Shown: positions 1 through 64,000, counted from the stretch's first letter. The stretch: DNA of 64,000 nucleotides from an uncultured Candidatus Rokubacteria bacterium (GCA_963804185.1 CAWDPM010000001.1:60822-124821), one strand, 5' to 3'. Notes: generated by a model from the sequence alone, not told the origin. Numbers and translations are program-made.

Positions 1-492
1 CTGCCGGGCCTGCACCTTCACGTCGCTGAGCGTGACGAGCCGGGGCAGCTGCGCGAGCTGATCGGCAAACCTGAGCAGCTGGTGGTAGCCGCCGCCCACG
101 CTGACCTCCATCGGGATCTCCACGTACAGCTCCTGGGCTCGATTGGGCCGCCGCCGCACCTGCCCGACGGTGAGTCCCGACTGGCGGGCGAGGGCCTCGA
201 CGCTCCGGAGCACCTGCCCCGACTCGTGCTCGGACGGCAGCCGCCGGGAGAGCTCGCGGAGCTGCACCTCCAGGACCTCGCGCTCGCGCCTGATGCGGGC
301 GCGATTGGCCACCATCTGCTGGCCATCGCGCACCTGCTGTGCCAGATCGTTCCGCTCCCGTTCGAGCTTTGCGCTCTGGTCGCGCAGTCCCCTCACCCCG
401 GGGAAGCCGGCGAGACCGGACCAGCCGAAGTAGCCGACGCCGAAGATGAGCAGGCAGATCAGGATGACCTGCTGCCGTTCCGCGCGGTCCAT
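1..492 (-). CDS. pilO: type IV pilus assembly protein PilO (3' end runs off the window)
   Basis: Hand translation from ATG at 492: MDRAERQQVILICLLIFGVGYFGW (TM helix), coiled coil, then LYVEIPMEVSVGGGYHQLLRFADQLAQLPRLVTLSDVKV. It follows pilM-pilN. It is missing from the ORF track because no stop lies inside the window. Confidence 0.8.
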   Translation of the reverse strand, partial: MDRAERQQVILICLLIFGVGYFGWSGLAGFPGVRGLRDQSAKLERERNDLAQQVRDGQQMVANRARIRREREVLEVQLRELSRRLPSEHESGQVLRSVEALARQSGLTVGQVRRRPNRAQELYVEIPMEVSVGGGYHQLLRFADQLAQLPRLVTLSDVKVQARQ

Positions 493-504
493 CGTGCTCT
501 CCGA

Positions 505-1239
505 TCAGAGCCTGACTGTCGCCGTGACCTCGAAGGACACGACGCGCGTCTGCTCGACCCGTTCCGCCTCGGTCGCCACGAAGTCGACGTCCGCGAAGAC
601 GCCGACCTTGCGGAGGTTGTCCATGAAGTCAGCGATCTGGAAGTTGTTGAACGCGCCGCCCTTGATCACCACGGAGTAGCCCGCCAGCTGCGCGACCTCC
701 CGCACGCCAGGCGGCTGGCCCCGCTGCGGCGGCCGCGCCTGGGACTCGACCTCGGTGCGCTTGGCCTCGAGCCGGCCGAGGGTCCCGCTCGTCTGGGCGG
801 CCTGCGTCTCGTCGACGCGGACCTGGACTTCCTGGGGCCTCATCTCGACCCCGTAGAGCCAGACACCGTCCGGCACCGCTCGGAGCACGCCGTTGAGCAT
901 GGCCAGCGGCACGCCTTGACTCTTGGCGACCTTGCCGATGACCTCGATCCGGCGCTGGATCTCGATCTTGGCCTTCTCGGCCTGATCGAGCTCGCTGAGC
1001 TGCATCCTCAGCTGGTCGGTCTGGGCTTTGAGGTCCGCGATCTGGGTCTGGTACGCCTGCTTGGCACTGAAGGCCCGGTACCCGAGCGCGCCCATGGTCA
1101 GCAGCATCAGGACGAACAGGCCGGTCAGAAGACGGCCGAGGAACCCGGGGCCGAGCATGGCGCGCGGGGTGGCCGCCGCCGCACGCCCGCGTCGGACCGC
1201 GCGCGCTTCCCGTGGGAGCAGGTTGACCCTGATGGCCAC
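505..1239 (-). CDS. pilN: type IV pilus assembly protein PilN
   Basis: C-terminal 245 aa of track ORF 505..1986. GTG at 1239 gives VAIRVNLLPREARA, a canonical PilN N-terminus, then one TM helix and a coiled coil. The rest of the track ORF is an out-of-frame overlap with pilM. Confidence 0.85.
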   Translation of the reverse strand: MAIRVNLLPREARAVRRGRAAAATPRAMLGPGFLGRLLTGLFVLMLLTMGALGYRAFSAKQAYQTQIADLKAQTDQLRMQLSELDQAEKAKIEIQRRIEVIGKVAKSQGVPLAMLNGVLRAVPDGVWLYGVEMRPQEVQVRVDETQAAQTSGTLGRLEAKRTEVESQARPPQRGQPPGVREVAQLAGYSVVIKGGAFNNFQIADFMDNLRKVGVFADVDFVATEAERVEQTRVVSFEVTATVRL

Positions 1240-1250
1240 GGTGTCCGTCC

Positions 1251-2303
1251 CTACTTCCGGTCGTCCGGATAGCGCATCGCCAGCCCCATCGCGACGGTCG
1301 CCAGCGGCGCCACCCTCTCGACCATGCCCGCGTCGGTCCCGGCAGCCACCTCGATCCGCTTGAAGGGGTTGGCCGTGGTTACCTCGATCCCCCACTGTCC
1401 GGCGAGGAAGTCCGGGAGACCCGGGATGAGGGCGCACCCTCCCGAGAGGAAGATCCGCTGGATACGCTCGTGCTCGGCAGTGGTGCCGAAGTAGTCGAGC
1501 GTCCGCTGGATCTCTTGACCCATCTCCTGCGAGACGAGGCTCACGATCGGCTCCACCTCGGCCCACTTCACCGACCCCGGCTCGCCCCGGATGATCGCTT
1601 CGGACTCGGCCGGGGCCAGGTCGAAGCGCTGGGCAATCGTCGAGGCGTACTGCCGGCCCCCGACGAAGATGTCGCGCGCGTACACGTTCATCCCGCCTTG
1701 CAGGATGTTCGTGTTCGTCGTCTCGTGCCCGATGTTCACGAGGGCCACGACCTCGTTGCCCGGGCCGGGCTCGTTGTGCTCGTATTGGGTCGCCAGCGCG
1801 AAGACGTCGACGTCCACCACCACGACGCTGAGCCCGCAGGCTTCGACCACATCCGCGTAGCTCTGGACCTTGCCCTTCTTGACCGCGACCAGCATCACTT
1901 CCAGCTGAGGCCCGTTCTCCCGCAAGATCTGGAAATCGATGTTGACGTCGTCGATGTCGAAGGGAATGTGCTGCTCGGCCTCCCATCGGATCGACTCGCC
2001 GAGCTCGCTCTCCGACATCCTCGGCAGGTTCACGCGCTTCGCGATGACGGAGCCCCCCGACACACCGATGACCGCCTCGGTGGCCTGGACTCCGCCCTGG
2101 ACCAGGGCCTGCCGGATCGCCTCCTGCACCAGGTCCGGCTGCTTGACCTCGCCGGCCTGGATGGCCCCCACCGGCACCTGGGCGATACCGAACCCGCTCA
2201 GCTCGTAGTCCGACCCCTTCCGCTTGAGCTCCACCACCTTGACCGCGCTCGTGCCGATGTCGAGGCCCACCACGTCGGGGCGCTTCCTCTTCCAGAACAT
2301 CAT
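1251..2303 (-). CDS. pilM: type IV pilus assembly ATPase-fold protein PilM
   Basis: 350 aa, MMFWKRKRPDVVGLDIGTSAVKVVEL..., actin/FtsA-like fold signature. Lies upstream of pilN-pilO. Confidence 0.9.
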   Translation of the reverse strand: MMFWKRKRPDVVGLDIGTSAVKVVELKRKGSDYELSGFGIAQVPVGAIQAGEVKQPDLVQEAIRQALVQGGVQATEAVIGVSGGSVIAKRVNLPRMSESELGESIRWEAEQHIPFDIDDVNIDFQILRENGPQLEVMLVAVKKGKVQSYADVVEACGLSVVVVDVDVFALATQYEHNEPGPGNEVVALVNIGHETTNTNILQGGMNVYARDIFVGGRQYASTIAQRFDLAPAESEAIIRGEPGSVKWAEVEPIVSLVSQEMGQEIQRTLDYFGTTAEHERIQRIFLSGGCALIPGLPDFLAGQWGIEVTTANPFKRIEVAAGTDAGMVERVAPLATVAMGLAMRYPDDRK

Positions 2304-2584
2304 GACTCGTGCCTCACTGGCCGCGAGTCTCGCCTAGCCTCATCGCAAGCCACAAGACCTTTCTTTGGCTTCCCCGATGCTGGGGTTTACGGAGTCTGGC
2401 TCGCGGAATTCGTGGCGTCAAGGCCACGAATGGGTCTCGCACCGCCTCGCGAACGACCTCCCGGACGCACTTGGCCGCGTCCTTGACAACCTCGACTCCG
2501 CAGGGCGGTCTCCGCGGGCGGGGAGGTCGGAGCGCCTGGAAACGCGGTGCTGGCGTCGCCCGCGCCCGCGACGATCGAGGTCTC

Positions 2585-2616
2585 AGCGCGGCCCCTACTG
2601 AGCGCGGCCCTTACTG
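2585..2616. repeat. 16-nt x2 tandem duplication spanning the stop codon of the pilX-like gene
   Basis: agcgcggcccCtactg (2585-2600) / agcgcggcccTtactg (2601-2616). The second copy holds the last codon plus TAA of CDS 2611..4209. Confidence 0.8.
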
Positions 2617-4209
2617 GCAGGGGCTGCCGCCACCGGTGTCCGCGGCGTAGTTGACGCAGGCGACGAGGGATCTCCGGAGCAGAACCACTGTGGCTCCCGC
2701 CCAGGCCGGAAACCCGGGGGGAGGAGCGGCCCGACCATACGTCGGGTTGTACCTGAAGCTTGACGACCCGGCGTGCGTCTGGATCTGGAACGCTACGATC
2801 CCGCCGTCCACGACGGCCTGGTTGAACTCGGCGCTCCCCCCGGAGTAGACGAACCCGTGGACCTCGGTGCCCGGGGCACCTCCCAGCTCTGCGCACGTCC
2901 CCTGGGGGTTGAGCGGATTCGCAGTCGGTGCCGGAGCGTCGGACGTGGCGGCCACCGGGTCGAAGACCAGATAGGCCAAGGGGTAGCCGTAGACGGTCCG
3001 CTGCGTCCAGATCCGGGCGCCGTTCCCGTGGCGGAGATCCCGGCTCGGGCCGGCACACCCCGCCAGCCCGCTGCCCTCGACGACGGCCGTCCCGTGGAAG
3101 TCGTGGCCATGCAGGGCGACGTGGCAGCAGCCCGGGTCGGTCCAGGGCGCGGTCGTCCCTCGCATGGCATAGACGAGGACCCCGGATCCAGGGGCACCGT
3201 AGCTCGTGTTGGGCGGGGCCACCCCCCTGAACACCATGCCCGTCGCGCCGGCGGTCCCGCACACGCCGGCCGCCGTCGCCCTCACGAAGTGGGGGCCGGA
3301 GCGGCTATCCCCCGCCTTCACGCAGGCCGGTCGGCCGGTCCCCCCGCAGATGGAAGGCGGGCACGGGGTCGACAGGGCGCAGTCGAAGTACCCCTGGTAG
3401 GTCTCCCCGCCGGCATCACAGTTGGCCTTGCTCCGGTCGCCGGTAATGACCAGTCGCTTGCCGCTCGGATAAGGGTAGAGATAGTTCTGGCCGGGTGGGC
3501 AGCTGACGGCCGTCTCGCCGTGCATGGTCGGATCGATCGCCGAGCACCCGAGCTGGGGCCGCGGCAGGTCGTCGTACGCGGCCGGTCCGCCCGGGTATTC
3601 ATCGGGGTCCGCCGGCGTGACGGACGGGCTGCCGTTCCGGTTCGCGGGCTCATTGCAGTAGCCCGGGGGATTGTCCCGGCTCGAGCTCGAGCAGACGTGC
3701 TTCCACGCGTTGTCGATTCCCACGATGGCACGCACGCGGGCGCGTCCCAGCCCGCTGGCTGCCGTGGCCCAGGCGGTGAGGACCGCCGTCTGGTTCGTGT
3801 CGCGGCCGGGCGTCGCACCGCCGCAGCTCGCGTCCTCGATCGCCGCCGGCACGAGCGGGCTGCAGTCGTTGTCCAGGACCGCCGAGTAAACCCCGGCCCC
3901 GAGCGCCACGCCGTCGACGAGCGGCTTGGCAGGCCCACTGCCGCAACCGTATGACGAGGAGCTGCCAGAATCGGTCCACGGCGTGAAGCCGCACCCCTCG
4001 TTGGCGGCGGCCCCCACCGCATCTCGCGCGTGCTCGAGCCCGGCCTCGGCCAGCGCCTCGGCCTGGGCCTGGGCCTTGTGGGTAACCCCGCTCGTCATCT
4101 CGACCTTCGCCAGGAGCGCGAACGACAAGCTCAGGACCCCCAGGACGAGCGTCGCAACGACGGCGATGAGGAGGACCGCACCGCGCTGGTCGTCCCGGAT
4201 CGCGTTCAT
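2611..4209 (-). CDS. PilX-like type IV pilus minor component (large, Cys/Gly-rich)
   Basis: ATG at 4209 gives MNAIRDDQRGAVLLIAVVATLVLGVLSLSFALLAKVEMTSG, a PilX N-terminal-type hydrophobic segment. 532 aa. Follows the pilV/pilW-like genes. The 5' part of track ORF 2611..4974 is out of frame. Confidence 0.65.
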   Translation of the reverse strand: MNAIRDDQRGAVLLIAVVATLVLGVLSLSFALLAKVEMTSGVTHKAQAQAEALAEAGLEHARDAVGAAANEGCGFTPWTDSGSSSSYGCGSGPAKPLVDGVALGAGVYSAVLDNDCSPLVPAAIEDASCGGATPGRDTNQTAVLTAWATAASGLGRARVRAIVGIDNAWKHVCSSSSRDNPPGYCNEPANRNGSPSVTPADPDEYPGGPAAYDDLPRPQLGCSAIDPTMHGETAVSCPPGQNYLYPYPSGKRLVITGDRSKANCDAGGETYQGYFDCALSTPCPPSICGGTGRPACVKAGDSRSGPHFVRATAAGVCGTAGATGMVFRGVAPPNTSYGAPGSGVLVYAMRGTTAPWTDPGCCHVALHGHDFHGTAVVEGSGLAGCAGPSRDLRHGNGARIWTQRTVYGYPLAYLVFDPVAATSDAPAPTANPLNPQGTCAELGGAPGTEVHGFVYSGGSAEFNQAVVDGGIVAFQIQTHAGSSSFRYNPTYGRAAPPPGFPAWAGATVVLLRRSLVACVNYAADTGGGSPCQ

Positions 4210-4436
4210 GCCTCGCTGAGCTGGGCTAGTGGCGCTCCAACCTGATACGGCGAACGCGGCGCTGTGGTGGCGCCGAGTTGGACCCCGGCGCGGCGAGGCG
4301 CAGTGGGCCCACCTTCGCGCTCCTGCCGCGAGCGGAAGGCGCGCGGCTGGGTGCGAGTGGGTGACGCAGTCGAGCCGCGTCCGGGGCACCCGGCGACAGG
4401 CCCCACTGCGCTTCGTCGGAACAAGTTGGAACGGCA

Positions 4437-5267
4437 CTAGGAGCGGTTCCTGAGCGTCACGTCGGTGACGAGGCCGCGGCTCACCGTCTGACCGGCCGCC
4501 TGCTGCCGCGCCTCTACGGAGATGCGGATGCGCCCGATGTTGTCGGCCTGCGCCTGGCTGGTCAGGGGCAGACGGAAGGCGATGTCGCACGGATGGGCCA
4601 CACCGGCGCACGGACCGAAGTTCGGCCGGGGGTAGTAGGTGAACGCCAGGCCTGCGACGTCCACCGCCACCATGGCCACGGCTCCCGTCCCGTCGTTTCG
4701 GGTGATGCACCGGGAAACCCCCGGGGGGCAGTTGGCGGTCGACAGCGCGTACAGAACGTCCTCCTCGGCCCGGTCCGCCGCCGACGCCGGCGAGCTGATG
4801 CTGTTGCCCCGGCCGGCGATCCGGCCGTTCTGGTTGCGGTCCGACCGGATCCGCAGCGTATCGGCCCGCGCCTCGGTGAACGGGATGGCGGAGAGCCCGG
4901 CGCAACCGGGACCGCCCAGACCGTTGTGGCTTTCCCAGCTCGGGTGGCCCGTTCCCGCAAGGCGGGTGCTGCACTCGGTCACCTTGGTGCCATCGCAGTC
5001 CGTGGTGGTGGCCGTCGCGTAGTCGAAGGCGCAGGAGGTGGTGTCCCGGCCCGCCGACCGGATCTCCCGGGCCATGAAGTCGATGGCGGCCCTGAGGTTC
5101 TGCTGGACCTCCGCCGTCTCCGCTCCGACGAAGTACATCTCCTGCGCTTTGCCCCAGGCTGCGCTGACGCCGACCATGACCACCGCGAAGAGCGCGAGGG
5201 TGACGATCAGCTCCGTCAGGGTCAGCCCGCGGGCGCCCCGGAGCGAGGCCCTCCGGACGAGCGGCAC
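4437..5267 (-). CDS. PilW-like minor pilin with prepilin-type N-terminal cleavage/methylation motif
   Basis: GTG at 5267 gives VPLVRRASLRGARG|LTLTELIVTLALFAVVMVGV, with Gly at -1 and Glu at +5. About 276 aa. The start codon choice is tentative. Confidence 0.7.
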   Translation of the reverse strand: MPLVRRASLRGARGLTLTELIVTLALFAVVMVGVSAAWGKAQEMYFVGAETAEVQQNLRAAIDFMAREIRSAGRDTTSCAFDYATATTTDCDGTKVTECSTRLAGTGHPSWESHNGLGGPGCAGLSAIPFTEARADTLRIRSDRNQNGRIAGRGNSISSPASAADRAEEDVLYALSTANCPPGVSRCITRNDGTGAVAMVAVDVAGLAFTYYPRPNFGPCAGVAHPCDIAFRLPLTSQAQADNIGRIRISVEARQQAAGQTVSRGLVTDVTLRNRS

Positions 5268-5281
5268 GCCCCCGCCTCCCC

Positions 5282-5734
5282 TCAGCCTGCGCGGACCGTC
5301 ACGAGGGTGGTCCGCCAGATCAGGCCCGGCACCGACCCGCCGAACTCCACGACCGCGGTGATCGTCGTCATCGTGCTCGTCGGGACACCCGGCTGAACGG
5401 CCACGCAGCGGGAGAACCCGGCGAGCGAGGCGACCGGCCGAAAGTCGCCGCCGCCGCCGCAGGCGGCGGGCAGGGTCCCCGACGACCCGTCGAAGCTCAG
5501 GCGCGCGAGGCTCCGGTACTCGGCGTTCTGCGCGCGCTCGATCGCCTGCTGGGCCAGGAGCGTCGCAGCAGTCTGCATTCCGCTCGCGGCCACCGCGTAC
5601 ATGGCATACGGGAACGACGCCGCGAGGGCGAGGAGCGCGACGGCCATCAGGGCCATCGCAACCACGAGCTCGATCATGGTCATGCCGCGCTGGTCCCCCC
5701 GCCGGACAGGCCCGGGTCCGTGGAGCATCTCCAC
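5282..5734 (-). CDS. PilV-like minor pilin (prepilin-type N-terminal motif)
   Basis: 150 aa, ...RRGDQRG|MTMIELVVAMALMAVALLALAASF. Class III signal with Glu at +5. Confidence 0.75.
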   Translation of the reverse strand: MEMLHGPGPVRRGDQRGMTMIELVVAMALMAVALLALAASFPYAMYAVAASGMQTAATLLAQQAIERAQNAEYRSLARLSFDGSSGTLPAACGGGGDFRPVASLAGFSRCVAVQPGVPTSTMTTITAVVEFGGSVPGLIWRTTLVTVRAG

Positions 5735-5809
5735 GCGACGTCCTCCTGACGATCCCTGGCTGACGATCCCTGGCGCCGGGCGCGGCGGGGCGGCGGCGGC
5801 GCGTGAGGC

Positions 5810-6694
5810 TTAGCCGGCGGCGACCTCGTCGTCCTTCCGCGTGTATGCGGTCACCCGGTTCCGCCCCGCCCGCTTCGACTGGTACAGCGCCTCGTCGGCC
5901 GCCCACACGATCTCGTCCGGAGTTCTTCCGTCGTGCGGGAACGCCGCCAACCCGATGCTCACGGTGATCGGCTTCTCGCTGTCCGGCGCCATCACGCTCG
6001 ACTCCACGCGCCGGCGGAACCGCTCCGCGAACACGACCCCGTCGGGCTTGCTGGTCTCCGGCAGGATGAAGGCGAACTCCTCCCCGCCGACCCGGCACGG
6101 CACGTCGCCCTCTCGTGAGGCCGAGCGCATCAGCGCTCCCAGCGCCCGGAGCACCGAGTCGCCCTTCGGGTGGCCGAACTGGTCGTTGAACTTCTTGAAC
6201 TCGTCGATGTCGATCATCAGCAGGCTGAACGCGTGGTCGAACCGGCCGGACCGGCTGATCTCCTCCCGGAGTCGCAGATCGAAGCTCCGACGGTTTCCCA
6301 CCTCCGTCAGCTCGTCCGTGTGCGACATCTCCCGGAGACGGAAGTTGGCCAGGCGAAGCTCCTCCACGATCCCATGGGCCCGGGCCCCGCTCGCTCGCGC
6401 CCGCTCCAGCTCGTCTTCCAGGCTCCGCTGCATCTGGCCGAAGACCTCGCTGTAGATCATGTAGAAGGCCCCCATCTCGATGACCGCCAGGAACGCGAGA
6501 AGCGCGAAGAAGACGAAGGCACCCTTCGGGTAGAGCGGGGCAGCCACCGTGCTCGGTAGCAAGACCGGCAATCCCAGGTACACCAGGAGCAGCAGCGGAA
6601 GCAGGCCGGCCAGGAGGAAGGCCAGCACGAGCCTCTTCCGGACATCGCGGGCCGGGAGCAGCGGGCCGGGACTCGAGGGAACGCGCTCAGCCAA
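5810..6694 (-). CDS. membrane-anchored diguanylate cyclase (GGDEF domain)
   Basis: TM segments, a coiled coil, then DELTEVGNRRSFD...LLMIDIDEFKKFNDQFGHPKGD...RVGGEEFAFILPE (GGEEF active site). The start is set at TTG 6694 because the track ATG at 6781 would overlap pilD by 95 nt; the start is uncertain. Confidence 0.8.
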   Translation of the reverse strand: MAERVPSSPGPLLPARDVRKRLVLAFLLAGLLPLLLLVYLGLPVLLPSTVAAPLYPKGAFVFFALLAFLAVIEMGAFYMIYSEVFGQMQRSLEDELERARASGARAHGIVEELRLANFRLREMSHTDELTEVGNRRSFDLRLREEISRSGRFDHAFSLLMIDIDEFKKFNDQFGHPKGDSVLRALGALMRSASREGDVPCRVGGEEFAFILPETSKPDGVVFAERFRRRVESSVMAPDSEKPITVSIGLAAFPHDGRTPDEIVWAADEALYQSKRAGRNRVTAYTRKDDEVAAG

Positions 6695-7733
6695 GGTACC
6701 ACCTAAGGAGTGGCTCGCCCCAGATCGCCGCGACGACCCCACCGGCCGCCAGGAACGGCCCGAACGGCAGGTACTCGCCAAAGCGCCGGCGGCCCGTGAC
6801 GAGCAGCGCCGCAGCCACGACGCCTCCGAGCATGATCCCCACGAAGGCCGCCACGAGCCCGACGCCGGCGCCGAGCGCGGCGCCGATGAGGGCGGCCAGC
6901 TTGATGTCTCCGCCGCCCAGCCCCGTCCGGCCGAGCGCCACGTGGCTGACCCAGGCGACGACGAAGAACATGCCCCCGGTGATGAGGCAACCGGCGACGA
7001 GCGGGTCGATCTGGCTCAGGGCTCGCCAGGTGAGCGGCAAGTCCCCGGCCATCAGCCCGGCAGGGCTCACGACGGCGAGCTGCCGCCCGGCCAGCGCGCC
7101 CCACGCCGTCGCCCAGTAGATGTCGAGCCGCCGGCGCTCCGCGGGATCGACCTCGTCTTCCGGATCGGGCTCAGGCGGATCGGGCTCAGGCGACGCGGTC
7201 TCACCCCGGAGCGCCGCACCCCGGGCACGCATGACCGCGATCAGGGCAAACGCGACCGCGCCGATCGCTGCGCCAGCGCTCGCCCGGGAGAGCCCCTCGG
7301 GCGCGAGGATGCAGGCGCCGACAATCCCCGGCAGCGTGATCCGGTCGGGGATCCGCCGCGTCTCGAGGTCCGTGAACGCCACCGCAATCATCACCAGGCA
7401 CAGCAGGAAGGCTCGCGCCGCCGCCCAGGTCGGGCCGAGCTGCCACAGCGTGAGCGCCCCCATGGCGATGGCGAGCGCCTCGACCAGCGGATACCGCCAG
7501 GAGATGGTCTCGCCACACGCCCGGCACCGCCCGCCCAGCACGAGATAGGACACGAGCGGGATGTTGTCCACTGCTCGGATGGGGCTCTGACAGGCGGGGC
7601 AGCGCGACGAGGGCAGCACGACGCTCTCCCCACGCGGCAGCCGGGAGATGCAGACATTGAGGAAACTGCCGAGAAGCGCGGCCAGGATGACCCCCGCGGG
7701 CCAGGCCACGACGGGCGGGAGCGCGGTGGTCAT
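6687..7733 (-). CDS. pilD: prepilin peptidase / N-methyltransferase PilD (A24 family) with about 90-aa internal insertion
   Basis: 348 aa. Has the CPAC...CRAC zinc-type motif, the first catalytic Asp in AFTDLETRRIPD and the second in GLGGGDIKLAAL. The two Asp are 154 aa apart. Confidence 0.9.
   Translation of the reverse strand: MTTALPPVVAWPAGVILAALLGSFLNVCISRLPRGESVVLPSSRCPACQSPIRAVDNIPLVSYLVLGGRCRACGETISWRYPLVEALAIAMGALTLWQLGPTWAAARAFLLCLVMIAVAFTDLETRRIPDRITLPGIVGACILAPEGLSRASAGAAIGAVAFALIAVMRARGAALRGETASPEPDPPEPDPEDEVDPAERRRLDIYWATAWGALAGRQLAVVSPAGLMAGDLPLTWRALSQIDPLVAGCLITGGMFFVVAWVSHVALGRTGLGGGDIKLAALIGAALGAGVGLVAAFVGIMLGGVVAAALLVTGRRRFGEYLPFGPFLAAGGVVAAIWGEPLLRWYLG
7161..7190. repeat. 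15-nt x2 perfect tandem duplication inside pilD
   Basis: cggatcgggctcagg repeated at 7161-7175 and 7176-7190. On the minus strand it encodes the PEPDP-PEPDP part of the PilD insertion. Confidence 0.85.
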
Positions 7734-7905
7734 GCGCCGCCCTGGCCGTCAGCCAGCGGGCCTCGCTCGGCCGGCTGTGGTTCCAGCGCGGTCACCCGGA
7801 GCGCCGGCCGGTCTCGTCGCGCACCACCGGTCCCCATCGAGATGCCCGCGACGCTGGTGGAGTGGCACAGCGTGTCCTCATCGCATGACTTGATCCTGGC
7901 AAGTT

Positions 7906-9630
7906 TTAGCACGGGTCCCGGTGCCTGCAGCATCTGTTCCAGCAGGTGAAAGTCGCATCGAGCTCCGGATCCTGAAGCCTCGACGTGAAGCTCGCGAGCA
8001 TGGCTCCGTCACTGATCCTAGCCAGGGTGTGGACAAGATTGCCCGCCCTGCCTGCCACCCGGCCGGCGGCGACGGCCTCGCGCGACAGGCGCGCCAGGCG
8101 GGCCAGCAGTGGCTGGTTCGCCTCCGTCTCCCGGACGAACACCGCGGCCTCGCGCTCGGTGAACACCAGCTGCCAGCCACCCTGTGCCAGGAGCATCTCG
8201 GTGAGCGGCGAGGGGCGCAGCGCGAGGATCGTCTGCACCTGCCACTTGTCCAGCACGATCGGCCAGCGCGGGCCGACCTGGGTCACCTCCAGGAAGTCCT
8301 TGAGCACGTCGGGGCCGTAGACGTGCGTCCGCCCGTCCATGAACATCCGGTAGTCGGGATAGAGGCGCCAGAGCTCGTACCCGCCCCACGCGTAGACGCT
8401 GAAGAGGGGCGGCGGCAACCGGTGCTCCCTGATGAACGCCATGGTCCGTGCCGGATATCGGCCCTCGTGGAGGTCCAGGCGGAGGGGGTTCGTCGGCAGC
8501 CGGGCCATGGCCGCCCAGTATCCGGACACCGCGGCCAGCAGGAGCACGCCCCCGGCCAGGAGCGGTGTGCCCGGCGCGGTCAGGGACGGCCCGAGCGTGG
8601 GGAGGCGTCTCTGCGCAGCGTCGCGGAGCCGGGCCCAATCGACCCGGGGTAACGTCCCGACGATTCCCTGCAGGGCATCTGCCAGGGGCGGCGCGGCCAC
8701 GATCGCGAAGAGCGGCACGTGCCGCACAGAGGTGAGCCCCAGGTGCGCGAAGGCGAGGATCATGCCGACGTCCGCCGCGCTGAGCCGCCCGCGGCCCCAC
8801 GCAAAGGCCGGGAACAGGAGGAGCAGCATCAGCTCGAGGGGGCGGAAGGCCACGTGGTGGAAGTTCGGGGAGAACCACTCGATCGTCGAGGTCATGAACG
8901 GGACGCTCCGCACGACCTCGAGCGGGAACAGGATCGCCCGGACCCCGTACGGGTTCAGGAGGCTGGCGACGACCGCCGACACACCCAGGAGGGCCGTGAG
9001 CCCGACCACGCGCCAGCCGGCCAGACGGCGTTGGCGGTCGACGAGGAGCGGGAGTGCGGTCCCCAGCCCCGTGAGCCCGATCACCACGAACGCCATCACG
9101 AAGCCCGCGTGGAGGTTCACCCAGGGGACGACCAGCGCGGGCACGAGCACGAGCGCGCTGGGGCGTCGCTCCCAGCCCGCGCGGAGAAGCCAGCACAGGA
9201 TGGCCACGAACAGGTACGTGACCGTCTGGGGGCGCGCGTGCCAGAACTCGGCGCCCGCCGACGCGGCCAGGAGAGTCGTCCCGCATGCGAGCAGCGGATG
9301 GACGCCGCGCGCACGCATCGTCGCCAGGACCACGCCGAACGTCGCCACCACGGTGGCGGTCTTGAGGGCGATCAGGGCCCCGCGCCCCCAGCGCTCCCAG
9401 AGGAGCGCGAACAGCACCTGGGTGGCCCACATGTGATTGATCCAGGGCCGGCCCTCGGCGGTGTAGGAGAAGGGATCGGTCGTCGGCACCGAGCGCGTCT
9501 CGATGATGCGCTGACCGGACGCCAGGTACCACCAGAAGTCGAAGACCGTGAGCGAGGAGAGGGCGATCGTGGCCACGGCCAGGAGCGTGGCACCCAGGAG
9601 CACGCCGCGACCGGCCCGCCCCACGATCAT
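7906..9630 (-). CDS. polytopic membrane protein, paralogue A (putative GT-C-like glycosyltransferase, family not recognised)
   Basis: ATG at 9630 gives MIVGRAGRGVLLGATLLAVATIALSSLTVFDFWWYLASGQRIIETRSVPTTDPFSYTAEGRPWINHMW. About 11 hydrophobic segments, an NLHAGF motif and a soluble C-terminal domain (WGGYELWRLYPDYRMFMDGRTHVYGP). 574 aa. Its ATG overlaps the upstream stop as ATGA. Confidence 0.75.
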   Translation of the reverse strand: MIVGRAGRGVLLGATLLAVATIALSSLTVFDFWWYLASGQRIIETRSVPTTDPFSYTAEGRPWINHMWATQVLFALLWERWGRGALIALKTATVVATFGVVLATMRARGVHPLLACGTTLLAASAGAEFWHARPQTVTYLFVAILCWLLRAGWERRPSALVLVPALVVPWVNLHAGFVMAFVVIGLTGLGTALPLLVDRQRRLAGWRVVGLTALLGVSAVVASLLNPYGVRAILFPLEVVRSVPFMTSTIEWFSPNFHHVAFRPLELMLLLLFPAFAWGRGRLSAADVGMILAFAHLGLTSVRHVPLFAIVAAPPLADALQGIVGTLPRVDWARLRDAAQRRLPTLGPSLTAPGTPLLAGGVLLLAAVSGYWAAMARLPTNPLRLDLHEGRYPARTMAFIREHRLPPPLFSVYAWGGYELWRLYPDYRMFMDGRTHVYGPDVLKDFLEVTQVGPRWPIVLDKWQVQTILALRPSPLTEMLLAQGGWQLVFTEREAAVFVRETEANQPLLARLARLSREAVAAGRVAGRAGNLVHTLARISDGAMLASFTSRLQDPELDATFTCWNRCCRHRDPC

Positions 9631-11084
9631 CGCCCCGGGGGATCCAGGACCGTTGCGACCCGATCCTCGTAGCGAACGACCCAGCCCGAGGCGCGTAGCG
9701 CCGATATCAGTGGAGAACCGTTGCGCACGATCGCCGTGTCCGGCTGAAGCCGCGCCAGGACCTCCCGCCATCCGGGATCCAGCTGGGCCACCGTCAGGAA
9801 CTCCCGGAAGCGCTCGGGGCCGTAGACGGCCATCCGCCCGTCGATCGACACTCGGAGCTCCGGGTAGAGGTGCCAGATCAGGTAGCCCCCCCACCCGTAG
9901 TCGTTCCACAGCGTACCGCGACGGCCCTCGCGGCGAAGAAAGTCGACCGCGCCCGCCGGGAACGTGCCGGCCACGCCGAACGCCGGTCGGAAGGCGTTCC
10001 AGACCTGCGCCGGCGCGCGGGAGCCCGCCACGAGGCCGCACGCCGACAGGACGAGCGCGAGCGCTCCGACGACCACCGCCTGCCGGCCCATCGCGGGAAG
10101 GCGACCCCAGTGCATCCCCACGCAGGACGCGAGGGCCCGCCCCACGATAGGGGTGGCACCGATCACCAGCAACGGCGTGTTGCGGGTCGCCTGGAGTGCC
10201 AGGTGGACCAGGGGCACCAGGAGCGCGAGATCGCGCCACGGCACGGGCCGGGCCGTTCCGAGCGCGAGCAAGAGCGTGAGGCCGAGGAAGAGCTCGAGAA
10301 CGAGGACCGCCGGGTGTCCGAAGCGCGGCGAGAGCCACTCGCTGATCCACGCCTGGGACAGCGGATCCCCCATGACGTGGAAGGGGAAGAGCACGGCCTC
10401 GTAGTGGAACGGATTGGCCAGCGAGGCCGCCAGGCTCGCCCCGCACCAGAGCGCCAAGGTGCGCGCGCGGGCGAGGCCGCCGGCCCGCCCGGAGTCGTCA
10501 TCGAGGAGCCAGCCCAGAAACTCCCCGGCCGCGCACAGGGCCAGGAGCCCCGGCCCGGCCAGGAACCCGGCGTGGAGGTTCGCCCAGACGGCGGTCAGGA
10601 TCGGGAGCCACCAGAGCCGGTTGGCCCGCCCCGCCTGGTAGTCGGCGACGATGCGGACGAAGACCGCGAGCATCAGGTACGTGACCAGCTGAGGGCGCGG
10701 TGACCAGAAGCCGTGCGTCGCCAGGGCCCCGAGGCTCAGGAGGCCGAGGGACCACCCCTGCCCGACGCCCTCCCGCCGGAGGAGACCCCAGAGCACGCCG
10801 AAGGCCGCCGCCGCGACGAGCCCCTGCAGCAGGATGACGCCGGTCGTGCCCCCCAGCGCGTAGATGCCGTAGACGAGCAGCTCGAAGCCCCAGGCGTGGT
10901 TGAGCCACTCGGCACCGAAGGCCGTCGCCGAGAACGGGTCGGTCGTTGGGAAGCTCTGCGTCTCGATCATGTAGCGGCCCGCCCGGAGCAGCCACCAGAA
11001 GTCGGGGTCGTCGATCGGTCGGAGCGCCGCCAACCCGACAGCGGCCAGGAACGCGATCCGCAGCGTACGCCCGAGTAGCCTCAC
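9627..11084 (-). CDS. polytopic membrane protein, paralogue B (putative GT-C-like glycosyltransferase, family not recognised)
   Basis: 485 aa, MRLLGRTLRIAFLAAVGLAALRPIDDPDFWWLLRAGRYMIETQSFPTTDPFSATAFGAEWLNHAW...VWANLHAGF...WGGYLIWHLYPELRVSIDGRMAVYGP. Colinear motif set with paralogue A. Confidence 0.75.
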   Translation of the reverse strand: MRLLGRTLRIAFLAAVGLAALRPIDDPDFWWLLRAGRYMIETQSFPTTDPFSATAFGAEWLNHAWGFELLVYGIYALGGTTGVILLQGLVAAAAFGVLWGLLRREGVGQGWSLGLLSLGALATHGFWSPRPQLVTYLMLAVFVRIVADYQAGRANRLWWLPILTAVWANLHAGFLAGPGLLALCAAGEFLGWLLDDDSGRAGGLARARTLALWCGASLAASLANPFHYEAVLFPFHVMGDPLSQAWISEWLSPRFGHPAVLVLELFLGLTLLLALGTARPVPWRDLALLVPLVHLALQATRNTPLLVIGATPIVGRALASCVGMHWGRLPAMGRQAVVVGALALVLSACGLVAGSRAPAQVWNAFRPAFGVAGTFPAGAVDFLRREGRRGTLWNDYGWGGYLIWHLYPELRVSIDGRMAVYGPERFREFLTVAQLDPGWREVLARLQPDTAIVRNGSPLISALRASGWVVRYEDRVATVLDPPGR

Positions 11085-11089
11085 GCGAG

Positions 11090-12925
11090 TCAGTCGGTGG
11101 GAAGCCGGTAAATTCGGATCGGGGGCCCGGGGTGCCGGCGCTCGCGGAGGCGCGTGAGCGGCGAATAGATGTCACCGACGACCAGGGGACCGTCCTCCAC
11201 GCCGGGTGAGGCGCTGAAGACGAGCTGCGCCCGCGCGTCCAGCAGGGTGTAGAAGCGGCACGGAGCCGGATACCACTCGCAGGCCTGGCGATAGCGCTGA
11301 TAGACGAATCCCGACAGGACGACGTAGTGGACTCCGGATCTGAGCAGCCAGTCGAGATCATACGTGTCGAGGCGCACGAGCCAGTATCCGTCCCGGCTGC
11401 CGGCTGGCGCCGTCGTGAGGCCCGCCGGGCGCGAGGCCTCGAGGCCCCAGCTCCCCGGCTCCTCCCGGAGCTGCGGGCTGGCCACCGGCAGCGACAGGCT
11501 GTAGGGTTCCAGCGCGATCCGCGTCCCCGGCGGCACGTGGCGCTCCACCCAGGCAGAGCCGAGCTCTCGCGTGTCGGGCTCAGCGAGGAGCCGGTGGTAC
11601 GCCGTCACGCGGGCGAGCGCGGGCGCCACGAGCAGCACGGCTGCGGCCACCAGCGTGATGGCGGGCCATGGCGGGGCCAGCCGCACCCGCCCGGAGAGCC
11701 AGCTCACCCCCCGCGTCACTGCCACCGCCGCGAGGAGCGTGAGGCACGGCAAGAGGGGGATCGCGTACCGCTCGAATCGCGCGCTCCACGTCGCGATCAC
11801 GAGCAGGTAGGGCACGGCGAACGCCAGCAGGACCACCTCGCGGGCGCCGCGGACGGCCAGCGCCCACCCGAGCCCGGCCAGCGCCAGGAGGTACAGCGGC
11901 CAGCCCATGGCCTCCGGCAGCGAGTAGGCGAGGTGGAAGAGGTAGGCGGCGGCGTCCGCCTCGTTCCCGAACTGCACCGTGTGGACCTCGCGAAGCTCGG
12001 CGAGCACGCCCCGCACGAACGCGGCCGGCGTCAGCAGCGCGAACGGCGTTCCCAGCAGGAAGCCGAGGGTCGCGAGGCCGGCTCCCAGGATCATGTCCTT
12101 GCCCGCGACGCGGCGCCACGCGGGCAAGCCCGGGCGTCGCACGGCATGGGCCGCCACGAGGCCGAGGAACGCGAGCCCGCCCGGATACTTCATCGCCGCG
12201 GCGAGTCCGACGACGAGCCCGGCCACCCCGGCATCGGCGCGGCGCCCGTCGCGCCAGTAGCGGAGCGCGCAGAGGGTCGCCAGCGCGACCAGGAAGGTGA
12301 GCGGCACGTCCGGCGTGACCCAGTGTGAATCGCGCACGTGGAGGAGATCGACAGCCAGGAGCCCCGCCGCCAGGATCCCGACCGCGGGGCCGTAGGCCAT
12401 CCGTCCGGTGCAGTAGAGGACCGCGAGCGTGGCGGTGCCGAACAGCACCGTGACGAGCCGGCCCGCGAGGTAGAACAGCGCGGGGTTGCGCGCGAACGCG
12501 CCGGCCACCCCGTCCGGTGACGCGCCGAACACGAGGCCGTACACACCCGCCAGCACGTACATGTACAGGCTGGGCCAGTTGAAGAACCGCGGGTTCAGGT
12601 CCCCCAGGTGGATTCGGACCGCCCGCTCCACGATCCGACGCTCGTCCGGGTGATACAGGTCCGGCAGGCCGTAGCCGACGCTCCACGCCCGGAGCCCGAG
12701 ACCGATCGCCAGGACGAGGGCGATCCCGAGGAGGGCGGCCCGGTCAGACCGACCCGTACACGATGAGCCAGGGGAAGGCCGTGGTGCGGGTCCGGACGGC
12801 GAGCTCGCGCCCGCAGAACGCGGCGAACTCCTCAGCTCCCCAGTGCTGGAGGTGGTCCGTGGGGTCCCCGAGCCGGGTGACGTTCTTTCCTCGCAGGAGG
12901 TTGCCCAGCCGGAAGAACGGCTCAT
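11090..12925 (-). CDS. ArnT/PMT_2-like (GT39/GT83-type, GT-C fold) membrane glycosyltransferase
   Basis: AALLGIALVLAIGLGLRAWSVGYGLPDLYHPDERRIVERA (loop-1 DE motif), ...NWPSLYMYVL...AAAMKYPG..., many TM helices and a soluble C-terminal domain. The start is unresolved: the only ATG/GTG/TTG upstream of TM1 is ATG 12925, which overlaps the methyltransferase by 182 nt. Confidence 0.75.
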   Translation of the reverse strand: MSRSSGWATSCEERTSPGSGTPRTTSSTGELRSSPRSAGASSPSGPAPRPSPGSSCTGRSDRAALLGIALVLAIGLGLRAWSVGYGLPDLYHPDERRIVERAVRIHLGDLNPRFFNWPSLYMYVLAGVYGLVFGASPDGVAGAFARNPALFYLAGRLVTVLFGTATLAVLYCTGRMAYGPAVGILAAGLLAVDLLHVRDSHWVTPDVPLTFLVALATLCALRYWRDGRRADAGVAGLVVGLAAAMKYPGGLAFLGLVAAHAVRRPGLPAWRRVAGKDMILGAGLATLGFLLGTPFALLTPAAFVRGVLAELREVHTVQFGNEADAAAYLFHLAYSLPEAMGWPLYLLALAGLGWALAVRGAREVVLLAFAVPYLLVIATWSARFERYAIPLLPCLTLLAAVAVTRGVSWLSGRVRLAPPWPAITLVAAAVLLVAPALARVTAYHRLLAEPDTRELGSAWVERHVPPGTRIALEPYSLSLPVASPQLREEPGSWGLEASRPAGLTTAPAGSRDGYWLVRLDTYDLDWLLRSGVHYVVLSGFVYQRYRQACEWYPAPCRFYTLLDARAQLVFSASPGVEDGPLVVGDIYSPLTRLRERRHPGPPIRIYRLPTD

Positions 12926-13343
12926 GCGGCACGCTGAGGAGGCATCCGGCCCGGGTGACCCTCCGGAGCTCCCGGAGCGCGCGGACCGGGTCGGGCAGAT
13001 GCTCCAAGACCTCGAGACAGACCACGAGGTCGAAGCTCTCGGCCCGGAAAGGCAGCGCGCATGCGTCCCCTCTCACGAGCGCGGCCCCGGGGCAGCGCCG
13101 GCGCGCCTCCCCGAGCGTCGTTTCGTCGACCTCGAGCCCTGCGAGCCGCGACCCCGGCAGGCGCGCGGCCAGGGTCGCCAGGACAAAGCCCTCGCCGCAG
13201 CCGACTTCGAGGATGCGACGAGGGTGCTGGCTGGCCGCCAGCTCCGACACTTGGCGAAGGAACCGGCCGAGCAGGTGCCGGACCACGGGGTTCTTCGATC
13301 GGTACTTGCCCGCGTTGTCGCTCCGCGGGGCCCCCGCGATCAA
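12744..13343 (-). CDS. class I SAM-dependent methyltransferase
   Basis: ILEVGCGEGFVLATLA (motif I) ...FDLVVCLEVLEHLPDP. TTG at 13343 overlaps the GT2 stop (TTGA) and gives about 199 aa. The longer track ORF to 13643 would overlap GT2. Confidence 0.8.
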   Translation of the reverse strand: MIAGAPRSDNAGKYRSKNPVVRHLLGRFLRQVSELAASQHPRRILEVGCGEGFVLATLAARLPGSRLAGLEVDETTLGEARRRCPGAALVRGDACALPFRAESFDLVVCLEVLEHLPDPVRALRELRRVTRAGCLLSVPHEPFFRLGNLLRGKNVTRLGDPTDHLQHWGAEEFAAFCGRELAVRTRTTAFPWLIVYGSV

Positions 13344-14279
13344 CCCAGTCGACGCCGGATCGAGACGTCGTCGGCGGTCCGCGTCTGGTAGCTGAGCACC
13401 AGCTCGCTCAGGAGTCCGATGGCGAAGAACTGCACGCCGACGAGCATGGTGAGCACGCCGAAGGCCAGGAGCGGCCGCTGTCCGATCGGCTGGGAGCCGG
13501 ACAGCCAGATGCCGGTGAGGTACACGTTCACCCCGAAGCCCACGGTCCACGCGATCAGCCCGAGCCCCCCGAAGAGGTGAAGCGGCCGGCGCGTGTACCG
13601 GGTCAGGAACAGCACGGTCAGGAGGTCGAGGAAGCCCCGCCACAGCCGGGCGGAGCCGAACTTCGTGCGGCCGTACCGCCGCGGGCGATGATGCACGGGC
13701 ACCTCGGTCACCTGAAAGCCGCGCCAGGCGGCGAGCGCCGGGATGAAGCGGTGGAGCTCGCCGTACAGCCGGATCTCCTCCACCACTTCCCGCCGGTAGA
13801 TCTTGAAGCCCGAGTTGAAGTCGTGGAGCCGGACCCCCGTCAAGAGGCCCGTGGCCCGGTTGAAGAGCCGGGACGGCCAGGTCTTGGACCGCGGATCCTG
13901 GCGCTCCTGCTTCCAGCCCGACACGAGGTCGAACCCGTCCTCGAGGCGGGCGAGGAGCTTCGGCATCTCGGCGGGATCGTCCTGGAGATCGGCGTCCAGG
14001 GTGATGATGACTGCCCCCCGGGCCTCGCGGAACCCCACCGCCAGCGCGGCGGCCTTGCCGAAGTTCCGCCGGAGCTGCACGCCCCGGACACTGGGATCGT
14101 CCAGCCGGAGCTTCTCGATGCGCTGGAAGGAGCCGTCGCGGCTCCCGTCGTCCACGAAGAGGATCTCGTACGGGCGACCGAGGCGCTGCAGCACCTCGGT
14201 CAGCTCCTGGTGGAGGACGCCCAGGCTCTCGACCTCATCGAGGACCGGGCACCACCACCGAGACCTCGACCCGCGCCAT
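13340..14279 (-). CDS. GT2 polyprenyl-phosphate glycosyltransferase (DPM1/GtrB/ArnC-like, two C-terminal TM helices); one frameshift near the 5' end as sequenced
   Basis: Body reads PVLDEVESLGVLHQEL...YEILFVDDGSRDGS...ITLDADLQDDP...FRIY... plus 2 TM helices. The expected N-terminus MARVEVSVVVP sits in another frame from ATG 14279. Removing one base of the ccggg run at 14245-14249 joins the two as ...SVVVPVLDEVESL. Confidence 0.8.
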
Positions 14280-14313
14280 GGACCTCGTTCGTTCCCGCTC
14301 GCGTCCGCTACGC

Positions 14314-14644
14314 CTAGCAGTCGTTGATGGTCGAGGTGGTCGATGAGCTTGCCGTTGTTCTTGTCGTACGCACGCGTGCCCTTGCACTGCCACGTCGGCT
14401 TCGGGGTCACCAAGGTCTCAATAGTGTCGAGGGACTGCGGGAAGGTCCCGTCGTGCTTGCCGTAGTAGATGGCGACGGCGGACCGCATGGCGGCCAGGTT
14501 CCCCTGGTCGGCGGCCAGCTTGGCCTTCTTCTGGATGTCCTGGAAGACGGTGATGGCGACGGCGGCGATGATGGCGATGATCGCCACGACCACCATGAGC
14601 TCGACGAGGGTCAAGCCCTTCTGGCTCCGAAGCTGCCTGAACAT
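14314..14644 (-). CDS. pilA: type IV major pilin (PilA-like); 3' end frame-ambiguous as sequenced
   Basis: ATG 14644 is preceded by GGAGGAGGAGGAG. MFRQLRSQKG|LTLVELMVVVAIIAIIAAVAITVF...AIYYGKHDGTFPQSL...TWQCKGTRAYDKNNGK. There is no stop in this frame. The +1 frame gives SSSTTSTINDC* with TAG at 14314-14316. Confidence 0.8.
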
Positions 14645-14735
14645 CGGTCTCCTCCTCCTCCTCGCGTCGGGATGTAGGGTAGTGCCCGGTTCTGCGTCCG
14701 CCCATGCCTCAGTGCACACACGGCGTCAGGTTGGG

Positions 14736-14751
14736 AGCAATTCCAGTGCCG
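14736..14751 (-). promoter_or_regulatory. candidate sigma-54 (-24/-12) promoter for the pilin gene
   Basis: Minus strand reads CGGCAC-TGGAA-TTGCT, against the consensus TGGCAC-N5-TTGCW, with exact GG-N10-GC spacing. It lies about 90 nt upstream of ATG 14644. Confidence 0.55.
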
Positions 14752-14836
14752 AGCCCGGCCCCTCTAGAAAGCCCTCTTCGGCCCCCTCCGGGTGTTGCAC
14801 CCGCTCACCAATGCCAAACTCCTCATGTCCAGCAGT

Positions 14837-14855
14837 AGACGCTTGTCTAGCGTCT
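14837..14855. promoter_or_regulatory. 7-5-7 perfect palindrome, candidate enhancer-binding-protein site upstream of the sigma-54 promoter
   Basis: agacgct-tgtct-agcgtct, 86-104 nt upstream of the -24 element. Confidence 0.3.
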
Positions 14856-14922
14856 CTTATTGGGAACAGGACGTTCTGTCAAGATGGCCACCTTCCCAGG
14901 AAGCCCGATCCGGCCGCCGAGC

Positions 14923-16152
14923 CTACTTGATCAGCGTCACCGCCTTGAAGATCGGCAGGTAGATGGCGATGACGATGCCGCCGATCACCACGCCCAGGAA
15001 GACGATCAGGAGCGGCTCGAGCAAGGACGTCAGTCCCGAGACGGCGACGTCGACCTCGTCCTCGTAGTAGTCGGCGACCTTCGCCAGCATGCTGTCGAGC
15101 GCGCCCGTCTGTTCGCCGACGATCACCATCTGGATCACCATGGGCGGAAACACCCCGCTGTCCTTGAGACGCTCGCCAAGCGAGTGCCCCGCCATGACTC
15201 GCTCGCGTGCGGCCATGACGGATGTCTCCACGGCCCGGTTGCCCGCCGTCTTGGCGGTGATGCGCAAGGCGTCGATGATCGGCACGCCGCCGCCCAGGAG
15301 GGCCGACAGGGTGCGCGTGAACCGCGCGATCGAGATCTTGCGGACCAGCGGACCGAAGATCGGCGCGCGGAGGAGGAACTGGTCCATCGTCAGCCGGCCG
15401 GCGTCGGTCCGGTACCAGCGGCGCAACCCGTACACCAGCCCGGCCACGACCACCAGGAGGATGTACCAGTACCGCGTCATCGCGTTGCTGAACGCGATGA
15501 CGATCCGGGTCGGCAAGGGCAGCGGGACACCGGCGTTCTGGAAGAAAGCCGCGAAGATCGGGATGATGAAGACCATCAGGAACGCCACGACCAGCACCGC
15601 GATGGTCATGACGAGGACCGGATACACGACGGCCATCTGCACGCGGTGCTTCAGCGCCTCCGCCTTCTCCAGGTACGTGGAGAGCCGGGAGAGCATGGCG
15701 TCCAGCACGCCGCCGGTCTCTCCGACGTGCACCAGGTTGACGTACAGCTCGTCGAAGACCCTCGGGAACCGCCCGAGCGCGTCGGAGAGCGTGGAGCCCG
15801 ACTCGACGTCGGACGCGACCTTCGCGATGATGTCCTGGAAGTGCTTCCGCTCCATCTGCACGCCCAGGGTCTCGAGGCACTGGACGAGCGGGAGCCCCGC
15901 CGCGATCATCGTTGCGAACTGACGGCTGAAGACGGAGAGGTCCTTGCCGCGGACCCCCCCGAACAGGCCCCCCAGGCCGGGCAGGTCCGCGAGCTCGATG
16001 TCGCCGACGCTGGCGCGCTTGACCGCGATGTTCTGGACGACGATCCCCTGCGAGCGCAGGTGACGCGCCGCCGCCCGCTCGTCCGGGGCGGTGATCTCCG
16101 CCTGCACGCGCCCTCCGCGCGCCGTGACGCCTCGATACGTGAAGTTCGGCAT
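14923..16152 (-). CDS. pilC: type IV pilus platform protein PilC
   Basis: ATG 16152 gives MPNFTYRGVTARGGRVQAEI...FSRQFATMIAAGLPLVQCL...MVIVGEQTGALDSML.... 409 aa, GspF/PilC family duplication. The 5' part of track ORF 14923..16905 is out of frame. Confidence 0.9.
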   Translation of the reverse strand: MPNFTYRGVTARGGRVQAEITAPDERAAARHLRSQGIVVQNIAVKRASVGDIELADLPGLGGLFGGVRGKDLSVFSRQFATMIAAGLPLVQCLETLGVQMERKHFQDIIAKVASDVESGSTLSDALGRFPRVFDELYVNLVHVGETGGVLDAMLSRLSTYLEKAEALKHRVQMAVVYPVLVMTIAVLVVAFLMVFIIPIFAAFFQNAGVPLPLPTRIVIAFSNAMTRYWYILLVVVAGLVYGLRRWYRTDAGRLTMDQFLLRAPIFGPLVRKISIARFTRTLSALLGGGVPIIDALRITAKTAGNRAVETSVMAARERVMAGHSLGERLKDSGVFPPMVIQMVIVGEQTGALDSMLAKVADYYEDEVDVAVSGLTSLLEPLLIVFLGVVIGGIVIAIYLPIFKAVTLIK

Positions 16153-16169
16153 CGCTTCCCCGCGGAGCC

Positions 16170-17243
16170 CTAGCGCGTGGCTGCCGCCACGGGCTGGTCC
16201 ATCAGGCGGTGGAGCTCCTCCGGATAGGAGCTGCGGGCCAGCGCCTCCGGCCGCGAGATCTGGCCGCGGAGGTAGAGGTTCGCCAGCGACTGGTTCATGG
16301 TCTGCATCCCGAACTTCTGGCCGACCTGTATCGCCGAGTAGATCTGGTGCCCCTTCTCCTCGCGGATCAGGTTCCGGATCGCCGGCGTCGCGATCAGGAT
16401 CTCCAGGGCGAGGACGCGGCCGCGCCCGTCCCGCCGCGGGACGAGGAGCTGGTTGAAGACCGCCTCGAGACCGAGCGCCAGCTGGGCTCGCACCTGAGAC
16501 TGCTGGTGCGGCGGGAACACGTCGACGATCCGGTCGATCGACTGCGCGCACGAGTTCGTGTGCAAGGTCGCGAAGGTGAGGTGCCCGGTCTCCGCGATGG
16601 TCAGAGCCGCCTGGATGGTCTCCAGGTCGCGCATCTCGCCAATGACCACGACATCGGGGTCCTGCCGCAGCACGTACTTCAGGGCCGCGGGAAAGGAGTG
16701 CGTGTCGTTCCCGACCTCGCGCTGGTTCACCAGCGCCTTCTGGTGCTGAAACAGATACTCCAGGGGGTCCTCGACCGTGACGATGTGGACGTCGCGCTCC
16801 CGGTTGATCCGGTCGACCATCGCCGCGATGGAGGTCGTCTTCCCGTGCCCGGTCGGGCCGGTCACGAGCACCAGGCCCTTGTGCTTCTGGATGAGCTGGT
16901 TGCACACGTCGACCGGAAGCCCCAGCTCCTGGAAGCTCTTGGGCTCATGGGGGATGGCGCGGATCGCGACGCCCACGGCGCCGCGTTGCCGGTAGACGTT
17001 GACGCGATACCGCGAGAGCCCGGGGATCCCGTAGGAGAAGTCCAGCTCGTGGGTCGCCTCGAACCGCTCCCGCTGCTCCGCGTTGATCAGGCCGTAGGCG
17101 AGCGCCTTCGTCTGCTCCGCGTCGAGGGGGGAGTAGTTCAGCGCCACCAGGTGGCCGTGGACCCTGAGCGTCGGCGGCGCGCCGGCGGCGATGTGGAGAT
17201 CCGACGCGGTCCTCTCCGCCATCGCGCCCAGGAGCTCGCGCAT
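16170..17243 (-). CDS. pilT: twitching motility ATPase PilT
   Basis: 357 aa, ...GLVLVTGPTGHGKTTS (Walker A)...VIGEMRDLETI...GHLTFATLHTN.... Confidence 0.9.
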   Translation of the reverse strand: MRELLGAMAERTASDLHIAAGAPPTLRVHGHLVALNYSPLDAEQTKALAYGLINAEQRERFEATHELDFSYGIPGLSRYRVNVYRQRGAVGVAIRAIPHEPKSFQELGLPVDVCNQLIQKHKGLVLVTGPTGHGKTTSIAAMVDRINRERDVHIVTVEDPLEYLFQHQKALVNQREVGNDTHSFPAALKYVLRQDPDVVVIGEMRDLETIQAALTIAETGHLTFATLHTNSCAQSIDRIVDVFPPHQQSQVRAQLALGLEAVFNQLLVPRRDGRGRVLALEILIATPAIRNLIREEKGHQIYSAIQVGQKFGMQTMNQSLANLYLRGQISRPEALARSSYPEELHRLMDQPVAAATR

Positions 17244-17280
17244 CGAGACGTTCTGGCTCAGGCCTCTCCTCCCTCGAACC

Positions 17281-18978
17281 TCAGTCGGCGAACGTCACGC
17301 GGAGGACCTCGTCGATCGTCGTGAGCCCGTTCGCCACCTTCCGGAGCCCGGCCTGCCGGAGCGTGCGCATGCCGACCTTCACCGCGATCTCCTTGAGCTC
17401 GCTGGCGGGCCGCTGGCGCACGATGGCCTCCTGCAGCTCCGGAACCATCCACATGGTCTCCTGGATGGAGATCCGCCCCTTGTACCCGGTGTTGGCGCAC
17501 GCGCCGCACCCCTTCCCCACGTAGACGCGCAGGCCCCCGGCCTCCTCGGGGCGGAAGCCGATGTCGATCAGGGCGGACTCGGGGACCTGGACGGTCTCCC
17601 GGCACTCCAGGCAGATGCGGCGCACCAGGCGCTGGGCGACGACCAGGAGCAGGGACGAGGAGATCAGGAAGGGCGGGATCCCCATGTCCTGGAGGCGCGT
17701 GACGGTGCTGGGGGCATCGTTGGTGTGCAGGGTGGAGAAGACGAGGTGCCCGGTGAGGGCGGCGCGGATCGCGATCTGTGCGGTCTCCAGGTCACGCATC
17801 TCGCCGACCAGGATCACGTCGGGGTCCTGCCGCAGGAACGCCCGGAGCGCCGCGGAGAAGGTGTAGCCGATGTCCTCCCGCACCAGCACCTGATTGACCC
17901 CGGTGATGTTGAACTCGACGGGATCCTCCGCCGTGAGGATGTTGATGTCGGGGTTGTTGATGGTCGCGACGGCCGCGTAGAGGGTCGTGCTCTTTCCGCT
18001 GCCGGTGGGCCCCGTCACCAGGATCATGCCATAGGGCGTCGTGATGGTCTTCTTGAACCGCGCGAGGTCGTCCTCCTCGAACCCGAGACGGGCGAGGTCG
18101 AGGACGACGCTCGCCTTGTCCAGGACGCGCATGACGATCTTCTCGCCGAAGGTCGTGGGCAGGGAGGAGACGCGCAGGTCGATCTCGCGGGTCTGGAACC
18201 TGACGGAGAGGCGGCCGTCCTGGGGCAGGCGCCGCTCCGCGATGTCGAGGTTCGACATGATCTTGACCCGGGACAGGATGGCGGCTTCCATCTGCTTCGG
18301 CGGGTTCATCATGTCGTGCAGCACGCCGTCGATCCGGTACCGCACCCGGAAGACCTTCTCGTACGGCTCCAGGTGAATGTCCGAGGCCCGCTTGCGGATG
18401 GCGTCGGCGATGATCAGGTTGACGAAGCGGATCGTCGGCGCCTCTTCGGCCTCCCGCCCCAGCTCCGCGAGGTCGACCTGGGTTCCCGTGTCGAGCACTT
18501 CGAGATTCCCGGTGGTCTCCTTGTCGATGAGCTTCTTGATGTCGTCGCCGACGCCCACGTTGTAGTTTTGGTCGATGGCCGCCCGGATGGCGCTCTCGGC
18601 CGCGAGCACGGGGATGACGTGGAGCCCCGTGGCGAACTGGACGTCGTCGATCGCCAGCACCACGGTCGGGTCCGACAGCGCCAGCGTCAGGGTGTTCCCG
18701 ACCTGCCGGACCGGGAACACCTGGTACTTCTGGACGATCTCCCTGCGGACCTGTCGCAGGATGCCAGGGTCGATCTCGACGCGGCCGAGATTGATCACCG
18801 GGATGCCGTACTTCCGGCTCAGGAAGTCGAGTAACTCCTCCTCGGTGAGGAAGCCCAGTCGCGTCAGGATCGTCGCCAGCCGCTCCCCCGACCGGCGCTG
18901 CTCGGCCAGGGCCTTGCCGGCCGCCTCTTGGGTGAGCAGCTTCTCCTTGACGAGCAGCTCGAGCAGGCGCGGGTTCAC
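17281..18978 (-). CDS. pilB: type IV pilus assembly ATPase PilB (GspE family)
   Basis: 565 aa. N-terminal GSPII_E_N-like domain, GMILVTGPTGSGKSTT, a tetracysteine motif (CLECRE...CGACANTG), VGEMRDLETA. Confidence 0.9.
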   Translation of the reverse strand: MNPRLLELLVKEKLLTQEAAGKALAEQRRSGERLATILTRLGFLTEEELLDFLSRKYGIPVINLGRVEIDPGILRQVRREIVQKYQVFPVRQVGNTLTLALSDPTVVLAIDDVQFATGLHVIPVLAAESAIRAAIDQNYNVGVGDDIKKLIDKETTGNLEVLDTGTQVDLAELGREAEEAPTIRFVNLIIADAIRKRASDIHLEPYEKVFRVRYRIDGVLHDMMNPPKQMEAAILSRVKIMSNLDIAERRLPQDGRLSVRFQTREIDLRVSSLPTTFGEKIVMRVLDKASVVLDLARLGFEEDDLARFKKTITTPYGMILVTGPTGSGKSTTLYAAVATINNPDINILTAEDPVEFNITGVNQVLVREDIGYTFSAALRAFLRQDPDVILVGEMRDLETAQIAIRAALTGHLVFSTLHTNDAPSTVTRLQDMGIPPFLISSSLLLVVAQRLVRRICLECRETVQVPESALIDIGFRPEEAGGLRVYVGKGCGACANTGYKGRISIQETMWMVPELQEAIVRQRPASELKEIAVKVGMRTLRQAGLRKVANGLTTIDEVLRVTFAD

Positions 18979-19006
18979 GACCTTGCGCCCTCCTCTCCGA
19001 GCCCGC

Positions 19007-19405
19007 TCACGTCCTCGCCTTCGGCGAGGCGCCGAGCGTCTCGTTCACGACCTGGAGGAAGCAATCGAGCCCGGACCCCTTCTCGAAGAAGGAGACCGCC
19101 CTGTGGTGCGCGAGCTTCCTGGCGAGGGGGTCCCCCCCGAGACCCGTCATGAGGATCACCGGGACATCGCCGTCTGTGCGGCGGATGGCGTCCAGGACGA
19201 CCAGGCCGTCCATGTCCGGCATCATGATGTCGAGCACGGCCAGCTCGGGGGAGCACTCCTCGAACTTCCGGACGGCCTCCTGGCCGGAGGTCGCCCGGAG
19301 TACCTCGTGACCCTCGAGTGCGAGGACGTCATCCAGCACCTCCAGGACGGCCGGGGCGTCGTCGGCGACGAGGATGCGTGCCATCTCAGGCCTGGTGGGG
19401 TCCAT
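19007..19405 (-). CDS. single-domain response regulator (CheY-like receiver)
   Basis: MARILVADDAPAVLEVL...LAVLDIMMPDMDG...PVILMTG. An alternative start at ATG 19384 is likely. Confidence 0.8.
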   Translation of the reverse strand: MDPTRPEMARILVADDAPAVLEVLDDVLALEGHEVLRATSGQEAVRKFEECSPELAVLDIMMPDMDGLVVLDAIRRTDGDVPVILMTGLGGDPLARKLAHHRAVSFFEKGSGLDCFLQVVNETLGASPKART

Positions 19406-19504
19406 TCTGGCTGCGTCGACGCGAAGCGACGGGCGCGCTCGTCATCGGCGGCTGGAAGCCAGCAAAGGTTATACCATGAGGGACGACCCTCGCCAGGCGG
19501 CCGA

Positions 19505-20050
19505 TCAGCTAGCCCGGCGCGCTGTCGCCAGGCCGAGCGAGGCGCAAAACGCCTGATAAGTGTCCTCCTGGAACAGCACCAGGGTGATCCGGCGGACACT
19601 CGACTCCTTCACCTCGGCGAAGTGGGCCCGCAGCGCGCCCACCATGGCCTCCGCGGACTCCTTGGGCTCAACGCGTCCGACGCCCGTCCCGAACGCTGGA
19701 AAGGCGATCGTGTGGAGCCGGAGCTCCTCGGCGCGGCGCAGAGAGTTCAGGGTGGCGCGGCGCACGAGATCGACGCTCGACCTGAGGTCGGGACCCATGA
19801 CGGCGGCATGGATGACGTAGTTCGCGGGAAGGTTACCGGCCGTGGTCACCACCGCCTCGCCGCCCTCCACGGGACCTTGCCGCACGGCGTCCTCCTCGAC
19901 GATCGTCCCGCCCTTTCGCTTGATCGTGGAGGCCACACCCGTGCCCATGGACAGCGCGCTGTTGGCGGCATTGACGATGGCATCGACCTCGTACTCGGTG
20001 ATGTCACCGCGCTCGAGGTACATGTCCGCGGGGCCCACCCGAACCTTCAT
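19505..20050 (-). CDS. macro-domain protein (ADP-ribose binding/hydrolase type)
   Basis: 181 aa, GDITEYEVDAIVNAANSAL.MGTGVA...VIHAAV...IAFPAFGTGVG. Confidence 0.8.
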   Translation of the reverse strand: MKVRVGPADMYLERGDITEYEVDAIVNAANSALSMGTGVASTIKRKGGTIVEEDAVRQGPVEGGEAVVTTAGNLPANYVIHAAVMGPDLRSSVDLVRRATLNSLRRAEELRLHTIAFPAFGTGVGRVEPKESAEAMVGALRAHFAEVKESSVRRITLVLFQEDTYQAFCASLGLATARRAS

Positions 20051-20070
20051 CGCAGTCTCCCCTCACCTGC

Positions 20071-20880
20071 TCAGGCCGGTCTCTCGTGCGACTTCGCCTG
20101 GGTCCACAGCCGCTCCAGCTCGTCGAGGGACAGGCCGGCCAGATCCCGGCCCTCGCTCCGGGCGGCTTCCTCCATCAAACCGAAGCGCCGGCTGAAGCGG
20201 TCGACGGCCGCCTGCAGCGCGTCCTCGGGATCCACCTTCGCGAGCCGGGCCACGTTGACGACGGAGAACAGGAGGTCGCCCAGCTCCTCACGGACAGCGC
20301 TTCCGCTGCTCCCGCGGAGCGCCTCCGTCACCTCGCCGAGCTCCTCGTGGGTCTTCTCCAGCGCGCCGGTTGCGTCGGGCCAGTCGAACCCGACGCGCGC
20401 GGCCTTGTGCTGGACGCGCTGCGCGCGCGAGAGGGCCGGCATCGCGCGGGGCACCCCGGCGAGCGTCGCGCGACGCGGCCCGTGATTCTCGGACTCCTTG
20501 ATCGCCTCCCACCGGCTCAGGGCCTCCGCCGCCGAGCTCACCGGCTGGTCGCCGAAGACGTGGGGGTGACGGCGAGTCATCTTCGCGATGAGGGCATCGA
20601 GGAGCGCGGTCATCGAGAACTCGCCTCGCTCGCGGGCGATCTCTCCGTGGAAGACGACCTGGAAGAGCAGATCGCCAAGCTCCTCGCGGATGCTCGCGGC
20701 GTCACCGCTGTCGAGGGCGTCGAGGACCTCGTACGTTTCCTCGACGAGGAAGGGGCGGAGGGATTCCCGGGTCTGCTCTCGGTCCCACGGACACCCGCCG
20801 TCACCGCGCAGGCGGGCCATCATCGTCAGCAGGTCCAGGAACCGCTGGCCGGCGTCCGGGCTCGACATCGGGGGCCCCAT
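20071..20880 (-). CDS. mazG: nucleoside triphosphate pyrophosphohydrolase MazG
   Basis: MGPPMSSPDAGQRFLDLLTMMARLRGDGGCPWDREQT...EETYEVLDA...EELGDLLF, with two EExxE/D repeats. The longer track ORF upstream is not supported. Confidence 0.85.
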   Translation of the reverse strand: MGPPMSSPDAGQRFLDLLTMMARLRGDGGCPWDREQTRESLRPFLVEETYEVLDALDSGDAASIREELGDLLFQVVFHGEIARERGEFSMTALLDALIAKMTRRHPHVFGDQPVSSAAEALSRWEAIKESENHGPRRATLAGVPRAMPALSRAQRVQHKAARVGFDWPDATGALEKTHEELGEVTEALRGSSGSAVREELGDLLFSVVNVARLAKVDPEDALQAAVDRFSRRFGLMEEAARSEGRDLAGLSLDELERLWTQAKSHERPA

Positions 20881-21057
20881 CGTGCGTTCTGCGGGGGCGA
20901 AAGCGCAACCCCCGCAGGGCGCCGCCAGTATAGCACGGGCGTCGCGGTGTCCCGGGCCCGCCCGGTGTCCCGGCCGCTTGTCCGGGGTCGCCTCGTGTGC
21001 TAGCGTCAGGGCGCTTCCGCGGGCTCGGCCCCGAGCCCGCACTCGAGGAGGGCACCT

Positions 21058-21510
21058 GTGTCCGAGCGTGAATCCGATCCAGGCTTCAGCGTGGTGGATC
21101 GTCGACGTCGAGGAGAGGAGGAGGAGACTCCCTCGGCCCGCCCCGCGGCGCCGCCCATCACAGAACCCGTGCGACCCCCGAGCTCGCCGCCGCCCCAGGG
21201 GACGATGATCACTTCGCCGGGCGGTCCCAGAGACGCACCCGCCGGAGCACCGAAGGCCGACCTCACGTCGCTCCTGGTCATGCTCTACGGAGATGCGATG
21301 GCCAACCTCGGACAGGCGCCCGACCCGGCGACGGGACGGCCTCACATCGACCTCGATCATGCGCGCTTCACGATCGACCTCTTGGCCGTGTTGCAGGACA
21401 AGACCCGTGGCAACCGGACGCCGGACGAGAGCGCCGTCCTCGAGGAGATGCTCTCGACCCTAAGGATGGGCTTCGTCCGGCTGAGCCAGGGACGCCGCAA
21501 AGACCGCTGA
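21058..21510 (+). CDS. DUF1844 domain protein
   Basis: 150 aa. GTG start with a GAGGAGG RBS. C-terminal part reads LTSLLVMLYGDAMANLGQAPDPATGRPHIDLDHARFTIDLLAVLQDKTRGNRTPDE. Confidence 0.65.
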   Translation: MSERESDPGFSVVDRRRRGEEEETPSARPAAPPITEPVRPPSSPPPQGTMITSPGGPRDAPAGAPKADLTSLLVMLYGDAMANLGQAPDPATGRPHIDLDHARFTIDLLAVLQDKTRGNRTPDESAVLEEMLSTLRMGFVRLSQGRRKDR

Positions 21511-21522
21511 CCCGACCGCACC

Positions 21523-22173
21523 TTACCCCGGGGCGCCGGGGCCCCGGCCCGGGCGGCGGGTGCGAATGAGCAATCGCCCGGGCTCGGCGTCGACCCGCTC
21601 GACGACCCTCGGCATCCGCCACACCAGGGCGACGGGCCGGCCGCCCAGAACGCGCCAGAGCACTACTACCGGGACGCGCTGACGTCCGATCGCGGCGGCG
21701 TGAGCCCGGAATTCACCCCGACCGGGCGACGTCACAGCGACCTGACCCCGCGCGGTGACCCACACGGGCTGGTCGGCAACGACCCCGGGGAGCATCCGCG
21801 TCGGCGCCGACCCGAACACCGCCTCCATGAGTCGCCCGAGGCGGGTGGCCCCGCCAAGCTCCACCCCCTCCGGGCCGATCTCCACCCGGACCGGCCAGAC
21901 GGGCGGATCTTTCACCACCACGTGGCCGGCCAGAAACGCGTTGACCTCGCCGGCCGTCAGGACCAGCGGGTCGGCCCGAGAGGTGAGGCCCGCTTCCCGA
22001 AGAAAGAGCTGCGCCAGAACGCTCTGGACGTGAAGGCCGGCCCGGGGGTCCGAAGCGACCACGCCCGCCTCATCGGGCCAGGCAAGCGCCATCCACAGGA
22101 CGACGACAGAAGCCAGAGCCAGGGTCAGCACGAAAGCCGTCAGGCCCACGGCAAGCCGGCCAGGGCGAGGCAT
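21523..22173 (-). CDS. hypothetical membrane-anchored protein
   Basis: ATG 22173 gives MPRPGRLAVGLTAFVLTLALASVVVLWMALAW (signal anchor). No recognisable domain. Confidence 0.5.
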   Translation of the reverse strand: MPRPGRLAVGLTAFVLTLALASVVVLWMALAWPDEAGVVASDPRAGLHVQSVLAQLFLREAGLTSRADPLVLTAGEVNAFLAGHVVVKDPPVWPVRVEIGPEGVELGGATRLGRLMEAVFGSAPTRMLPGVVADQPVWVTARGQVAVTSPGRGEFRAHAAAIGRQRVPVVVLWRVLGGRPVALVWRMPRVVERVDAEPGRLLIRTRRPGRGPGAPG

Positions 22174-22210
22174 CCACCCACCATACGGACTGGAGCGCCA
22201 GCCGGCAAGC

Positions 22211-22239
22211 TTGACAATGGGCGTATCAGCTTGTATATG
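22211..22239 (+). promoter_or_regulatory. candidate sigma-70 promoter of the dnaK operon
   Basis: TTGACA (22211-22216), 17 nt, TATATG (22234-22239). About 70 nt upstream of the dnaK ATG. Confidence 0.45.
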
Positions 22240-22310
22240 ATGCTGGTACTCAAATCGGGGTGACTGGGCCCTCGGCTGGGCGCGGCCCGGACTCAAGGAG
22301 ACACAGGAAA

Positions 22311-24227
<1,917 letters not shown>

Positions 24228-24263
24228 CGACTACCGGGCGAGCGCGCCGTCGAGGGAGCGCGG

Positions 24264-25289
24264 GTGAGGAAGCGCGACTACTACGAGGTGCTCGGGGTCT
24301 CGCGAGGGGCCCCGGTCTAGGAGATCCGCCGGGCCTACCGGCGGCTCGCCCGCCGCTACTCGCCGGACGTGAACCTGTGGGACGCGCGGGCCGAGGGGCT
24401 GTTCGAGGAGATCCAGGAGGCCTACCGCGTCGTCGGCGATCCGGCGGCGCGGCCGCTCTACGATCGGCTCGGGCACCAGGCCTTCGAGCCGGCAGGGGAC
24501 GGGTCGAGCGTCGGACCCGGCGCGCGCGGCGAGGACATTCACTACGTGATGGAGCTCGAGCTCGGCGAGGCGCTGCGGGGCGTGCGGGTCGAGATCGAGG
24601 TCACGCGGCTGGACCCGTGCGAGACCTGCGGTGGCGTCCGGCGGCGCCGGCGGCGGTCGAGCCTTGCCCGGCGTGCCAGGGACGGCCCGTCCGCGTCGCT
24701 CTCGACCGGGATCGACCCGTGGCCACCCGCTGCGCCGCGTGCGGCGGGACGGGCTGGCGTCTCCCGCCGCCCTGCTCCGGCTGCGCGGGCCGGGGAACCC
24801 GGGCCCGGCCGTGCCGGATCGCGGTCGCCATCCCGCCCGGCGTCGACACAGGCGCCCAGGTGCGCGTCCCGGACGAGGGCCACGCCGCGCCGGCCCCCGG
24901 GCGCCGGGGCGACCTGATCGTCATCACGCGCGTGCGGCCGCACCCGCTCTTCACTCGGAAGGGCGACCACCTGCACTGCGAGGTGCCCCTGACGGTGCCC
25001 GAGGCGGCGCTGGGGGCGCGAATCCAGATCCCCACGCCGGACGGGCCGGTGGCGGTGACGATCCCCGCCGGGACCCAGACGGGCCAGACGCTCCGGGTCC
25101 GGGGGAAGGGCTGGCCCCGGCTGGACCGAGACGGGCGGGGCGACCTGCTCGTCCAGGCGCGGGTCATGATTCCGCGGAACGCGGGACCCCGCGCTGGAAG
25201 AGGTCCTGCAGGCCCTGCGACGGCTTCTCCCGGAGGACCCGCGGGCGGAGCTCTGGGGCATCCCGGGGCGACAGGGGGCCGGCCGGTGA
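24264..25289 (+). pseudogene. dnaJ: DnaJ-family co-chaperone, disrupted as sequenced (in-frame TAG plus at least 2 frameshifts)
   Basis: J domain [36 protein letters not shown], with TAG at 24318-24320. Zinc-finger repeats CETCGG / CPACQG / CAACGGTG / CSGCAGRG are split over two frames near 24640. The C-terminal domain GDLIVITRV...LRVRGKG...GDLLVQARV shifts frame again near 25190. Confidence 0.85.
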
Positions 25290-25672
25290 GCGATCGAGGC
25301 CGGCCGCTCTACCGCATCAGCGTGGTCGCCGAGATGCTGGCGCTCCACCCGCAGACGCTCCGGCTCTACGAGAAGAAGGGCCTGATCCGGCCCAGCCGGA
25401 CGACGGGGCGGACCCGGGTCTACTCGGCGGAGGATGTCGAGGAGATCCGGCTGATCCTGCGGCTCGCCGGGAGCTTGGCGTGAATCTCGCTGGGATCGAG
25501 ATCATCTTAAAGATGCGGCGCCAGATGCAGGCCATGCAGCAGGAGCTGGAGGCGATGGCCCCCCACGGTCGTCGCGAGCCCCGGCAGTCCCGTCCCGGAC
25601 GGGGCCGCCGGGCCGCGCGGCGCGCTGGTCCGGGTCGCGGACCGGCAACTTCGCAAACTCGATGTCAGCTAG
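25286..25672 (+). pseudogene. hspR: MerR-family heat-shock repressor HspR, 2 frameshifts as sequenced
   Basis: VSDRGRPLYRISVVAEMLALHPQTLRLYEKKGLIRPSRTTGRTRVYSAEDVEEIRLILRLA / ELGVNLAGIEIILKMRRQMQAMQQELE / GALVRVADRQLRKLDVS*, spread over three frames with shifts near 25470 and 25590. The GTG overlaps the dnaJ stop (GTGA). Confidence 0.75.
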
Positions 25673-25684
25673 ACGGGAGTGAGA

Positions 25685-26125
25685 ATGGCACGTTCACGAT
25701 CGAGCAAGCGACCCGCCGACGTCCAGGCGGAGCTGAAGGCGCTGCTCCTCCAGAAGCGCGCCGAGCTCGTGGCCAAGCTCCGGGAGGAGCGCGAGGGTCG
25801 CATCGAGGCGATCTCGCGCCGCGAGAAGATCGAGGGTATGCCGTTCGGCGACCGCCCCGCGCTGTCGCCCGACGACGAGATGGGCTTCGCAGTGGCCGAC
25901 CGCCGGGCCGGGATGCTCGCCCAGGTGGACCTGGCGCTGAAGAAGATGGAGGAAGGGAGCTACGGCCGCTGCGAGGCGTGCGAGGAAGAGATTGCGCCGG
26001 CACGGCTTCGCGCCCATCCTTTCGCGGTCCGCTGCACGCGGTGCCAGGAGGTATGGGAGCGGGACCAGTCCCGCGCCGAGGCCGGGGGGACCCGCACTCG
26101 AGGACTCCCCGAAGAGACCGCATGA
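25685..26125 (+). CDS. DksA/TraR-family C4 zinc-finger protein
   Basis: ...LKKMEEGSYGRCEACEEEIAPARLRAHPFAVRCTRCQ. ATG 25685 has a GGGAG RBS. Its stop overlaps the lon ATG (ATGA). Confidence 0.8.
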   Translation: MARSRSSKRPADVQAELKALLLQKRAELVAKLREEREGRIEAISRREKIEGMPFGDRPALSPDDEMGFAVADRRAGMLAQVDLALKKMEEGSYGRCEACEEEIAPARLRAHPFAVRCTRCQEVWERDQSRAEAGGTRTRGLPEETA

Positions 26126-28587
26126 GCGAGACGGATATCCGCATCGAGACGAGCCCGGCCGCCGGGGGCGCTGCCAGCACCGCACGTCCTGGCGCGGGCC
26201 CGGACGAGCTCGCCATCCTCCCGCTCCGGGAGGCCGTCCTCTTTCCGCAGGCAGTCATCCCGCTTGCGGTCGCTCGGCCGTCGTCCGTCCGGGCCGTGGA
26301 CGAGGCCGTGCTGGGCGAGAGCCGGGCGATCGGCGTCGTGACCCAGCGCGACGCCACGCAGGAAGCGCCGGCCCCCCAGGACCTCTACCAGATGGGCACG
26401 GTGGCGACGATCCACCGGATGCTCAAGCAGTCCGACGGCACGATCCGCCTGGTCGTCCAGGGGCTCGAGCGGTTCCGGGTGCTGGAGTTCACGCAGACGA
26501 CGCCGCACCTGCGCGCCCGGATCGAGCGCGTGCCGGACATCATGCCGGCCGCCGACGACGTCGAGGCCCAGGCGCTCGGACGCCAGGCCAGCACGCTCTT
26601 CGAGCGCGTCGTCGAGCTGTCGCCGACGCTGTCCGACGAGCTGCTTACTCTCGTCGCCGGGGCCGGCGACGCGGGGCAGATGATCGACCTCATCGCCGCG
26701 GTGCTGCCCTCCCTGACCACGGTCGAGCGTCAGACGCTTCTGGAGACGGCTGAAGTCAAGGTGCGCCTGAAGACGCTCGTGGAGTCGCTCACGAAGGAGG
26801 CGGAGGTCCTCGAGCTCGGCTCCAAGATCCACTCGCAGATCCAGAGCGAGATGACCAAGACGCAGCGGGAGTACTACCTCCGCGAGCAGCTGAAGGCGAT
26901 CCAGAAGGAGCTCGGCGAGGGCGACGACCGCAGCCAGGAGCTGACCGAGCTCCGCGAGAAGATCGAGTCCGTCGGCATGTCGGAGGAAGCGCACCGCGAG
27001 GCGCTGCGCGAGCTGGAGCGCCTCTCGAAGATGCCGCAGGCGGCCGCCGAGTACTCGGTCGCCCGGACCTACCTCGAGTGGCTCACCGCCCTCCCGTGGC
27101 GCAAGGAGACGGCGGACGACATCGAGCTCGGCCACGCCCGCACCGTGCTCGACGAGGACCACTGGGGGCTCGGCAAGATCAAGGAGCGTCTCCTGGAGCA
27201 CCTCGCGGTCCGGAAGATCCGGCCCGAGGGCAAGGCTCCGATCCTCTGCTTCGTGGGGCCTCCCGGCGTGGGCAAGACCTCGCTCGGCCGGTCGATCGCC
27301 CGGGCGCTCGGGCGCAAGTTCCACCGGATCGCGCTCGGTGGGATGCGGGATGAAGCCGAGATCCGCGGCCACCGGCGCACGTACATCGGAGCCCTGCCCG
27401 GCCAGATCATCCAGGGACTCCGGCGAAGCGAGTCGAAGAATCCCGTGTTCATGCTGGACGAGATCGACAAGCTCGGCTTCGACTTCCGGGGAGACCCGGC
27501 GTCGGCGCTCCTCGAGGTGCTGGACCCCGAGCAGAACGGGACCTTCCGGGACCACTACCTCGACGTGCCATTCGACCTCTCGCGCGTCCTGTTCATCACG
27601 ACCGCGAATCTGCTCGACCCGATCCCGGCGCCGCTCCGCGACCGGATGGAGATCATCGAGCTGCCCGGGTACACGGAGGATGAGAAGGTCGAGATCGCCC
27701 GGCGCCACCTCAGTCCGAAGCAGGCCGTGGAGCACGGTCTCGGGCTCGTCCGGGACATCACGTTCACGGAGCCGGCGCTCCGGCTCCTCGCCAGGAGCTA
27801 CACGCGCGAGGCGGGGGTGCGAAGCCTCGAGCGAGAGATTGCCGCGCTGTGCCGGAAGGTCGCCCGGCGGCGCGCCGAGGGCGATCTCGCGCCGGTCACG
27901 GTGGATCCCGAATCCGTGACGGCGCTTCTCGGGGCGCCCCGCTTCTTCCTCGAGGAGGAGATCGCCGAGCGGACCCGCACCCCCGGCGTGGCCGTGGGGC
28001 TCGCGTGGACCCCGGCCGGCGGCGACGTCCTCTTCGTCGAGGCTTCGCGAATGCCTGGCGGCAAGTCACTCACGCTGACGGGCCAGCTGGGCGACGTGAT
28101 GAAGGAGTCCGCCCAGGCGGCGGTCTCGTGGGTCCGGGCCCACGCCGCCGAGCTCGGCATCGCTCCGGACTTCTGGATGCGCTCCGACCTGCACCTCCAC
28201 GTCCCGGCCGGCGCCATCCCGAAGGACGGCCCGTCGGCCGGCGTGACCTTGGCCACGGCCCTGGTCTCCCTCCTCCGCGGTCAGCCCATCCGGCCGGGCC
28301 TCGCGATGACCGGCGAGATCACGCTCTCCGGGCGCGTCTTGCCGGTCGGAGGCATCAAGGAAAAGGTCCTGGCCGCCCACCGGACGGGGCTCACGACCGT
28401 GATCCTCCCCCGGCAGAATGAGCGGCAGCTGCTCGAGGACGTCCCGGCGGAGGTGCGCGGGCAGCTCGAGGTCCATCTGGTGAGGGACGTGGCCGAGGTC
28501 TTGCGCATTGCCCTGCCCGATGCGGCGCACTGGGATCCTCTGGACCGAGAGCTCGAGCTCGAACTGGCCGGGAAAGCCACGTCCTGA
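26122..28587 (+). CDS. lon: ATP-dependent protease Lon
   Basis: 821 aa. LON N-domain (LPLREAVLFPQAVIPLAV), GPPGVGKTS, and the protease site PKDGPSAGVTLATAL. The track ORF 24631..28587 is extended upstream by an open out-of-frame stretch. Confidence 0.95.
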   Translation: MSETDIRIETSPAAGGAASTARPGAGPDELAILPLREAVLFPQAVIPLAVARPSSVRAVDEAVLGESRAIGVVTQRDATQEAPAPQDLYQMGTVATIHRMLKQSDGTIRLVVQGLERFRVLEFTQTTPHLRARIERVPDIMPAADDVEAQALGRQASTLFERVVELSPTLSDELLTLVAGAGDAGQMIDLIAAVLPSLTTVERQTLLETAEVKVRLKTLVESLTKEAEVLELGSKIHSQIQSEMTKTQREYYLREQLKAIQKELGEGDDRSQELTELREKIESVGMSEEAHREALRELERLSKMPQAAAEYSVARTYLEWLTALPWRKETADDIELGHARTVLDEDHWGLGKIKERLLEHLAVRKIRPEGKAPILCFVGPPGVGKTSLGRSIARALGRKFHRIALGGMRDEAEIRGHRRTYIGALPGQIIQGLRRSESKNPVFMLDEIDKLGFDFRGDPASALLEVLDPEQNGTFRDHYLDVPFDLSRVLFITTANLLDPIPAPLRDRMEIIELPGYTEDEKVEIARRHLSPKQAVEHGLGLVRDITFTEPALRLLARSYTREAGVRSLEREIAALCRKVARRRAEGDLAPVTVDPESVTALLGAPRFFLEEEIAERTRTPGVAVGLAWTPAGGDVLFVEASRMPGGKSLTLTGQLGDVMKESAQAAVSWVRAHAAELGIAPDFWMRSDLHLHVPAGAIPKDGPSAGVTLATALVSLLRGQPIRPGLAMTGEITLSGRVLPVGGIKEKVLAAHRTGLTTVILPRQNERQLLEDVPAEVRGQLEVHLVRDVAEVLRIALPDAAHWDPLDRELELELAGKATS

Positions 28588-28609
28588 TCGGGAAGGCCGC
28601 GTCCTGATT
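28570..28609. repeat. 20-nt x2 tandem duplication spanning the lon stop codon
   Basis: gggaaagccacgtcctgatc / gggaaggccgcgtcctgatt, 3 mismatches. Confidence 0.8.
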
Positions 28610-28660
28610 GGCCGACCCTCGTCGGCCCCTCGTCGGCCACCTCGTCGGCCACCTCGTCGG
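28610..28660. repeat. 12-nt tandem repeat (about 3.7 copies); its start forms a 7-bp GC hairpin
   Basis: ggccgac-cctc-gtcggcc hairpin at 28610-28627, then cctcgtcggcca repeated to 28660. There is no U-tract, so a terminator role is only a possibility. Confidence 0.7.
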
Positions 28661-28661
28661 A

Positions 28662-28690
28662 TTGACACTCCGCCGCGGGCTCCGTAGACT
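28662..28690 (+). promoter_or_regulatory. candidate sigma-70 promoter for the transglycosylase gene
   Basis: TTGACA (28662-28667), 17 nt, TAGACT (28685-28690). 20 nt upstream of ATG 28710. Confidence 0.35.
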
Positions 28691-28709
28691 GACGGCCGGC
28701 AAACCCACG

Positions 28710-29456
28710 ATGGCCCGGGCGGTGTCAGTCTTCGTCGCTCTTCTGTCACTCGGCGTCGTCACCGGCCCGGCCGGTGCCGGCTCGCTGTACCAGTTCAAGG
28801 ACGAGGAGGGCGTCGTCCACTACACCAACGTGCCCTCTGATCCCCGGTACCGCTTCGCCCGAGAGGATCCGGAGCCAGTCGTGGTCCAGGCGACCGTGGC
28901 CGAGACGGGCGGGGCGCTCTCCCGAGGGCTCCGCGCCTTCGCCCACATCATCCGCGCCGCGGCCGAGCGCTACGGCGTGGACACGAGGCTGGTCGAAGCG
29001 ATCGTCCAGACCGAGTCGGCCGGCAATCCGACCGCCGTCTCGCCGAAGGGCGCGCGGGGGTTGATGCAGCTCATGCCGGAGCGCGCCGCCGAGCTGGGTG
29101 TCCGGAACTCGTTCGATCCCCACCAGAACGTGGACGGTGGGGTCCGCCACGTGCGGGATCTGCTCCAGCGGTTCGGGGGCGACGTGACGCTGGCCCTCGC
29201 GGCGTACAACGCCGGTGAGGGCGCGGTCCGGACTCACGGGGGCGTCCCGCCGTTCGCGGAGACGCGGGAGTACGTCAGGCGCGTGCGCGCGATGTACGAC
29301 GGCGCGGGATCTCCGGTGCCAAAGGCCGTCAACCCGGACGCGTCCGAGCCGGACGCGACGCCTCAGCGCATCTACCGCACCGTCGCGGACGACGGCACGC
29401 TCACCTACACGAACTTGCCGCCCCGCACCGCCGACCCCGCCGCCAAGCGCTTCTAG
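28710..29456 (+). CDS. lytic transglycosylase (SLT domain) flanked by DUF4124-like segments
   Basis: Signal peptide MARAVSVFVALLSLGVVTGPAGA, SLYQFKDEEGVVHYTNVP, the SLT core ESAGNPTAVSPKGARGLMQLMP...AYNAGEGAV, and a C-terminal IYRTVADDGTLTYTNLPP. Confidence 0.85.
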   Translation: MARAVSVFVALLSLGVVTGPAGAGSLYQFKDEEGVVHYTNVPSDPRYRFAREDPEPVVVQATVAETGGALSRGLRAFAHIIRAAAERYGVDTRLVEAIVQTESAGNPTAVSPKGARGLMQLMPERAAELGVRNSFDPHQNVDGGVRHVRDLLQRFGGDVTLALAAYNAGEGAVRTHGGVPPFAETREYVRRVRAMYDGAGSPVPKAVNPDASEPDATPQRIYRTVADDGTLTYTNLPPRTADPAAKRF

Positions 29457-29962
29457 GCCGAACGGCTTCTCAAGGCCCGACCGTTCGTCGCGGCGCCCGG
29501 CTCGCCCGGCATCCTCGACCTGCGCTCCAGCCGCCCTGCCCGCCTCGCTCCGCCACCCCCGCCGCCAGGGCGCGTCTCGGCCCGACCGCTTCCTTGGGCC
29601 CAACCATTCCTTGAGGCCGAGCAGGTCGCCGGGCCGGGCACCTTGACCTGCGCTCCGGCGCGTGACCTTGCCGCCCCGCATCGCCGCCGCCAGGGCGCCT
29701 CTCGGCCCGACCGCTTCCTTGGGCCCAACCATTCCTTGAGGCCGACCGGTCGCCGGCCCGGGCATCCTTGACCTGCGCTCCGGCGCGTGACCTTGGGGCC
29801 CCGCACCGCCGCCGCCGGACCGCCTCTTGGATCTATCGCTTCCTGTCCCGACGTTCCGGCCGACCCGGAGGGCCGGGCGCCGGGCATCGCTTGCCCGGGC
29901 TCCGGCCGTGCCGTGGCCGAAGCCCTGGCCGAATCCTCCCGGGCTCTCGCGCGCCGCCAGGG
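29414..29962. repeat. About 125-bp tandem array (about 4.4 copies) starting inside the 3' end of the transglycosylase CDS and filling the whole intergenic region
   Basis: Unit phases marked by cttgccgccccgcaccgcc (29414, in the CDS), about 29540 (diverged), cttgccgccccgcatcgcc (29667), cttggggccccgcaccgcc (29792), and a partial copy at 29951. Units 29561-29685 and 29686-29810 are about 92% identical. Confidence 0.8.
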
Positions 29963-29965
29963 CCG

Positions 29966-30472
29966 CTACGAGAAGGGCTGGCCGTATCGCTCCCGATGCG
30001 CGACCGTCGCCAGCGCCTTGCGGTCTTTCTGGCCTCGCCCCACGGTTCCGGCCGGATAGCCGAATGGAAGGATCGCAAGGACATCGAGCTTGGCCGGGAT
30101 GCCGAGCAGCGTCTTGACCTCCTCCAACCCTCCGAACCCAACCCAGTTGGAGCCCACCCCATCGGCCCAGGCGGCGAGGAGCATGGACTGGATCGCCCGG
30201 CTCGCATCCGACACGGCGAACGGCGTCCGATCGACTAGGACCACCACCGCGGCCCCCGCCTGGGCGACATGCGCCCCGGTCCGCGCGAGCGCGCCGAGCT
30301 TCTGGAGGGTCTTCCGATCCTGCACGACGATGAAGTGCCACGGTTGCATGTTCTTCGCGCTCCCGGTGAGGCGCCCCGCCTCGACGACGCGCCGAAGCGT
30401 CGCCTCGGGGACCGGCTTGTCCTGGTAGCGCCGCACCGCCAGCATCGTGCGGATCGTCTCGAAGACGTCCAT
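29966..30472 (-). CDS. nitroreductase-family protein
   Basis: 168 aa, MDVFETIRTMLAVRRYQDKPVPEATLRRVVEAGRLTGSAKNMQPWHFIVV. Confidence 0.85.
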   Translation of the reverse strand: MDVFETIRTMLAVRRYQDKPVPEATLRRVVEAGRLTGSAKNMQPWHFIVVQDRKTLQKLGALARTGAHVAQAGAAVVVLVDRTPFAVSDASRAIQSMLLAAWADGVGSNWVGFGGLEEVKTLLGIPAKLDVLAILPFGYPAGTVGRGQKDRKALATVAHRERYGQPFS

Positions 30473-30539
30473 CGCGGGGATCCTTTCCGCGCCTCGCGCG
30501 TTCTCACGCCACGGTCACCGGCTTCCGCCTCCGCCCGAG

Positions 30540-31040
30540 TCACACGTCCCGCACCAGCTCCAGCTCCGACAGGGAGGGCGTGTGATCGAGGGGCTGGCTC
30601 CTGCCGGTCGGTCTGAAGCCACAACGGCGATACAGCGCGAGCGCCGCCTGGTTCGTCGAGGTCACCCAGAGGTACAGCCGCGCCAGGCCCCGATCCCGGG
30701 CCCACGCGCTCACGCTCTCGACCAGCGCGGCGCCGACCCCCCGTCCACGCGCCCCCGGCTCGACGAACATCCCGACCAGCTCGAGACGAGGCCCCTCCGG
30801 ATCGCGGAAGATCCCGGTGGCCACACCGATCCAGCGCTCTCCCTCCTCGGCGACGTACGTCACCAGGTCCTCGCCCGTGGCGCCGCGCGCGGCGCGCTCC
30901 TGCCAGACGCCGTCGGCGAATGCCTCCTCACTCGCCAGCGTGGACCCGAAGGCCAGGGGGGCGTCGGCCAGCGCCCGGAGGCGCAGGCCTCGCAAGCGGA
31001 GGCCCTCGTCAGGTCGAATCCGGCGGACGATGGGGGTCAC
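30540..31040 (-). CDS. GNAT-family N-acetyltransferase
   Basis: 166 aa, ...LVGMFVEPGARGRGVGAALVESV.... Confidence 0.8.
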   Translation of the reverse strand: MTPIVRRIRPDEGLRLRGLRLRALADAPLAFGSTLASEEAFADGVWQERAARGATGEDLVTYVAEEGERWIGVATGIFRDPEGPRLELVGMFVEPGARGRGVGAALVESVSAWARDRGLARLYLWVTSTNQAALALYRRCGFRPTGRSQPLDHTPSLSELELVRDV

Positions 31041-31214
31041 CCCTCGTGCTGGCCGTCACGCCGGCGCGCGAAGCGAGACGACGGGGCAGGAGCGCGCGCG
31101 GCCACGCGGGTCGCGTGACCCGTCCGAGTCCGGAGGCCCGGGGCAACTCGCTTGCGATCGCGCGTGCGGGTGGGCGGCCCGCCGATGCCCAGCGTTGGCA
31201 GTTGAGGGCGTGGG

Positions 31215-31859
31215 TCAGTTCGGCTCCAGCGTGACGACGCTGGTGCGCGCATCGATCGTCACGGAGAAGAGCGACAGGAAATCTCGCCCGAGCAGGCCAT
31301 CGGCCTGCGGAAGGCCCGCATCGTGGGCAACGATCGCCAGAGGCCCGACGCGCGCGTTCCCCACTTCGACCGACTCGACCGAGACCACGTCCGCCCGCGT
31401 CGCGCCGGTCACGCCCCGGATCTCGGCGCTGTAGGTGTTTGGCGCAAGGATCCCAAGGCGGGCCAGAGCCTCCGGAGTCACCATCGTCCGGTCGGCCCCC
31501 GTGTCGAGCACCAGCGTGACCGGGCCGGCCCCGTTGATCTGCGCGGCGACCAGGATCGGTGCGCCGGCCACGAACGGGATCGTCGTCGTCCCGGCGCGCG
31601 CGGCCGCCGGTGACTCGGACGCCGGTGAATCGGCCGGGGAGACCGCCATGGGACGGGCGGCGGCCCGGTAGCGCTCCGGCACACTCTCGATCCCGGTCGT
31701 GAAGTGAACGACTCCCTGATCGTCCACCCAGTGGTAGACCTGGGCCCCCGCGCTCGTGACGAGGGCGCCGCTCGTGAGCAGCGCGGTCAGGATCAGGCGC
31801 CAGGCGCGGGCGCGGTGCCACGAACGTCGACCGGACGGCGGCGGGATCATCTCGACCAC
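31215..31859 (-). CDS. DUF4124 plus retropepsin-like (clan AA) aspartic protease
   Basis: Signal anchor, QVYHWVDDQGVVHFTTG, then INGAGPVTLVLDTGADRTMV (the DTGA catalytic motif). Confidence 0.7.
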   Translation of the reverse strand: MVEMIPPPSGRRSWHRARAWRLILTALLTSGALVTSAGAQVYHWVDDQGVVHFTTGIESVPERYRAAARPMAVSPADSPASESPAAARAGTTTIPFVAGAPILVAAQINGAGPVTLVLDTGADRTMVTPEALARLGILAPNTYSAEIRGVTGATRADVVSVESVEVGNARVGPLAIVAHDAGLPQADGLLGRDFLSLFSVTIDARTSVVTLEPN

Positions 31860-31981
31860 CCCGAGGTACCAATTACTATACTCTCACCGAAATCCTCCCG
31901 ACGCTGCCCGTCATCGATTCGCCCGACATCCTCGGGGACCTACGAAGGTCGGCGCCCCGACCCTCGGGCCCGATCCCGAGC

Positions 31982-33508
31982 TCAGAAGGTCCCGCGGTCG
32001 AGCGTCCGGTAGGCGAGGGCCTCGGCCAAATGATCGACCGCGATCGCGTCGGCGCCCGCGAGGTCGGCGATCGTCCGGGCCACTTTGAGGACACGGTCGT
32101 GGGCGCGGGCCGAGAGCCCCAGCCGCGCGGCCGCCCGCGCGAGCAGTGCCCGGCCCGCGGGCGGCAGCGAGCAGTGGCGGGCGAGCTGGCGCGGCGTCAA
32201 CCGCGCGTTGACGGAGACATGCCCCCGTCCGGCGCGCGCCCGTTGGCGCTCGCGGGCTCGGGACACCCGCCGCTGGACCGCGGCCGAGTCCGGGGACTCG
32301 CTGTTGCCGGGCAGGGCCGTCTCGAGCAGCATCGGCCCCACGTCGACGTGAAGGTCGATCCGGTCGAGGAACGGTGCCGAGAGCCGGCCCAGATAGCGCG
32401 CCCGCTCACCGGGCGTGCACGTGCAGCCGTCCACGCTCCGGCAGCCCCGCCGGCACGGGTTCATCGCGCCCACGAGCTGGACCTCGGCCGGGAGCCTCAC
32501 CGATCCTCCGACCCGCGCGACCGTCACCACGCCATCCTCCAGGGGCTGGCGGAGCGTGTCCAGCACGTGCGGGGCAAACTCCGGCAGCTCGTCCAGGAAG
32601 AGCACGCCGAGGTGGGCCAGGCTGACCTCGCCGGGGTGCGGCGGCCGCCCCCCGCCCACCAGGCCCGCCGGCGAGACCGTGTGGTGTGGCGCGCGGAACG
32701 GCCGTCGCGTCACCAGGCCCTCCGAAGGCAAGAGCCCTGCCACGCTCCAGACCCGGCTCACCTCGATCGCCTCGGCCAGCGTGAGCGGCGGCAGCACGGT
32801 GGGCAGCCGCCGCGCGAGCAGCGTCTTGCCGGTCCCGGGCGGGCCGATCAGCAGCACGTGATGGCCGCCGGCGGCCGCGATCTCCAGCGCCCGCTTGGCG
32901 TGCGCTTGCCCCCGCACATCCCCGAAGTCGAGGTCGTCGGAAGGCGTGGCGACGAGAAGCTGGCCGGGATCCGCTCGCGCGCTGGCGATCGGGCGCTCGT
33001 CGTTGAGGAACGCCGCGGCCTCCGCCAGGGAGGCAACGGGATAGACCGCGAGCGCCTCGAGCACCGCCGCTTCCCTCGTGTTCCCGGGGCTCAGGACACA
33101 TCCCTCCAGCCCCGAATGCCGGGCTCGGAGCGCCATCGGAAGCACACCGCGGACGGGATGGATGGCCCCGTCGAGGGCAAGCTCGCCCACGACGAGGAGG
33201 CCCGCGAGCCGCTCGGGCTTGACCGCCCCGGTCGCCGCCAGGAGCCCGAGCGCGATCGGCAGATCGAAGCTGACGCCCTCCTTCCGAACGTCGGCGGGCG
33301 CGAGGTTGACGGTCACCCGCTCGAGGGGAAATGCGAACCCCGAGTTCCGGATCGCCGTGCGGACCCGCTCCCGGCTCTCGCGCACCGCGGGATCCGGCAG
33401 GCCAACCGTCGCGAACGTGGGCAATCCCTGGCTCACGTCGACCTCGACCCGGACCAGCGCCGCCTCGACCCCGGCGAGGCACGCGGAGAAGACCCGCGCC
33501 AGCATCAC
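31982..33508 (-). CDS. comM: YifB/ComM-family Mg-chelatase-like AAA+ ATPase
   Basis: 508 aa. Lon-protease-like N-domain, HHVLLIGPPGTGKTLLARRLP, VLFLDELPEF. Confidence 0.9.
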   Translation of the reverse strand: MMLARVFSACLAGVEAALVRVEVDVSQGLPTFATVGLPDPAVRESRERVRTAIRNSGFAFPLERVTVNLAPADVRKEGVSFDLPIALGLLAATGAVKPERLAGLLVVGELALDGAIHPVRGVLPMALRARHSGLEGCVLSPGNTREAAVLEALAVYPVASLAEAAAFLNDERPIASARADPGQLLVATPSDDLDFGDVRGQAHAKRALEIAAAGGHHVLLIGPPGTGKTLLARRLPTVLPPLTLAEAIEVSRVWSVAGLLPSEGLVTRRPFRAPHHTVSPAGLVGGGRPPHPGEVSLAHLGVLFLDELPEFAPHVLDTLRQPLEDGVVTVARVGGSVRLPAEVQLVGAMNPCRRGCRSVDGCTCTPGERARYLGRLSAPFLDRIDLHVDVGPMLLETALPGNSESPDSAAVQRRVSRARERQRARAGRGHVSVNARLTPRQLARHCSLPPAGRALLARAAARLGLSARAHDRVLKVARTIADLAGADAIAVDHLAEALAYRTLDRGTF

Positions 33509-33789
33509 CGGCCTCGCGTAGGCGGCGCCGAATCCTGCGGAGCGGCGGTCGCCGGACTCGTCCAGCCCACGCGGAGACTCGTTGCAAGGGACGCTCCGGT
33601 ACGCCGCGCGCCCGGACCCCGGGTTTTGCGGGCGCCAAGCCCGTCCGGCGGCCGGCCCGCCGCGTCAAAGCCATACGGGGCGTATCCGCTAAGAGAGGCT
33701 GCGGGTGAGCTGTTCGAGGGGACGCGCTCACGCTAGGACGTGTTTGGGGGCTGAACGTCCGACCCGGTTCCGGGTCGAGAGCGTGGGAC

Positions 33790-35337
33790 CTATCGACCGG
33801 CCGGAACCCCCTCAGGCTCGGGAGATAGCCGCCCCGGTACGGTGAAGGTGAAGGTCGAGCCCTTGCCCACCTCGCTGGTAACCCAGATCCGGCCGCCATG
33901 CAGCTCCACGAACTTTTTCGTCAGCGTGAGTCCGAGCCCGGTGCCCTCCTGTCGCTGCTCACCGCTCCCGACCTGACGAAATTCCTGAAAGATCGTGGCC
34001 TGATCCTCGGGACCGATGCCTACTCCGGTGTCACGGATCGCGACCTCGACGGTCCCGGCCGGCACGCCAGTACCGTTTGCCAGGCTCGCCGTCACGCCAA
34101 CCCGCCCACCGTCCTGAGTGAACTTCACCGCATTGGACAGGAGGTTAAGCAGGATCTGCTTGATCTTGCGCTCGTCGGCCACAATCGCGCCGATCTCCGG
34201 GTCCACGAGGAGATCGAGCGCGATCCCGTGGCGAGTCGCCCGCTCTCGGACGAGCGTGACTGCGTTGTCGAGCGCCGCCGGCAGGTCAAAGCGGCCGAGC
34301 TCCAGCTCCATCCGCCCCGCCTCCACTTTCGAGAGGTCGAGGATGTCGTTGATGAGCGAGAGCAGGTGCCGCCCGGAGCTGAGGATGTCCTGCAGGTACT
34401 CGGCCTGCTTGTCGTTCAGCTCGCCGAACATGCGCTCGTGAAGAACCTCCGAGAAGCCGATGATCGCGTTCAGCGGCGTGCGCAGCTCGTGGGACATGTT
34501 GGCGAGGAACTCCGACTTGTGGCGGTTGGCGGCCTCGACCTGCCGGTAGAGGCGCCCCAGCTCTTCGTTCATCCGGTTCAGGTTGGCGGCGAGCGCGCCC
34601 AGCTCATCCCGATTCGGCACCTCAACCGATTTCGAGAAGTCACCGGACGCGATCTCGCGAAGGCGCGCGTCCATCCGCTTGACCGGCCCGATGAGCGACC
34701 AGGAAATCGCGTAGCCCAGGAGGAGAGCCAGCAGGATCGATCCCACTGCGAAGCCGATGACGACCTTCCGCGAGGTCACGTAGGCGGCGTGGCTGGCCTC
34801 GACGCTCGCCACCATGTCGGCCTCGGCCTTGTTGACCAGCTCGTTGGTGAGGCGCTCCAGGCGATCGGCCAGTGGGGCAGCCTTGGTCTGCTGGAGCTCC
34901 CGCCCCGCCTCGCCCTGGCCCTGGCGAATCAGCTCGATGACCTGGGTCACGACCTTGATGAACTCCTCGTAATCCTCACGAACCCGGCCAAACAGCGCGA
35001 CCTCGTCCTGGGCGACGAAGGCGACGCGGTCGAGGTCGTAGCCAAACTGGTTCAGCTGGCGCAGGGTTGCCTCGAGTGTTCGCGCGTCCGGACGCACGAG
35101 GGCCGACGCCACGCTGTAGAGCTGGCCCGTGGCGTCATGCTGGAGCTGGCGGTAGGCCGCGATCTTCCGCTGGAACTTGACGAGATCCTCGGCGCGGCGA
35201 TTCACGCCGCTCAACACCTGGAGTCCGACGGCGCCGACGACGATGAGGAGCCCGGCGATGATGAGGAACGCGACCAGGAGCTTGGCGTGGACTCCCGCGG
35301 GCAGTCGCGCGACTAGCCGGGGGAGCCACTCGGTCAC
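33790..35337 (-). CDS. sensor histidine kinase (periplasmic helical sensor, HAMP, HisKA, HATPase_c)
   Basis: 515 aa. Two TM helices flank a helical domain of about 165 aa. HAMP, H-box EFLANMSHELRTPLN, G-boxes DTGVGI and GTGLGL. Confidence 0.9.
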   Translation of the reverse strand: MTEWLPRLVARLPAGVHAKLLVAFLIIAGLLIVVGAVGLQVLSGVNRRAEDLVKFQRKIAAYRQLQHDATGQLYSVASALVRPDARTLEATLRQLNQFGYDLDRVAFVAQDEVALFGRVREDYEEFIKVVTQVIELIRQGQGEAGRELQQTKAAPLADRLERLTNELVNKAEADMVASVEASHAAYVTSRKVVIGFAVGSILLALLLGYAISWSLIGPVKRMDARLREIASGDFSKSVEVPNRDELGALAANLNRMNEELGRLYRQVEAANRHKSEFLANMSHELRTPLNAIIGFSEVLHERMFGELNDKQAEYLQDILSSGRHLLSLINDILDLSKVEAGRMELELGRFDLPAALDNAVTLVRERATRHGIALDLLVDPEIGAIVADERKIKQILLNLLSNAVKFTQDGGRVGVTASLANGTGVPAGTVEVAIRDTGVGIGPEDQATIFQEFRQVGSGEQRQEGTGLGLTLTKKFVELHGGRIWVTSEVGKGSTFTFTVPGRLSPEPEGVPAGR

Positions 35338-35941
35338 CGCGCCGGTGCCTCCCGGAGCACGCTCTGGAGATCCCGGAAGAACTCCTCGGGATCGAACCGC
35401 ACTCCCATGTACTGGACGCGAAGCACCCCTCCGGGGTCGACGATTGAGGTCAAGAACGTGTGATCCACGTCGCCCCGCGCCGTCTTCCGGGCGACCACCC
35501 CGTAGCGGCGCACCACGTCCTGAATCTCTGCCGGGCTGCCCGTCAGGAAGGCCCAGCCGGCCGGGTCCGCCCCATGCGCCCGGGCGTAGTGACGGAGTGC
35601 GTCCGGCGTGTCTCGCTCCGGGTCGACGGTGATGGACACGAACTGGACCCGTCGGCCGAAATCCGAACCGAGGCGCTGTTGGAGACCCGCCAGCTTGGCG
35701 GTGAGGAGCGGGCAGGTATCGGCGCAGGTCGCGTAGATGAAGGTGACCGCGACCACCCGGCCGCGGAGATCCGCGAGGGACAGCCGGTTCCCATCCGTCC
35801 CGGTCAGCGTGAACGCGGGCGCCGGTCCGATCTTCGCGAGCCGGCCGCCTTCCTTGCCTGGTGGGCGACGGAGACGGTCGCGCCGGCGACGAGGATCGTC
35901 ACCCCGAGCGTGACGCCGGCGACGGTGCCGCGCGGCCGCAC
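35334..35941 (-). CDS. SCO1/SenC-family protein (thioredoxin fold), one frameshift as sequenced
   Basis: Mature part reads LAKIGPAPAFTLTGTDGNRLSLADLRGRVVAVTFIYATCADTCP.... The signal anchor VRPRGTVAGVTLGVTILVAGATVSVA from GTG 35941 is in another frame, with the shift near 35835. Confidence 0.75.
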
Positions 35942-35945
35942 GGCC

Positions 35946-36965
35946 CTATCCCTTCAGCTCCCGCTTCAGCTCGTTGAGGAAGCGCCAGTCCGTGCCTTGG
36001 CCGAGGATCTTCTCAGGGCTCGAGGTGATCATCCCTATCCCGCGCAGATGCTGCACGTTAAAGCGCACTGTCTCCTCCGGGTCATACTCACGCCACTTCG
36101 CGTAGGCGTTCTCCGTCAGGATCTGCACGATATCGTTACGTGTCGTGGTGACGCCGCGATCGATGAGGGCCACCGCAACCCGCTCCGGATTTAGGGCACA
36201 GACGTCAGCGCCCTTCAGGATCGCCCGCAGCGCTCGCTTGGCTGCGATCGGGTGACGCTGCACGAAGTCGCGAGTCGCCGCGATCATGCAGCAGAAATGC
36301 TGTGACCATGGGGAATCCGTTGAAGTGTTGACCAGTGATCGTCCCGCCCTTCGCCGCCGGAACTCGTAGGCGGTCGGCGCAGAGGTGGGGACGGCGTCGA
36401 TCTCTCCGGCCACCAGGAGTCGCATCGCCTCGGCCACCGGGCGCGCTACCCACGTGACCCCCCGCGGGTCGACGCCGGCATAGGCCAGCATGGTCGAGAG
36501 AAAGATGTGCTCACCCGATCCGAGAGCCGGTACGGCTACAATCCTTCCCCGGAGATCGGCGAGGGAACCGACGCCCTGCCTCGCGAACACCTCGTGACAG
36601 CCGGTGTGGACACCGGCTAACACAAGCAGCGGCGCCCCTGCATCTAGCTGGATCGCGAGCGGCCCGATAAAGTCGATGCCGATGTCCGCGCGACTCGATG
36701 CCAAGGCATCCGCGGTCCTTCCCATCGCCGGGACCTGACGTAGATCGGTGAACCCCTCCGCCGGCAGCAACTCCTCCGCCATGTGCAGAGGAGCGACGAC
36801 ACAGAGCCCGGAAGTCCGCGAGATCCGGAGCGTGGCGGTCTCGGGCAGTGGCTCAGCACCGGCTCGGCTGAGTGACCCCAGGGCACCGATCGTTCCGGCA
36901 AGGAACGTCTTCGCCAAGAATTCTCGCCGTCTCATTCTCTTCACCGACACCTTTTCCGCATTCAT
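35946..36965 (-). CDS. Tat-signal periplasmic substrate-binding protein, NMT1/SsuA-like (paralogue 1)
   Basis: MNAEKVSVKRMRRREFLAKTFLAGTIGALG...; ends GTDWRFLNELKRELKG. Confidence 0.8.
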   Translation of the reverse strand: MNAEKVSVKRMRRREFLAKTFLAGTIGALGSLSRAGAEPLPETATLRISRTSGLCVVAPLHMAEELLPAEGFTDLRQVPAMGRTADALASSRADIGIDFIGPLAIQLDAGAPLLVLAGVHTGCHEVFARQGVGSLADLRGRIVAVPALGSGEHIFLSTMLAYAGVDPRGVTWVARPVAEAMRLLVAGEIDAVPTSAPTAYEFRRRRAGRSLVNTSTDSPWSQHFCCMIAATRDFVQRHPIAAKRALRAILKGADVCALNPERVAVALIDRGVTTTRNDIVQILTENAYAKWREYDPEETVRFNVQHLRGIGMITSSPEKILGQGTDWRFLNELKRELKG

Positions 36966-37018
36966 CAACTTTTCAGTTCCTTCTTCAGTTCGTTGAAGAA
37001 GCGCCAGTCGGTGCTCTA
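36965..37018 (-). pseudogene. 51-nt relic of the 3' end of a fourth SBP paralogue
   Basis: Minus strand reads TAG-AGC ACC GAC TGG CGC TTC TTC AAC GAA CTG AAG AAG GAA CTG AAA AGT TGA, which is *STDWRFFNELKKELKS*. This matches the C-termini of the three intact paralogues. Its TGA overlaps the ATG of paralogue 1. Confidence 0.7.
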
Positions 37019-37077
37019 TCGCCGCGGGGAACGCCCGGTCACCGTCTCGGCCTGGGCGCGAGCTCGGAGCTCTCTAC

Positions 37078-38085
37078 TCAGCTTTTCAACTCCCGCTTGA
37101 GCTCGTTGAGGAACCGCCAGTCGGTGCCCCCGGCCAGGATCTTCTGCGGTATTGACCTGATCATCCCAGCCTCGTGCAGGCGCAGGGCGTAGAAACGGAT
37201 GGTGTCCTCGGGGTTGAAGTCCCGCCACTTGCCCCAGGGAAGATCTCGCATGAGCTGGCGGGCATACTCCGCCTCCCTGACGTACCCCCCGTCGACGAGT
37301 ACCCGTGCCGCGCGCTCAGGCTCGAGCGCGCAGATGTCTGCGGCCTTCAGGATCGCGCGGAGGGCACGCTTGGCGGCGACGGGGTGACGTCGGACAAAGT
37401 CTCGGTTACCCGTCACCATACAGCAAAAGTACTGGGCCCAGGGCCGATCGACCGCGCTGTTGAGCACGACGTGGCCGATCCGTTTCGCTCTCAGCTCCTG
37501 AGGATCGGGCGGAAACCCCAGATACGCATCGATCTTTCCGGCGGCCAGCAGCCGCTTCGCTTCCACGGACGGGTGGAGAACCCAGTTCACGTCCTTCCCC
37601 GGGTCCAGTCCGACGTACGTCAGCATGCTCGCCAGGAACGCGTACTGGCTCGAGTTGAGATCGAGCACGGCCACCGTCTTGCCCTTCAGATCGCGGATGG
37701 CCCGGACCCGGTCCGTTCCGAACAGCTCGAAGCACCCGACGTGTCCACCGGCGAGGATGACGATCGGATCGCCGGCCTCCAGCCTCAACACCAATGGCGC
37801 AGCGAAGTGCAGGTTGATGTCCGCTTCACCGGAAGCGAGCGCCTTCTCGATGACGGCGATGCGGTCCGCCTTGGCATACGAGACATGAGCGAACCCTTCG
37901 GCGCGGAGCAGTGCCTCGGCGACGTATTGGGGTGCGTGGCACATGCTGGGACCGTGAACCAACCGAATCGTCGTCGTCTCGGGCGGCGGCTCACCGGCGG
38001 CCGATCGGGCATGTCGGCCGGCGGCGCCCATGGCGGCCACTCCGGTCAAGAAACCGCGCCGGCTCCAGAGATCACTCGCCCTCAT
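37078..38085 (-). CDS. Tat-signal periplasmic substrate-binding protein, NMT1/SsuA-like (paralogue 2)
   Basis: 335 aa, MRASDLWSRRGFLTGVAAMGAAG...; ends GTDWRFLNELKRELKS. Confidence 0.8.
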   Translation of the reverse strand: MRASDLWSRRGFLTGVAAMGAAGRHARSAAGEPPPETTTIRLVHGPSMCHAPQYVAEALLRAEGFAHVSYAKADRIAVIEKALASGEADINLHFAAPLVLRLEAGDPIVILAGGHVGCFELFGTDRVRAIRDLKGKTVAVLDLNSSQYAFLASMLTYVGLDPGKDVNWVLHPSVEAKRLLAAGKIDAYLGFPPDPQELRAKRIGHVVLNSAVDRPWAQYFCCMVTGNRDFVRRHPVAAKRALRAILKAADICALEPERAARVLVDGGYVREAEYARQLMRDLPWGKWRDFNPEDTIRFYALRLHEAGMIRSIPQKILAGGTDWRFLNELKRELKS

Positions 38086-38115
38086 GCGCCCTCCTCGTCC
38101 TCGTGCGCTGACGAA

Positions 38116-39123
38116 TCAGCCCTTCAGCTCCTTCTTCAGCTCGTTCAGGAAACGCCAGTCGGTGCTCTGCGCGATGATCTTTTTCGGACTCGACTTGATC
38201 ATCCCGGCCTCGTGCAGGCGCAGCGCGTAGAAGCGCACCGAGTCCTCGGTGTCATAGTCGCGCCAGTGCGCATACGGCACCTCGCGAACCAACTGCAGGG
38301 CCATCTCGTAACCCGATGCGAAGCCCCGGCGGGCCAGGAGGCGCGCCGTCGGCTCAGGACTGCTCGCGCACAGGGTCGCGCCCTTGAGGATGGCCCTCAT
38401 CGCCCGCTTCGTCGCCGCGGGATGCTTACGGACGAACTCGCGGTGTCCGGCCAGGATGCAACAGAAGTACGTCGACCAGGGCCGGTCGACGGTCATGTTG
38501 ACAACGACGTGCCCGATCCGTTTTGCGCGCATCTCGTAGGTCGCCGGAGGACCCTGTATGAATGCATCGATTCGCCCGTCGGCCAGCTGCTGTTGCGCTT
38601 TCGCGCTCGAGAGGACAACCCAGTTGATGTCGCGTTGCGCGTCCAGGCCCACGTGCGCCACCATGCTCGCGATGAACAAATGCGACGCGGAGTTCATGCC
38701 GGAAACGGCAACCGTCTTGCCCTTCAGGTCACGAACCGAGCGAACCCGGCTCGATCCAAAGAGTTCCTGGCAGCCCGGATGGATTCCGGCCAGCATCACG
38801 ATCGATGGATCCACATCCGCCTGCGCCACAAACGGTGCGATGAAGGCCATGGTCATGTCGATCTCGCCGGAAGCCAGCGCCGGATAGAGCTCGGTGGTGC
38901 TCGCCATCGGCACGTAACGCAGGTCGGAGAACCCCTCTGCGCGTAGCATCTCCTCCGCCACATACTGCGGGGCGAAACAGTTGCCGGGCATCTGGACCAG
39001 ACGGATTCTGCTCGTCTCCGGTGGCGGCTCCCCGGTGGCCTCCCGGGAAGCCCCTGCACCCACTCCCATGGCAGCCATTGCGCTCAGGAATCGTCGCCGG
39101 CTCAAGGTCTGGCCCGCTCTCAT
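38116..39123 (-). CDS. Tat-signal periplasmic substrate-binding protein, NMT1/SsuA-like (paralogue 3)
   Basis: ATG 39123 gives MRAGQTLSRRRFLSAMAAMGVGAG...; ends STDWRFLNELKKELKG. The upstream part of track ORF 38116..39402 is not supported. Confidence 0.8.
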   Translation of the reverse strand: MRAGQTLSRRRFLSAMAAMGVGAGASREATGEPPPETSRIRLVQMPGNCFAPQYVAEEMLRAEGFSDLRYVPMASTTELYPALASGEIDMTMAFIAPFVAQADVDPSIVMLAGIHPGCQELFGSSRVRSVRDLKGKTVAVSGMNSASHLFIASMVAHVGLDAQRDINWVVLSSAKAQQQLADGRIDAFIQGPPATYEMRAKRIGHVVVNMTVDRPWSTYFCCILAGHREFVRKHPAATKRAMRAILKGATLCASSPEPTARLLARRGFASGYEMALQLVREVPYAHWRDYDTEDSVRFYALRLHEAGMIKSSPKKIIAQSTDWRFLNELKKELKG

Positions 39124-40042
39124 CAGTCCGACCTCGCCTCGTTCACTCGGATTGAACCCACTTTTCGCTCTCCACTCTCGTGATTCTGGATGCACCAGCT
39201 CGCCAAGCCAAGAATACAAACGCGGGCGCCCCGTCCGTGTTCCGGCGAGCAGTGACGCAACGAGCAAGGTCCTACAACGCCTACCATACGAACGGCAACA
39301 AGGCGCCTCGGATGGTGTACTGACAAAGGGCACGGACGGAATTCTGGAGCCTGACCAATTGAGAACCGCGCGCGGTCGAAGTGTCTCGACGCGCATCGCC
39401 ACGTAGGTTGTCCAACGGGCCGAACGGTGGCGCTCACTTGCCCTCCTCGGCCGGACCGGACGCCTAGGACTCTACGTTGGGCGCACGAACTGGGTCAAGG
39501 GCCCGGGATGCGCTAAAATGGCGCGGCCGTGCGTACGCGGTGGCTGCCCAGGCAGGGTTCTGAGCCCACGCGGTGCGCGAGCGTCAACTGAGCGGCGTCG
39601 TAAGCCGGGCGACCGTCAGCGTCGAACCCACCAAGGCCAGCCTTTGAGACCTGGTGAGACGTCCCGTCGATAGAGAGCACCCATAGGTTGGCCAAGCTGA
39701 CGTCGCCGGGACGGAGCGGCCGGCCCCCCGAAGGATTGACGCAATGACCGACCCGGTGCGAAACAGAAGCTGGCAATGGGAGCAAGTGCTCTGGACGGCC
39801 TTCGAAGGATTCAGGGCTCGCCGATGACCGCGGCCGTATCGCGTGTCGTTCGACTTCATGGGATTGTCCACATCGACACTTGGAGAACTCGGTCCTAAGC
39901 ACTCGCTCAAGCGATCCAGCGCCTCGCCGGCGAACAGGAACAGGCCATTCGCTTACCAAGCGGTTAGTATCGGACGCATCGGGGGATCACCCAGTGTTCC
40001 GCACGCGGCGCGCCGGCTACGACGCCGGCCAGGAGGGACGAG

Positions 40043-40900
40043 ATGGCGGACGGACTGAAGCTGGCGCTGTTCGGGCTGCACCGTGGCAGCAGCGCCGACC
40101 CGGACATGCTCGGCCGGCGAGCGCGCCGGGCGGAGGAGGCCGGCTTCGAGTCGTTCTGGGTCGGTGACCACGTCGCGCTGCCGTCCGCAGAGGCCCAGGG
40201 CGTGGATCCGCCCGGGCAGCGCCGTCTCGAGGCCCTGGTCGCCCTGGCCTACATGGCCGCCCTGACGAGTCGGGTGCGGCTCGCTGTCGGCGTGATCGTG
40301 CTTCCCCAGCGCCAGCCGGTCCTGCTGGCGAAACAGCTCTCGACGATCGATGTCCTCTCGAAGGGGCGGCTGATCGTCGGCATCGGGGTCGGGTACCTGG
40401 AGCCGGAGCTGCGGGCTCTGGGCGCGTCACTCGCCGATCGGGGCGCCCGGACCGACGAGTACCTGGCCGCGATGCGCGCGCTCTGGGACGAACCGGCACC
40501 CTCGTTCGCGGGGCGCTTCGTCTCCTTCGCCGATGTCATCGAGCGACCGCGGCCGGTCCAGCGACCGCACCCGCCGATCGTGATCGGCGGCCACTCGCCG
40601 GCCGCGTACCGCCGCACGATCCAGGCCGGGAATGGCTGGCACGGCTGGGACCTGGACCTCGAGCAGACCGCCCAGGCGCTTGCGGCACTGCGCGAGACCG
40701 CGATTCGATACGAGCGCCCGGCCGGACTCGGCGAGCTCGAGATCACAATCACGCCGCGTGGCACCCCTGATGTCGACACCGCCCGCCGGTACGCTAGCCT
40801 CGGTGTGCATCGGCTGGCCATCCAGCCGCACACAATGGAGGGCTCCGCCATGGATGAGCTGATCACGACGGTGGGAGAGACGCTGGTCGGCCGGGTCTGA
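40043..40900 (+). CDS. LLM-class (luciferase-like) F420-dependent-type oxidoreductase
   Basis: 285 aa, MADGLKLALFG...EEAGFESFWVGDHVALP...GRLIVGIGVGYLEPE.... AGGAGGGA RBS. Confidence 0.75.
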   Translation: MADGLKLALFGLHRGSSADPDMLGRRARRAEEAGFESFWVGDHVALPSAEAQGVDPPGQRRLEALVALAYMAALTSRVRLAVGVIVLPQRQPVLLAKQLSTIDVLSKGRLIVGIGVGYLEPELRALGASLADRGARTDEYLAAMRALWDEPAPSFAGRFVSFADVIERPRPVQRPHPPIVIGGHSPAAYRRTIQAGNGWHGWDLDLEQTAQALAALRETAIRYERPAGLGELEITITPRGTPDVDTARRYASLGVHRLAIQPHTMEGSAMDELITTVGETLVGRV

Positions 40901-41063
40901 TGGGCGGCTTCGGGGCGGGCGGGCCGACTCGCACCGTTCGGCCTGAGCAGGCATCGCCGCGACCGGTACCTCCTGCGGAGCGTCGTGATACGCGGTCCAC
41001 TGGGCCCCACATGTAGCGCAGGTGAAACACTCCGGACACGCGTACAGTGCTAGGCTCGACGGC

Positions 41064-42644
41064 ATGCAGCAGCGCAGGCTCGTGTCGTCCACGGCGATCA
41101 GCCGCCGGGGCTTTCTCAGCGGGGTGCTGGCCGCGGGCGCCCTCCAGAACCGGGCGGCGACCGCGGTCGCGGCCTCACCGCCCCGCCCCACGGGCAACCC
41201 CTTCGCGCTCGGTGTGGCCTCCGGGGATCCGATGGCCGACGGGTTCGTCATCTGGACACGGCTGGCGCCGGATCCCTTGGCCGAGGGGGGCGGCATGCCT
41301 CCGGAGCCCGTCCCGGTGGAGTGGGAGGTTGCCCTCGACGAGAAGCTCCGCCGCGTCGTCCGCCGCGGGACCGTGGCCGCCCGCCCCGAGCAGGCGCATG
41401 CGGTGCACGTCGAGCTGCGAGACCTCGAGCCGGACCGCTGGTACTGGTATCGATTCCGGGCCCGCGGCCTGGTAAGCCCGATCGGGCGGAGCCGCACAAC
41501 CCCGCTCGCGGGCGCGCCCTTCGCCCGCCTGCGCTTTGCCTTCGCCTCGTGCCAGCACTGGGAGCAGGGGTACTTCACCGCGTACCGGGCGATGCTGGAC
41601 GACGGGCTGGACTGCGTCGTCCACCTCGGAGACTACATCTACGAGGGAGCGTCGTGGGCCGACGAGGTGCGGCGGCACGAAGGGCCGGAGCCCACGACCC
41701 TCCCGGAGTATCGTGCGCGGCATGCCCTCTACAAGCTCGACCCCGACCTCCAGCGCGCCCACGCGGCGTACCCCTGGGTGGTCACCTGGGATGATCACGA
41801 GGTCGACAACGACTACGCCTCGGCCCAGTCGCAGGACCGGGACCCGCCGGAGGAGTTTCTCCGACGACGCGCGGCCGCCTATCAGGCGCACTGGGAGCAC
41901 ATGCCGCTCCGACCGACGGCCCAGCCGCGCGGACCGGCCATGCGTCTCTACCGGCGGGTGACCTGGGGCGATCTCGTCGAGATGAGCGTGCTCGACACGC
42001 GCCAGTACCGCTCGGACCAGCCCTGTGGCGAGGGTCGGCCCGGCGGCGGGAACCTGGTCGATCGCTGTGCGGCCCGACTCGATTCCAGCCAGACCATGAC
42101 GGGGCCGGACCAGGAACGCTGGCTCCTCATCGGCCTCGCGCGGTCCCGTGCACGCTGGAACGTCATCGCCCAGCAGCAGCTCATGGCCGAGCTGCGCCAG
42201 CGGACTCCGGCCGGGGTCGAGGCCTACTGGACGGATGGCTGGGATGGCTACGCGGCGGCGCGGACGCGCATCCTCGCGCACCTCCAGGCGCAGCGCGTGG
42301 CCAACCCCGTGGTGATCGGCGGCGACATCCACTCCTTCTGGGTGACGGACCTGAAGACCGACTTCCGGGATCCGGACTCTCCGACCGTGGCCACCGAGTT
42401 CGTGGGCACCTCCGTCACGTCGCTCGGGGTCTCCTACGAGACGTTCGCCGCGCTGCTGCCCGAGAACCCGCACGTCCGGTTCTTCGAGAGCCGGCTTCGG
42501 GGCTACGTGCGGTGCGAGGTCAGCCCCGAGCGCTGGCTGACCGAGCTGCGTGTGCTGGACGACGTCCGCGACCGGCGCACCCGCACGAGCACCCTCGCGA
42601 CCTTCCTCGTCGAGAACGGCCGGCCGGGTGCGATCCGGGGGTAG
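41064..42644 (+). CDS. phoD: alkaline phosphatase PhoD (Tat-exported)
   Basis: MQQRRLVSSTAISRRGFLSGVLAAGAL..., FALGVASGDP, VHLGDYIYE, VVTWDDHEVDND. Confidence 0.85.
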   Translation: MQQRRLVSSTAISRRGFLSGVLAAGALQNRAATAVAASPPRPTGNPFALGVASGDPMADGFVIWTRLAPDPLAEGGGMPPEPVPVEWEVALDEKLRRVVRRGTVAARPEQAHAVHVELRDLEPDRWYWYRFRARGLVSPIGRSRTTPLAGAPFARLRFAFASCQHWEQGYFTAYRAMLDDGLDCVVHLGDYIYEGASWADEVRRHEGPEPTTLPEYRARHALYKLDPDLQRAHAAYPWVVTWDDHEVDNDYASAQSQDRDPPEEFLRRRAAAYQAHWEHMPLRPTAQPRGPAMRLYRRVTWGDLVEMSVLDTRQYRSDQPCGEGRPGGGNLVDRCAARLDSSQTMTGPDQERWLLIGLARSRARWNVIAQQQLMAELRQRTPAGVEAYWTDGWDGYAAARTRILAHLQAQRVANPVVIGGDIHSFWVTDLKTDFRDPDSPTVATEFVGTSVTSLGVSYETFAALLPENPHVRFFESRLRGYVRCEVSPERWLTELRVLDDVRDRRTRTSTLATFLVENGRPGAIRG

Positions 42645-42924
42645 GCGTGTCCCGGGACCGCCCGGACCACGCCCCTTGACCGGTAGTTCTTCTACGACGC
42701 GTGGGGCGATGCGGGAAGGGTTCATGCGGACTGGTAGCTGGTCGGGCGAAAGGCTGCGACCTCCGCGGCGTGACCCCTTGTGCGCCGCGCCGAACGCGTG
42801 GAATGGACGTCGGGGACATCACCGTCGCGAGCCTGCTTGGGGATGATGCGGGCGCGGTGATCTGACCGACCGCTCGACTGATGACCGGCCCGACAACGGC
42901 ATTAGCACCACGCGGGCATAGCCC

Positions 42925-43368
42925 TCAGGACGTCCAGCCCTCGCGGTCGAAGGCGTGCCTCAAGTGCCGCACGCCGGTGACGTGGCCGGTCTCGTCCAGC
43001 GACACCCCGACCACATCGAAACGGCAGGGCCGCTCGCCGAGCCGGCGCGCGGCGAGGTATCCCAGCGCGAGCCTGACGAGACGCGCGCGCTTCCGGGCAT
43101 CCACCGCGGCCTCGGGTGGATCGCCGACCCAGCTCCGGCGCGCCTTCACTTCCACGAACACGAGCGTCTGGCCGTCCCGGGCGACGAGGTCGATCTCGCC
43201 GAGTCGGGACCGCAGATTGCGGGCCAGGATCACCAGGCCGCGCCTCTTGAGGAAACAGGCGGCCGCCGCCTCCCCCACCAGCCCCAGGGATTGCGTCGGG
43301 AGGCGGGGGGGATCGCTCGGCGAGCCCATGCCCAACCGTCGTGCAAGGACCCGACCAGACCCGATCAC
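42925..43368 (-). CDS. yraN: YraN-family (UPF0102) endonuclease-like protein
   Basis: ...GEAAAACFLKRRGLVILARNLRSRLGEIDLVARDGQTLVFVEVKAR.... An alternative start at ATG 43329 is possible. Confidence 0.8.
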   Translation of the reverse strand: MIGSGRVLARRLGMGSPSDPPRLPTQSLGLVGEAAAACFLKRRGLVILARNLRSRLGEIDLVARDGQTLVFVEVKARRSWVGDPPEAAVDARKRARLVRLALGYLAARRLGERPCRFDVVGVSLDETGHVTGVRHLRHAFDREGWTS

Positions 43369-43434
43369 GTCCGATTACAGGCAGAAGACGCGATGTCGGG
43401 GCTTGCGGTGACGCCTGGTAGATACATCCCGTCT

Positions 43435-43580
43435 CCAGACACTGGCGGCGGCCCTCCGAGTGTCACCCGGGCGGCATGACTCGGCTCCAGAAACTGGCGC
43501 GGCGCTCCGAGTGTTACCCGGGCCGCATGACTCGGCTCCAGAAACTGGCGCGGCGCTCCGAGTGTTACCCGGGCGACATG
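43435..43580. repeat. 51-52-nt tandem repeat, about 2.8 copies
   Basis: ccaga[ac]actggcg[cg]ggc[cg]ctccgagtgt[ct]acccgggc[cg]gcatgactcggct, starting at 43435, 43487 and 43538. Confidence 0.85.
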
Positions 43581-43646
43581 GCCACCGAAGGTCGGCGAGT
43601 GACAGCGTGCACGGAGATCAACCGGGCTGAAGGCGGCGCCTCATGC

Positions 43647-43797
43647 GCGGTCGGAGACGAAGAGACCGGAGAGCGACGCGGTCGGAGACGAAGACCGGAG
43701 TGCGGCGCGGTCGGAGACGAAGACCGGAGAGCGGCGCGGTCGGAGACGAAGAGACCTGAGAGCGACGCGCTGGGACTCGAAGAAACCGAGAGCAACC
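43647..43797. repeat. 29-31-nt tandem repeat, about 5 contiguous copies with no spacers
   Basis: gcggtcggagacgaaga(ga)ccggag[at]gcg[ag]c at 43647, 43678, 43707 and 43736, with a degenerate copy at 43767. Confidence 0.85.
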
Positions 43798-43826
43798 CGC
43801 AGCGGTCGGCCGTTCTCCCGATCGCC

Positions 43827-44738
43827 TCAGCGCTCGGAGTCCGGCGAGGGCAGCTCCACACCCTCCAGAGGATCCGACTCCGGATGGTAGTACATCCACT
43901 CGACGGCACCCTCGGCGACCGTGCGATTGAGGGCGCGCGCCTGGCGCTCGCCCAGGTCGCGCATGATCTCCCCGGCGGGAGCGTGGCGCGCGACGATCAG
44001 GGCGTGCCGGGCGTCGAGCGGAACGCGGACCTCGTGGGAGGAGCCGAGGCCCACCTGGTAGAGCTTCACGGCGGCCGAGGGCGCCCAGAGCACGACGGGC
44101 GTGTCGCTCGTCAAGAGGGCCGGTGAGGGAAAGCGCACCACCTGCCACGTGCGCGCGGCCAGCTGACGCGCGAGCGCGGGCAGCGAGGCCAGCGACCGAC
44201 CGACCGCCGGCCGGCCCGGAAGCATCACGTCGGGCGCGTCCTCGTCAGGTGCCGCCGCCGGGGCCTGGGGCGTCGCGTCCTCGGCGTCCTCGCTCTCGGC
44301 ATCCTCCGACTCGGCCTCCTCGGACTCCTCTTCTGTCGCCTGGGCCTCCTCGATGGTCGAGACGATCAGCTGGCCCACGAGCGCGGCCGCCCGGCCGGCC
44401 TCGGCTCGGTGATACCGCCCGAGGAGCAGCTGCACGGCGAGCACGAGGGCGAGAGCCGCCCGGTCCGGGTCCCGCGGCGGGAAGGCGCCGGCGGTGATCC
44501 GCTGGACGGCCTCCGCGGCCAGCGTCTCCGACTCGGCCAGGAGGCGCGCAAGCGCCGGAGCATCGGCGCGACGGGCCGCGAGCGCGTAACCCCCGAGCGC
44601 CGTGACCGCGGCGTCCACGGAAACCAGCTGACGCCGCGTTCGGTCCCGCCGCTCGGCCATGAGCTGGCCGGCACGATCGGCGAAGCCCGCGAGGAGGAAG
44701 CGCGGGACGAGCGGGCGCTCCAGTGCGGGTTGGCTCAC
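43827..44738 (-). CDS. DUF4238-like protein with an internal acidic low-complexity insert
   Basis: GTG 44738 gives VSQPALERPLVPRFLLAGFADRAGQL..., later FPSPALLTSDTPVVLW. The insert is EEAQATEEESEEAESEDAESEDAEDATPQAPAAAPDEDAPD. The family assignment comes from remembered motifs only. Confidence 0.5.
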   Translation of the reverse strand: MSQPALERPLVPRFLLAGFADRAGQLMAERRDRTRRQLVSVDAAVTALGGYALAARRADAPALARLLAESETLAAEAVQRITAGAFPPRDPDRAALALVLAVQLLLGRYHRAEAGRAAALVGQLIVSTIEEAQATEEESEEAESEDAESEDAEDATPQAPAAAPDEDAPDVMLPGRPAVGRSLASLPALARQLAARTWQVVRFPSPALLTSDTPVVLWAPSAAVKLYQVGLGSSHEVRVPLDARHALIVARHAPAGEIMRDLGERQARALNRTVAEGAVEWMYYHPESDPLEGVELPSPDSER

Positions 44739-44739
44739 G

Positions 44740-45432
44740 TCAGAAGAGCGGCAGCTCGAGCGAGGAATCGTCCGGCTCGCTCCCGGCGCCGAAACCCACC
44801 CCGTGGAAGGAGCGTCGGTGGAGCGGGCACGGGCCCAGGCGCGACAGGACCTCGAGGTGGGCGGCGGTCGCGTATCCCTTGTGCTGCCGGAAGCCGTAAT
44901 CGGGATAGCGGCGGTCGGCGTGCACCATGAACGTGTCACGGGCGACCTTCGCGAGGATCGATGCCGCGGCGACCGAGGCCGAGCGGCGATCGCCCGCGAT
45001 GATGGCCCGCTGCTCGCAGGTCACGCCGGGAATCCGGAGGTGCCCGTCTACGAGGACGAGGCCCGGCGGGAGCCGGAGCCGTTCGAGGGCGGCCCGCATC
45101 GCGCACCAGGTGGCCTGCAGCACGTTGACCGTGTCGATTCGCCGCGGGCCGACGCGTCCCACCGCGAAGGCGAGCGCCCGGGCCCGGATCTCGCGCGCGA
45201 GCCGCCGCCGCTGCCGGCCGGTGAGAAGCTTGGAATCGCGGAGCCCGTCGACCGGCGTCGTCGGGTCGAGGATCACGGCCGCCGCGACCACCGGTCCGGC
45301 GAGCGGGCCGCGTCCGACCTCGTCCACTCCCGCCACCCAGAGCCCGCGCCCCCAGGCGCCCCGCTCCTGGGCGTAGAGGTCCTCCTCCAGCTCGAACAGG
45401 GCTGCCTGCAGGGGACCGAGGCGGCGGCGCAC
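44740..45432 (-). CDS. rnhB: ribonuclease HII
   Basis: 230 aa, ...VAGVDEVGRGPLAGPVVAAAVIL...DSKLL... Confidence 0.9.
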   Translation of the reverse strand: MRRRLGPLQAALFELEEDLYAQERGAWGRGLWVAGVDEVGRGPLAGPVVAAAVILDPTTPVDGLRDSKLLTGRQRRRLAREIRARALAFAVGRVGPRRIDTVNVLQATWCAMRAALERLRLPPGLVLVDGHLRIPGVTCEQRAIIAGDRRSASVAAASILAKVARDTFMVHADRRYPDYGFRQHKGYATAAHLEVLSRLGPCPLHRRSFHGVGFGAGSEPDDSSLELPLF

Positions 45433-45492
45433 AGGGCACGTCCACCCGGCCCGCCGGCCGGTCGCCGGCGAGCCGGGGAGCTCGTCGCGCGG

Positions 45493-45888
45493 CTACGCGT
45501 CGCTCGGGGCAGGTTTCGCGACGGCCGCGATGGGCCGCTCTTGCCGCTTCTCCCGCAGCCGGGCGGCCTTGCCGGTGCGCGCCCTCAGGTAGTAGAGCTT
45601 GGATCGCCTGACGTGTCCGGACTTCACGACCTGGACGCGCTCGACCCGCGGGGAGTGGAGCGGGAAGGTCCGCTCGACGCCGACCCCGTACGACACGCGC
45701 CGGACCGTGAAGGTCGCGCGCGCCCCCTCGCCCCGCTTCCGGATGATGATCCCCTCGAAGATCTGCACCCGCTCCTTCTCACCCTCGATCACCCTCACGT
45801 GGACCCGCACGCTGTCCCCGGGGACAAAGCCCCCGCGGTCCCGCTTGAGGGCACCCGCTTCCACCACCGCAATCGCATCGGTCGCCAT
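45493..45888 (-). CDS. rplS: 50S ribosomal protein L19
   Basis: 131 aa, ...[33 protein letters not shown].... Confidence 0.95.
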
Positions 45889-45924
45889 GTTCGTCTCCTC
45901 GGTGCGTCACCCGCCCGACCGGCG

Positions 45925-46674
45925 TCATTCATCCGTCCGCGTCAGCTCGCCGCTGCGCGTCATCTCGTCCATCCACTCGCCCTCCTCGCGCGTCAACGGC
46001 ACGGACCGAAGAAGGTCTGGGCGGCGCGCCAGGGTGCGTCGGAACGCCTCGCGGCGCCGCCACCTGGCGATCCGGCCGTGGTCCCCGGAGAGGAGAACCT
46101 CCGGCACCGGGAACTCCCGGAACTCGGCGGGCCGCGTGTACTGAGGGTAGTCGAGCCGCCCCGCAGCGAACGACTCCCGCGCCGCACCGTCCGGATCGCC
46201 GAGGACTCCGGGCAGCAGCCGGACCACCGCGTCCAGCACGACCATCGCCGGCAGCTCCCCGCCGGTCAGCACGTAGTCGCCGATGGAGAGCTCCTCGTCG
46301 ACGAGCTCTGTCCGGACACGCTCGTCGACCCCCTCGTAGTGCCCGCAGAGCAGCACCAGGTGCGCCTCCTTGGCGAGGCGCTCCGCTGCCGATTGCGTGA
46401 AGGTCGCCCCCTGGGGGCACAGGAGCACGACGCGGCTCTCCGATCCTCGCAGCGCCTCCACGGCGGCGAAGAGGGGCTCCGGCTTCAGGACCATGCCGCC
46501 GCCGCCACCGAACGGATAGTCGTCCGCGACTCGGTGCCGTCCCTCCGTGAAGTCGCGGAGGTCCACGACCCGCACGTCGACGGCGCCCCGCTCGCGAGCG
46601 ACGCGGAGCATCGATTCCGCCAGCACCGCCGACAGCATCGCGGGAAAGAGCGTCACCACGTCGATCCGGGTCAC
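45925..46674 (-). CDS. trmD: tRNA (guanine37-N1)-methyltransferase TrmD
   Basis: GTG 46674 gives [14 protein letters not shown]...[17 protein letters not shown]...[13 protein letters not shown]. It overlaps the rimM stop (GTGA). Confidence 0.9.
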
Positions 46675-47238
46675 GCGTCGAGCTCCACCAGCCCCTCGGG
46701 GGGCCGGACGACGACGCGCCGTGCTGTCAGGTCTACCCGCTCGACGATTGCCGCCACCGCGGGGAGGGGCCACGCTCGATCGCCTCGCTGCACCGTCCAG
46801 TAGTCGTGCTCGGGGCCCGAGAGAACCTCCGCGATCGTACCCAGGGTGGCGCCCTCCGGCGTCTCCACGACGCACCCGACGAGGTCGAACGCGTAGTACC
46901 GGTCGGGCGGCAGGCGGCGCACGGCCGCGCGCGGGATCGTGACGAGCCGGCCGACGAGCGCCTCGGCGTCCGTCATGGTGGCGCTCCCGGCCAGCTTCAG
47001 CGACGGGAACTCGCCCCTGGAACCAGACGGCCTCCACGTCGTGCCGCTCGCCCGCGGCCGGCGGTACCAGCCAGCACTCGCGCAGGTCGCCGAGCCGCTC
47101 GGGGACGTCGGTCAAGGGCTCGACCCGCACCTCGCCCCGCCGGCCCTGGGGCCGGACGATGCGGCCCACCGCAACCAGTGCGCCGACCCCGTCCGGCGCG
47201 GCCGCCGGGGGAGCAGTGGCCTCCGCCCTCTCACGCAT
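46671..47238 (-). CDS. rimM: 16S rRNA processing protein RimM, one frameshift as sequenced
   Basis: N-terminal part [24 protein letters not shown]...VWFQG, then the C-terminal part [31 protein letters not shown]...PRC barrel. Removing one G from the GGGG run (cccc at 47014-47017 on the plus strand) joins them. Confidence 0.8.
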
Positions 47239-47266
47239 CCGCGTCTTACCCGGAAACCTGCCGCCC

Positions 47267-47515
47267 CTAGCGCGCGGGCAGCCCCGCGCGCGCGAGGAGG
47301 TTCCGCACGGTGTTCGAGGGCAGCGCACCCTTCCGGATCCACGCCGACGCCTTCTCCGTGTCGATCCGGATCGTCGGGGGCTCCGTCAAGGGGTCGTAGA
47401 ACCCGATCTGCTCGATGAACCGGCCGTCCCGCGCGGTCCGTCCATCGGCCACCACCACCCGGTAGGAGGGCTTCTTCGTCGTGCCCGTCCGTCGAAGTCG
47501 AATGCGCGCCGCCAT
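47267..47515 (-). CDS. rpsP: 30S ribosomal protein S16
   Basis: 82 aa, [24 protein letters not shown].... Confidence 0.95.
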
Positions 47516-47533
47516 CTCTGTCTCCTCTCCGTC

Positions 47534-48886
47534 CTAGCCTCTCAGGAACGGCATGGCCCGGCGCAGTTCCTTGCGCCCGAGCCGACCGCCGCTCATGCCT
47601 TTCATGTCCTTCATCATTTTCCTGAGCTGCGCGTACTGCTTGAGCAGCCGGTTCACGTCCTGCACCGAGGTGCCGCTCCCGCGTGCGATGCGCGCCCGGC
47701 GCTCGCCGTTGATGATCGCCGGCGTGTGCCGCTCGCCCGGCGTCATCGAGCCGATGATCGCCTCGAACCGCTTGAGGTCCTTCGACTCGGCGTCGAGCTC
47801 GGGCTGCCCCAGCTTCCCGCCCTTGAGGAACGGCACCATGTCGAGGAGCTGATCGAGCGGGCCCATGCTCCGGAGCTGGCGGAGCTGGTCGGCGAAGTCC
47901 TCGAGGGTGAAGCTGTCCTCGCGGATCTTCCGCGCCAGCTCCTCGGCCTTCCCGGCGTCCACCGTGGCCTGGGCCTTCTCGACGAGCGAGAGGACGTCGC
48001 CCATGCCGAGGATGCGCGAAGCCATCCGGTCGGGGTGGAAGGGCTCCAGCGCGTCGACTCGCTCGCCGACGCCGCAGAACACGATCGGCTTGCCGGTGAC
48101 GCTGCGAATCGACAGGGCCGCGCCGCCGCGGGCGTCGCCGTCGAGCTTCGTCAAGACGATGCCGTCGAAGCCGACGTCCTGGTTGAACCGCTGGGCCATC
48201 GTCACCGCGTCCTGGCCGGTCATCGCGTCGACGACCAGGAGGACGTGATGGGGCTTGACCTCGCGCCGGAGCAGCTTCAGCTCCTCGACCATCGGCTCGT
48301 CGATGTGGAGACGCCCGGCCGTGTCGAGGAGAACGGGGTTCCACCCGTTCGTCGCCGCCTGGTCCAGCGCCTCGCGTGCGAGCTCGACGGGCGGCCGCCC
48401 CTCCACCCCGTGAACGGGCAGCCCGAGCTCTCCGCCGAGGACGCGGAGCTGCTCGATGGCGGCGGGGCGGTAGATGTCGGCGCCGACCAGGAGCGGGCGG
48501 AATCCCTCGCGCTGGAAGTGGCGCCCCAGCTTGGCAACGCTCGTCGTCTTGCCGGACCCCTGGAGGCCCAGCACCATGATCACGGTCGGCGGCCGGGCGG
48601 CCATCGTGAGCCGGTGCGCCGCGCCGCCCAGCAGCTCGACCAGCTCGCCGTGGACGATCTTCACGACCTGCTGGCCGGGGGTCAGGCTCTGGAGGACCTC
48701 GTGCCCCAAGGCCTTCTCGCGGACACGCTCGACGAAGGACCGGACGACCTTGAAGTTGACGTCGGCCTCGAGGAGGGCGACCCGCACCTCCCGGAGCGCC
48801 TCCTGGATGTTCTCCTCGGACAGGCGGCCAGCGCCGCGCAGGCGGTCGAAGATCGCATCGAGGCGCTTCGTCAGGGCTTCGAACAT
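47534..48886 (-). CDS. ffh: signal recognition particle protein Ffh
   Basis: 450 aa, MFEALTKRLDAIFDRLRG...VLGLQGSGKTTS...DTAGR.... Met-rich M domain. Confidence 0.95.
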   Translation of the reverse strand: MFEALTKRLDAIFDRLRGAGRLSEENIQEALREVRVALLEADVNFKVVRSFVERVREKALGHEVLQSLTPGQQVVKIVHGELVELLGGAAHRLTMAARPPTVIMVLGLQGSGKTTSVAKLGRHFQREGFRPLLVGADIYRPAAIEQLRVLGGELGLPVHGVEGRPPVELAREALDQAATNGWNPVLLDTAGRLHIDEPMVEELKLLRREVKPHHVLLVVDAMTGQDAVTMAQRFNQDVGFDGIVLTKLDGDARGGAALSIRSVTGKPIVFCGVGERVDALEPFHPDRMASRILGMGDVLSLVEKAQATVDAGKAEELARKIREDSFTLEDFADQLRQLRSMGPLDQLLDMVPFLKGGKLGQPELDAESKDLKRFEAIIGSMTPGERHTPAIINGERRARIARGSGTSVQDVNRLLKQYAQLRKMMKDMKGMSGGRLGRKELRRAMPFLRG

Positions 48887-49114
48887 TGGGTCCTCTCGGG
48901 AGCTCGCGAGGAAATCGAGAAAAGCACTTAAGACTACCGGACATCCGCGGCGGCGTCAAGGAAGCGCGGGCCACTTGCGCCATCTCTTGATGCGCGGGCC
49001 ACCAGCCTACTCTTGATGCGACAGGATGCGCGGGCGGGCCACCACCCTGAAGACGGGGGCGGTCGCGCAGGCTCGGGTCTCGCGGGAGGGTTCACCCCTC
49101 CTCGGAGACCGCGA

Positions 49115-49990
49115 TCACTTCCGCCCGGCCTGAGCCTTCTTCTCGGCGCGCTCGAGCTTGGCGGGGGCGGGGGTGGCCGGGCGCTCGACCTTCGCCGGAG
49201 GCTTCTTGCCGGGAGCTGGCCGACGGGCGAGGCTCTCCTTGAGCGCATCCATGAGGTCGATCACCTGGGCGCGCTGGGCCTCGGGGCCGACCGCGGTGAC
49301 TTCCTGGCCCGCGACCTTCTGCTCGACGGCGGCCAGAACGCGCTGGCGATGGTCGTCCTCGTACTGTCCGGGCGTGAACTCGTCTTGCGACAGCTCGTCG
49401 ACGAGGCGCACCGCGAGCTCGATTTCGCCGTCCTTGATCTTCGCGGTTTGGCCCTTCTCGATCTCGCCGAAGTCCCGGACCTCGTCCGCGAAGTACATGG
49501 TGTGGAGCATGAGGCCGCCCTGGCCGGGGCGGATCAGGACGAGGCTCTCCTTCCCGCGCATGACAAACTTGGCGAGCGCCACCCGATCCGTCCGCGCCAT
49601 CGCGTCGGCCAGCAGCCGGTATGCCTTCTCCCCGCCCTTGTCCGGTCCGAGGTAGTACGTCTTCTCGAAGTAGATCGGGTCCACCTTCGCGAGGGGGACG
49701 AACTCGGCGATGTCGATCACCTTGGACGCCTCCCCCTCGAGACCCTTCAGCTCCTCGTCGGTGAACTGGACGTACTCGTCCTTCTGGACCTCGTAGCCCC
49801 TGACCAGGGCCGTCCGGTCCACGACCTCCTTGCACACGGGGCAGTAGGTCTGCTGTCGGATGCGGCTCCCGCACTTCGCGTGGAGCAGGTTGAAGCTGAC
49901 CGCGGCCGAGGAGGCCGCCGTGTACATGCGGATGGGAATCGACACCAGCCCGAAGGAGATCGTGCCCGACCCCAAGGAATGCGGCGGCAT
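49115..49990 (-). CDS. ku: NHEJ DNA end-binding protein Ku
   Basis: ATG 49990 gives MPPHSLGSGTISFGLVSIPIRMYTAA...LHAKCGSRIRQQTYCPVCKEVV.... Lys-rich C-terminal tail. 291 aa, intact. Confidence 0.9.
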   Translation of the reverse strand: MPPHSLGSGTISFGLVSIPIRMYTAASSAAVSFNLLHAKCGSRIRQQTYCPVCKEVVDRTALVRGYEVQKDEYVQFTDEELKGLEGEASKVIDIAEFVPLAKVDPIYFEKTYYLGPDKGGEKAYRLLADAMARTDRVALAKFVMRGKESLVLIRPGQGGLMLHTMYFADEVRDFGEIEKGQTAKIKDGEIELAVRLVDELSQDEFTPGQYEDDHRQRVLAAVEQKVAGQEVTAVGPEAQRAQVIDLMDALKESLARRPAPGKKPPAKVERPATPAPAKLERAEKKAQAGRK

Positions 49991-50122
49991 GCGGTGGCCT
50001 CCCCGCCCGGAAAACTCGACGTGACGAAGCATTTGCACCGTACCACGGGGCCCGCTATGCTTCAAAGCGCCCCCGGGCGCCCCACCACTTGTGGTCGCCG
50101 CGCGGGTAAGGGCCAGCCCCTA

Positions 50123-52795
50123 GTGATCGACGAGCGGCCTCCTCAGCTCGACGCCTACCGGCAGAAGCGCGACCCCGACCGCACCCCGGAGCCCTTCGGG
50201 GGTGGCCGGCCCGGGGTGGGCGGCCTCTTCGTCATCCAGCAGCACGCCGCCCGGCGCCTCCACTACGACCTCCGCCTGGAGATGGCCGGAGTGCTCAAGA
50301 GCTGGGCAGTGCCCAAGGGCCCGTCGCTCCGGCCCGAGATCAAGCGTCTGGCCGTCCACGTCGAGGACCACCCGCTCGAGTACGCCGACTTCGAAGGCGT
50401 CATCCCGAAGGACAACTACGGGGCCGGCGCCGTCATCGTGTGGGACCACGGGCGCTATCGCTCGGCGAAGCCCGAGGATCTCCTGGCCCAGATCGAGCGC
50501 GGGCTCGTCGAGGTGGAGCTCCGCGGCCACAAGCTGCGCGGACGCTGGACCCTCACACGGATGGGCCGGAAGGACAAGGAGTGGCTCCTGATCCGGAAGG
50601 CCGGCGAGCCGGTTCCGGAGGCGGAGGCCACCGAGCGCTATCCCCGCTCGGTCCGCTCCGGACTCACGCTCGAGGAGATGCGTGACGCAGGCGCCGTGCG
50701 CGACGCGCTCCGCGCCGAGCTCCGGGCCCGGGAGGCGCCGAGCCGGCCCGATGCGCGCCCGGGAGCAGGGGTTCATGCTCGCGACCCCGGCCGACCGGGC
50801 GCCGGAGGGTCCGGACTGGCTCTTCGAGATCAAGTACGACGGGGTGCGAGTGCTGGCGGAGCGCCGCGGCGACGCGGTGACGCTCCTCGGGCGGAGCGGC
50901 CAGGTCGTGACGGCTCGCTATCCCGAGATCGTCGCCGCGCTCCGCGCGCTTGCCTTCGATCAGCTCCTGATCGACGGCGAGATCGTCGCGCTCGACGCGC
51001 GCGGCGTCCCGAGCTTCCAGCGGCTCCAGGCCCGCATGGGCCTCACCCGGCCGGGGGACGTGGCCCGCGCGATGGCCGCGGTCCCCGTCGAGGCCGTGTT
51101 CTTCGACTGCCTCGCCCTCGAAGGGCACGACCTCCGGCGCGTGCCGCTGGCGGCGCGAAAGGGCTGCCTCCAGCGCGTGCTCCCACCGCTCGGGGTCACG
51201 CGCTACGGCGACCACGTAGAGGGAGCCGGAGCGGCCTTCCTCGAGGCGGCCGCGGAGGCCCGGCTCGAGGGCATCCTGGCCAAGCGAGCCGCGAGCACCT
51301 ACGTCGCGCGGCGCTCGGACGCGTGGCTCAAGATCAAGTGCCAGCGCCGCCAGGAATTCGTGATCGGCGGCTACACCGAGCCCCAGGGCAGCCGGGCCCG
51401 CTTCGGCGCCCTCCACATCGGTGTCTACGACGGCGGGCGGCTAGTCTACGTGTCGAAGGTCGGCACGGGCTTCGACGGGGCCGAGCTCGAGCGGCTCTGG
51501 CAGCGGCTCGAGCCGCTTCGGCGGGACACGTCCCCGTTCGACGCGGGGACTCCCGCGGGACGCGGACACCACTGGGTCGAGCCGCGGCTCGTCTGCGAGG
51601 TGCGGTTCACCGACTGGACGCGGGACGGGGGGATCCGCCATCCGACCTACCTCGGGCTCCGGGACGACTGGCGCCCCGAGAAGTGCCGCCGCGAGGCGCC
51701 GGACCCCGACGACTGGGCCGGCGACCTCGACCCGGTCGTGGCGGCGAGCCCGAGCGCCGGGACGGCCGGCCACTCCACGCCACCCGAGGCCGCGACTGAC
51801 GCCGCGATGTCCGGCACGCGGGCGGCCTCCCGGCCCGCGTCGCGCGTCCGCCTGACCAACCTCGACAAGGTCTTCTGGCCGGCCGAAGGGTACACGAAGG
51901 GCGACCTGTCCAGTACTACGACGCGATCGCCCCGCACTTCCTCCCCTATCTCCGCGACCGTCCCATCGTGCTCACGCGCTACCCCGACGGGATCGTCGGC
52001 AAGTCCTTCTTCCAGAAGGACGCGCCCGAGTTCGCCCCCGACTGGGTCCGGACGGAGCAGGTCTACTCGAAGGACACGGACCGGGACATCGACTACTTCG
52101 TCGTGGACGACGCGGAGATGCTCCGCTACGTGGCGAACATGGCGACGATCCCGATCCACGTGTGGAGCGCGAGGGTCGCCGACGCTCGAGCGGCCAGACT
52201 GGCTGGTCCTCGACCTCGATCCGAAGGGGGCGCCGTTCACCGACGTCGTGCGCGTCGCGCAGGCGGTCCATCGTCTCCTCGACGAACTCGAGCTCCCGAG
52301 CTACGTGAAGACCTCGGGGGCCACGCGGGCTCCACGTCCTGGTCCCCCTCGGCGCCCGGTACACGCACGAGCAGAGCCGCACCCTGGCCCGGCTGCTCGC
52401 CATGCTGGTCGTCGAGGCGGTCCCGGGCATCGCCACCGTGGCCCGGCCGCTCGGCGCGCGCGGGGGCAAGGTGTACGTGGACTTCGGCCAGAACGGTCAC
52501 GGCCGGACGATCGCCGCGCCGTTCTCGGTCCGGCCGCTGCCCGGCGCGCCGGTCTCGTGCCCGCTTCGACTGGAGCGAGGTCACCCTGCGCCTGGAGCCG
52601 GCCCGGTTCACGATCCGCACCGTTCCCCGCCGCTTCGCGCGGCGCGCGGACCCGCTGGCGCCGGTGCTCGGGACGGGGATCGAGCTGGCCGCCGCGCTCG
52701 CGCGGATCGAGGGGCGGCTGACACCCGAGCCCACACCCCGTCGTGCCGCGCGACGCGTCCGGCCCGGGCGTACGACGGCCTCGAACGCGCCGTAG
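50123..52795 (+). pseudogene. ligD: multidomain LigD (phosphoesterase-ligase-polymerase), frame broken at least 5 times as sequenced
   Basis: PE domain: FVIQQHAARRLHYDLRLE...HPLEYADFEG. Ligase: DWLFEIKYDGVRV...LEGILAKR...WLKIKC. Pol: LTNLDKVFWPAEGYTKGDL / VQYYDAIAPHFLPYLRDRPIVLTRYPDG...IPIHVW / LERPDWLVLDLDP...KTSGAT / GLHVLVPL...VYVDFGQNGHGRT...PVSCPL / WSEVTL.... Frame shifts near 50760, 51907, 52180, 52326 and 52562. Confidence 0.85.
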
Positions 52796-52872
52796 CGGAT
52801 CAGGCCCAGGCCCATGAGCGGTGGCGTTATGCGGCTCCGTCCCGTAGATCACCCTGTAACCTGGAGGCAGAC

Positions 52873-53385
52873 ATGCAACCTCATCTTCTTGTCAGTCAGC
52901 TGCGCTTTGCCCGCAGCGAGTTCGCCCGCGGCCTGGAAGGCGTCTCGGAGGCAGACGGGGTCCGGCGGCTGATGCCCATGAACTCGATCAGCTGGATGGT
53001 CGGGCACCTGGCCAACCAGGAGCACCGCTACTGGGTGATCCTGGCCCAACAGAGGGAAGTGGCTCCCGGCCTGAACGACCGGGTCGGCTACGGCAAGCCG
53101 GCCAGCACCCCTCCGCTCGCCGAGATGTGGGCCGTGTGGAATGAGGTGACAACCGCTGCCGATGCTTACGTGGATAAGCTGACGCCCGAGATCCTGCAGA
53201 CCTATTTGCTGCGCGACGGAAAGCCGGTGGACGAGAGCGTCGGCACCCTGTTGATGCGCAACATCTTCCACTACTGGTTTCACACGGGCGAGGCCGCCGC
53301 CGTCCGGCAGATGCTGGGGCACAAGGACTTGCCCGATTTCGTCGGCGACATCAACCAGGCCCCTTACCGACCGGAAAGCAGCTGA
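52873..53385 (+). CDS. DinB-family (DinB_2-like) four-helix-bundle protein
   Basis: 170 aa, MQPHLLVSQLRFARSEF...ISWMVGHLANQEHRYW...IFHYWFHTGEAAAVRQMLG. Confidence 0.7.
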   Translation: MQPHLLVSQLRFARSEFARGLEGVSEADGVRRLMPMNSISWMVGHLANQEHRYWVILAQQREVAPGLNDRVGYGKPASTPPLAEMWAVWNEVTTAADAYVDKLTPEILQTYLLRDGKPVDESVGTLLMRNIFHYWFHTGEAAAVRQMLGHKDLPDFVGDINQAPYRPESS

Positions 53386-53606
53386 TCGGCCACCACGATG
53401 GCCGGCGACCTGAACGTCTCGGTGACACCCTGGCCCCCTCGCCGGAGCGCCACGCGGCGGGGGGCAGCGTCAGGAGGTAGCCGGACCTGGCCACGGCCCC
53501 GACGAATCTCCGGGCCGAAGCCCGGAGCTCAGGGCGGGCCGTAGAGGGTGCCGCGACCTTTGCGGGACGTCTGGCCGCGAGGCTTGGCGGTGTCGCGAAG
53601 CCTGGT

Positions 53607-54343
53607 TCATGGCGGCGCTTCCGGGACGGAGGCCTGGCCGCCAGCGGCAGCATCCAGGAGACCCAAGAGCTCCTGCGCCAGCGCCGGGCCCGTGCCGGAC
53701 TCCTCGTGCTTGAAGTACACGAACGCGTCGCGCCACTCGGTCCGCGCGGCGGTCCTCGCCCAGCGGGCGAGCTCGTCCGACCCGTAGGCGCGATCCCGGA
53801 GGCGCAGGTAGCCGAAGTCCGCCGTCACGACGACGGGCGTGGTGCCCTCCTCCGTGTCGGCAACGCAGAGGGCCGCGTTCCGGGCGCGGAGGATGCCGTA
53901 CACCTCGTCGTCGAGCCACGACGCGTGGCGGAACTCGACGGCCATGCGGACCGACGGCGGCACCAGCGCGAGGCACTCGTCGAAGGCGCCCGGCGTCCTT
54001 CCGGAAGCTGGGCGGCAGCTGGAGCAGGAGCGGTCCGAGCTTCGCGCCCGAGCCCTCCGACCGTGTCGAGGAGGTAGCGGAAGGGCTCGGCGACGTCACG
54101 CAGGCGGGCGAAGTGAGTGATCCGCTGAGGGACCTTGAGCGCGAAGACGAATCCGGCCGGGCTGTCCTGGTCCCAGCCGGCAACCGTCTTCCCCGTGGGC
54201 ATCCGGTAGAAGGTGTTGTTGAGCTCGACCGTGTGGAAGCGCTCCGCGTAGTAGGGGAGCATCTGGGCGGGCGGAAAGCGCTCGGGATAGAAGGTGCCCC
54301 GCCACTCGGGGTAGCTGTAGCCGGACGTGCCGACGTGGACCAT
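53607..54343 (-). pseudogene. DUF72-family protein, 2 frameshifts as sequenced
   Basis: MVHVGTSGYSYPEWRGTFYPE...FRYLLDTVGGLG / KLGPLLLQLPPSFRKDAG / AFDECLALVPPSVRMAVEFRHASW.... Shifts near 54048 (ccc run) and 53989. Confidence 0.75.
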
Positions 54344-54389
54344 CCGGCCTGCCTGCTGGCCGCCTGCTGGCGCCCGCCGCGCCCGGGCC

Positions 54390-55054
54390 TCAGACGGTGC
54401 CCGCGCTGAGCGCGGCGGCGCGGAAGCGACGCACCTCGGCCGCGGGGTCGGGCGCCGAGAAGATCGCGGACCCGACCACCAAGGTCGTGGCCCCGCGCAG
54501 CGCCAGGGGCTCGGCAGTGCTCGAGCTTGACGCCGCCGTCCACCGACACCTCGAGCGGCCGCTCACCGATGCGGGTCTTCAGGTCCACGAGCTTCGCGTA
54601 GGTCGCCGGGATGAAGGTCTGGCCGCCGAACCCCGGGTTGACCGACATGAGCAGGACGACGTCGGCGGCGTCCAGCGCGTAGTCGAGCATGATGGTCGGG
54701 GTCCCCGGGTTCAGCGCCACCCCCACGCTCGCGCCCAGCTCCCGGATCCGCCCGAGCGTCCGGTGAAGATGCGGGCACGCCTCCACGTGCACGGTGAGGG
54801 CGTTCCCGCCCGCGCCGGACGTACGCCTCGAGGTAGGCGTCGACGTTGTCGACCATGAGGTGGAGGTCGAGCGGCAGCCGCGTGCGCTTGCGGATCGCCT
54901 CGATGACCGGCGGCCCGATCGTGAGGTTCGGCACGAAGTGCCCGTCCATCACGTCGACGTGGATCTGGTCGGCGCCGCCCGCCTCGACCCGCGCAATCTC
55001 GTCGGCGAGGGCGGCGTAGTCGGCCGAGAGAATCGACGGGGCGATCTTGATCAT
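54390..55054 (-). pseudogene. rpe: ribulose-phosphate 3-epimerase, 2 frameshifts as sequenced
   Basis: [20 protein letters not shown]...[17 protein letters not shown] / [13 protein letters not shown]...[15 protein letters not shown]...SVDGGVKLE / AEPLALRGATTLVVGSAIF. Shifts near 54830 and 54525. The ATG overlaps the rsmB stop (ATGA). Confidence 0.85.
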
Positions 55055-56481
55055 GCGCGCCTCCTGAGGCGATGCGCGGTGAAGCCGTCGGAGCCATGGC
55101 GGTGTGGCGTCATGCGGAGGACGTCGGGCGCGGCCCGGCACGCCGCGGGGACGGCGGGCGGGAGCGGATCGGGCACGAAGTCCGGGCCGGCGGGCCCGGA
55201 AGCCCGCGAGGACCGCCTCGTTCTCCTCGGGCTCGAGCGAGCAGGTCGCGTAGACGAGAACCCCGCCGGGCCGGACCAGGTCCGCCGCGGCGTCGAGGAT
55301 CCGCGCCTGGGCCGGGACGAGCGTCGCGAAGTCGCCGGGGCGCCGCCGCCACTTGCCGTCGGGGTTGCGGCGGAGGACGCCGAGGTTCGAGCAGGGCGCG
55401 TCGACCAGGACGCGGTCACACGTCGGCCCGAGGGCCTGCGGCGAGAGCCCGCGCGTCGGCCAGGCGCGGCTCGACGACGGTGGCGCCGAGTCGCGCGCAC
55501 GCCTCCCGGAGCAGGTCGAGCCGGCCCGGGTGGGGGTCCGCGGCGATGATCCGGCCCCGGTTCGCCATGAGCGCCGCCAGGTGCGTGGTCTTCGTCCCCG
55601 GCGCGGCGCACACGTCGGCGACCGTCTCCCCCGGCTGGGGCCCGAGCGCGTGCCCGACCAGGATGGCGGCCTCGTCCTGGACGGCGGCGCTCCCCTCCCG
55701 GAGCGGCGCGAGCTGCCGCAGGTCCCCCGCCCGCTCCAGCGTGAGGCCCTCGGGCGCGAACCGGGTGGCCGCTGCGGTCACGCCAGCCGCGCGAAGGGCG
55801 GCCAGCCACGGCGGCGGGCGGCAGCCGAAGCGTGTTGGCCCGGACCACCACCGGCGGCGCCTCGTTCATGGCGAGCGCGAGCGCCGCCGCCTCGGCCGGG
55901 CCGTAGCGCGCCCACCAGCGCTCGACGAGCCACGTCGGGTGCGACGCGCGAAGCGCCAGAGCCTCCACCGGGTCCTCGGCCGTCGGGACGGGCCAGGGGC
56001 GCGGCCCGCTCGCGAGCGCGCGGAGCACGCCATTGACGAAGGCGGTCGCGCCCGCGGAACGCCGCCGCTTGGCCAGCTCCACGGCCTCGTGGACCGCGGC
56101 CCACGGCGGGATCCGGTCGAGGAATGCGAGCTGGTAGGCCGTGAGCCGCAGGAGCGCGCGGACCCAGGGCGCAAGGTCCTCGATCGCGCGTCGCGACGCA
56201 CGCGCGAGCGCCCAGTCGAGACGTCGCTGCCACCGGAGGGTCCCGAGGGTCAGCTCGGTGGCGAGGCCGCGGTCCCGCGGATCGAGCCGGGCCCGGTCAG
56301 CGAGCGTCTCCAGCAGCCGGTCCGCGTACGCGTCCGTGGTCTCGGTGCGGACGAGCATCTCGAGCGCCACGCCTCGCGCCGAGCCCCGACGGCCCCGTGG
56401 GGCGCGGGGCGGGCCCACGCCCGCCGAGGCTGGCGCGGCCGCGGAGCGGACGGCGTCAGCGGCGCGGGACTGTCGCGCCAA
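55051..56481 (-). pseudogene. rsmB: 16S rRNA (cytosine967-C5)-methyltransferase RsmB, at least 3 frameshifts as sequenced
   Basis: NusB-like N-domain, then VRANTLR / [19 protein letters not shown]...[14 protein letters not shown] / [21 protein letters not shown]...[13 protein letters not shown] / PDFVP...[18 protein letters not shown]. Shifts near 55800, 55416 and 55185. Confidence 0.85.
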
Positions 56482-57387
56482 GCGGCGCTCCCGGGCCGAG
56501 CCGCGCGCCCCTCAGATAGGCGTCCCAGGCCATTGGACGTCGGTTCTCGGGCTGGACCTCGAGGGGCTGAAGGAGGCCCGCACCGGTCCCGACCGCGAGC
56601 CGCCCCTCGGCCAGGGTGAGCACGCCCGGCTCGCCCCGGCCCGCGATCGCGCGCGCCCGCCAGATCAGCAGGCGGCCGCCGGGCGCGAGGGTGGCCGCCC
56701 CGGGCCACGGGTTCAGCCCGCGTACCCGCGCCGCCAGGGACCGCTGCCGGCTCCGTCCAGTCGAGCAGGCCGTCCTCCTTGCGAAGCCGCGGCGCCAGGG
56801 TGGCCGCGGCGGAATCCTGCGGGCGCGGCGTCAGGGTCTGAAGCCGCGCGAGCGTCTCGAGCAGCACCTCGGCGCCGAGCACGGCCAGGCGCTCGGCCAG
56901 CTCACCGGCGGTCTCCTCCGCGCCGATCGCCGTCGGCCGCTGCAGGAGGAGCGGGCCCGTGTCCATCCCCGCGTCCATCTGGAAGGTGGTGATCCCGGTC
57001 TCGCGCTCGCCGCGGATGATCGCCCACGCGATCGGCGCGGCGCCACGATACCGCGGGAGCAGCGACGCGTGGACGTTGATCGACCCGCGCGGAGGCACGT
57101 CGAGAACCGGCGCGCGGAAGGATCTGCCCGAAGGCCACCACCACCGCGACGTCGGCCGCGTGCTCGGCAAGCCGCTCGGGCCAGCCGGCATCGCGGAGCC
57201 GGGCCGGCTGGAGCACGGGGATCCCGCGCTCGATGGCCAGGACCTTGACGGGCGACGCCTGGGCCCGCTGGCCGCGGCCGGCCGGCCGATCCGGCTGGGT
57301 CACGACGGCGGCGACACGGTGGTGGGCGAGCAGGGCGGTGAGCGTGGGCAGCGCGAAGGCAGGGGTGCCGTAGAACAGCACGCGCAT
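56456..57387 (-). pseudogene. fmt: methionyl-tRNA formyltransferase, 2 frameshifts as sequenced
   Basis: MRVLFYGTPAFALPTL...[12 protein letters not shown]...VVAFGQILP / [26 protein letters not shown]...DWT / [10 protein letters not shown].... Shifts near 57107 (an extra base in a cc run) and 56738 (ggg run). Confidence 0.85.
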
Positions 57388-57476
57388 GGAGTGAGACGGC
57401 GACCGCTAGACAGTTCCCCCCCGCGCGCAGCCCAGTTCCGCGCCGCCACGAGCGGGCCTCGAGAGACGCCCAGGCC

Positions 57477-58002
57477 TCACAGTCTGACTCCGGCCGTCGG
57501 CGCGGGCTGCTCCGGAAAGCCACCGCGCCGGATCTGCCGCTTCAGCCGGTCCCGGGTCACCTTGTCGAGATGGTCGATGAACAGGATGCCGTCGAGGTGA
57601 TCGATCTCGTGCTGGAGCACACGAGCCAGGAGCCCCGACGCGCGTCGCCGGAAGGGCGCGCCCGTCCGGTCCACCGCCTCCACGACGACCCACTCCGCGC
57701 GCAGGACGTCGGCGAAGACGCCGGGGAGGGACAGGCAGCCCTCCTCGCCCACCTGCTCGCCGCCCTGCTCGACGATCACCGGGTTGAGGTACGCCCGCGC
57801 CATCCCCCGGCCCTCGTCGACGACCAGCATGCGGTAGCTCGATGCCGACCTGGGTCGCCGCGAGACCGATGCCAACCTCGGTGTGCATCGTCTCGACCAT
57901 GTCGTCGAGCCAGGCCTCGATCTCCGGCGTCACCTCGTGGACCGGCGTCGCCCGACGCCGCAGGACCGGGTCACCGTAGAGCCGCACCTCCAGGACCGCC
58001 AT
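57477..58002 (-). CDS. def: peptide deformylase, one frameshift as sequenced
   Basis: MAVLEVRLYGDPVLRRRA...GIGLAATQVGIEL / RMLVVDE...EGCLSLPG...HEIDHLDG. The shift near 57833 is restored by removing one base of a gg run. Confidence 0.85.
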
Positions 58003-58039
58003 GTGACCTCCTCCTCTCTGGCCTAGCATTGTACTGCGC

Positions 58040-59880
58040 TCACGGAAGCTCGACCGGGTCGATGTCGACCCCGAGCCGCGTCCTCCCCAGGCGGCGCCGG
58101 CCGCGAAGGGGCTCGAGAATCGCGGCCACCGCCGCCGGGAGCTCGGCTCCTCCCAGGAGCACGACCTGGGTGCGGCCTCCCGCGAGCGCCGCCGGCCCCA
58201 GGACCATGGCCCCCGCTGCGAGCCCGCGCGCGGCCAGGTCCTCGGCCAGCCGGGCGGCGTCCGGCCCCTGGAGGAGCAATCGCGCCATCCGGCGCGCCGG
58301 CGGATAGCCCAGCTCCTGGCGCTCGGCCCACTCCGCCTCGTAGAACCGCTCGGGCCTGCCCAGGGCAACCGCCAGGAGCGCCGGATGCTCCGGCAGGAAG
58401 GACTGGAGCCATGCGCTGCCTCCCGGCTCGACGGACTCGGCCAGGCGCCATCCCAGCTGGAAGGTCCGCTCGGCCGCTCGGAAGTCCGGCAGGTTCAGCG
58501 TCGCGTCGGCGAGCACGAGGGCCCCGACGGCGACCGGGCGCTCCTCCGCCAGGCGCAGCGCCATCGTGGTGCCCACGAGCACCCGAGCCGCTCCCGAGTG
58601 GAACGCCGCCCGCGCCGCCGCGGCAGCATCCGGGGCCACAGTGGAATCATAGCGAATCGACCCGGGCCTCGGGGAACGTCCGCCGCGCCTCTGCCTCCAG
58701 CCGCTCCGTTCCCCAGCCGAGCGGCTGGAGCCGCCGGCCACGACAGCGGGCGCAGAGGCTGGCCGCCGGGATCCTCCGACCGCACAGCCGGCACGCGAGC
58801 GCGCGCGTCTCGCGGTGGTAGAGAAGCGCCAGCCGACAGCGCCCGCAGCGACGCACGGCCCCGCAGTCGGCGCAGGCCAGGGTCCGGGCGAAGCCGAGGC
58901 GGTTGAGGACGAGGAGCACAGATCCGCCGCGACCGAGCGCCTCTCGCGCCGCATCGCGGAGACCCGGAGACAGGCTCGCCTCCCCCGCGTGACCGGCGCC
59001 CAGCGCCACGCGCTCGACGGTCGGCCGTGAACCCGACGCCTCGGGCGCCCACGCGAGCCCGCCCCGGCGAGCGGCCACCCAGCTCTCGAGGCTCGGCGCG
59101 GAGCTCGTCAGCAGGCTCGCACCTCCCTCGCGCCGGACCCGCTCGAGCGCCAGGTCCCGGGCGTGCCAGCGCGGCGCGTCGGGGGCCTTGTGCGCGGGAT
59201 CCTCCTCGTCGACGACGACCGTCAGTCCGAGCGGCGCCAGCGGGAGCCACGCGGCCACACGCGTGCCGACCGCCACTCGCGCTTGGCGCTGACGGCACGC
59301 CCACCACGCGGCCCAGCGCTCGCGCGGGGAGGCGGCGCTCGTGACGAGGCGCACCGGCTCGCCGACGCGCGTCTCGAGCCGGCGGGCCCAGGCTCGCGCC
59401 TGCTCGATCTCCGGGGCGAGGAGCAGGACGCTCCCGCCGGTGGCGAGCGTCTCCGCGACCCCACGCTCGACGCGGTCCCCGCGCCCTCTCCCGGTGACGA
59501 GCCGCGCGGGGCCGGGGGAGCACGGTGGGGGGAGCGGCGGCACCTCGTGCGGGGCGCCTCCGCGGAGGCCCGGGGGGAACGCCCGGAACACGGCCTCGCC
59601 CCACGCGCTCGCCGTCTCTCCCGCGGCCCAGCGCGCGAGGTCGAGCAGCGCCGGCGTCAGCGCGGGAACAGGATCGAGAACAGCGACGACCGGCTCGAGG
59701 GCGTTCCCTTCTCCCGGCTCGACGGCGACCACGACCGCCAGGCGCGGCCGACCGCGAAACGGGACGCGCACCCGCTGTCCGGGGACCACGCGTCCGTCGA
59801 GCTCGGGCGGGACGCGATAGGTGAAGGCGTGCGGAACGGGGAGGTCGGTGACGACGTGGGCGAGCAGGGGATCGGGCCTC
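58040..59880 (-). CDS. priA: PriA-like primosomal protein with degenerate helicase motifs; one frameshift as sequenced and an unresolved start
   Basis: VVTDLPVPHAFTYRVP (3'BD/WH), VTGRGRGDRV in place of VTGSGKTEVY, VVVDEEDPAHK in place of DEEH, the Cys-rich cluster CADCG..CGRC...CRLCG...CARC, then GTTM...LPDFRAAERTFQL. Frame shift near 58650. No ATG/GTG/TTG lies just upstream of the first conserved residues. Confidence 0.75.
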
Positions 59881-60580
59881 AGGCGCCCGCCGGCACCTGG
59901 CCCCGGACCCGGTCGTACTCGCGTCGGATGAGCTTGAGGTCGTCGTACGCCTGGCGCCGATACGCCGGGCCGGGGTTCCGCAAGAGGAACGCCGGATGGA
60001 AGATCGGGATCACGACCGCCCCGCCCAGCGGGTGCAACCGGCCGCGCAGTCGGCTGATCGGCTCCCGCGTCCGGAGCAGCTGCTGGGCAGCGAACGTGCC
60101 CATCGCGCAGATCACGCCCGGCTGGATGGCGGCGAGCTGCCCGGCCAGGAACGGCGCGCACGCCGCGATCTCTTCGGGCTCGGGGTTCCGGTTTCCCGGC
60201 GGCCGGCACTTCACGATGTTGCAGATGTAGACCTCCTCGCGCGTGATGCCCACGGACTCGAGCATCTTCGTGAGGAGCTGACCGGCGCGGCCCACGAAGG
60301 GCTTCCCCTGGCGGTCCTCCTCCTCGCCCGGGCCCTCGCCGATGAGCACGAGCCGCGCCTCCGGGGCGCCGGCCCCGAAGACGATCGTGGTCCGTCCCCG
60401 GGAGAGCTTGCAACGCGTGCACCCGACGCTGGCCGCCTCCACTCGCCGGAGAGCCGCCGGGGCCCCCCCGAGGGGCTCGCCGGCGAGCGGCAGGTCCCGG
60501 ACGCCGAGCGCCTGGTGGAATCGCAGGTGGTCGGCCAGGGCGCGGGCGACCCCCGCGAGGCCGATGGGGTCGGCCGTCAC
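59879..60580 (-). CDS. uracil-DNA glycosylase, family 4
   Basis: GTG 60580 gives 233 aa: GCTRCKLSRGRTTIVFGAG...LIGEGPGEEED...ICNIVKCRPPGNR...FHPAFLLRNP. It overlaps the coaBC stop (GTGA). Confidence 0.85.
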   Translation of the reverse strand: MTADPIGLAGVARALADHLRFHQALGVRDLPLAGEPLGGAPAALRRVEAASVGCTRCKLSRGRTTIVFGAGAPEARLVLIGEGPGEEEDRQGKPFVGRAGQLLTKMLESVGITREEVYICNIVKCRPPGNRNPEPEEIAACAPFLAGQLAAIQPGVICAMGTFAAQQLLRTREPISRLRGRLHPLGGAVVIPIFHPAFLLRNPGPAYRRQAYDDLKLIRREYDRVRGQVPAGA

Positions 60581-61815
60581 GTCAGCCTCGCCTGGGGCTC
60601 GCGCACGGCGCGGCGAAGCTCCTGGACGCGGTCCAGGATCCGGTCGGCCACCTCGCCCTTGCTCTGGCGGGGCACGGCCACGACGCCGCCCCAGCGGTCG
60701 AACAGGACGACCTCGTTGTTGGCCGCGTCGAAACCGATGTCGGCGCGGCTCACGTCGTTCGCGACGAGGAGATCCACGCCCTTGGCGACGAGCTTGGCGC
60801 GGGCGCGCTCGTGAAGCTCCTGGGTTTCCGCCGCGAACCCGACGAGGAAGCGGGCTCCCTTCCGGCGGGAAAGCTCCCGGAGAATGTCGGGCGTCGGGGC
60901 GAGGTCCAGCATGAGCCCGTCCTGCTTTCCGCGGATCTTCTCGTCCGCGGGGCGGGCCGCCTGGTAGTCCGCCACCGCCGCGGCCTTGATCACGATCGTC
61001 GCGGTCTCGGCGGCGTGAAGGACCGCGTCGCGCATCTCGAGCGCGCTCTCTACCGGGATCACCCGGACCCCGGGCGGCGGCGCCAGGTGGGTCGGCCCGG
61101 TGACCAAGGTCACCGCCGCGCCCCGCCGCGCGGCCTGCGCCGCGATCGCGTACCCCATCCGCCCCGACGAGCGATTGGTGAGGTAGCGGACGGGGTCGAG
61201 CGGCTCCCGCGTGGGCCCGGCGGTGACGAGGACATGGTCGTCGGCGAGATCGCGCCGCGGCCACAGGAGACGCACGACGGCCTCCACGAGATCCGCGATC
61301 TCGGGGAACCGGCCCTGGCCATGGAGGCCAGAAGCCAGGTCGCCATGCCCGGGCTCCAGCACGGTCGCTCCGCGGGCCCGGAGGGTCGCCACGTGGGCCT
61401 GGACCGCCGGGTGCTCCCACATGCCCCCGTCCATGGCGGGGGCGAACAGCACCGGGCCGCGAACGGCGAGGAGCAGCGTCCCGAGGAAGTCGTCGGCGAG
61501 CCCGAGCGCCGCGCGGGCCAGCGCGTGCGCCGTGGCCGGCGCGACGATGGTGAGATCCGCGCGCTCGGCGAGCGCCACGTGCTCCACTGCCGCGGGCTCC
61601 TGGGGGTCGAACAGGTCCGTCAGCACGGGCCGGCCGGAGAGCGTCCGGAAGGTCAGGGGCGCCACGAACTCGCGTGCGTGGGCCGTCATCACGACGGTGA
61701 CACAAGCCTCCGCGCGCCGAAGCTCGCGGAGAAGGTACGCCGCCTTGTAGGCGGCGATGCTGCCCGTGACGGCGAGGATCAGCTCGCGGCCGGCCAGCAT
61801 CGCCCGCGTCTCCAA
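60577..61815 (-). CDS. coaBC: bifunctional phosphopantothenoylcysteine decarboxylase / synthetase
   Basis: 412 aa, ILAVTGSIAAYKAAYLLREL...PAMDGGMW...LVTAGPTREPLDPVRYLTNRSSGRMG.... Confidence 0.92.
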   Translation of the reverse strand: METRAMLAGRELILAVTGSIAAYKAAYLLRELRRAEACVTVVMTAHAREFVAPLTFRTLSGRPVLTDLFDPQEPAAVEHVALAERADLTIVAPATAHALARAALGLADDFLGTLLLAVRGPVLFAPAMDGGMWEHPAVQAHVATLRARGATVLEPGHGDLASGLHGQGRFPEIADLVEAVVRLLWPRRDLADDHVLVTAGPTREPLDPVRYLTNRSSGRMGYAIAAQAARRGAAVTLVTGPTHLAPPPGVRVIPVESALEMRDAVLHAAETATIVIKAAAVADYQAARPADEKIRGKQDGLMLDLAPTPDILRELSRRKGARFLVGFAAETQELHERARAKLVAKGVDLLVANDVSRADIGFDAANNEVVLFDRWGGVVAVPRQSKGEVADRILDRVQELRRAVREPQARLT

Positions 61816-61827
61816 GCGTCCGACGGC

Positions 61828-62052
61828 TCAGGCCGCGGGCGGAGCGGCCTCGACCTTGTCCTCCGGCTTCTTCGGCTGGATCTTGCCGCCGATGACCTCT
61901 TCCAGCGCCACCGAGGTCCACTTCCGGCGCTTCGTCTCGACCTGGGGCTGCGCGCCCCGGTTGAGCTGTCGGCTCCGCTTCGCGGCGAGCACGACGAGCA
62001 CGTAGCGGTTGGAGATCTGCTCGAGACACTTTTCCAGCGACGGGAACGACAT
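61828..62052 (-). CDS. rpoZ: DNA-directed RNA polymerase subunit omega
   Basis: 74 aa, ...SNRYVLVVLAAKRSRQL.... Confidence 0.85.
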   Translation of the reverse strand: MSFPSLEKCLEQISNRYVLVVLAAKRSRQLNRGAQPQVETKRRKWTSVALEEVIGGKIQPKKPEDKVEAAPPAA

Positions 62053-62708
62053 CAGGCTGCACCTCCTGGGAGAGTCGCCTGGACTCCCCCGCCCACCGGG
62101 AGATCCGGCAGGGTCAGCGTGAGACGGGACGTCCGGCAGCGCTCGGCCTCAATGATACACGCGAGCAGCCGCAGAGCCTCGTCAAGATGGCGGTTGACGA
62201 TCACGTAGTCGTACTCGCGCCAGGCGGCGATCTCATCCACCGCCCGCGCGAGGCGGCGCCCGATCTCCCGTGGCGCATCCGACTTGCGTTCCTTGAGCCG
62301 CGCCTCGAGCTCCCGCATCGACGGAGCGACCACGAAGACGTAGAGACCCTGGGGGTAGCGTGCCCGGAGCTGCCGGGCGCCCTGCGTGTCGATGTCGAGG
62401 AGGATATCCTCCCCTCGGTCCAGCACGGTCTCCAGCGTCCGGGCGGCGGTGCCGTACAGGTGGCCGTGCACGCGGGCCCACTCGGCGAACTCGCCCCGGT
62501 CCACCATCTGCTGGAACACGGGCTCGGAGACGAACTGGTAGGCCTGCCCCTGGATCTCTCCGGGTCGCGGGCTGCGAGTCGTGTAGGAGACGGAGTAGGA
62601 GAGGTTCGCCACGGTCTTGCGGATCTCTTGGCACAGGGTGGTCTTCCCGGCCCCCGAGGGGGCCGAGACCACGATGAGCATCCCTCGGCGCGGCGACGCG
62701 GCGGTCAC
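62052..62708 (-). CDS. gmk: guanylate kinase
   Basis: LIVVSAPSGAGKTTL...SVSYTTRSPRPGE.... GTG 62708 overlaps the yicC-family stop; the internal ATG (MLIVV) is also possible. Confidence 0.9.
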   Translation of the reverse strand: MTAASPRRGMLIVVSAPSGAGKTTLCQEIRKTVANLSYSVSYTTRSPRPGEIQGQAYQFVSEPVFQQMVDRGEFAEWARVHGHLYGTAARTLETVLDRGEDILLDIDTQGARQLRARYPQGLYVFVVAPSMRELEARLKERKSDAPREIGRRLARAVDEIAAWREYDYVIVNRHLDEALRLLACIIEAERCRTSRLTLTLPDLPVGGGVQATLPGGAA

Positions 62709-63589
62709 TCGACGTTCTGCACTTGTTCCCGGATGCGCTCGACCAGGGTCCGCGCCTCGAGGACACGCGCGACCAGCTCGGCATCGTCCGCCTTCGACGC
62801 GATCGTGTTGACCTCCCGGTGGAGCTCCTGGGTCACGAAGTCCAGCTGCCGGCCCGCGGGGCCGCCCTCCGCCAGAAGGGCCCCGAACTGCGCGAGGTGG
62901 GAACCGAGCCGGGCGAGCTCCTCGGCGACGTCGCTCCGCGCCGCCCACGTTGCCACCTCTTGAGCGAGCCGACCGGGATCCGCCGGCGTCTCGCCGAGGA
63001 TCGCCTGGACACGCTCCCGCAGGCGCGCCTGGATCCGCGCGAGCGCGGCGGGGAGCAGCCCGTCGACCGCCTGCACCCAGGCGCCGAGAGCGTCCACGTG
63101 GGAACCGAGGTCGCGCGCCAGCGCGGCCCCTTCGGTCTGACGCATCCGGCACAGCTCGTCGAGCGCCTCGGTGACGGCGGTCTTGAGGAGGAACGCGCCC
63201 TCGCCGTCTTCCTCCTCGGCGTCCTCCACCGTGACGACACCCGGGAGACGGAGCAGGTCCCCGACGGACACCTCGGACCCGACGCCGGCCACCTCGCCCA
63301 GGGCACGCGCGCCCCGGGCGTAGGCGAGGCCGAGGGCGATGTCGGTCCGGACGGTCGGGACGGCCGCCGCGGCACGGCGCAGGGTCACGGTCACATCCAC
63401 GCGGCCACGCGCGACTCGCCCCTGGACCAGCCGGCGGACCTCGGGCTCGCTGCCGGCGAGGCCGCGGGGAAGCTTGACGCTGGTCTCGAAGAACCGGTGA
63501 TTGAGGGAGCGCGCTTCGGCGATCAGGGCGACGCGCGCACCCCGGGCCTCGCCCCGTCCGTACCCCGTCATGCTGACAACCAGGCCCAT
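62705..63589 (-). CDS. YicC-family stress-induced protein
   Basis: ATG 63589 gives MGLVVSMTGYGRGEA...; C-terminal part is GRQLDFVTQELHREVNTIASKA.... Confidence 0.85.
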   Translation of the reverse strand: MGLVVSMTGYGRGEARGARVALIAEARSLNHRFFETSVKLPRGLAGSEPEVRRLVQGRVARGRVDVTVTLRRAAAAVPTVRTDIALGLAYARGARALGEVAGVGSEVSVGDLLRLPGVVTVEDAEEEDGEGAFLLKTAVTEALDELCRMRQTEGAALARDLGSHVDALGAWVQAVDGLLPAALARIQARLRERVQAILGETPADPGRLAQEVATWAARSDVAEELARLGSHLAQFGALLAEGGPAGRQLDFVTQELHREVNTIASKADDAELVARVLEARTLVERIREQVQNVE

Positions 63590-63813
63590 GGAAATTCCTG
63601 TCATGCTAGCCGAAGCCGTCACGGGGTGTCAACGCGCCCGCCGCACCCCCGAGGCCGAGATGGCCGAAAAAACATGCAATGTCCACGCGTTGTTACGCCG
63701 GCCTGTCAATTGCGCACGGTCTGGCCATGGGGCCCGGATCTCGCCGAGAAACAGGTTCAGACGGCGTACTGTTAGTCTGAAGGAGAGAGGGATGAAGAGG
63801 AGAGACGCAGCCG

Positions 63814-64000
63814 GTGCCACAAGTCATGGAGGGCCGTGCCCTCGGCGGCTACCGCGTGTACCTCCGGTTCAAGGATGGCGTGGAGGGGGAGGTCGATCTC
63901 CGGCCGATCCTGATGCCGTTCAGGGGCGTCTTTGCCGAGCTCAAGGACCCGAAGAAGTTCGCCAAGCTCTGGGTCGACCTCGAAGCGGCGACGATCGTCT
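63814..64000 (+). CDS. DUF2442-like small protein (3' end beyond window)
   Basis: (V)PQVMEGRALGGYRVYLRFKDGVEGEVDLRPILMPFRGVFAELKDPKKFAKLWVDLEAATIV. The start is GTG 63814 or ATG 63826. The family call comes from a remembered pattern only. Confidence 0.5.
   Translation, partial: MPQVMEGRALGGYRVYLRFKDGVEGEVDLRPILMPFRGVFAELKDPKKFAKLWVDLEAATIV

Follow-up and report, generated by a model that had tools for sequence, protein, structure and literature searches.

A putative pilus-dedicated glycosylation module with an unannotated GT-C family between the pilin gene and pilD in Candidatus Rokubacteria

Gene content and conservation of the pilus locus

The 64,000-nt stretch of DNA analysed here (the window) belongs to an uncultured Candidatus Rokubacteria bacterium and contains a type IV pilus cluster, all genes of which lie on the (-) strand according to a GC3 frame plot (Table 1). 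The region between pilC and the pilin gene on one side and pilD on the other encodes a GT2 glycosyltransferase, a class I SAM methyltransferase (MT), a PMT_2 GT-C protein and two polytopic paralogues, here named D and E; no additional gene was found in the pilin-to-pilD interval of the window. The genes are tightly packed, as the sequence-only reading of this DNA had described, with a 4-nt overlap (TTGA) between GT2 and MT and an ATGA overlap between D and E. All genes are under purifying selection, with dN/dS values of 0.14-0.45 against a 90%-identical relative. A gene survey and Pfam searches detected no flippase gene (GtrA, SMR or MATE) in the cluster, genes for D-arabinofuranose donor synthesis (DPPR synthase, DprE1/DprE2) were not found in it either, and LPS and capsule genes are absent from the block. 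Pfam gave no Wzy_C/O-antigen-ligase match for any of the five proteins, in agreement with the earlier statement that a PglL/TfpO-type enzyme is missing.

Table 1. Features of the pilus cluster and the module in the window
Feature	Position	Strand	Evidence or remark
pilB	17281-18978	(-)	
pilT	16170-17243	(-)	
pilC, platform protein; upstream boundary of the pilin gene	14926-16146	(-)	T2SSF, E 1.1e-65
Major type IV pilin gene, frameshifted	14314-14644	(-)	N_methyl PF07963, E 4e-8; TIGR02532 and PilA_Myxo matches
Fusion ORF, pilin plus GT2, single 434-codon frame	13340-14644	(-)	no stop codon between pilin and GT2 in the window
GT2 polyprenyl-phosphate glycosyltransferase, ArnC/GtrB/DPM1 architecture (predicted)	13340-14279	(-)	PF00535, E 3e-27
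Class I SAM-dependent methyltransferase (MT), 199 aa, soluble	12744-13343	(-)	Methyltransf_11, E 1.7e-22
PMT_2/ArnT-type GT-C, start uncertain	11090 to about 12766, or to 12925	(-)	PF13231, E 1.2e-13; PF02366, E 1.4e-8
Protein D, 485 aa, member of an unannotated GT-C family (predicted)	9627-11084	(-)	AF2 model and Foldseek
Protein E, 574 aa, paralogue of D	7906-9630	(-)	AF2 model and Foldseek
pilD, prepilin peptidase; downstream boundary of the module	6687-7733	(-)	A24_N_bact, E 1.5e-32, and Peptidase_A24, E 2.7e-12, in two stretches

The GT2 protein is predicted to be of the ArnC/GtrB/DPM1 type, with a GT-A domain, DDG at 14141-14158, a DxD motif (DAD at 13976-13999), two C-terminal TM helices (13502-13582 and 13394-13471) and full-length similarity, since the ArnC model (NF007986, PRK10714) aligned to it over residues 5-310 of 312 (E 2.4e-54). 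The score of 184.5 bits lies below the ArnC equivalog cut-off of 529, and therefore no ArnC sugar specificity can be assigned; the PgfS model also matched (E 4e-40), below its curated cut-off. The MT gene starts with a TTG that overlaps the GT2 stop codon, carries the SAM motif ILEVGCGEG at 13188-13214 and matched the DVU_1556-family methyltransferase below the cut-off (E 7e-19). The PMT_2 gene scored above the gathering cut-offs of both PF13231 (52.1 bits; cut-off 26.1) and PF02366 (35.1 bits; cut-off 22.7), and its product has TM1 at 12692-12739 and a loop-1 YHPDE sequence (DE motif) at 12641-12655. Pfam and NCBIfam searches agreed with the domain calls previously made for these proteins, namely a class I methyltransferase, a PMT_2 GT-C whose first loop carries HPDE and an ArnC/GtrB/DPM1-type GT2 that ends in two TM helices. 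The only canonical start of the PMT_2 gene upstream of TM1 is the ATG at 12925, located 182 nt inside MT; there is no ATG, GTG or TTG between it and the GTG at 12631, which falls after TM1 and the HPDE loop, and the same was found in relatives. This absence of another canonical start before TM1 had been overlooked in the sequence-only reading, as had the fusion of the pilin and GT2 genes.

The pilin gene encodes a class III signal peptide (G/LTLVELMVV, at 14588-14617). Three-frame reading and alignment to the relatives L001 and L002 revealed an extra T at 14343 that shifts the pilin frame and leaves the ancestral stop codon (TAG, 14314-14316) out of frame. The GT2 gene has its own ATG at 14277-14279, but that frame stops at 14235-14237 owing to an extra base near 14250. 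The resulting fusion ORF consists of a pilin that lacks its final 9-10 residues, a 33-residue out-of-frame linker and a GT2 that lacks its first 11 residues; compared with relatives, the window has one base more at 14343, four more near 14294 and one more near 14250. The two genes are separate in all ten Rokubacteria relatives, none of which has the fusion, and the intact orthologues encode a pilin of 109-111 aa ending in ...KLTTTSTINDC before the stop codon and a GT2 of 311-324 aa. The five genes had been described as following the pilin directly: their order stands, but in the window the pilin and GT2 share one ORF. The Ser/Thr-rich pilin tail that had been put forward as glycan acceptor is found only out of frame in the window, a consequence of the pilin frameshift and the fusion with GT2, and this proposal was not borne out; Ser/Thr positions in the C-terminal loop are not strictly conserved among the orthologues.

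With both frames broken and fused, either two bases of the window copy are sequencing errors or the copy was inactivated recently. The odds seem even that the fusion is a sequencing or assembly artefact and that in the organism itself the two genes are separate and normal and the module works. Such an artefact would fit the intact, separate genes of the ten relatives and the abundance of single-base indels in the related long-read assemblies L001, L086 and L003, but the changes lie outside homopolymer runs, one resembling a GAAC duplication and another a replacement of CT by GTG, and the rest of the 6.8 kb is without frame-breaking indels relative to L002. Deleting one base per site gives back the ...KLTTTSTINDC ending with its stop codon and MARVEVSVVVPVLDE, and the GT2 protein is 95% identical to that of L002 (dN/dS 0.21); however, the three indels total +6 and leave a stop-free frame, which real mutations could also yield.

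The order pilin-GT2-MT-(PMT_2)-D-E-...-pilD was found in 11 of the 11 Rokubacteria loci examined (the window, L001, L002, L003, L083, L084, L086, L090, L095, L101 and one JGI contig), among which the identity of D ranged from 96% down to 50%. In none of these loci did the block occur without a pilin gene, an outcome in favour of the sequence-only reading, which had named such a block as a refuting observation. Proteins D and E are the conserved core of the module, and PMT_2 is optional, being absent from L083, where D and E are kept. Some relatives encode a small protein of 99-116 aa, which is soluble.

Proteins D and E and their family in other phyla

Proteins D and E share 35% identity over their full length (BLASTP, E 1e-64). 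Neither had a Pfam or NCBIfam match even at E<=10, nor a sequence match in the PDB, and no TPR match was found in the window proteins; TPRs are present on E orthologues of more distant Rokubacteria (L084/L085 and the JGI 3300047160 contig). AF2 produced confident models for D (pLDDT 88.9, pTM 0.89) and for E (pLDDT 86.5, pTM 0.86), the latter with about 70 C-terminal residues of low confidence. Foldseek matched the two models with probability 1.0 to DPY19, STT3, PglB, AglB, ArnT and AftA (TM 0.45-0.66). The matches of D were DPY19 (E 4e-8), STT3 (TM 0.62-0.66), AglB, ArnT and AftA, together with ALG enzymes, and those of E were STT3 (E 2e-6, TM up to 0.62), DPY19, PglB, AftA and ArnT. The best matches of both are protein-modifying GT-Cs, and they do not tell apart lipid-P-monosaccharide and lipid-PP-oligosaccharide donors. 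Both proteins are accordingly predicted to belong to the GT-C superfamily with a GT-C_A fold, so that the fold of the paralogues, set beforehand as a test of the sequence-only reading, came out as expected.

Detailed inspection of D revealed the motif DDPDFWW at the end of TM1 (10992-11012) and WANLHAG at 10566-10586; the corresponding E motifs are VFDFWW (9529-9546) and WVNLHAG (9103-9123). In D, D26-P-D28 lies right after TM1, with D28 invariant in the Rokubacteria sequences and at least 90% conserved across phyla. An acidic first-loop motif had been claimed for both paralogues; D has the full DxD, but E retains only its second Asp. In the family as a whole, TM1 is followed by a D-x-D that varies little or not at all, and the motifs DPFS, RPQ, WxNxHGG and ExxSP are also present; the second motif Asp, D49, R130, N169, H171, E249 and R301 show little or no variation between phyla. 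The neighbouring lipid-sugar synthase-type GT2 points to a putative lipid-phosphate-linked sugar donor for D and E.

The D/E family comprises 36,450 cluster representatives and has no Pfam or NCBIfam entry and no solved structure. Among 79 sampled loci from other phyla, 40 had the family gene in a Tad/Flp pilus cluster (union of two criteria). A Flp-type pilin was found at <=3 kb from the D-family gene in 34 of the 79 loci, and about 29 of these had flp directly downstream on the same strand, usually at a distance of 160-460 nt; TadA-TadB-TadC-DUF192 was present in 33/79. For example, the gene order is GT87 | D-family, Flp, RcpC, secretin, TadZ, TadA, TadB, TadC, DUF192 in L044, and TadA, TadB, TadC, DUF192, PMT_2, PTPS_related, D-family, MT, a 675-aa protein and GT2 in Geobacter sp. 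AOG1. About half of the sampled loci had no pilin within reach, and some family members lie away from any pilus gene, as in the Chloroflexota loci L006, L024 and L028. Co-occurrence of the family with a lipid-sugar synthase GT2 was observed in Rokubacteria, Geobacteraceae and some Acidobacteriota. D and E appear to represent a general GT-C family tied to type IV filaments, of the T4a type in Rokubacteria and of the Flp/Tad type in Acidobacteriota, Chloroflexota and Geobacteraceae.

Possible role of the module

We regard the block as probably (about 0.6) a pilus-dedicated periplasmic glycosylation module that follows the logic of a lipid-phosphate sugar and GT-C enzymes. Judging from its family, the ArnC/GtrB-like GT2 would use a nucleotide sugar to attach one sugar to polyprenyl phosphate on the cytoplasmic side of the membrane, where the soluble methyltransferase might, speculatively, modify the intermediate or its precursor. 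A protein encoded outside the cluster would then flip the lipid-linked sugar to the periplasmic side. There, to judge from the GT-C fold, the acidic motif that follows TM1 and the gene context, the GT-Cs (the PMT_2-type protein, D and E), with active sites predicted to face the periplasm, could transfer the sugar to the membrane-anchored pilin before its processing by PilD and assembly, and they may also extend the glycan. Gene context and the modelled fold suggest that the pilin proper would be the glycosylated protein, and this has independent support from Tad clusters of other phyla, in which a D/E family gene neighbours the Flp pilin gene; their arrangement speaks for pilin-directed glycosylation from polyprenyl-phosphate sugars. 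Any part of MT in the module, including the production of a methylated sugar, is a guess, as is a multi-step glycosylation pathway.

The target could be something other than the pilin, such as minor pilins, the secretin or other parts of the pilus machinery, lipid A/LPS (cf. ArnC/ArnT) or a pilus-interacting exopolysaccharide, with the pilus linkage reflecting co-regulation; we consider this unlikely. ArnC is the best named relative of the GT2 and the third gene is ArnT/PMT_2-like, but the GT2 score is far below the ArnC equivalog cut-off and the block is free of LPS and capsule genes. The D/E family is also found in loci without pilus genes, and the acceptors of GT-C families include lipids, glycans and proteins (ArnT, AftA and ALG enzymes are among the D matches), whereas the block directly follows the pilin gene in all 11 Rokubacteria loci and about 29 loci elsewhere have the family gene just upstream of flp.

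It is still less probable that D and E are not active transferases but GT-C-derived membrane proteins that help, structurally or as chaperones, to handle pilin or assemble the pilus, or that act as the lipid-sugar flippase. The residues conserved across phyla, from the second motif Asp to R301, form the pattern expected for a catalytic and donor-binding site, and the family co-occurs with the lipid-sugar synthase GT2 in the lineages named above; on the other hand, no family member has a known activity or a Pfam or CAZy-type annotation, the first Asp of DxD is missing in E, and flippase-like functions have also been proposed for TfpW (bioRxiv 10.1101/2020.04.19.049825).

Returning to pilus-directed glycosylation, the ancestral job of the D/E family may have been to glycosylate type IV filament subunits, both T4a pilins and the tiny Flp pilins (also in anammox bacteria), a proposal we hold tentatively, at slightly less than even odds. 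If true, many soil bacteria would O-glycosylate their Flp/Tad pili in the periplasm from polyprenyl-phosphate sugars, a trait that has gone unrecognised to date. The presence of an unnamed membrane enzyme family beside pilus subunit genes points to an undescribed route for coating pili with sugar.

Comparison with known glycosylation systems

Three-component systems composed of a GT2, a flippase and a GT-C are established (PMC11127046). The GtrA/GtrB/Gtr*, ArnC/ArnE-F/ArnT and Citrobacter GT136 (PMC11127046) systems resemble the module in combining a GT2 polyprenyl-phosphate sugar synthase with a GT-C that acts at the outer side of the cytoplasmic membrane. However, they target O antigen or lipid A and not protein, include a dedicated flippase gene, and have a single GT-C and no methyltransferase.

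In Ppm1/Pmt of Actinobacteria (protein O-mannosylation) and the streptococcal PgfS/PgfM1/PgfM2-type systems, a lipid-phosphate sugar synthase and PMT-type or other GT-Cs O-glycosylate exported proteins; the third gene of the module matches the PMT and PMT_2 models. These systems differ in being general or adhesin-directed and in lying outside pilus operons, and D and E belong to a separate, unannotated GT-C family. The best structural matches of D and E (TM 0.5-0.66) were with STT3/PglB/AglB and the C-mannosyltransferase DPY19, which are GT-C_A enzymes acting on polypeptides, but the sequences are just 10-17% identical and gave no sequence-level match, and neither a WWD-type motif nor evidence of a sequon was found for D and E. 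AglB glycosylates archaeal type IV filament subunits.

A parallel in gene context is TfpW of Pseudomonas aeruginosa group IV strains (Pa5196/PA7), a GT-C encoded next to pilA that glycosylates the pilin (bioRxiv 10.1101/2020.04.19.049825); here D and E were compared with its published description. A GT-C adjoins the major pilin gene in TfpW strains as in the 11/11 Rokubacteria loci, and an acidic loop-1 motif on the periplasmic side is common to both; TfpW modifies the pilin periplasmically from a polyprenyl-phosphate sugar. It has a C-terminal TPR domain, and the E orthologues of L084 and the JGI contig also carry TPR, which D and E of the window lack. The donor of TfpW is D-arabinofuranose, supplied by a PRPP/DprE1/DprE2 pathway encoded elsewhere, whereas the cluster described here encodes a nucleotide-sugar-type GT2 synthase and a methyltransferase, and in place of the one GT-C of TfpW it contains up to three or four GT-C genes.

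Gene content of the pilus cluster

The window has ~70% G+C, which makes raw ORF lists useless, and genes were placed by a GC3 frame plot and translations. The genes of the region all map to the minus strand, with four-base overlaps between GT2 and the methyltransferase gene (MT) and between D and E, the two large membrane proteins encoded upstream of pilD. The product of GT2 aligned over its whole length to the NCBIfam models ArnC (E 2.4e-54) and PgfS (E 4e-40), with scores far below the equivalog cut-offs, so that the enzyme type can be assigned and the sugar cannot; DDG and DAD motifs are present in it, and its C-terminal part contains two TM helices. In the PMT_2 protein, YHPDE is found just after the first TM helix.

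Features of the window, with positions and profile matches
Feature	Position	Strand	Match or remark
pilM	1251-2303	minus	Pfam PilM_2
Minor pilins	between GGDEF gene and pilM	minus	
GGDEF diguanylate cyclase gene	5810-6700	minus	directly after pilD
pilD	6687-7733	minus	Pfam A24_N_bact, Peptidase_A24
E	7906-9630	minus	large membrane protein
D	9627-11084	minus	large membrane protein
PMT_2 protein	11090 to ~12766	minus	Pfam PMT_2 E 1e-13, PMT E 1e-8
Methyltransferase (MT)	12744-13343	minus	Pfam Methyltransf_11, E 2e-22
GT2	end 13340	minus	Pfam Glycos_transf_2, E 3e-27
Pilin	start 14644	minus	Pfam N_methyl
pilC	14926-16146	minus	Pfam T2SSF
pilT	16170-17243	minus	
pilB	17281-18978	minus	
HAMP histidine kinase	33790-35337		adjoins NMT1-like trio
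NMT1-like gene trio	35946-39402	minus	GC 0.64 vs ~0.71
LigD-like ORF	50592-52721		Prim-Pol match partial

The start of the PMT_2 gene is unusual: no ATG, GTG or TTG occurs in the stretch that encodes TM1 and the HPDE loop. The sole canonical start upstream of TM1 is an ATG at 12925, 182 nt inside MT, and the next is a GTG at 12631, past the catalytic loop. The same gap is found in homologous loci from other genomes and metagenomes (numbered L001 to L101): L002 (2165-2459), L003, L084 (8128-8491) and L101 (6148-6370). The only ATG before TM1 arises from the CAT-GAG codons of MT (P-H-E-P). This codon pair is conserved throughout the relatives; as L083 shares it and is without PMT_2, its conservation need not mark a start of PMT_2. 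Fusion of MT and PMT_2 by a +1 frameshift at the MT stop was rejected, as there is no slippery context there.

PilD has 348 aa in the window, with Peptidase_A24 split in two by an acidic, Pro-rich insertion of ~90 residues (…ASPEPDPPEPDPEDEVDP…); its length is 340-345 aa in L083 and L101, and 261-262 aa in L084 and a Rokubacteria metagenome contig (JGI 3300047160, here the JGI contig). The rest of the window is ordinary chromosome (DnaK, Ffh, LigD), and scanning it for Rfam families and tRNAs gave no matches. The three tandem NMT1-like genes encode paralogous periplasmic substrate-binding proteins. In the LigD-like ORF the Prim-Pol domain model was matched only at profile positions 95-143 of 254, which may reflect divergence of the domain or a further frame problem.

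Fold and distribution of the D/E family

D and E are paralogues (35% identity over their full length, E 1e-64). Neither was matched by a Pfam or NCBIfam model, Pfam even at E<=10, and the profile of their family gave no match to PDB sequences (E<=10), leaving fold comparison as the only informative approach. Confident AlphaFold models of D (pLDDT 88.9, pTM 0.89) and E (pLDDT 86.5, pTM 0.86) were compared with the PDB by Foldseek, and the top matches were exclusively GT-C enzymes: DPY19 C-mannosyltransferase (E 4e-8), yeast and human STT3 (TM 0.62-0.66), AglB, ArnT and AftA for D, and STT3, DPY19, PglB, AftA and ArnT for E. Family alignments revealed a D-x-D motif right behind TM1 (DDPDFWW in D, with only the second Asp kept in E). 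Also invariant, or nearly so, are DPFS, RPQ, WxNxHGG and ExxSPxF, an Arg at about position 301 and, in the C-terminal periplasmic domain, WGGY/DGR. The sequence-only reading had counted up to three GT-C-like proteins, and held that the lack of a GT-C fold in both paralogues would speak against it; the fold was found in the models of both, and the count was correct.

Homologues of D were found in Candidatus Rokubacteria and in metagenomes, all annotated as 'hypothetical protein'. Every Rokubacteria locus with enough flank showed the order pilC-(pilS-pilR)-pilin-GT2-MT-(PMT_2)-D-E-(HEAT, HD)-pilD-GGDEF-minor pilins (the window, L001, L002, L003, L083, L084, L086, L090, L095, L101 and the JGI contig, the last at the protein level), with D identities from 96% down to 50%. 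PMT_2 is missing from L083, where D and E are retained. In L084 and the JGI contig the pilin occurs as a tandem pair and E has C-terminal TPR repeats, and the JGI contig further encodes a second PMT_2 and a Spermine_synth-like protein. These variations delimit a conserved core of pilin-GT2-MT-D-E. Recurrence of the block without a pilin gene, which would argue against a dedicated pilin module, was looked for in the Rokubacteria loci and not seen.

Other genes of the cluster also vary. The pilS-pilR genes lie between pilC and the pilin gene in the more distant relatives L083 (4755-7810), L084 (2639-5662) and L101 (1103-4182), and are absent there in the window (14647-14925), L001 and L002, where the gap is ~280 nt. 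A GGDEF diguanylate cyclase gene directly follows pilD in all Rokubacteria relatives, and several encode a HEAT-repeat protein and an HD_5 (HD-GYP-like) protein between E and pilD; the placement of GGDEF and HD_5 suggests c-di-GMP control linked to the pilus operon.

The scope of the feature is wider than the sequence-only reading assumed, as the D/E family reaches Tad/Flp loci of other phyla. In an exhaustive HMM search, the cluster representatives numbered 36,450 at E<=1e-3, of which 11,244 also passed E<=1e-30. A scan of GTDB species representatives gave at least 579 relatives, of which the best-scoring 80, not a random sample, were kept: one Rokubacteria locus and 79 loci (L004-L082) from Acidobacteriota, Chloroflexota, Nitrospirota, Desulfobacterota, Actinomycetota and others. 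T4a pilins were not found in the other-phyla loci examined, save L059 (Terriglobia), with three tandem T4a pilins ~3 kb from D-family-GT2-MT. TadA-TadB-TadC(-DUF192) were present in 33 of the 79. In 34, no more than 3 kb separated the D-family gene from an Flp-type pilin gene (G-x4-EY class), and in about 29 of these flp is the next gene downstream in the same orientation, 160-460 nt away; 40 of the 79 had Tad and/or Flp. The typical position in these clusters is immediately upstream of flp. Given that Flp genes are rare in genomes, the ~40% adjacency among these best-scoring loci would be far above chance.

In Geobacteraceae, PMT_2, PTPS_related, MT and GT2 accompany the D-family gene beside tadABC. 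Geobacter sp. AOG1 (L078, 2864-15058) encodes TadA, TadB, TadC, DUF192, a PMT_2/TMEM260-like protein, PTPS_related, the D-family protein at 9878-11461, MT, a 675-aa protein and GT2, which is essentially the enzyme set of Rokubacteria adjoining a Tad pilus operon. L044 (9986-19536) contains, by Pfam, a divergent GT87 gene followed by D-family, Flp, RcpC/CpaB, secretin, TadZ, TadA, TadB, TadC and DUF192. In 21 acidobacterial tad loci (including L016, L020, L021, L037, L039, L042, L044, L047, L053, L054, L057, L064 and L066), the D-family gene is closely preceded by a divergently oriented gene for a GT87-family GT-C (~8650-9930, minus strand), indicating that the Tad-linked sets likewise contain several GT-Cs. 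A second, weak GT87-like ORF often accompanies it.

The pilin-GT2 reading frame

In the window, pilin and GT2 form a single ORF of 434 codons (13340-14644) with no intervening stop. In all relatives examined, the pilin has 109-111 aa and a C-terminal loop bounded by Cys (such as ...NNGKLTTTSTINDC, then stop), and GT2 is separate, with 311-324 aa and the N-terminus M/V-x-R-I/V-E-V-S-V-V-L-P-V-L-D-E. When aligned to L001 and L002, to which its nt identity is 97-98% and 90%, the window differed at three sites, with an additional T at 14343 (+1 nt), a GAAC duplication near 14294 in the spacer (+4 nt), and GTG in place of CT near 14250 (+1 nt). They sum to +6 bases, bypass the pilin TAG (14314-14316), cut off the ATG frame of GT2 after 14 codons (stop 14235-14237) and bring the body of GT2 into the frame of the pilin. 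The likely Ser/Thr-rich pilin tail, proposed earlier as a natural acceptor, is present in the window only out of frame.

Elsewhere in the 6.8 kb compared, the window is in frame with L002, and its GT2 has 95% protein identity to that of L002 (dN/dS 0.21); L001 has single-base indels throughout. The fusion is either a local sequence error or a recent inactivation, with about even odds. A functional fusion was judged unlikely, as the pilin topology would put a nucleotide-sugar-dependent GT-A domain in the periplasm and no relative has it. An exact-pattern scan of metagenome contigs over the frameshift site gave no match, the L002 allele included, indicating that the collection is without these samples. 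The contigs from a protein-based scan were mostly short, and two (L090 and L095) extend to the pilin.

Many single-base indels fragment pilB, pilC, MT, PMT_2, D and E in the public long-read metagenome assemblies L001, L003 and L086. The chimeric 'protein' P0109 (730 aa) is one outcome, and these assemblies are not a reliable source of gene calls.

Proposed pilin glycosylation and known systems

Family, fold, motif and context best support periplasmic, lipid-phosphate-sugar-dependent glycosylation of a pilus subunit, to which we assign a probability of roughly 60%. GT2, from its family, would produce a polyprenyl-phosphate sugar, and the soluble MT might, more speculatively, modify a cytoplasm-facing intermediate; MT recurs with the D/E family in Geobacteraceae, L040, L059 and Rokubacteria. 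The donor would reach the periplasmic face via a putative flippase, where the GT-C proteins, as fold, motif and context suggest, would transfer the sugar to pilin that has not yet left its anchorage in the inner membrane, and might lengthen the glycan. The feature seen by the sequence-only reading is real, and its interpretation is largely supported by the genomic evidence.

The acceptor could be another envelope target. D-family genes of the Chloroflexota loci L006, L024 and L028 have no pilus genes at the locus, and the family is pilus-linked but not exclusively; with the pilin gene in the conserved Rokubacteria core and flp so often adjacent elsewhere, we consider this alternative unlikely. 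A non-catalytic or flippase role of D and E is more doubtful still. With regard to the linkage formed, N-glycosylation (from the STT3 and AglB matches) was rejected as no conserved N-x-S/T sequon was seen in pilins or Flp sequences, and C-mannosylation (from the DPY19 match) as the Trp preceding the first Cys is not conserved.

Pilin glycosylation alters pilus surface chemistry, phage susceptibility, adhesion and aggregation. To our knowledge, bacteria have few routes to it: PglL/TfpO-type O-oligosaccharyltransferases are one, and TfpW, a single GT-C enzyme, is the other. If the proposal is true, the D/E family would be a third, widespread family of pilin-glycosylating enzymes, now annotated just as 'hypothetical protein', and the pilus operon would contain a full cassette of synthase, methyltransferase and several GT-Cs. 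It would also give a first genomic handle on the modification of Flp/Tad pilins, which are too small for a globular domain and whose post-translational chemistry is poorly known. A literature search of incomplete coverage, which is not proof of novelty, gave no account of Flp/Tad-linked GT-C or Rokubacteria pilin glycosylation. The family is present in the cultured Geobacteraceae Geobacter sp. AOG1 and Geomobilimonas luticola JCM 17780, making the hypothesis testable without cultivating Rokubacteria.

The nearest functional analogue of the module is TfpW, with which D and E were compared by description only: a GT-C that is encoded beside pilA, has a DDX motif, ends in a TPR domain and, as a single enzyme, modifies pilin with D-arabinofuranose from a PRPP/DprE pathway (bioRxiv 10.1101/2020.04.19.049825). 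The three-component Gtr, Arn and GT136 systems have the synthase-plus-GT-C logic in common with the module, but act on glycans or lipid A and include a flippase gene (PMC11127046). Ppm1/Pmt and PgfS-type systems have the logic of protein O-glycosylation in common with it and, unlike the module, are not embedded in a pilus operon.
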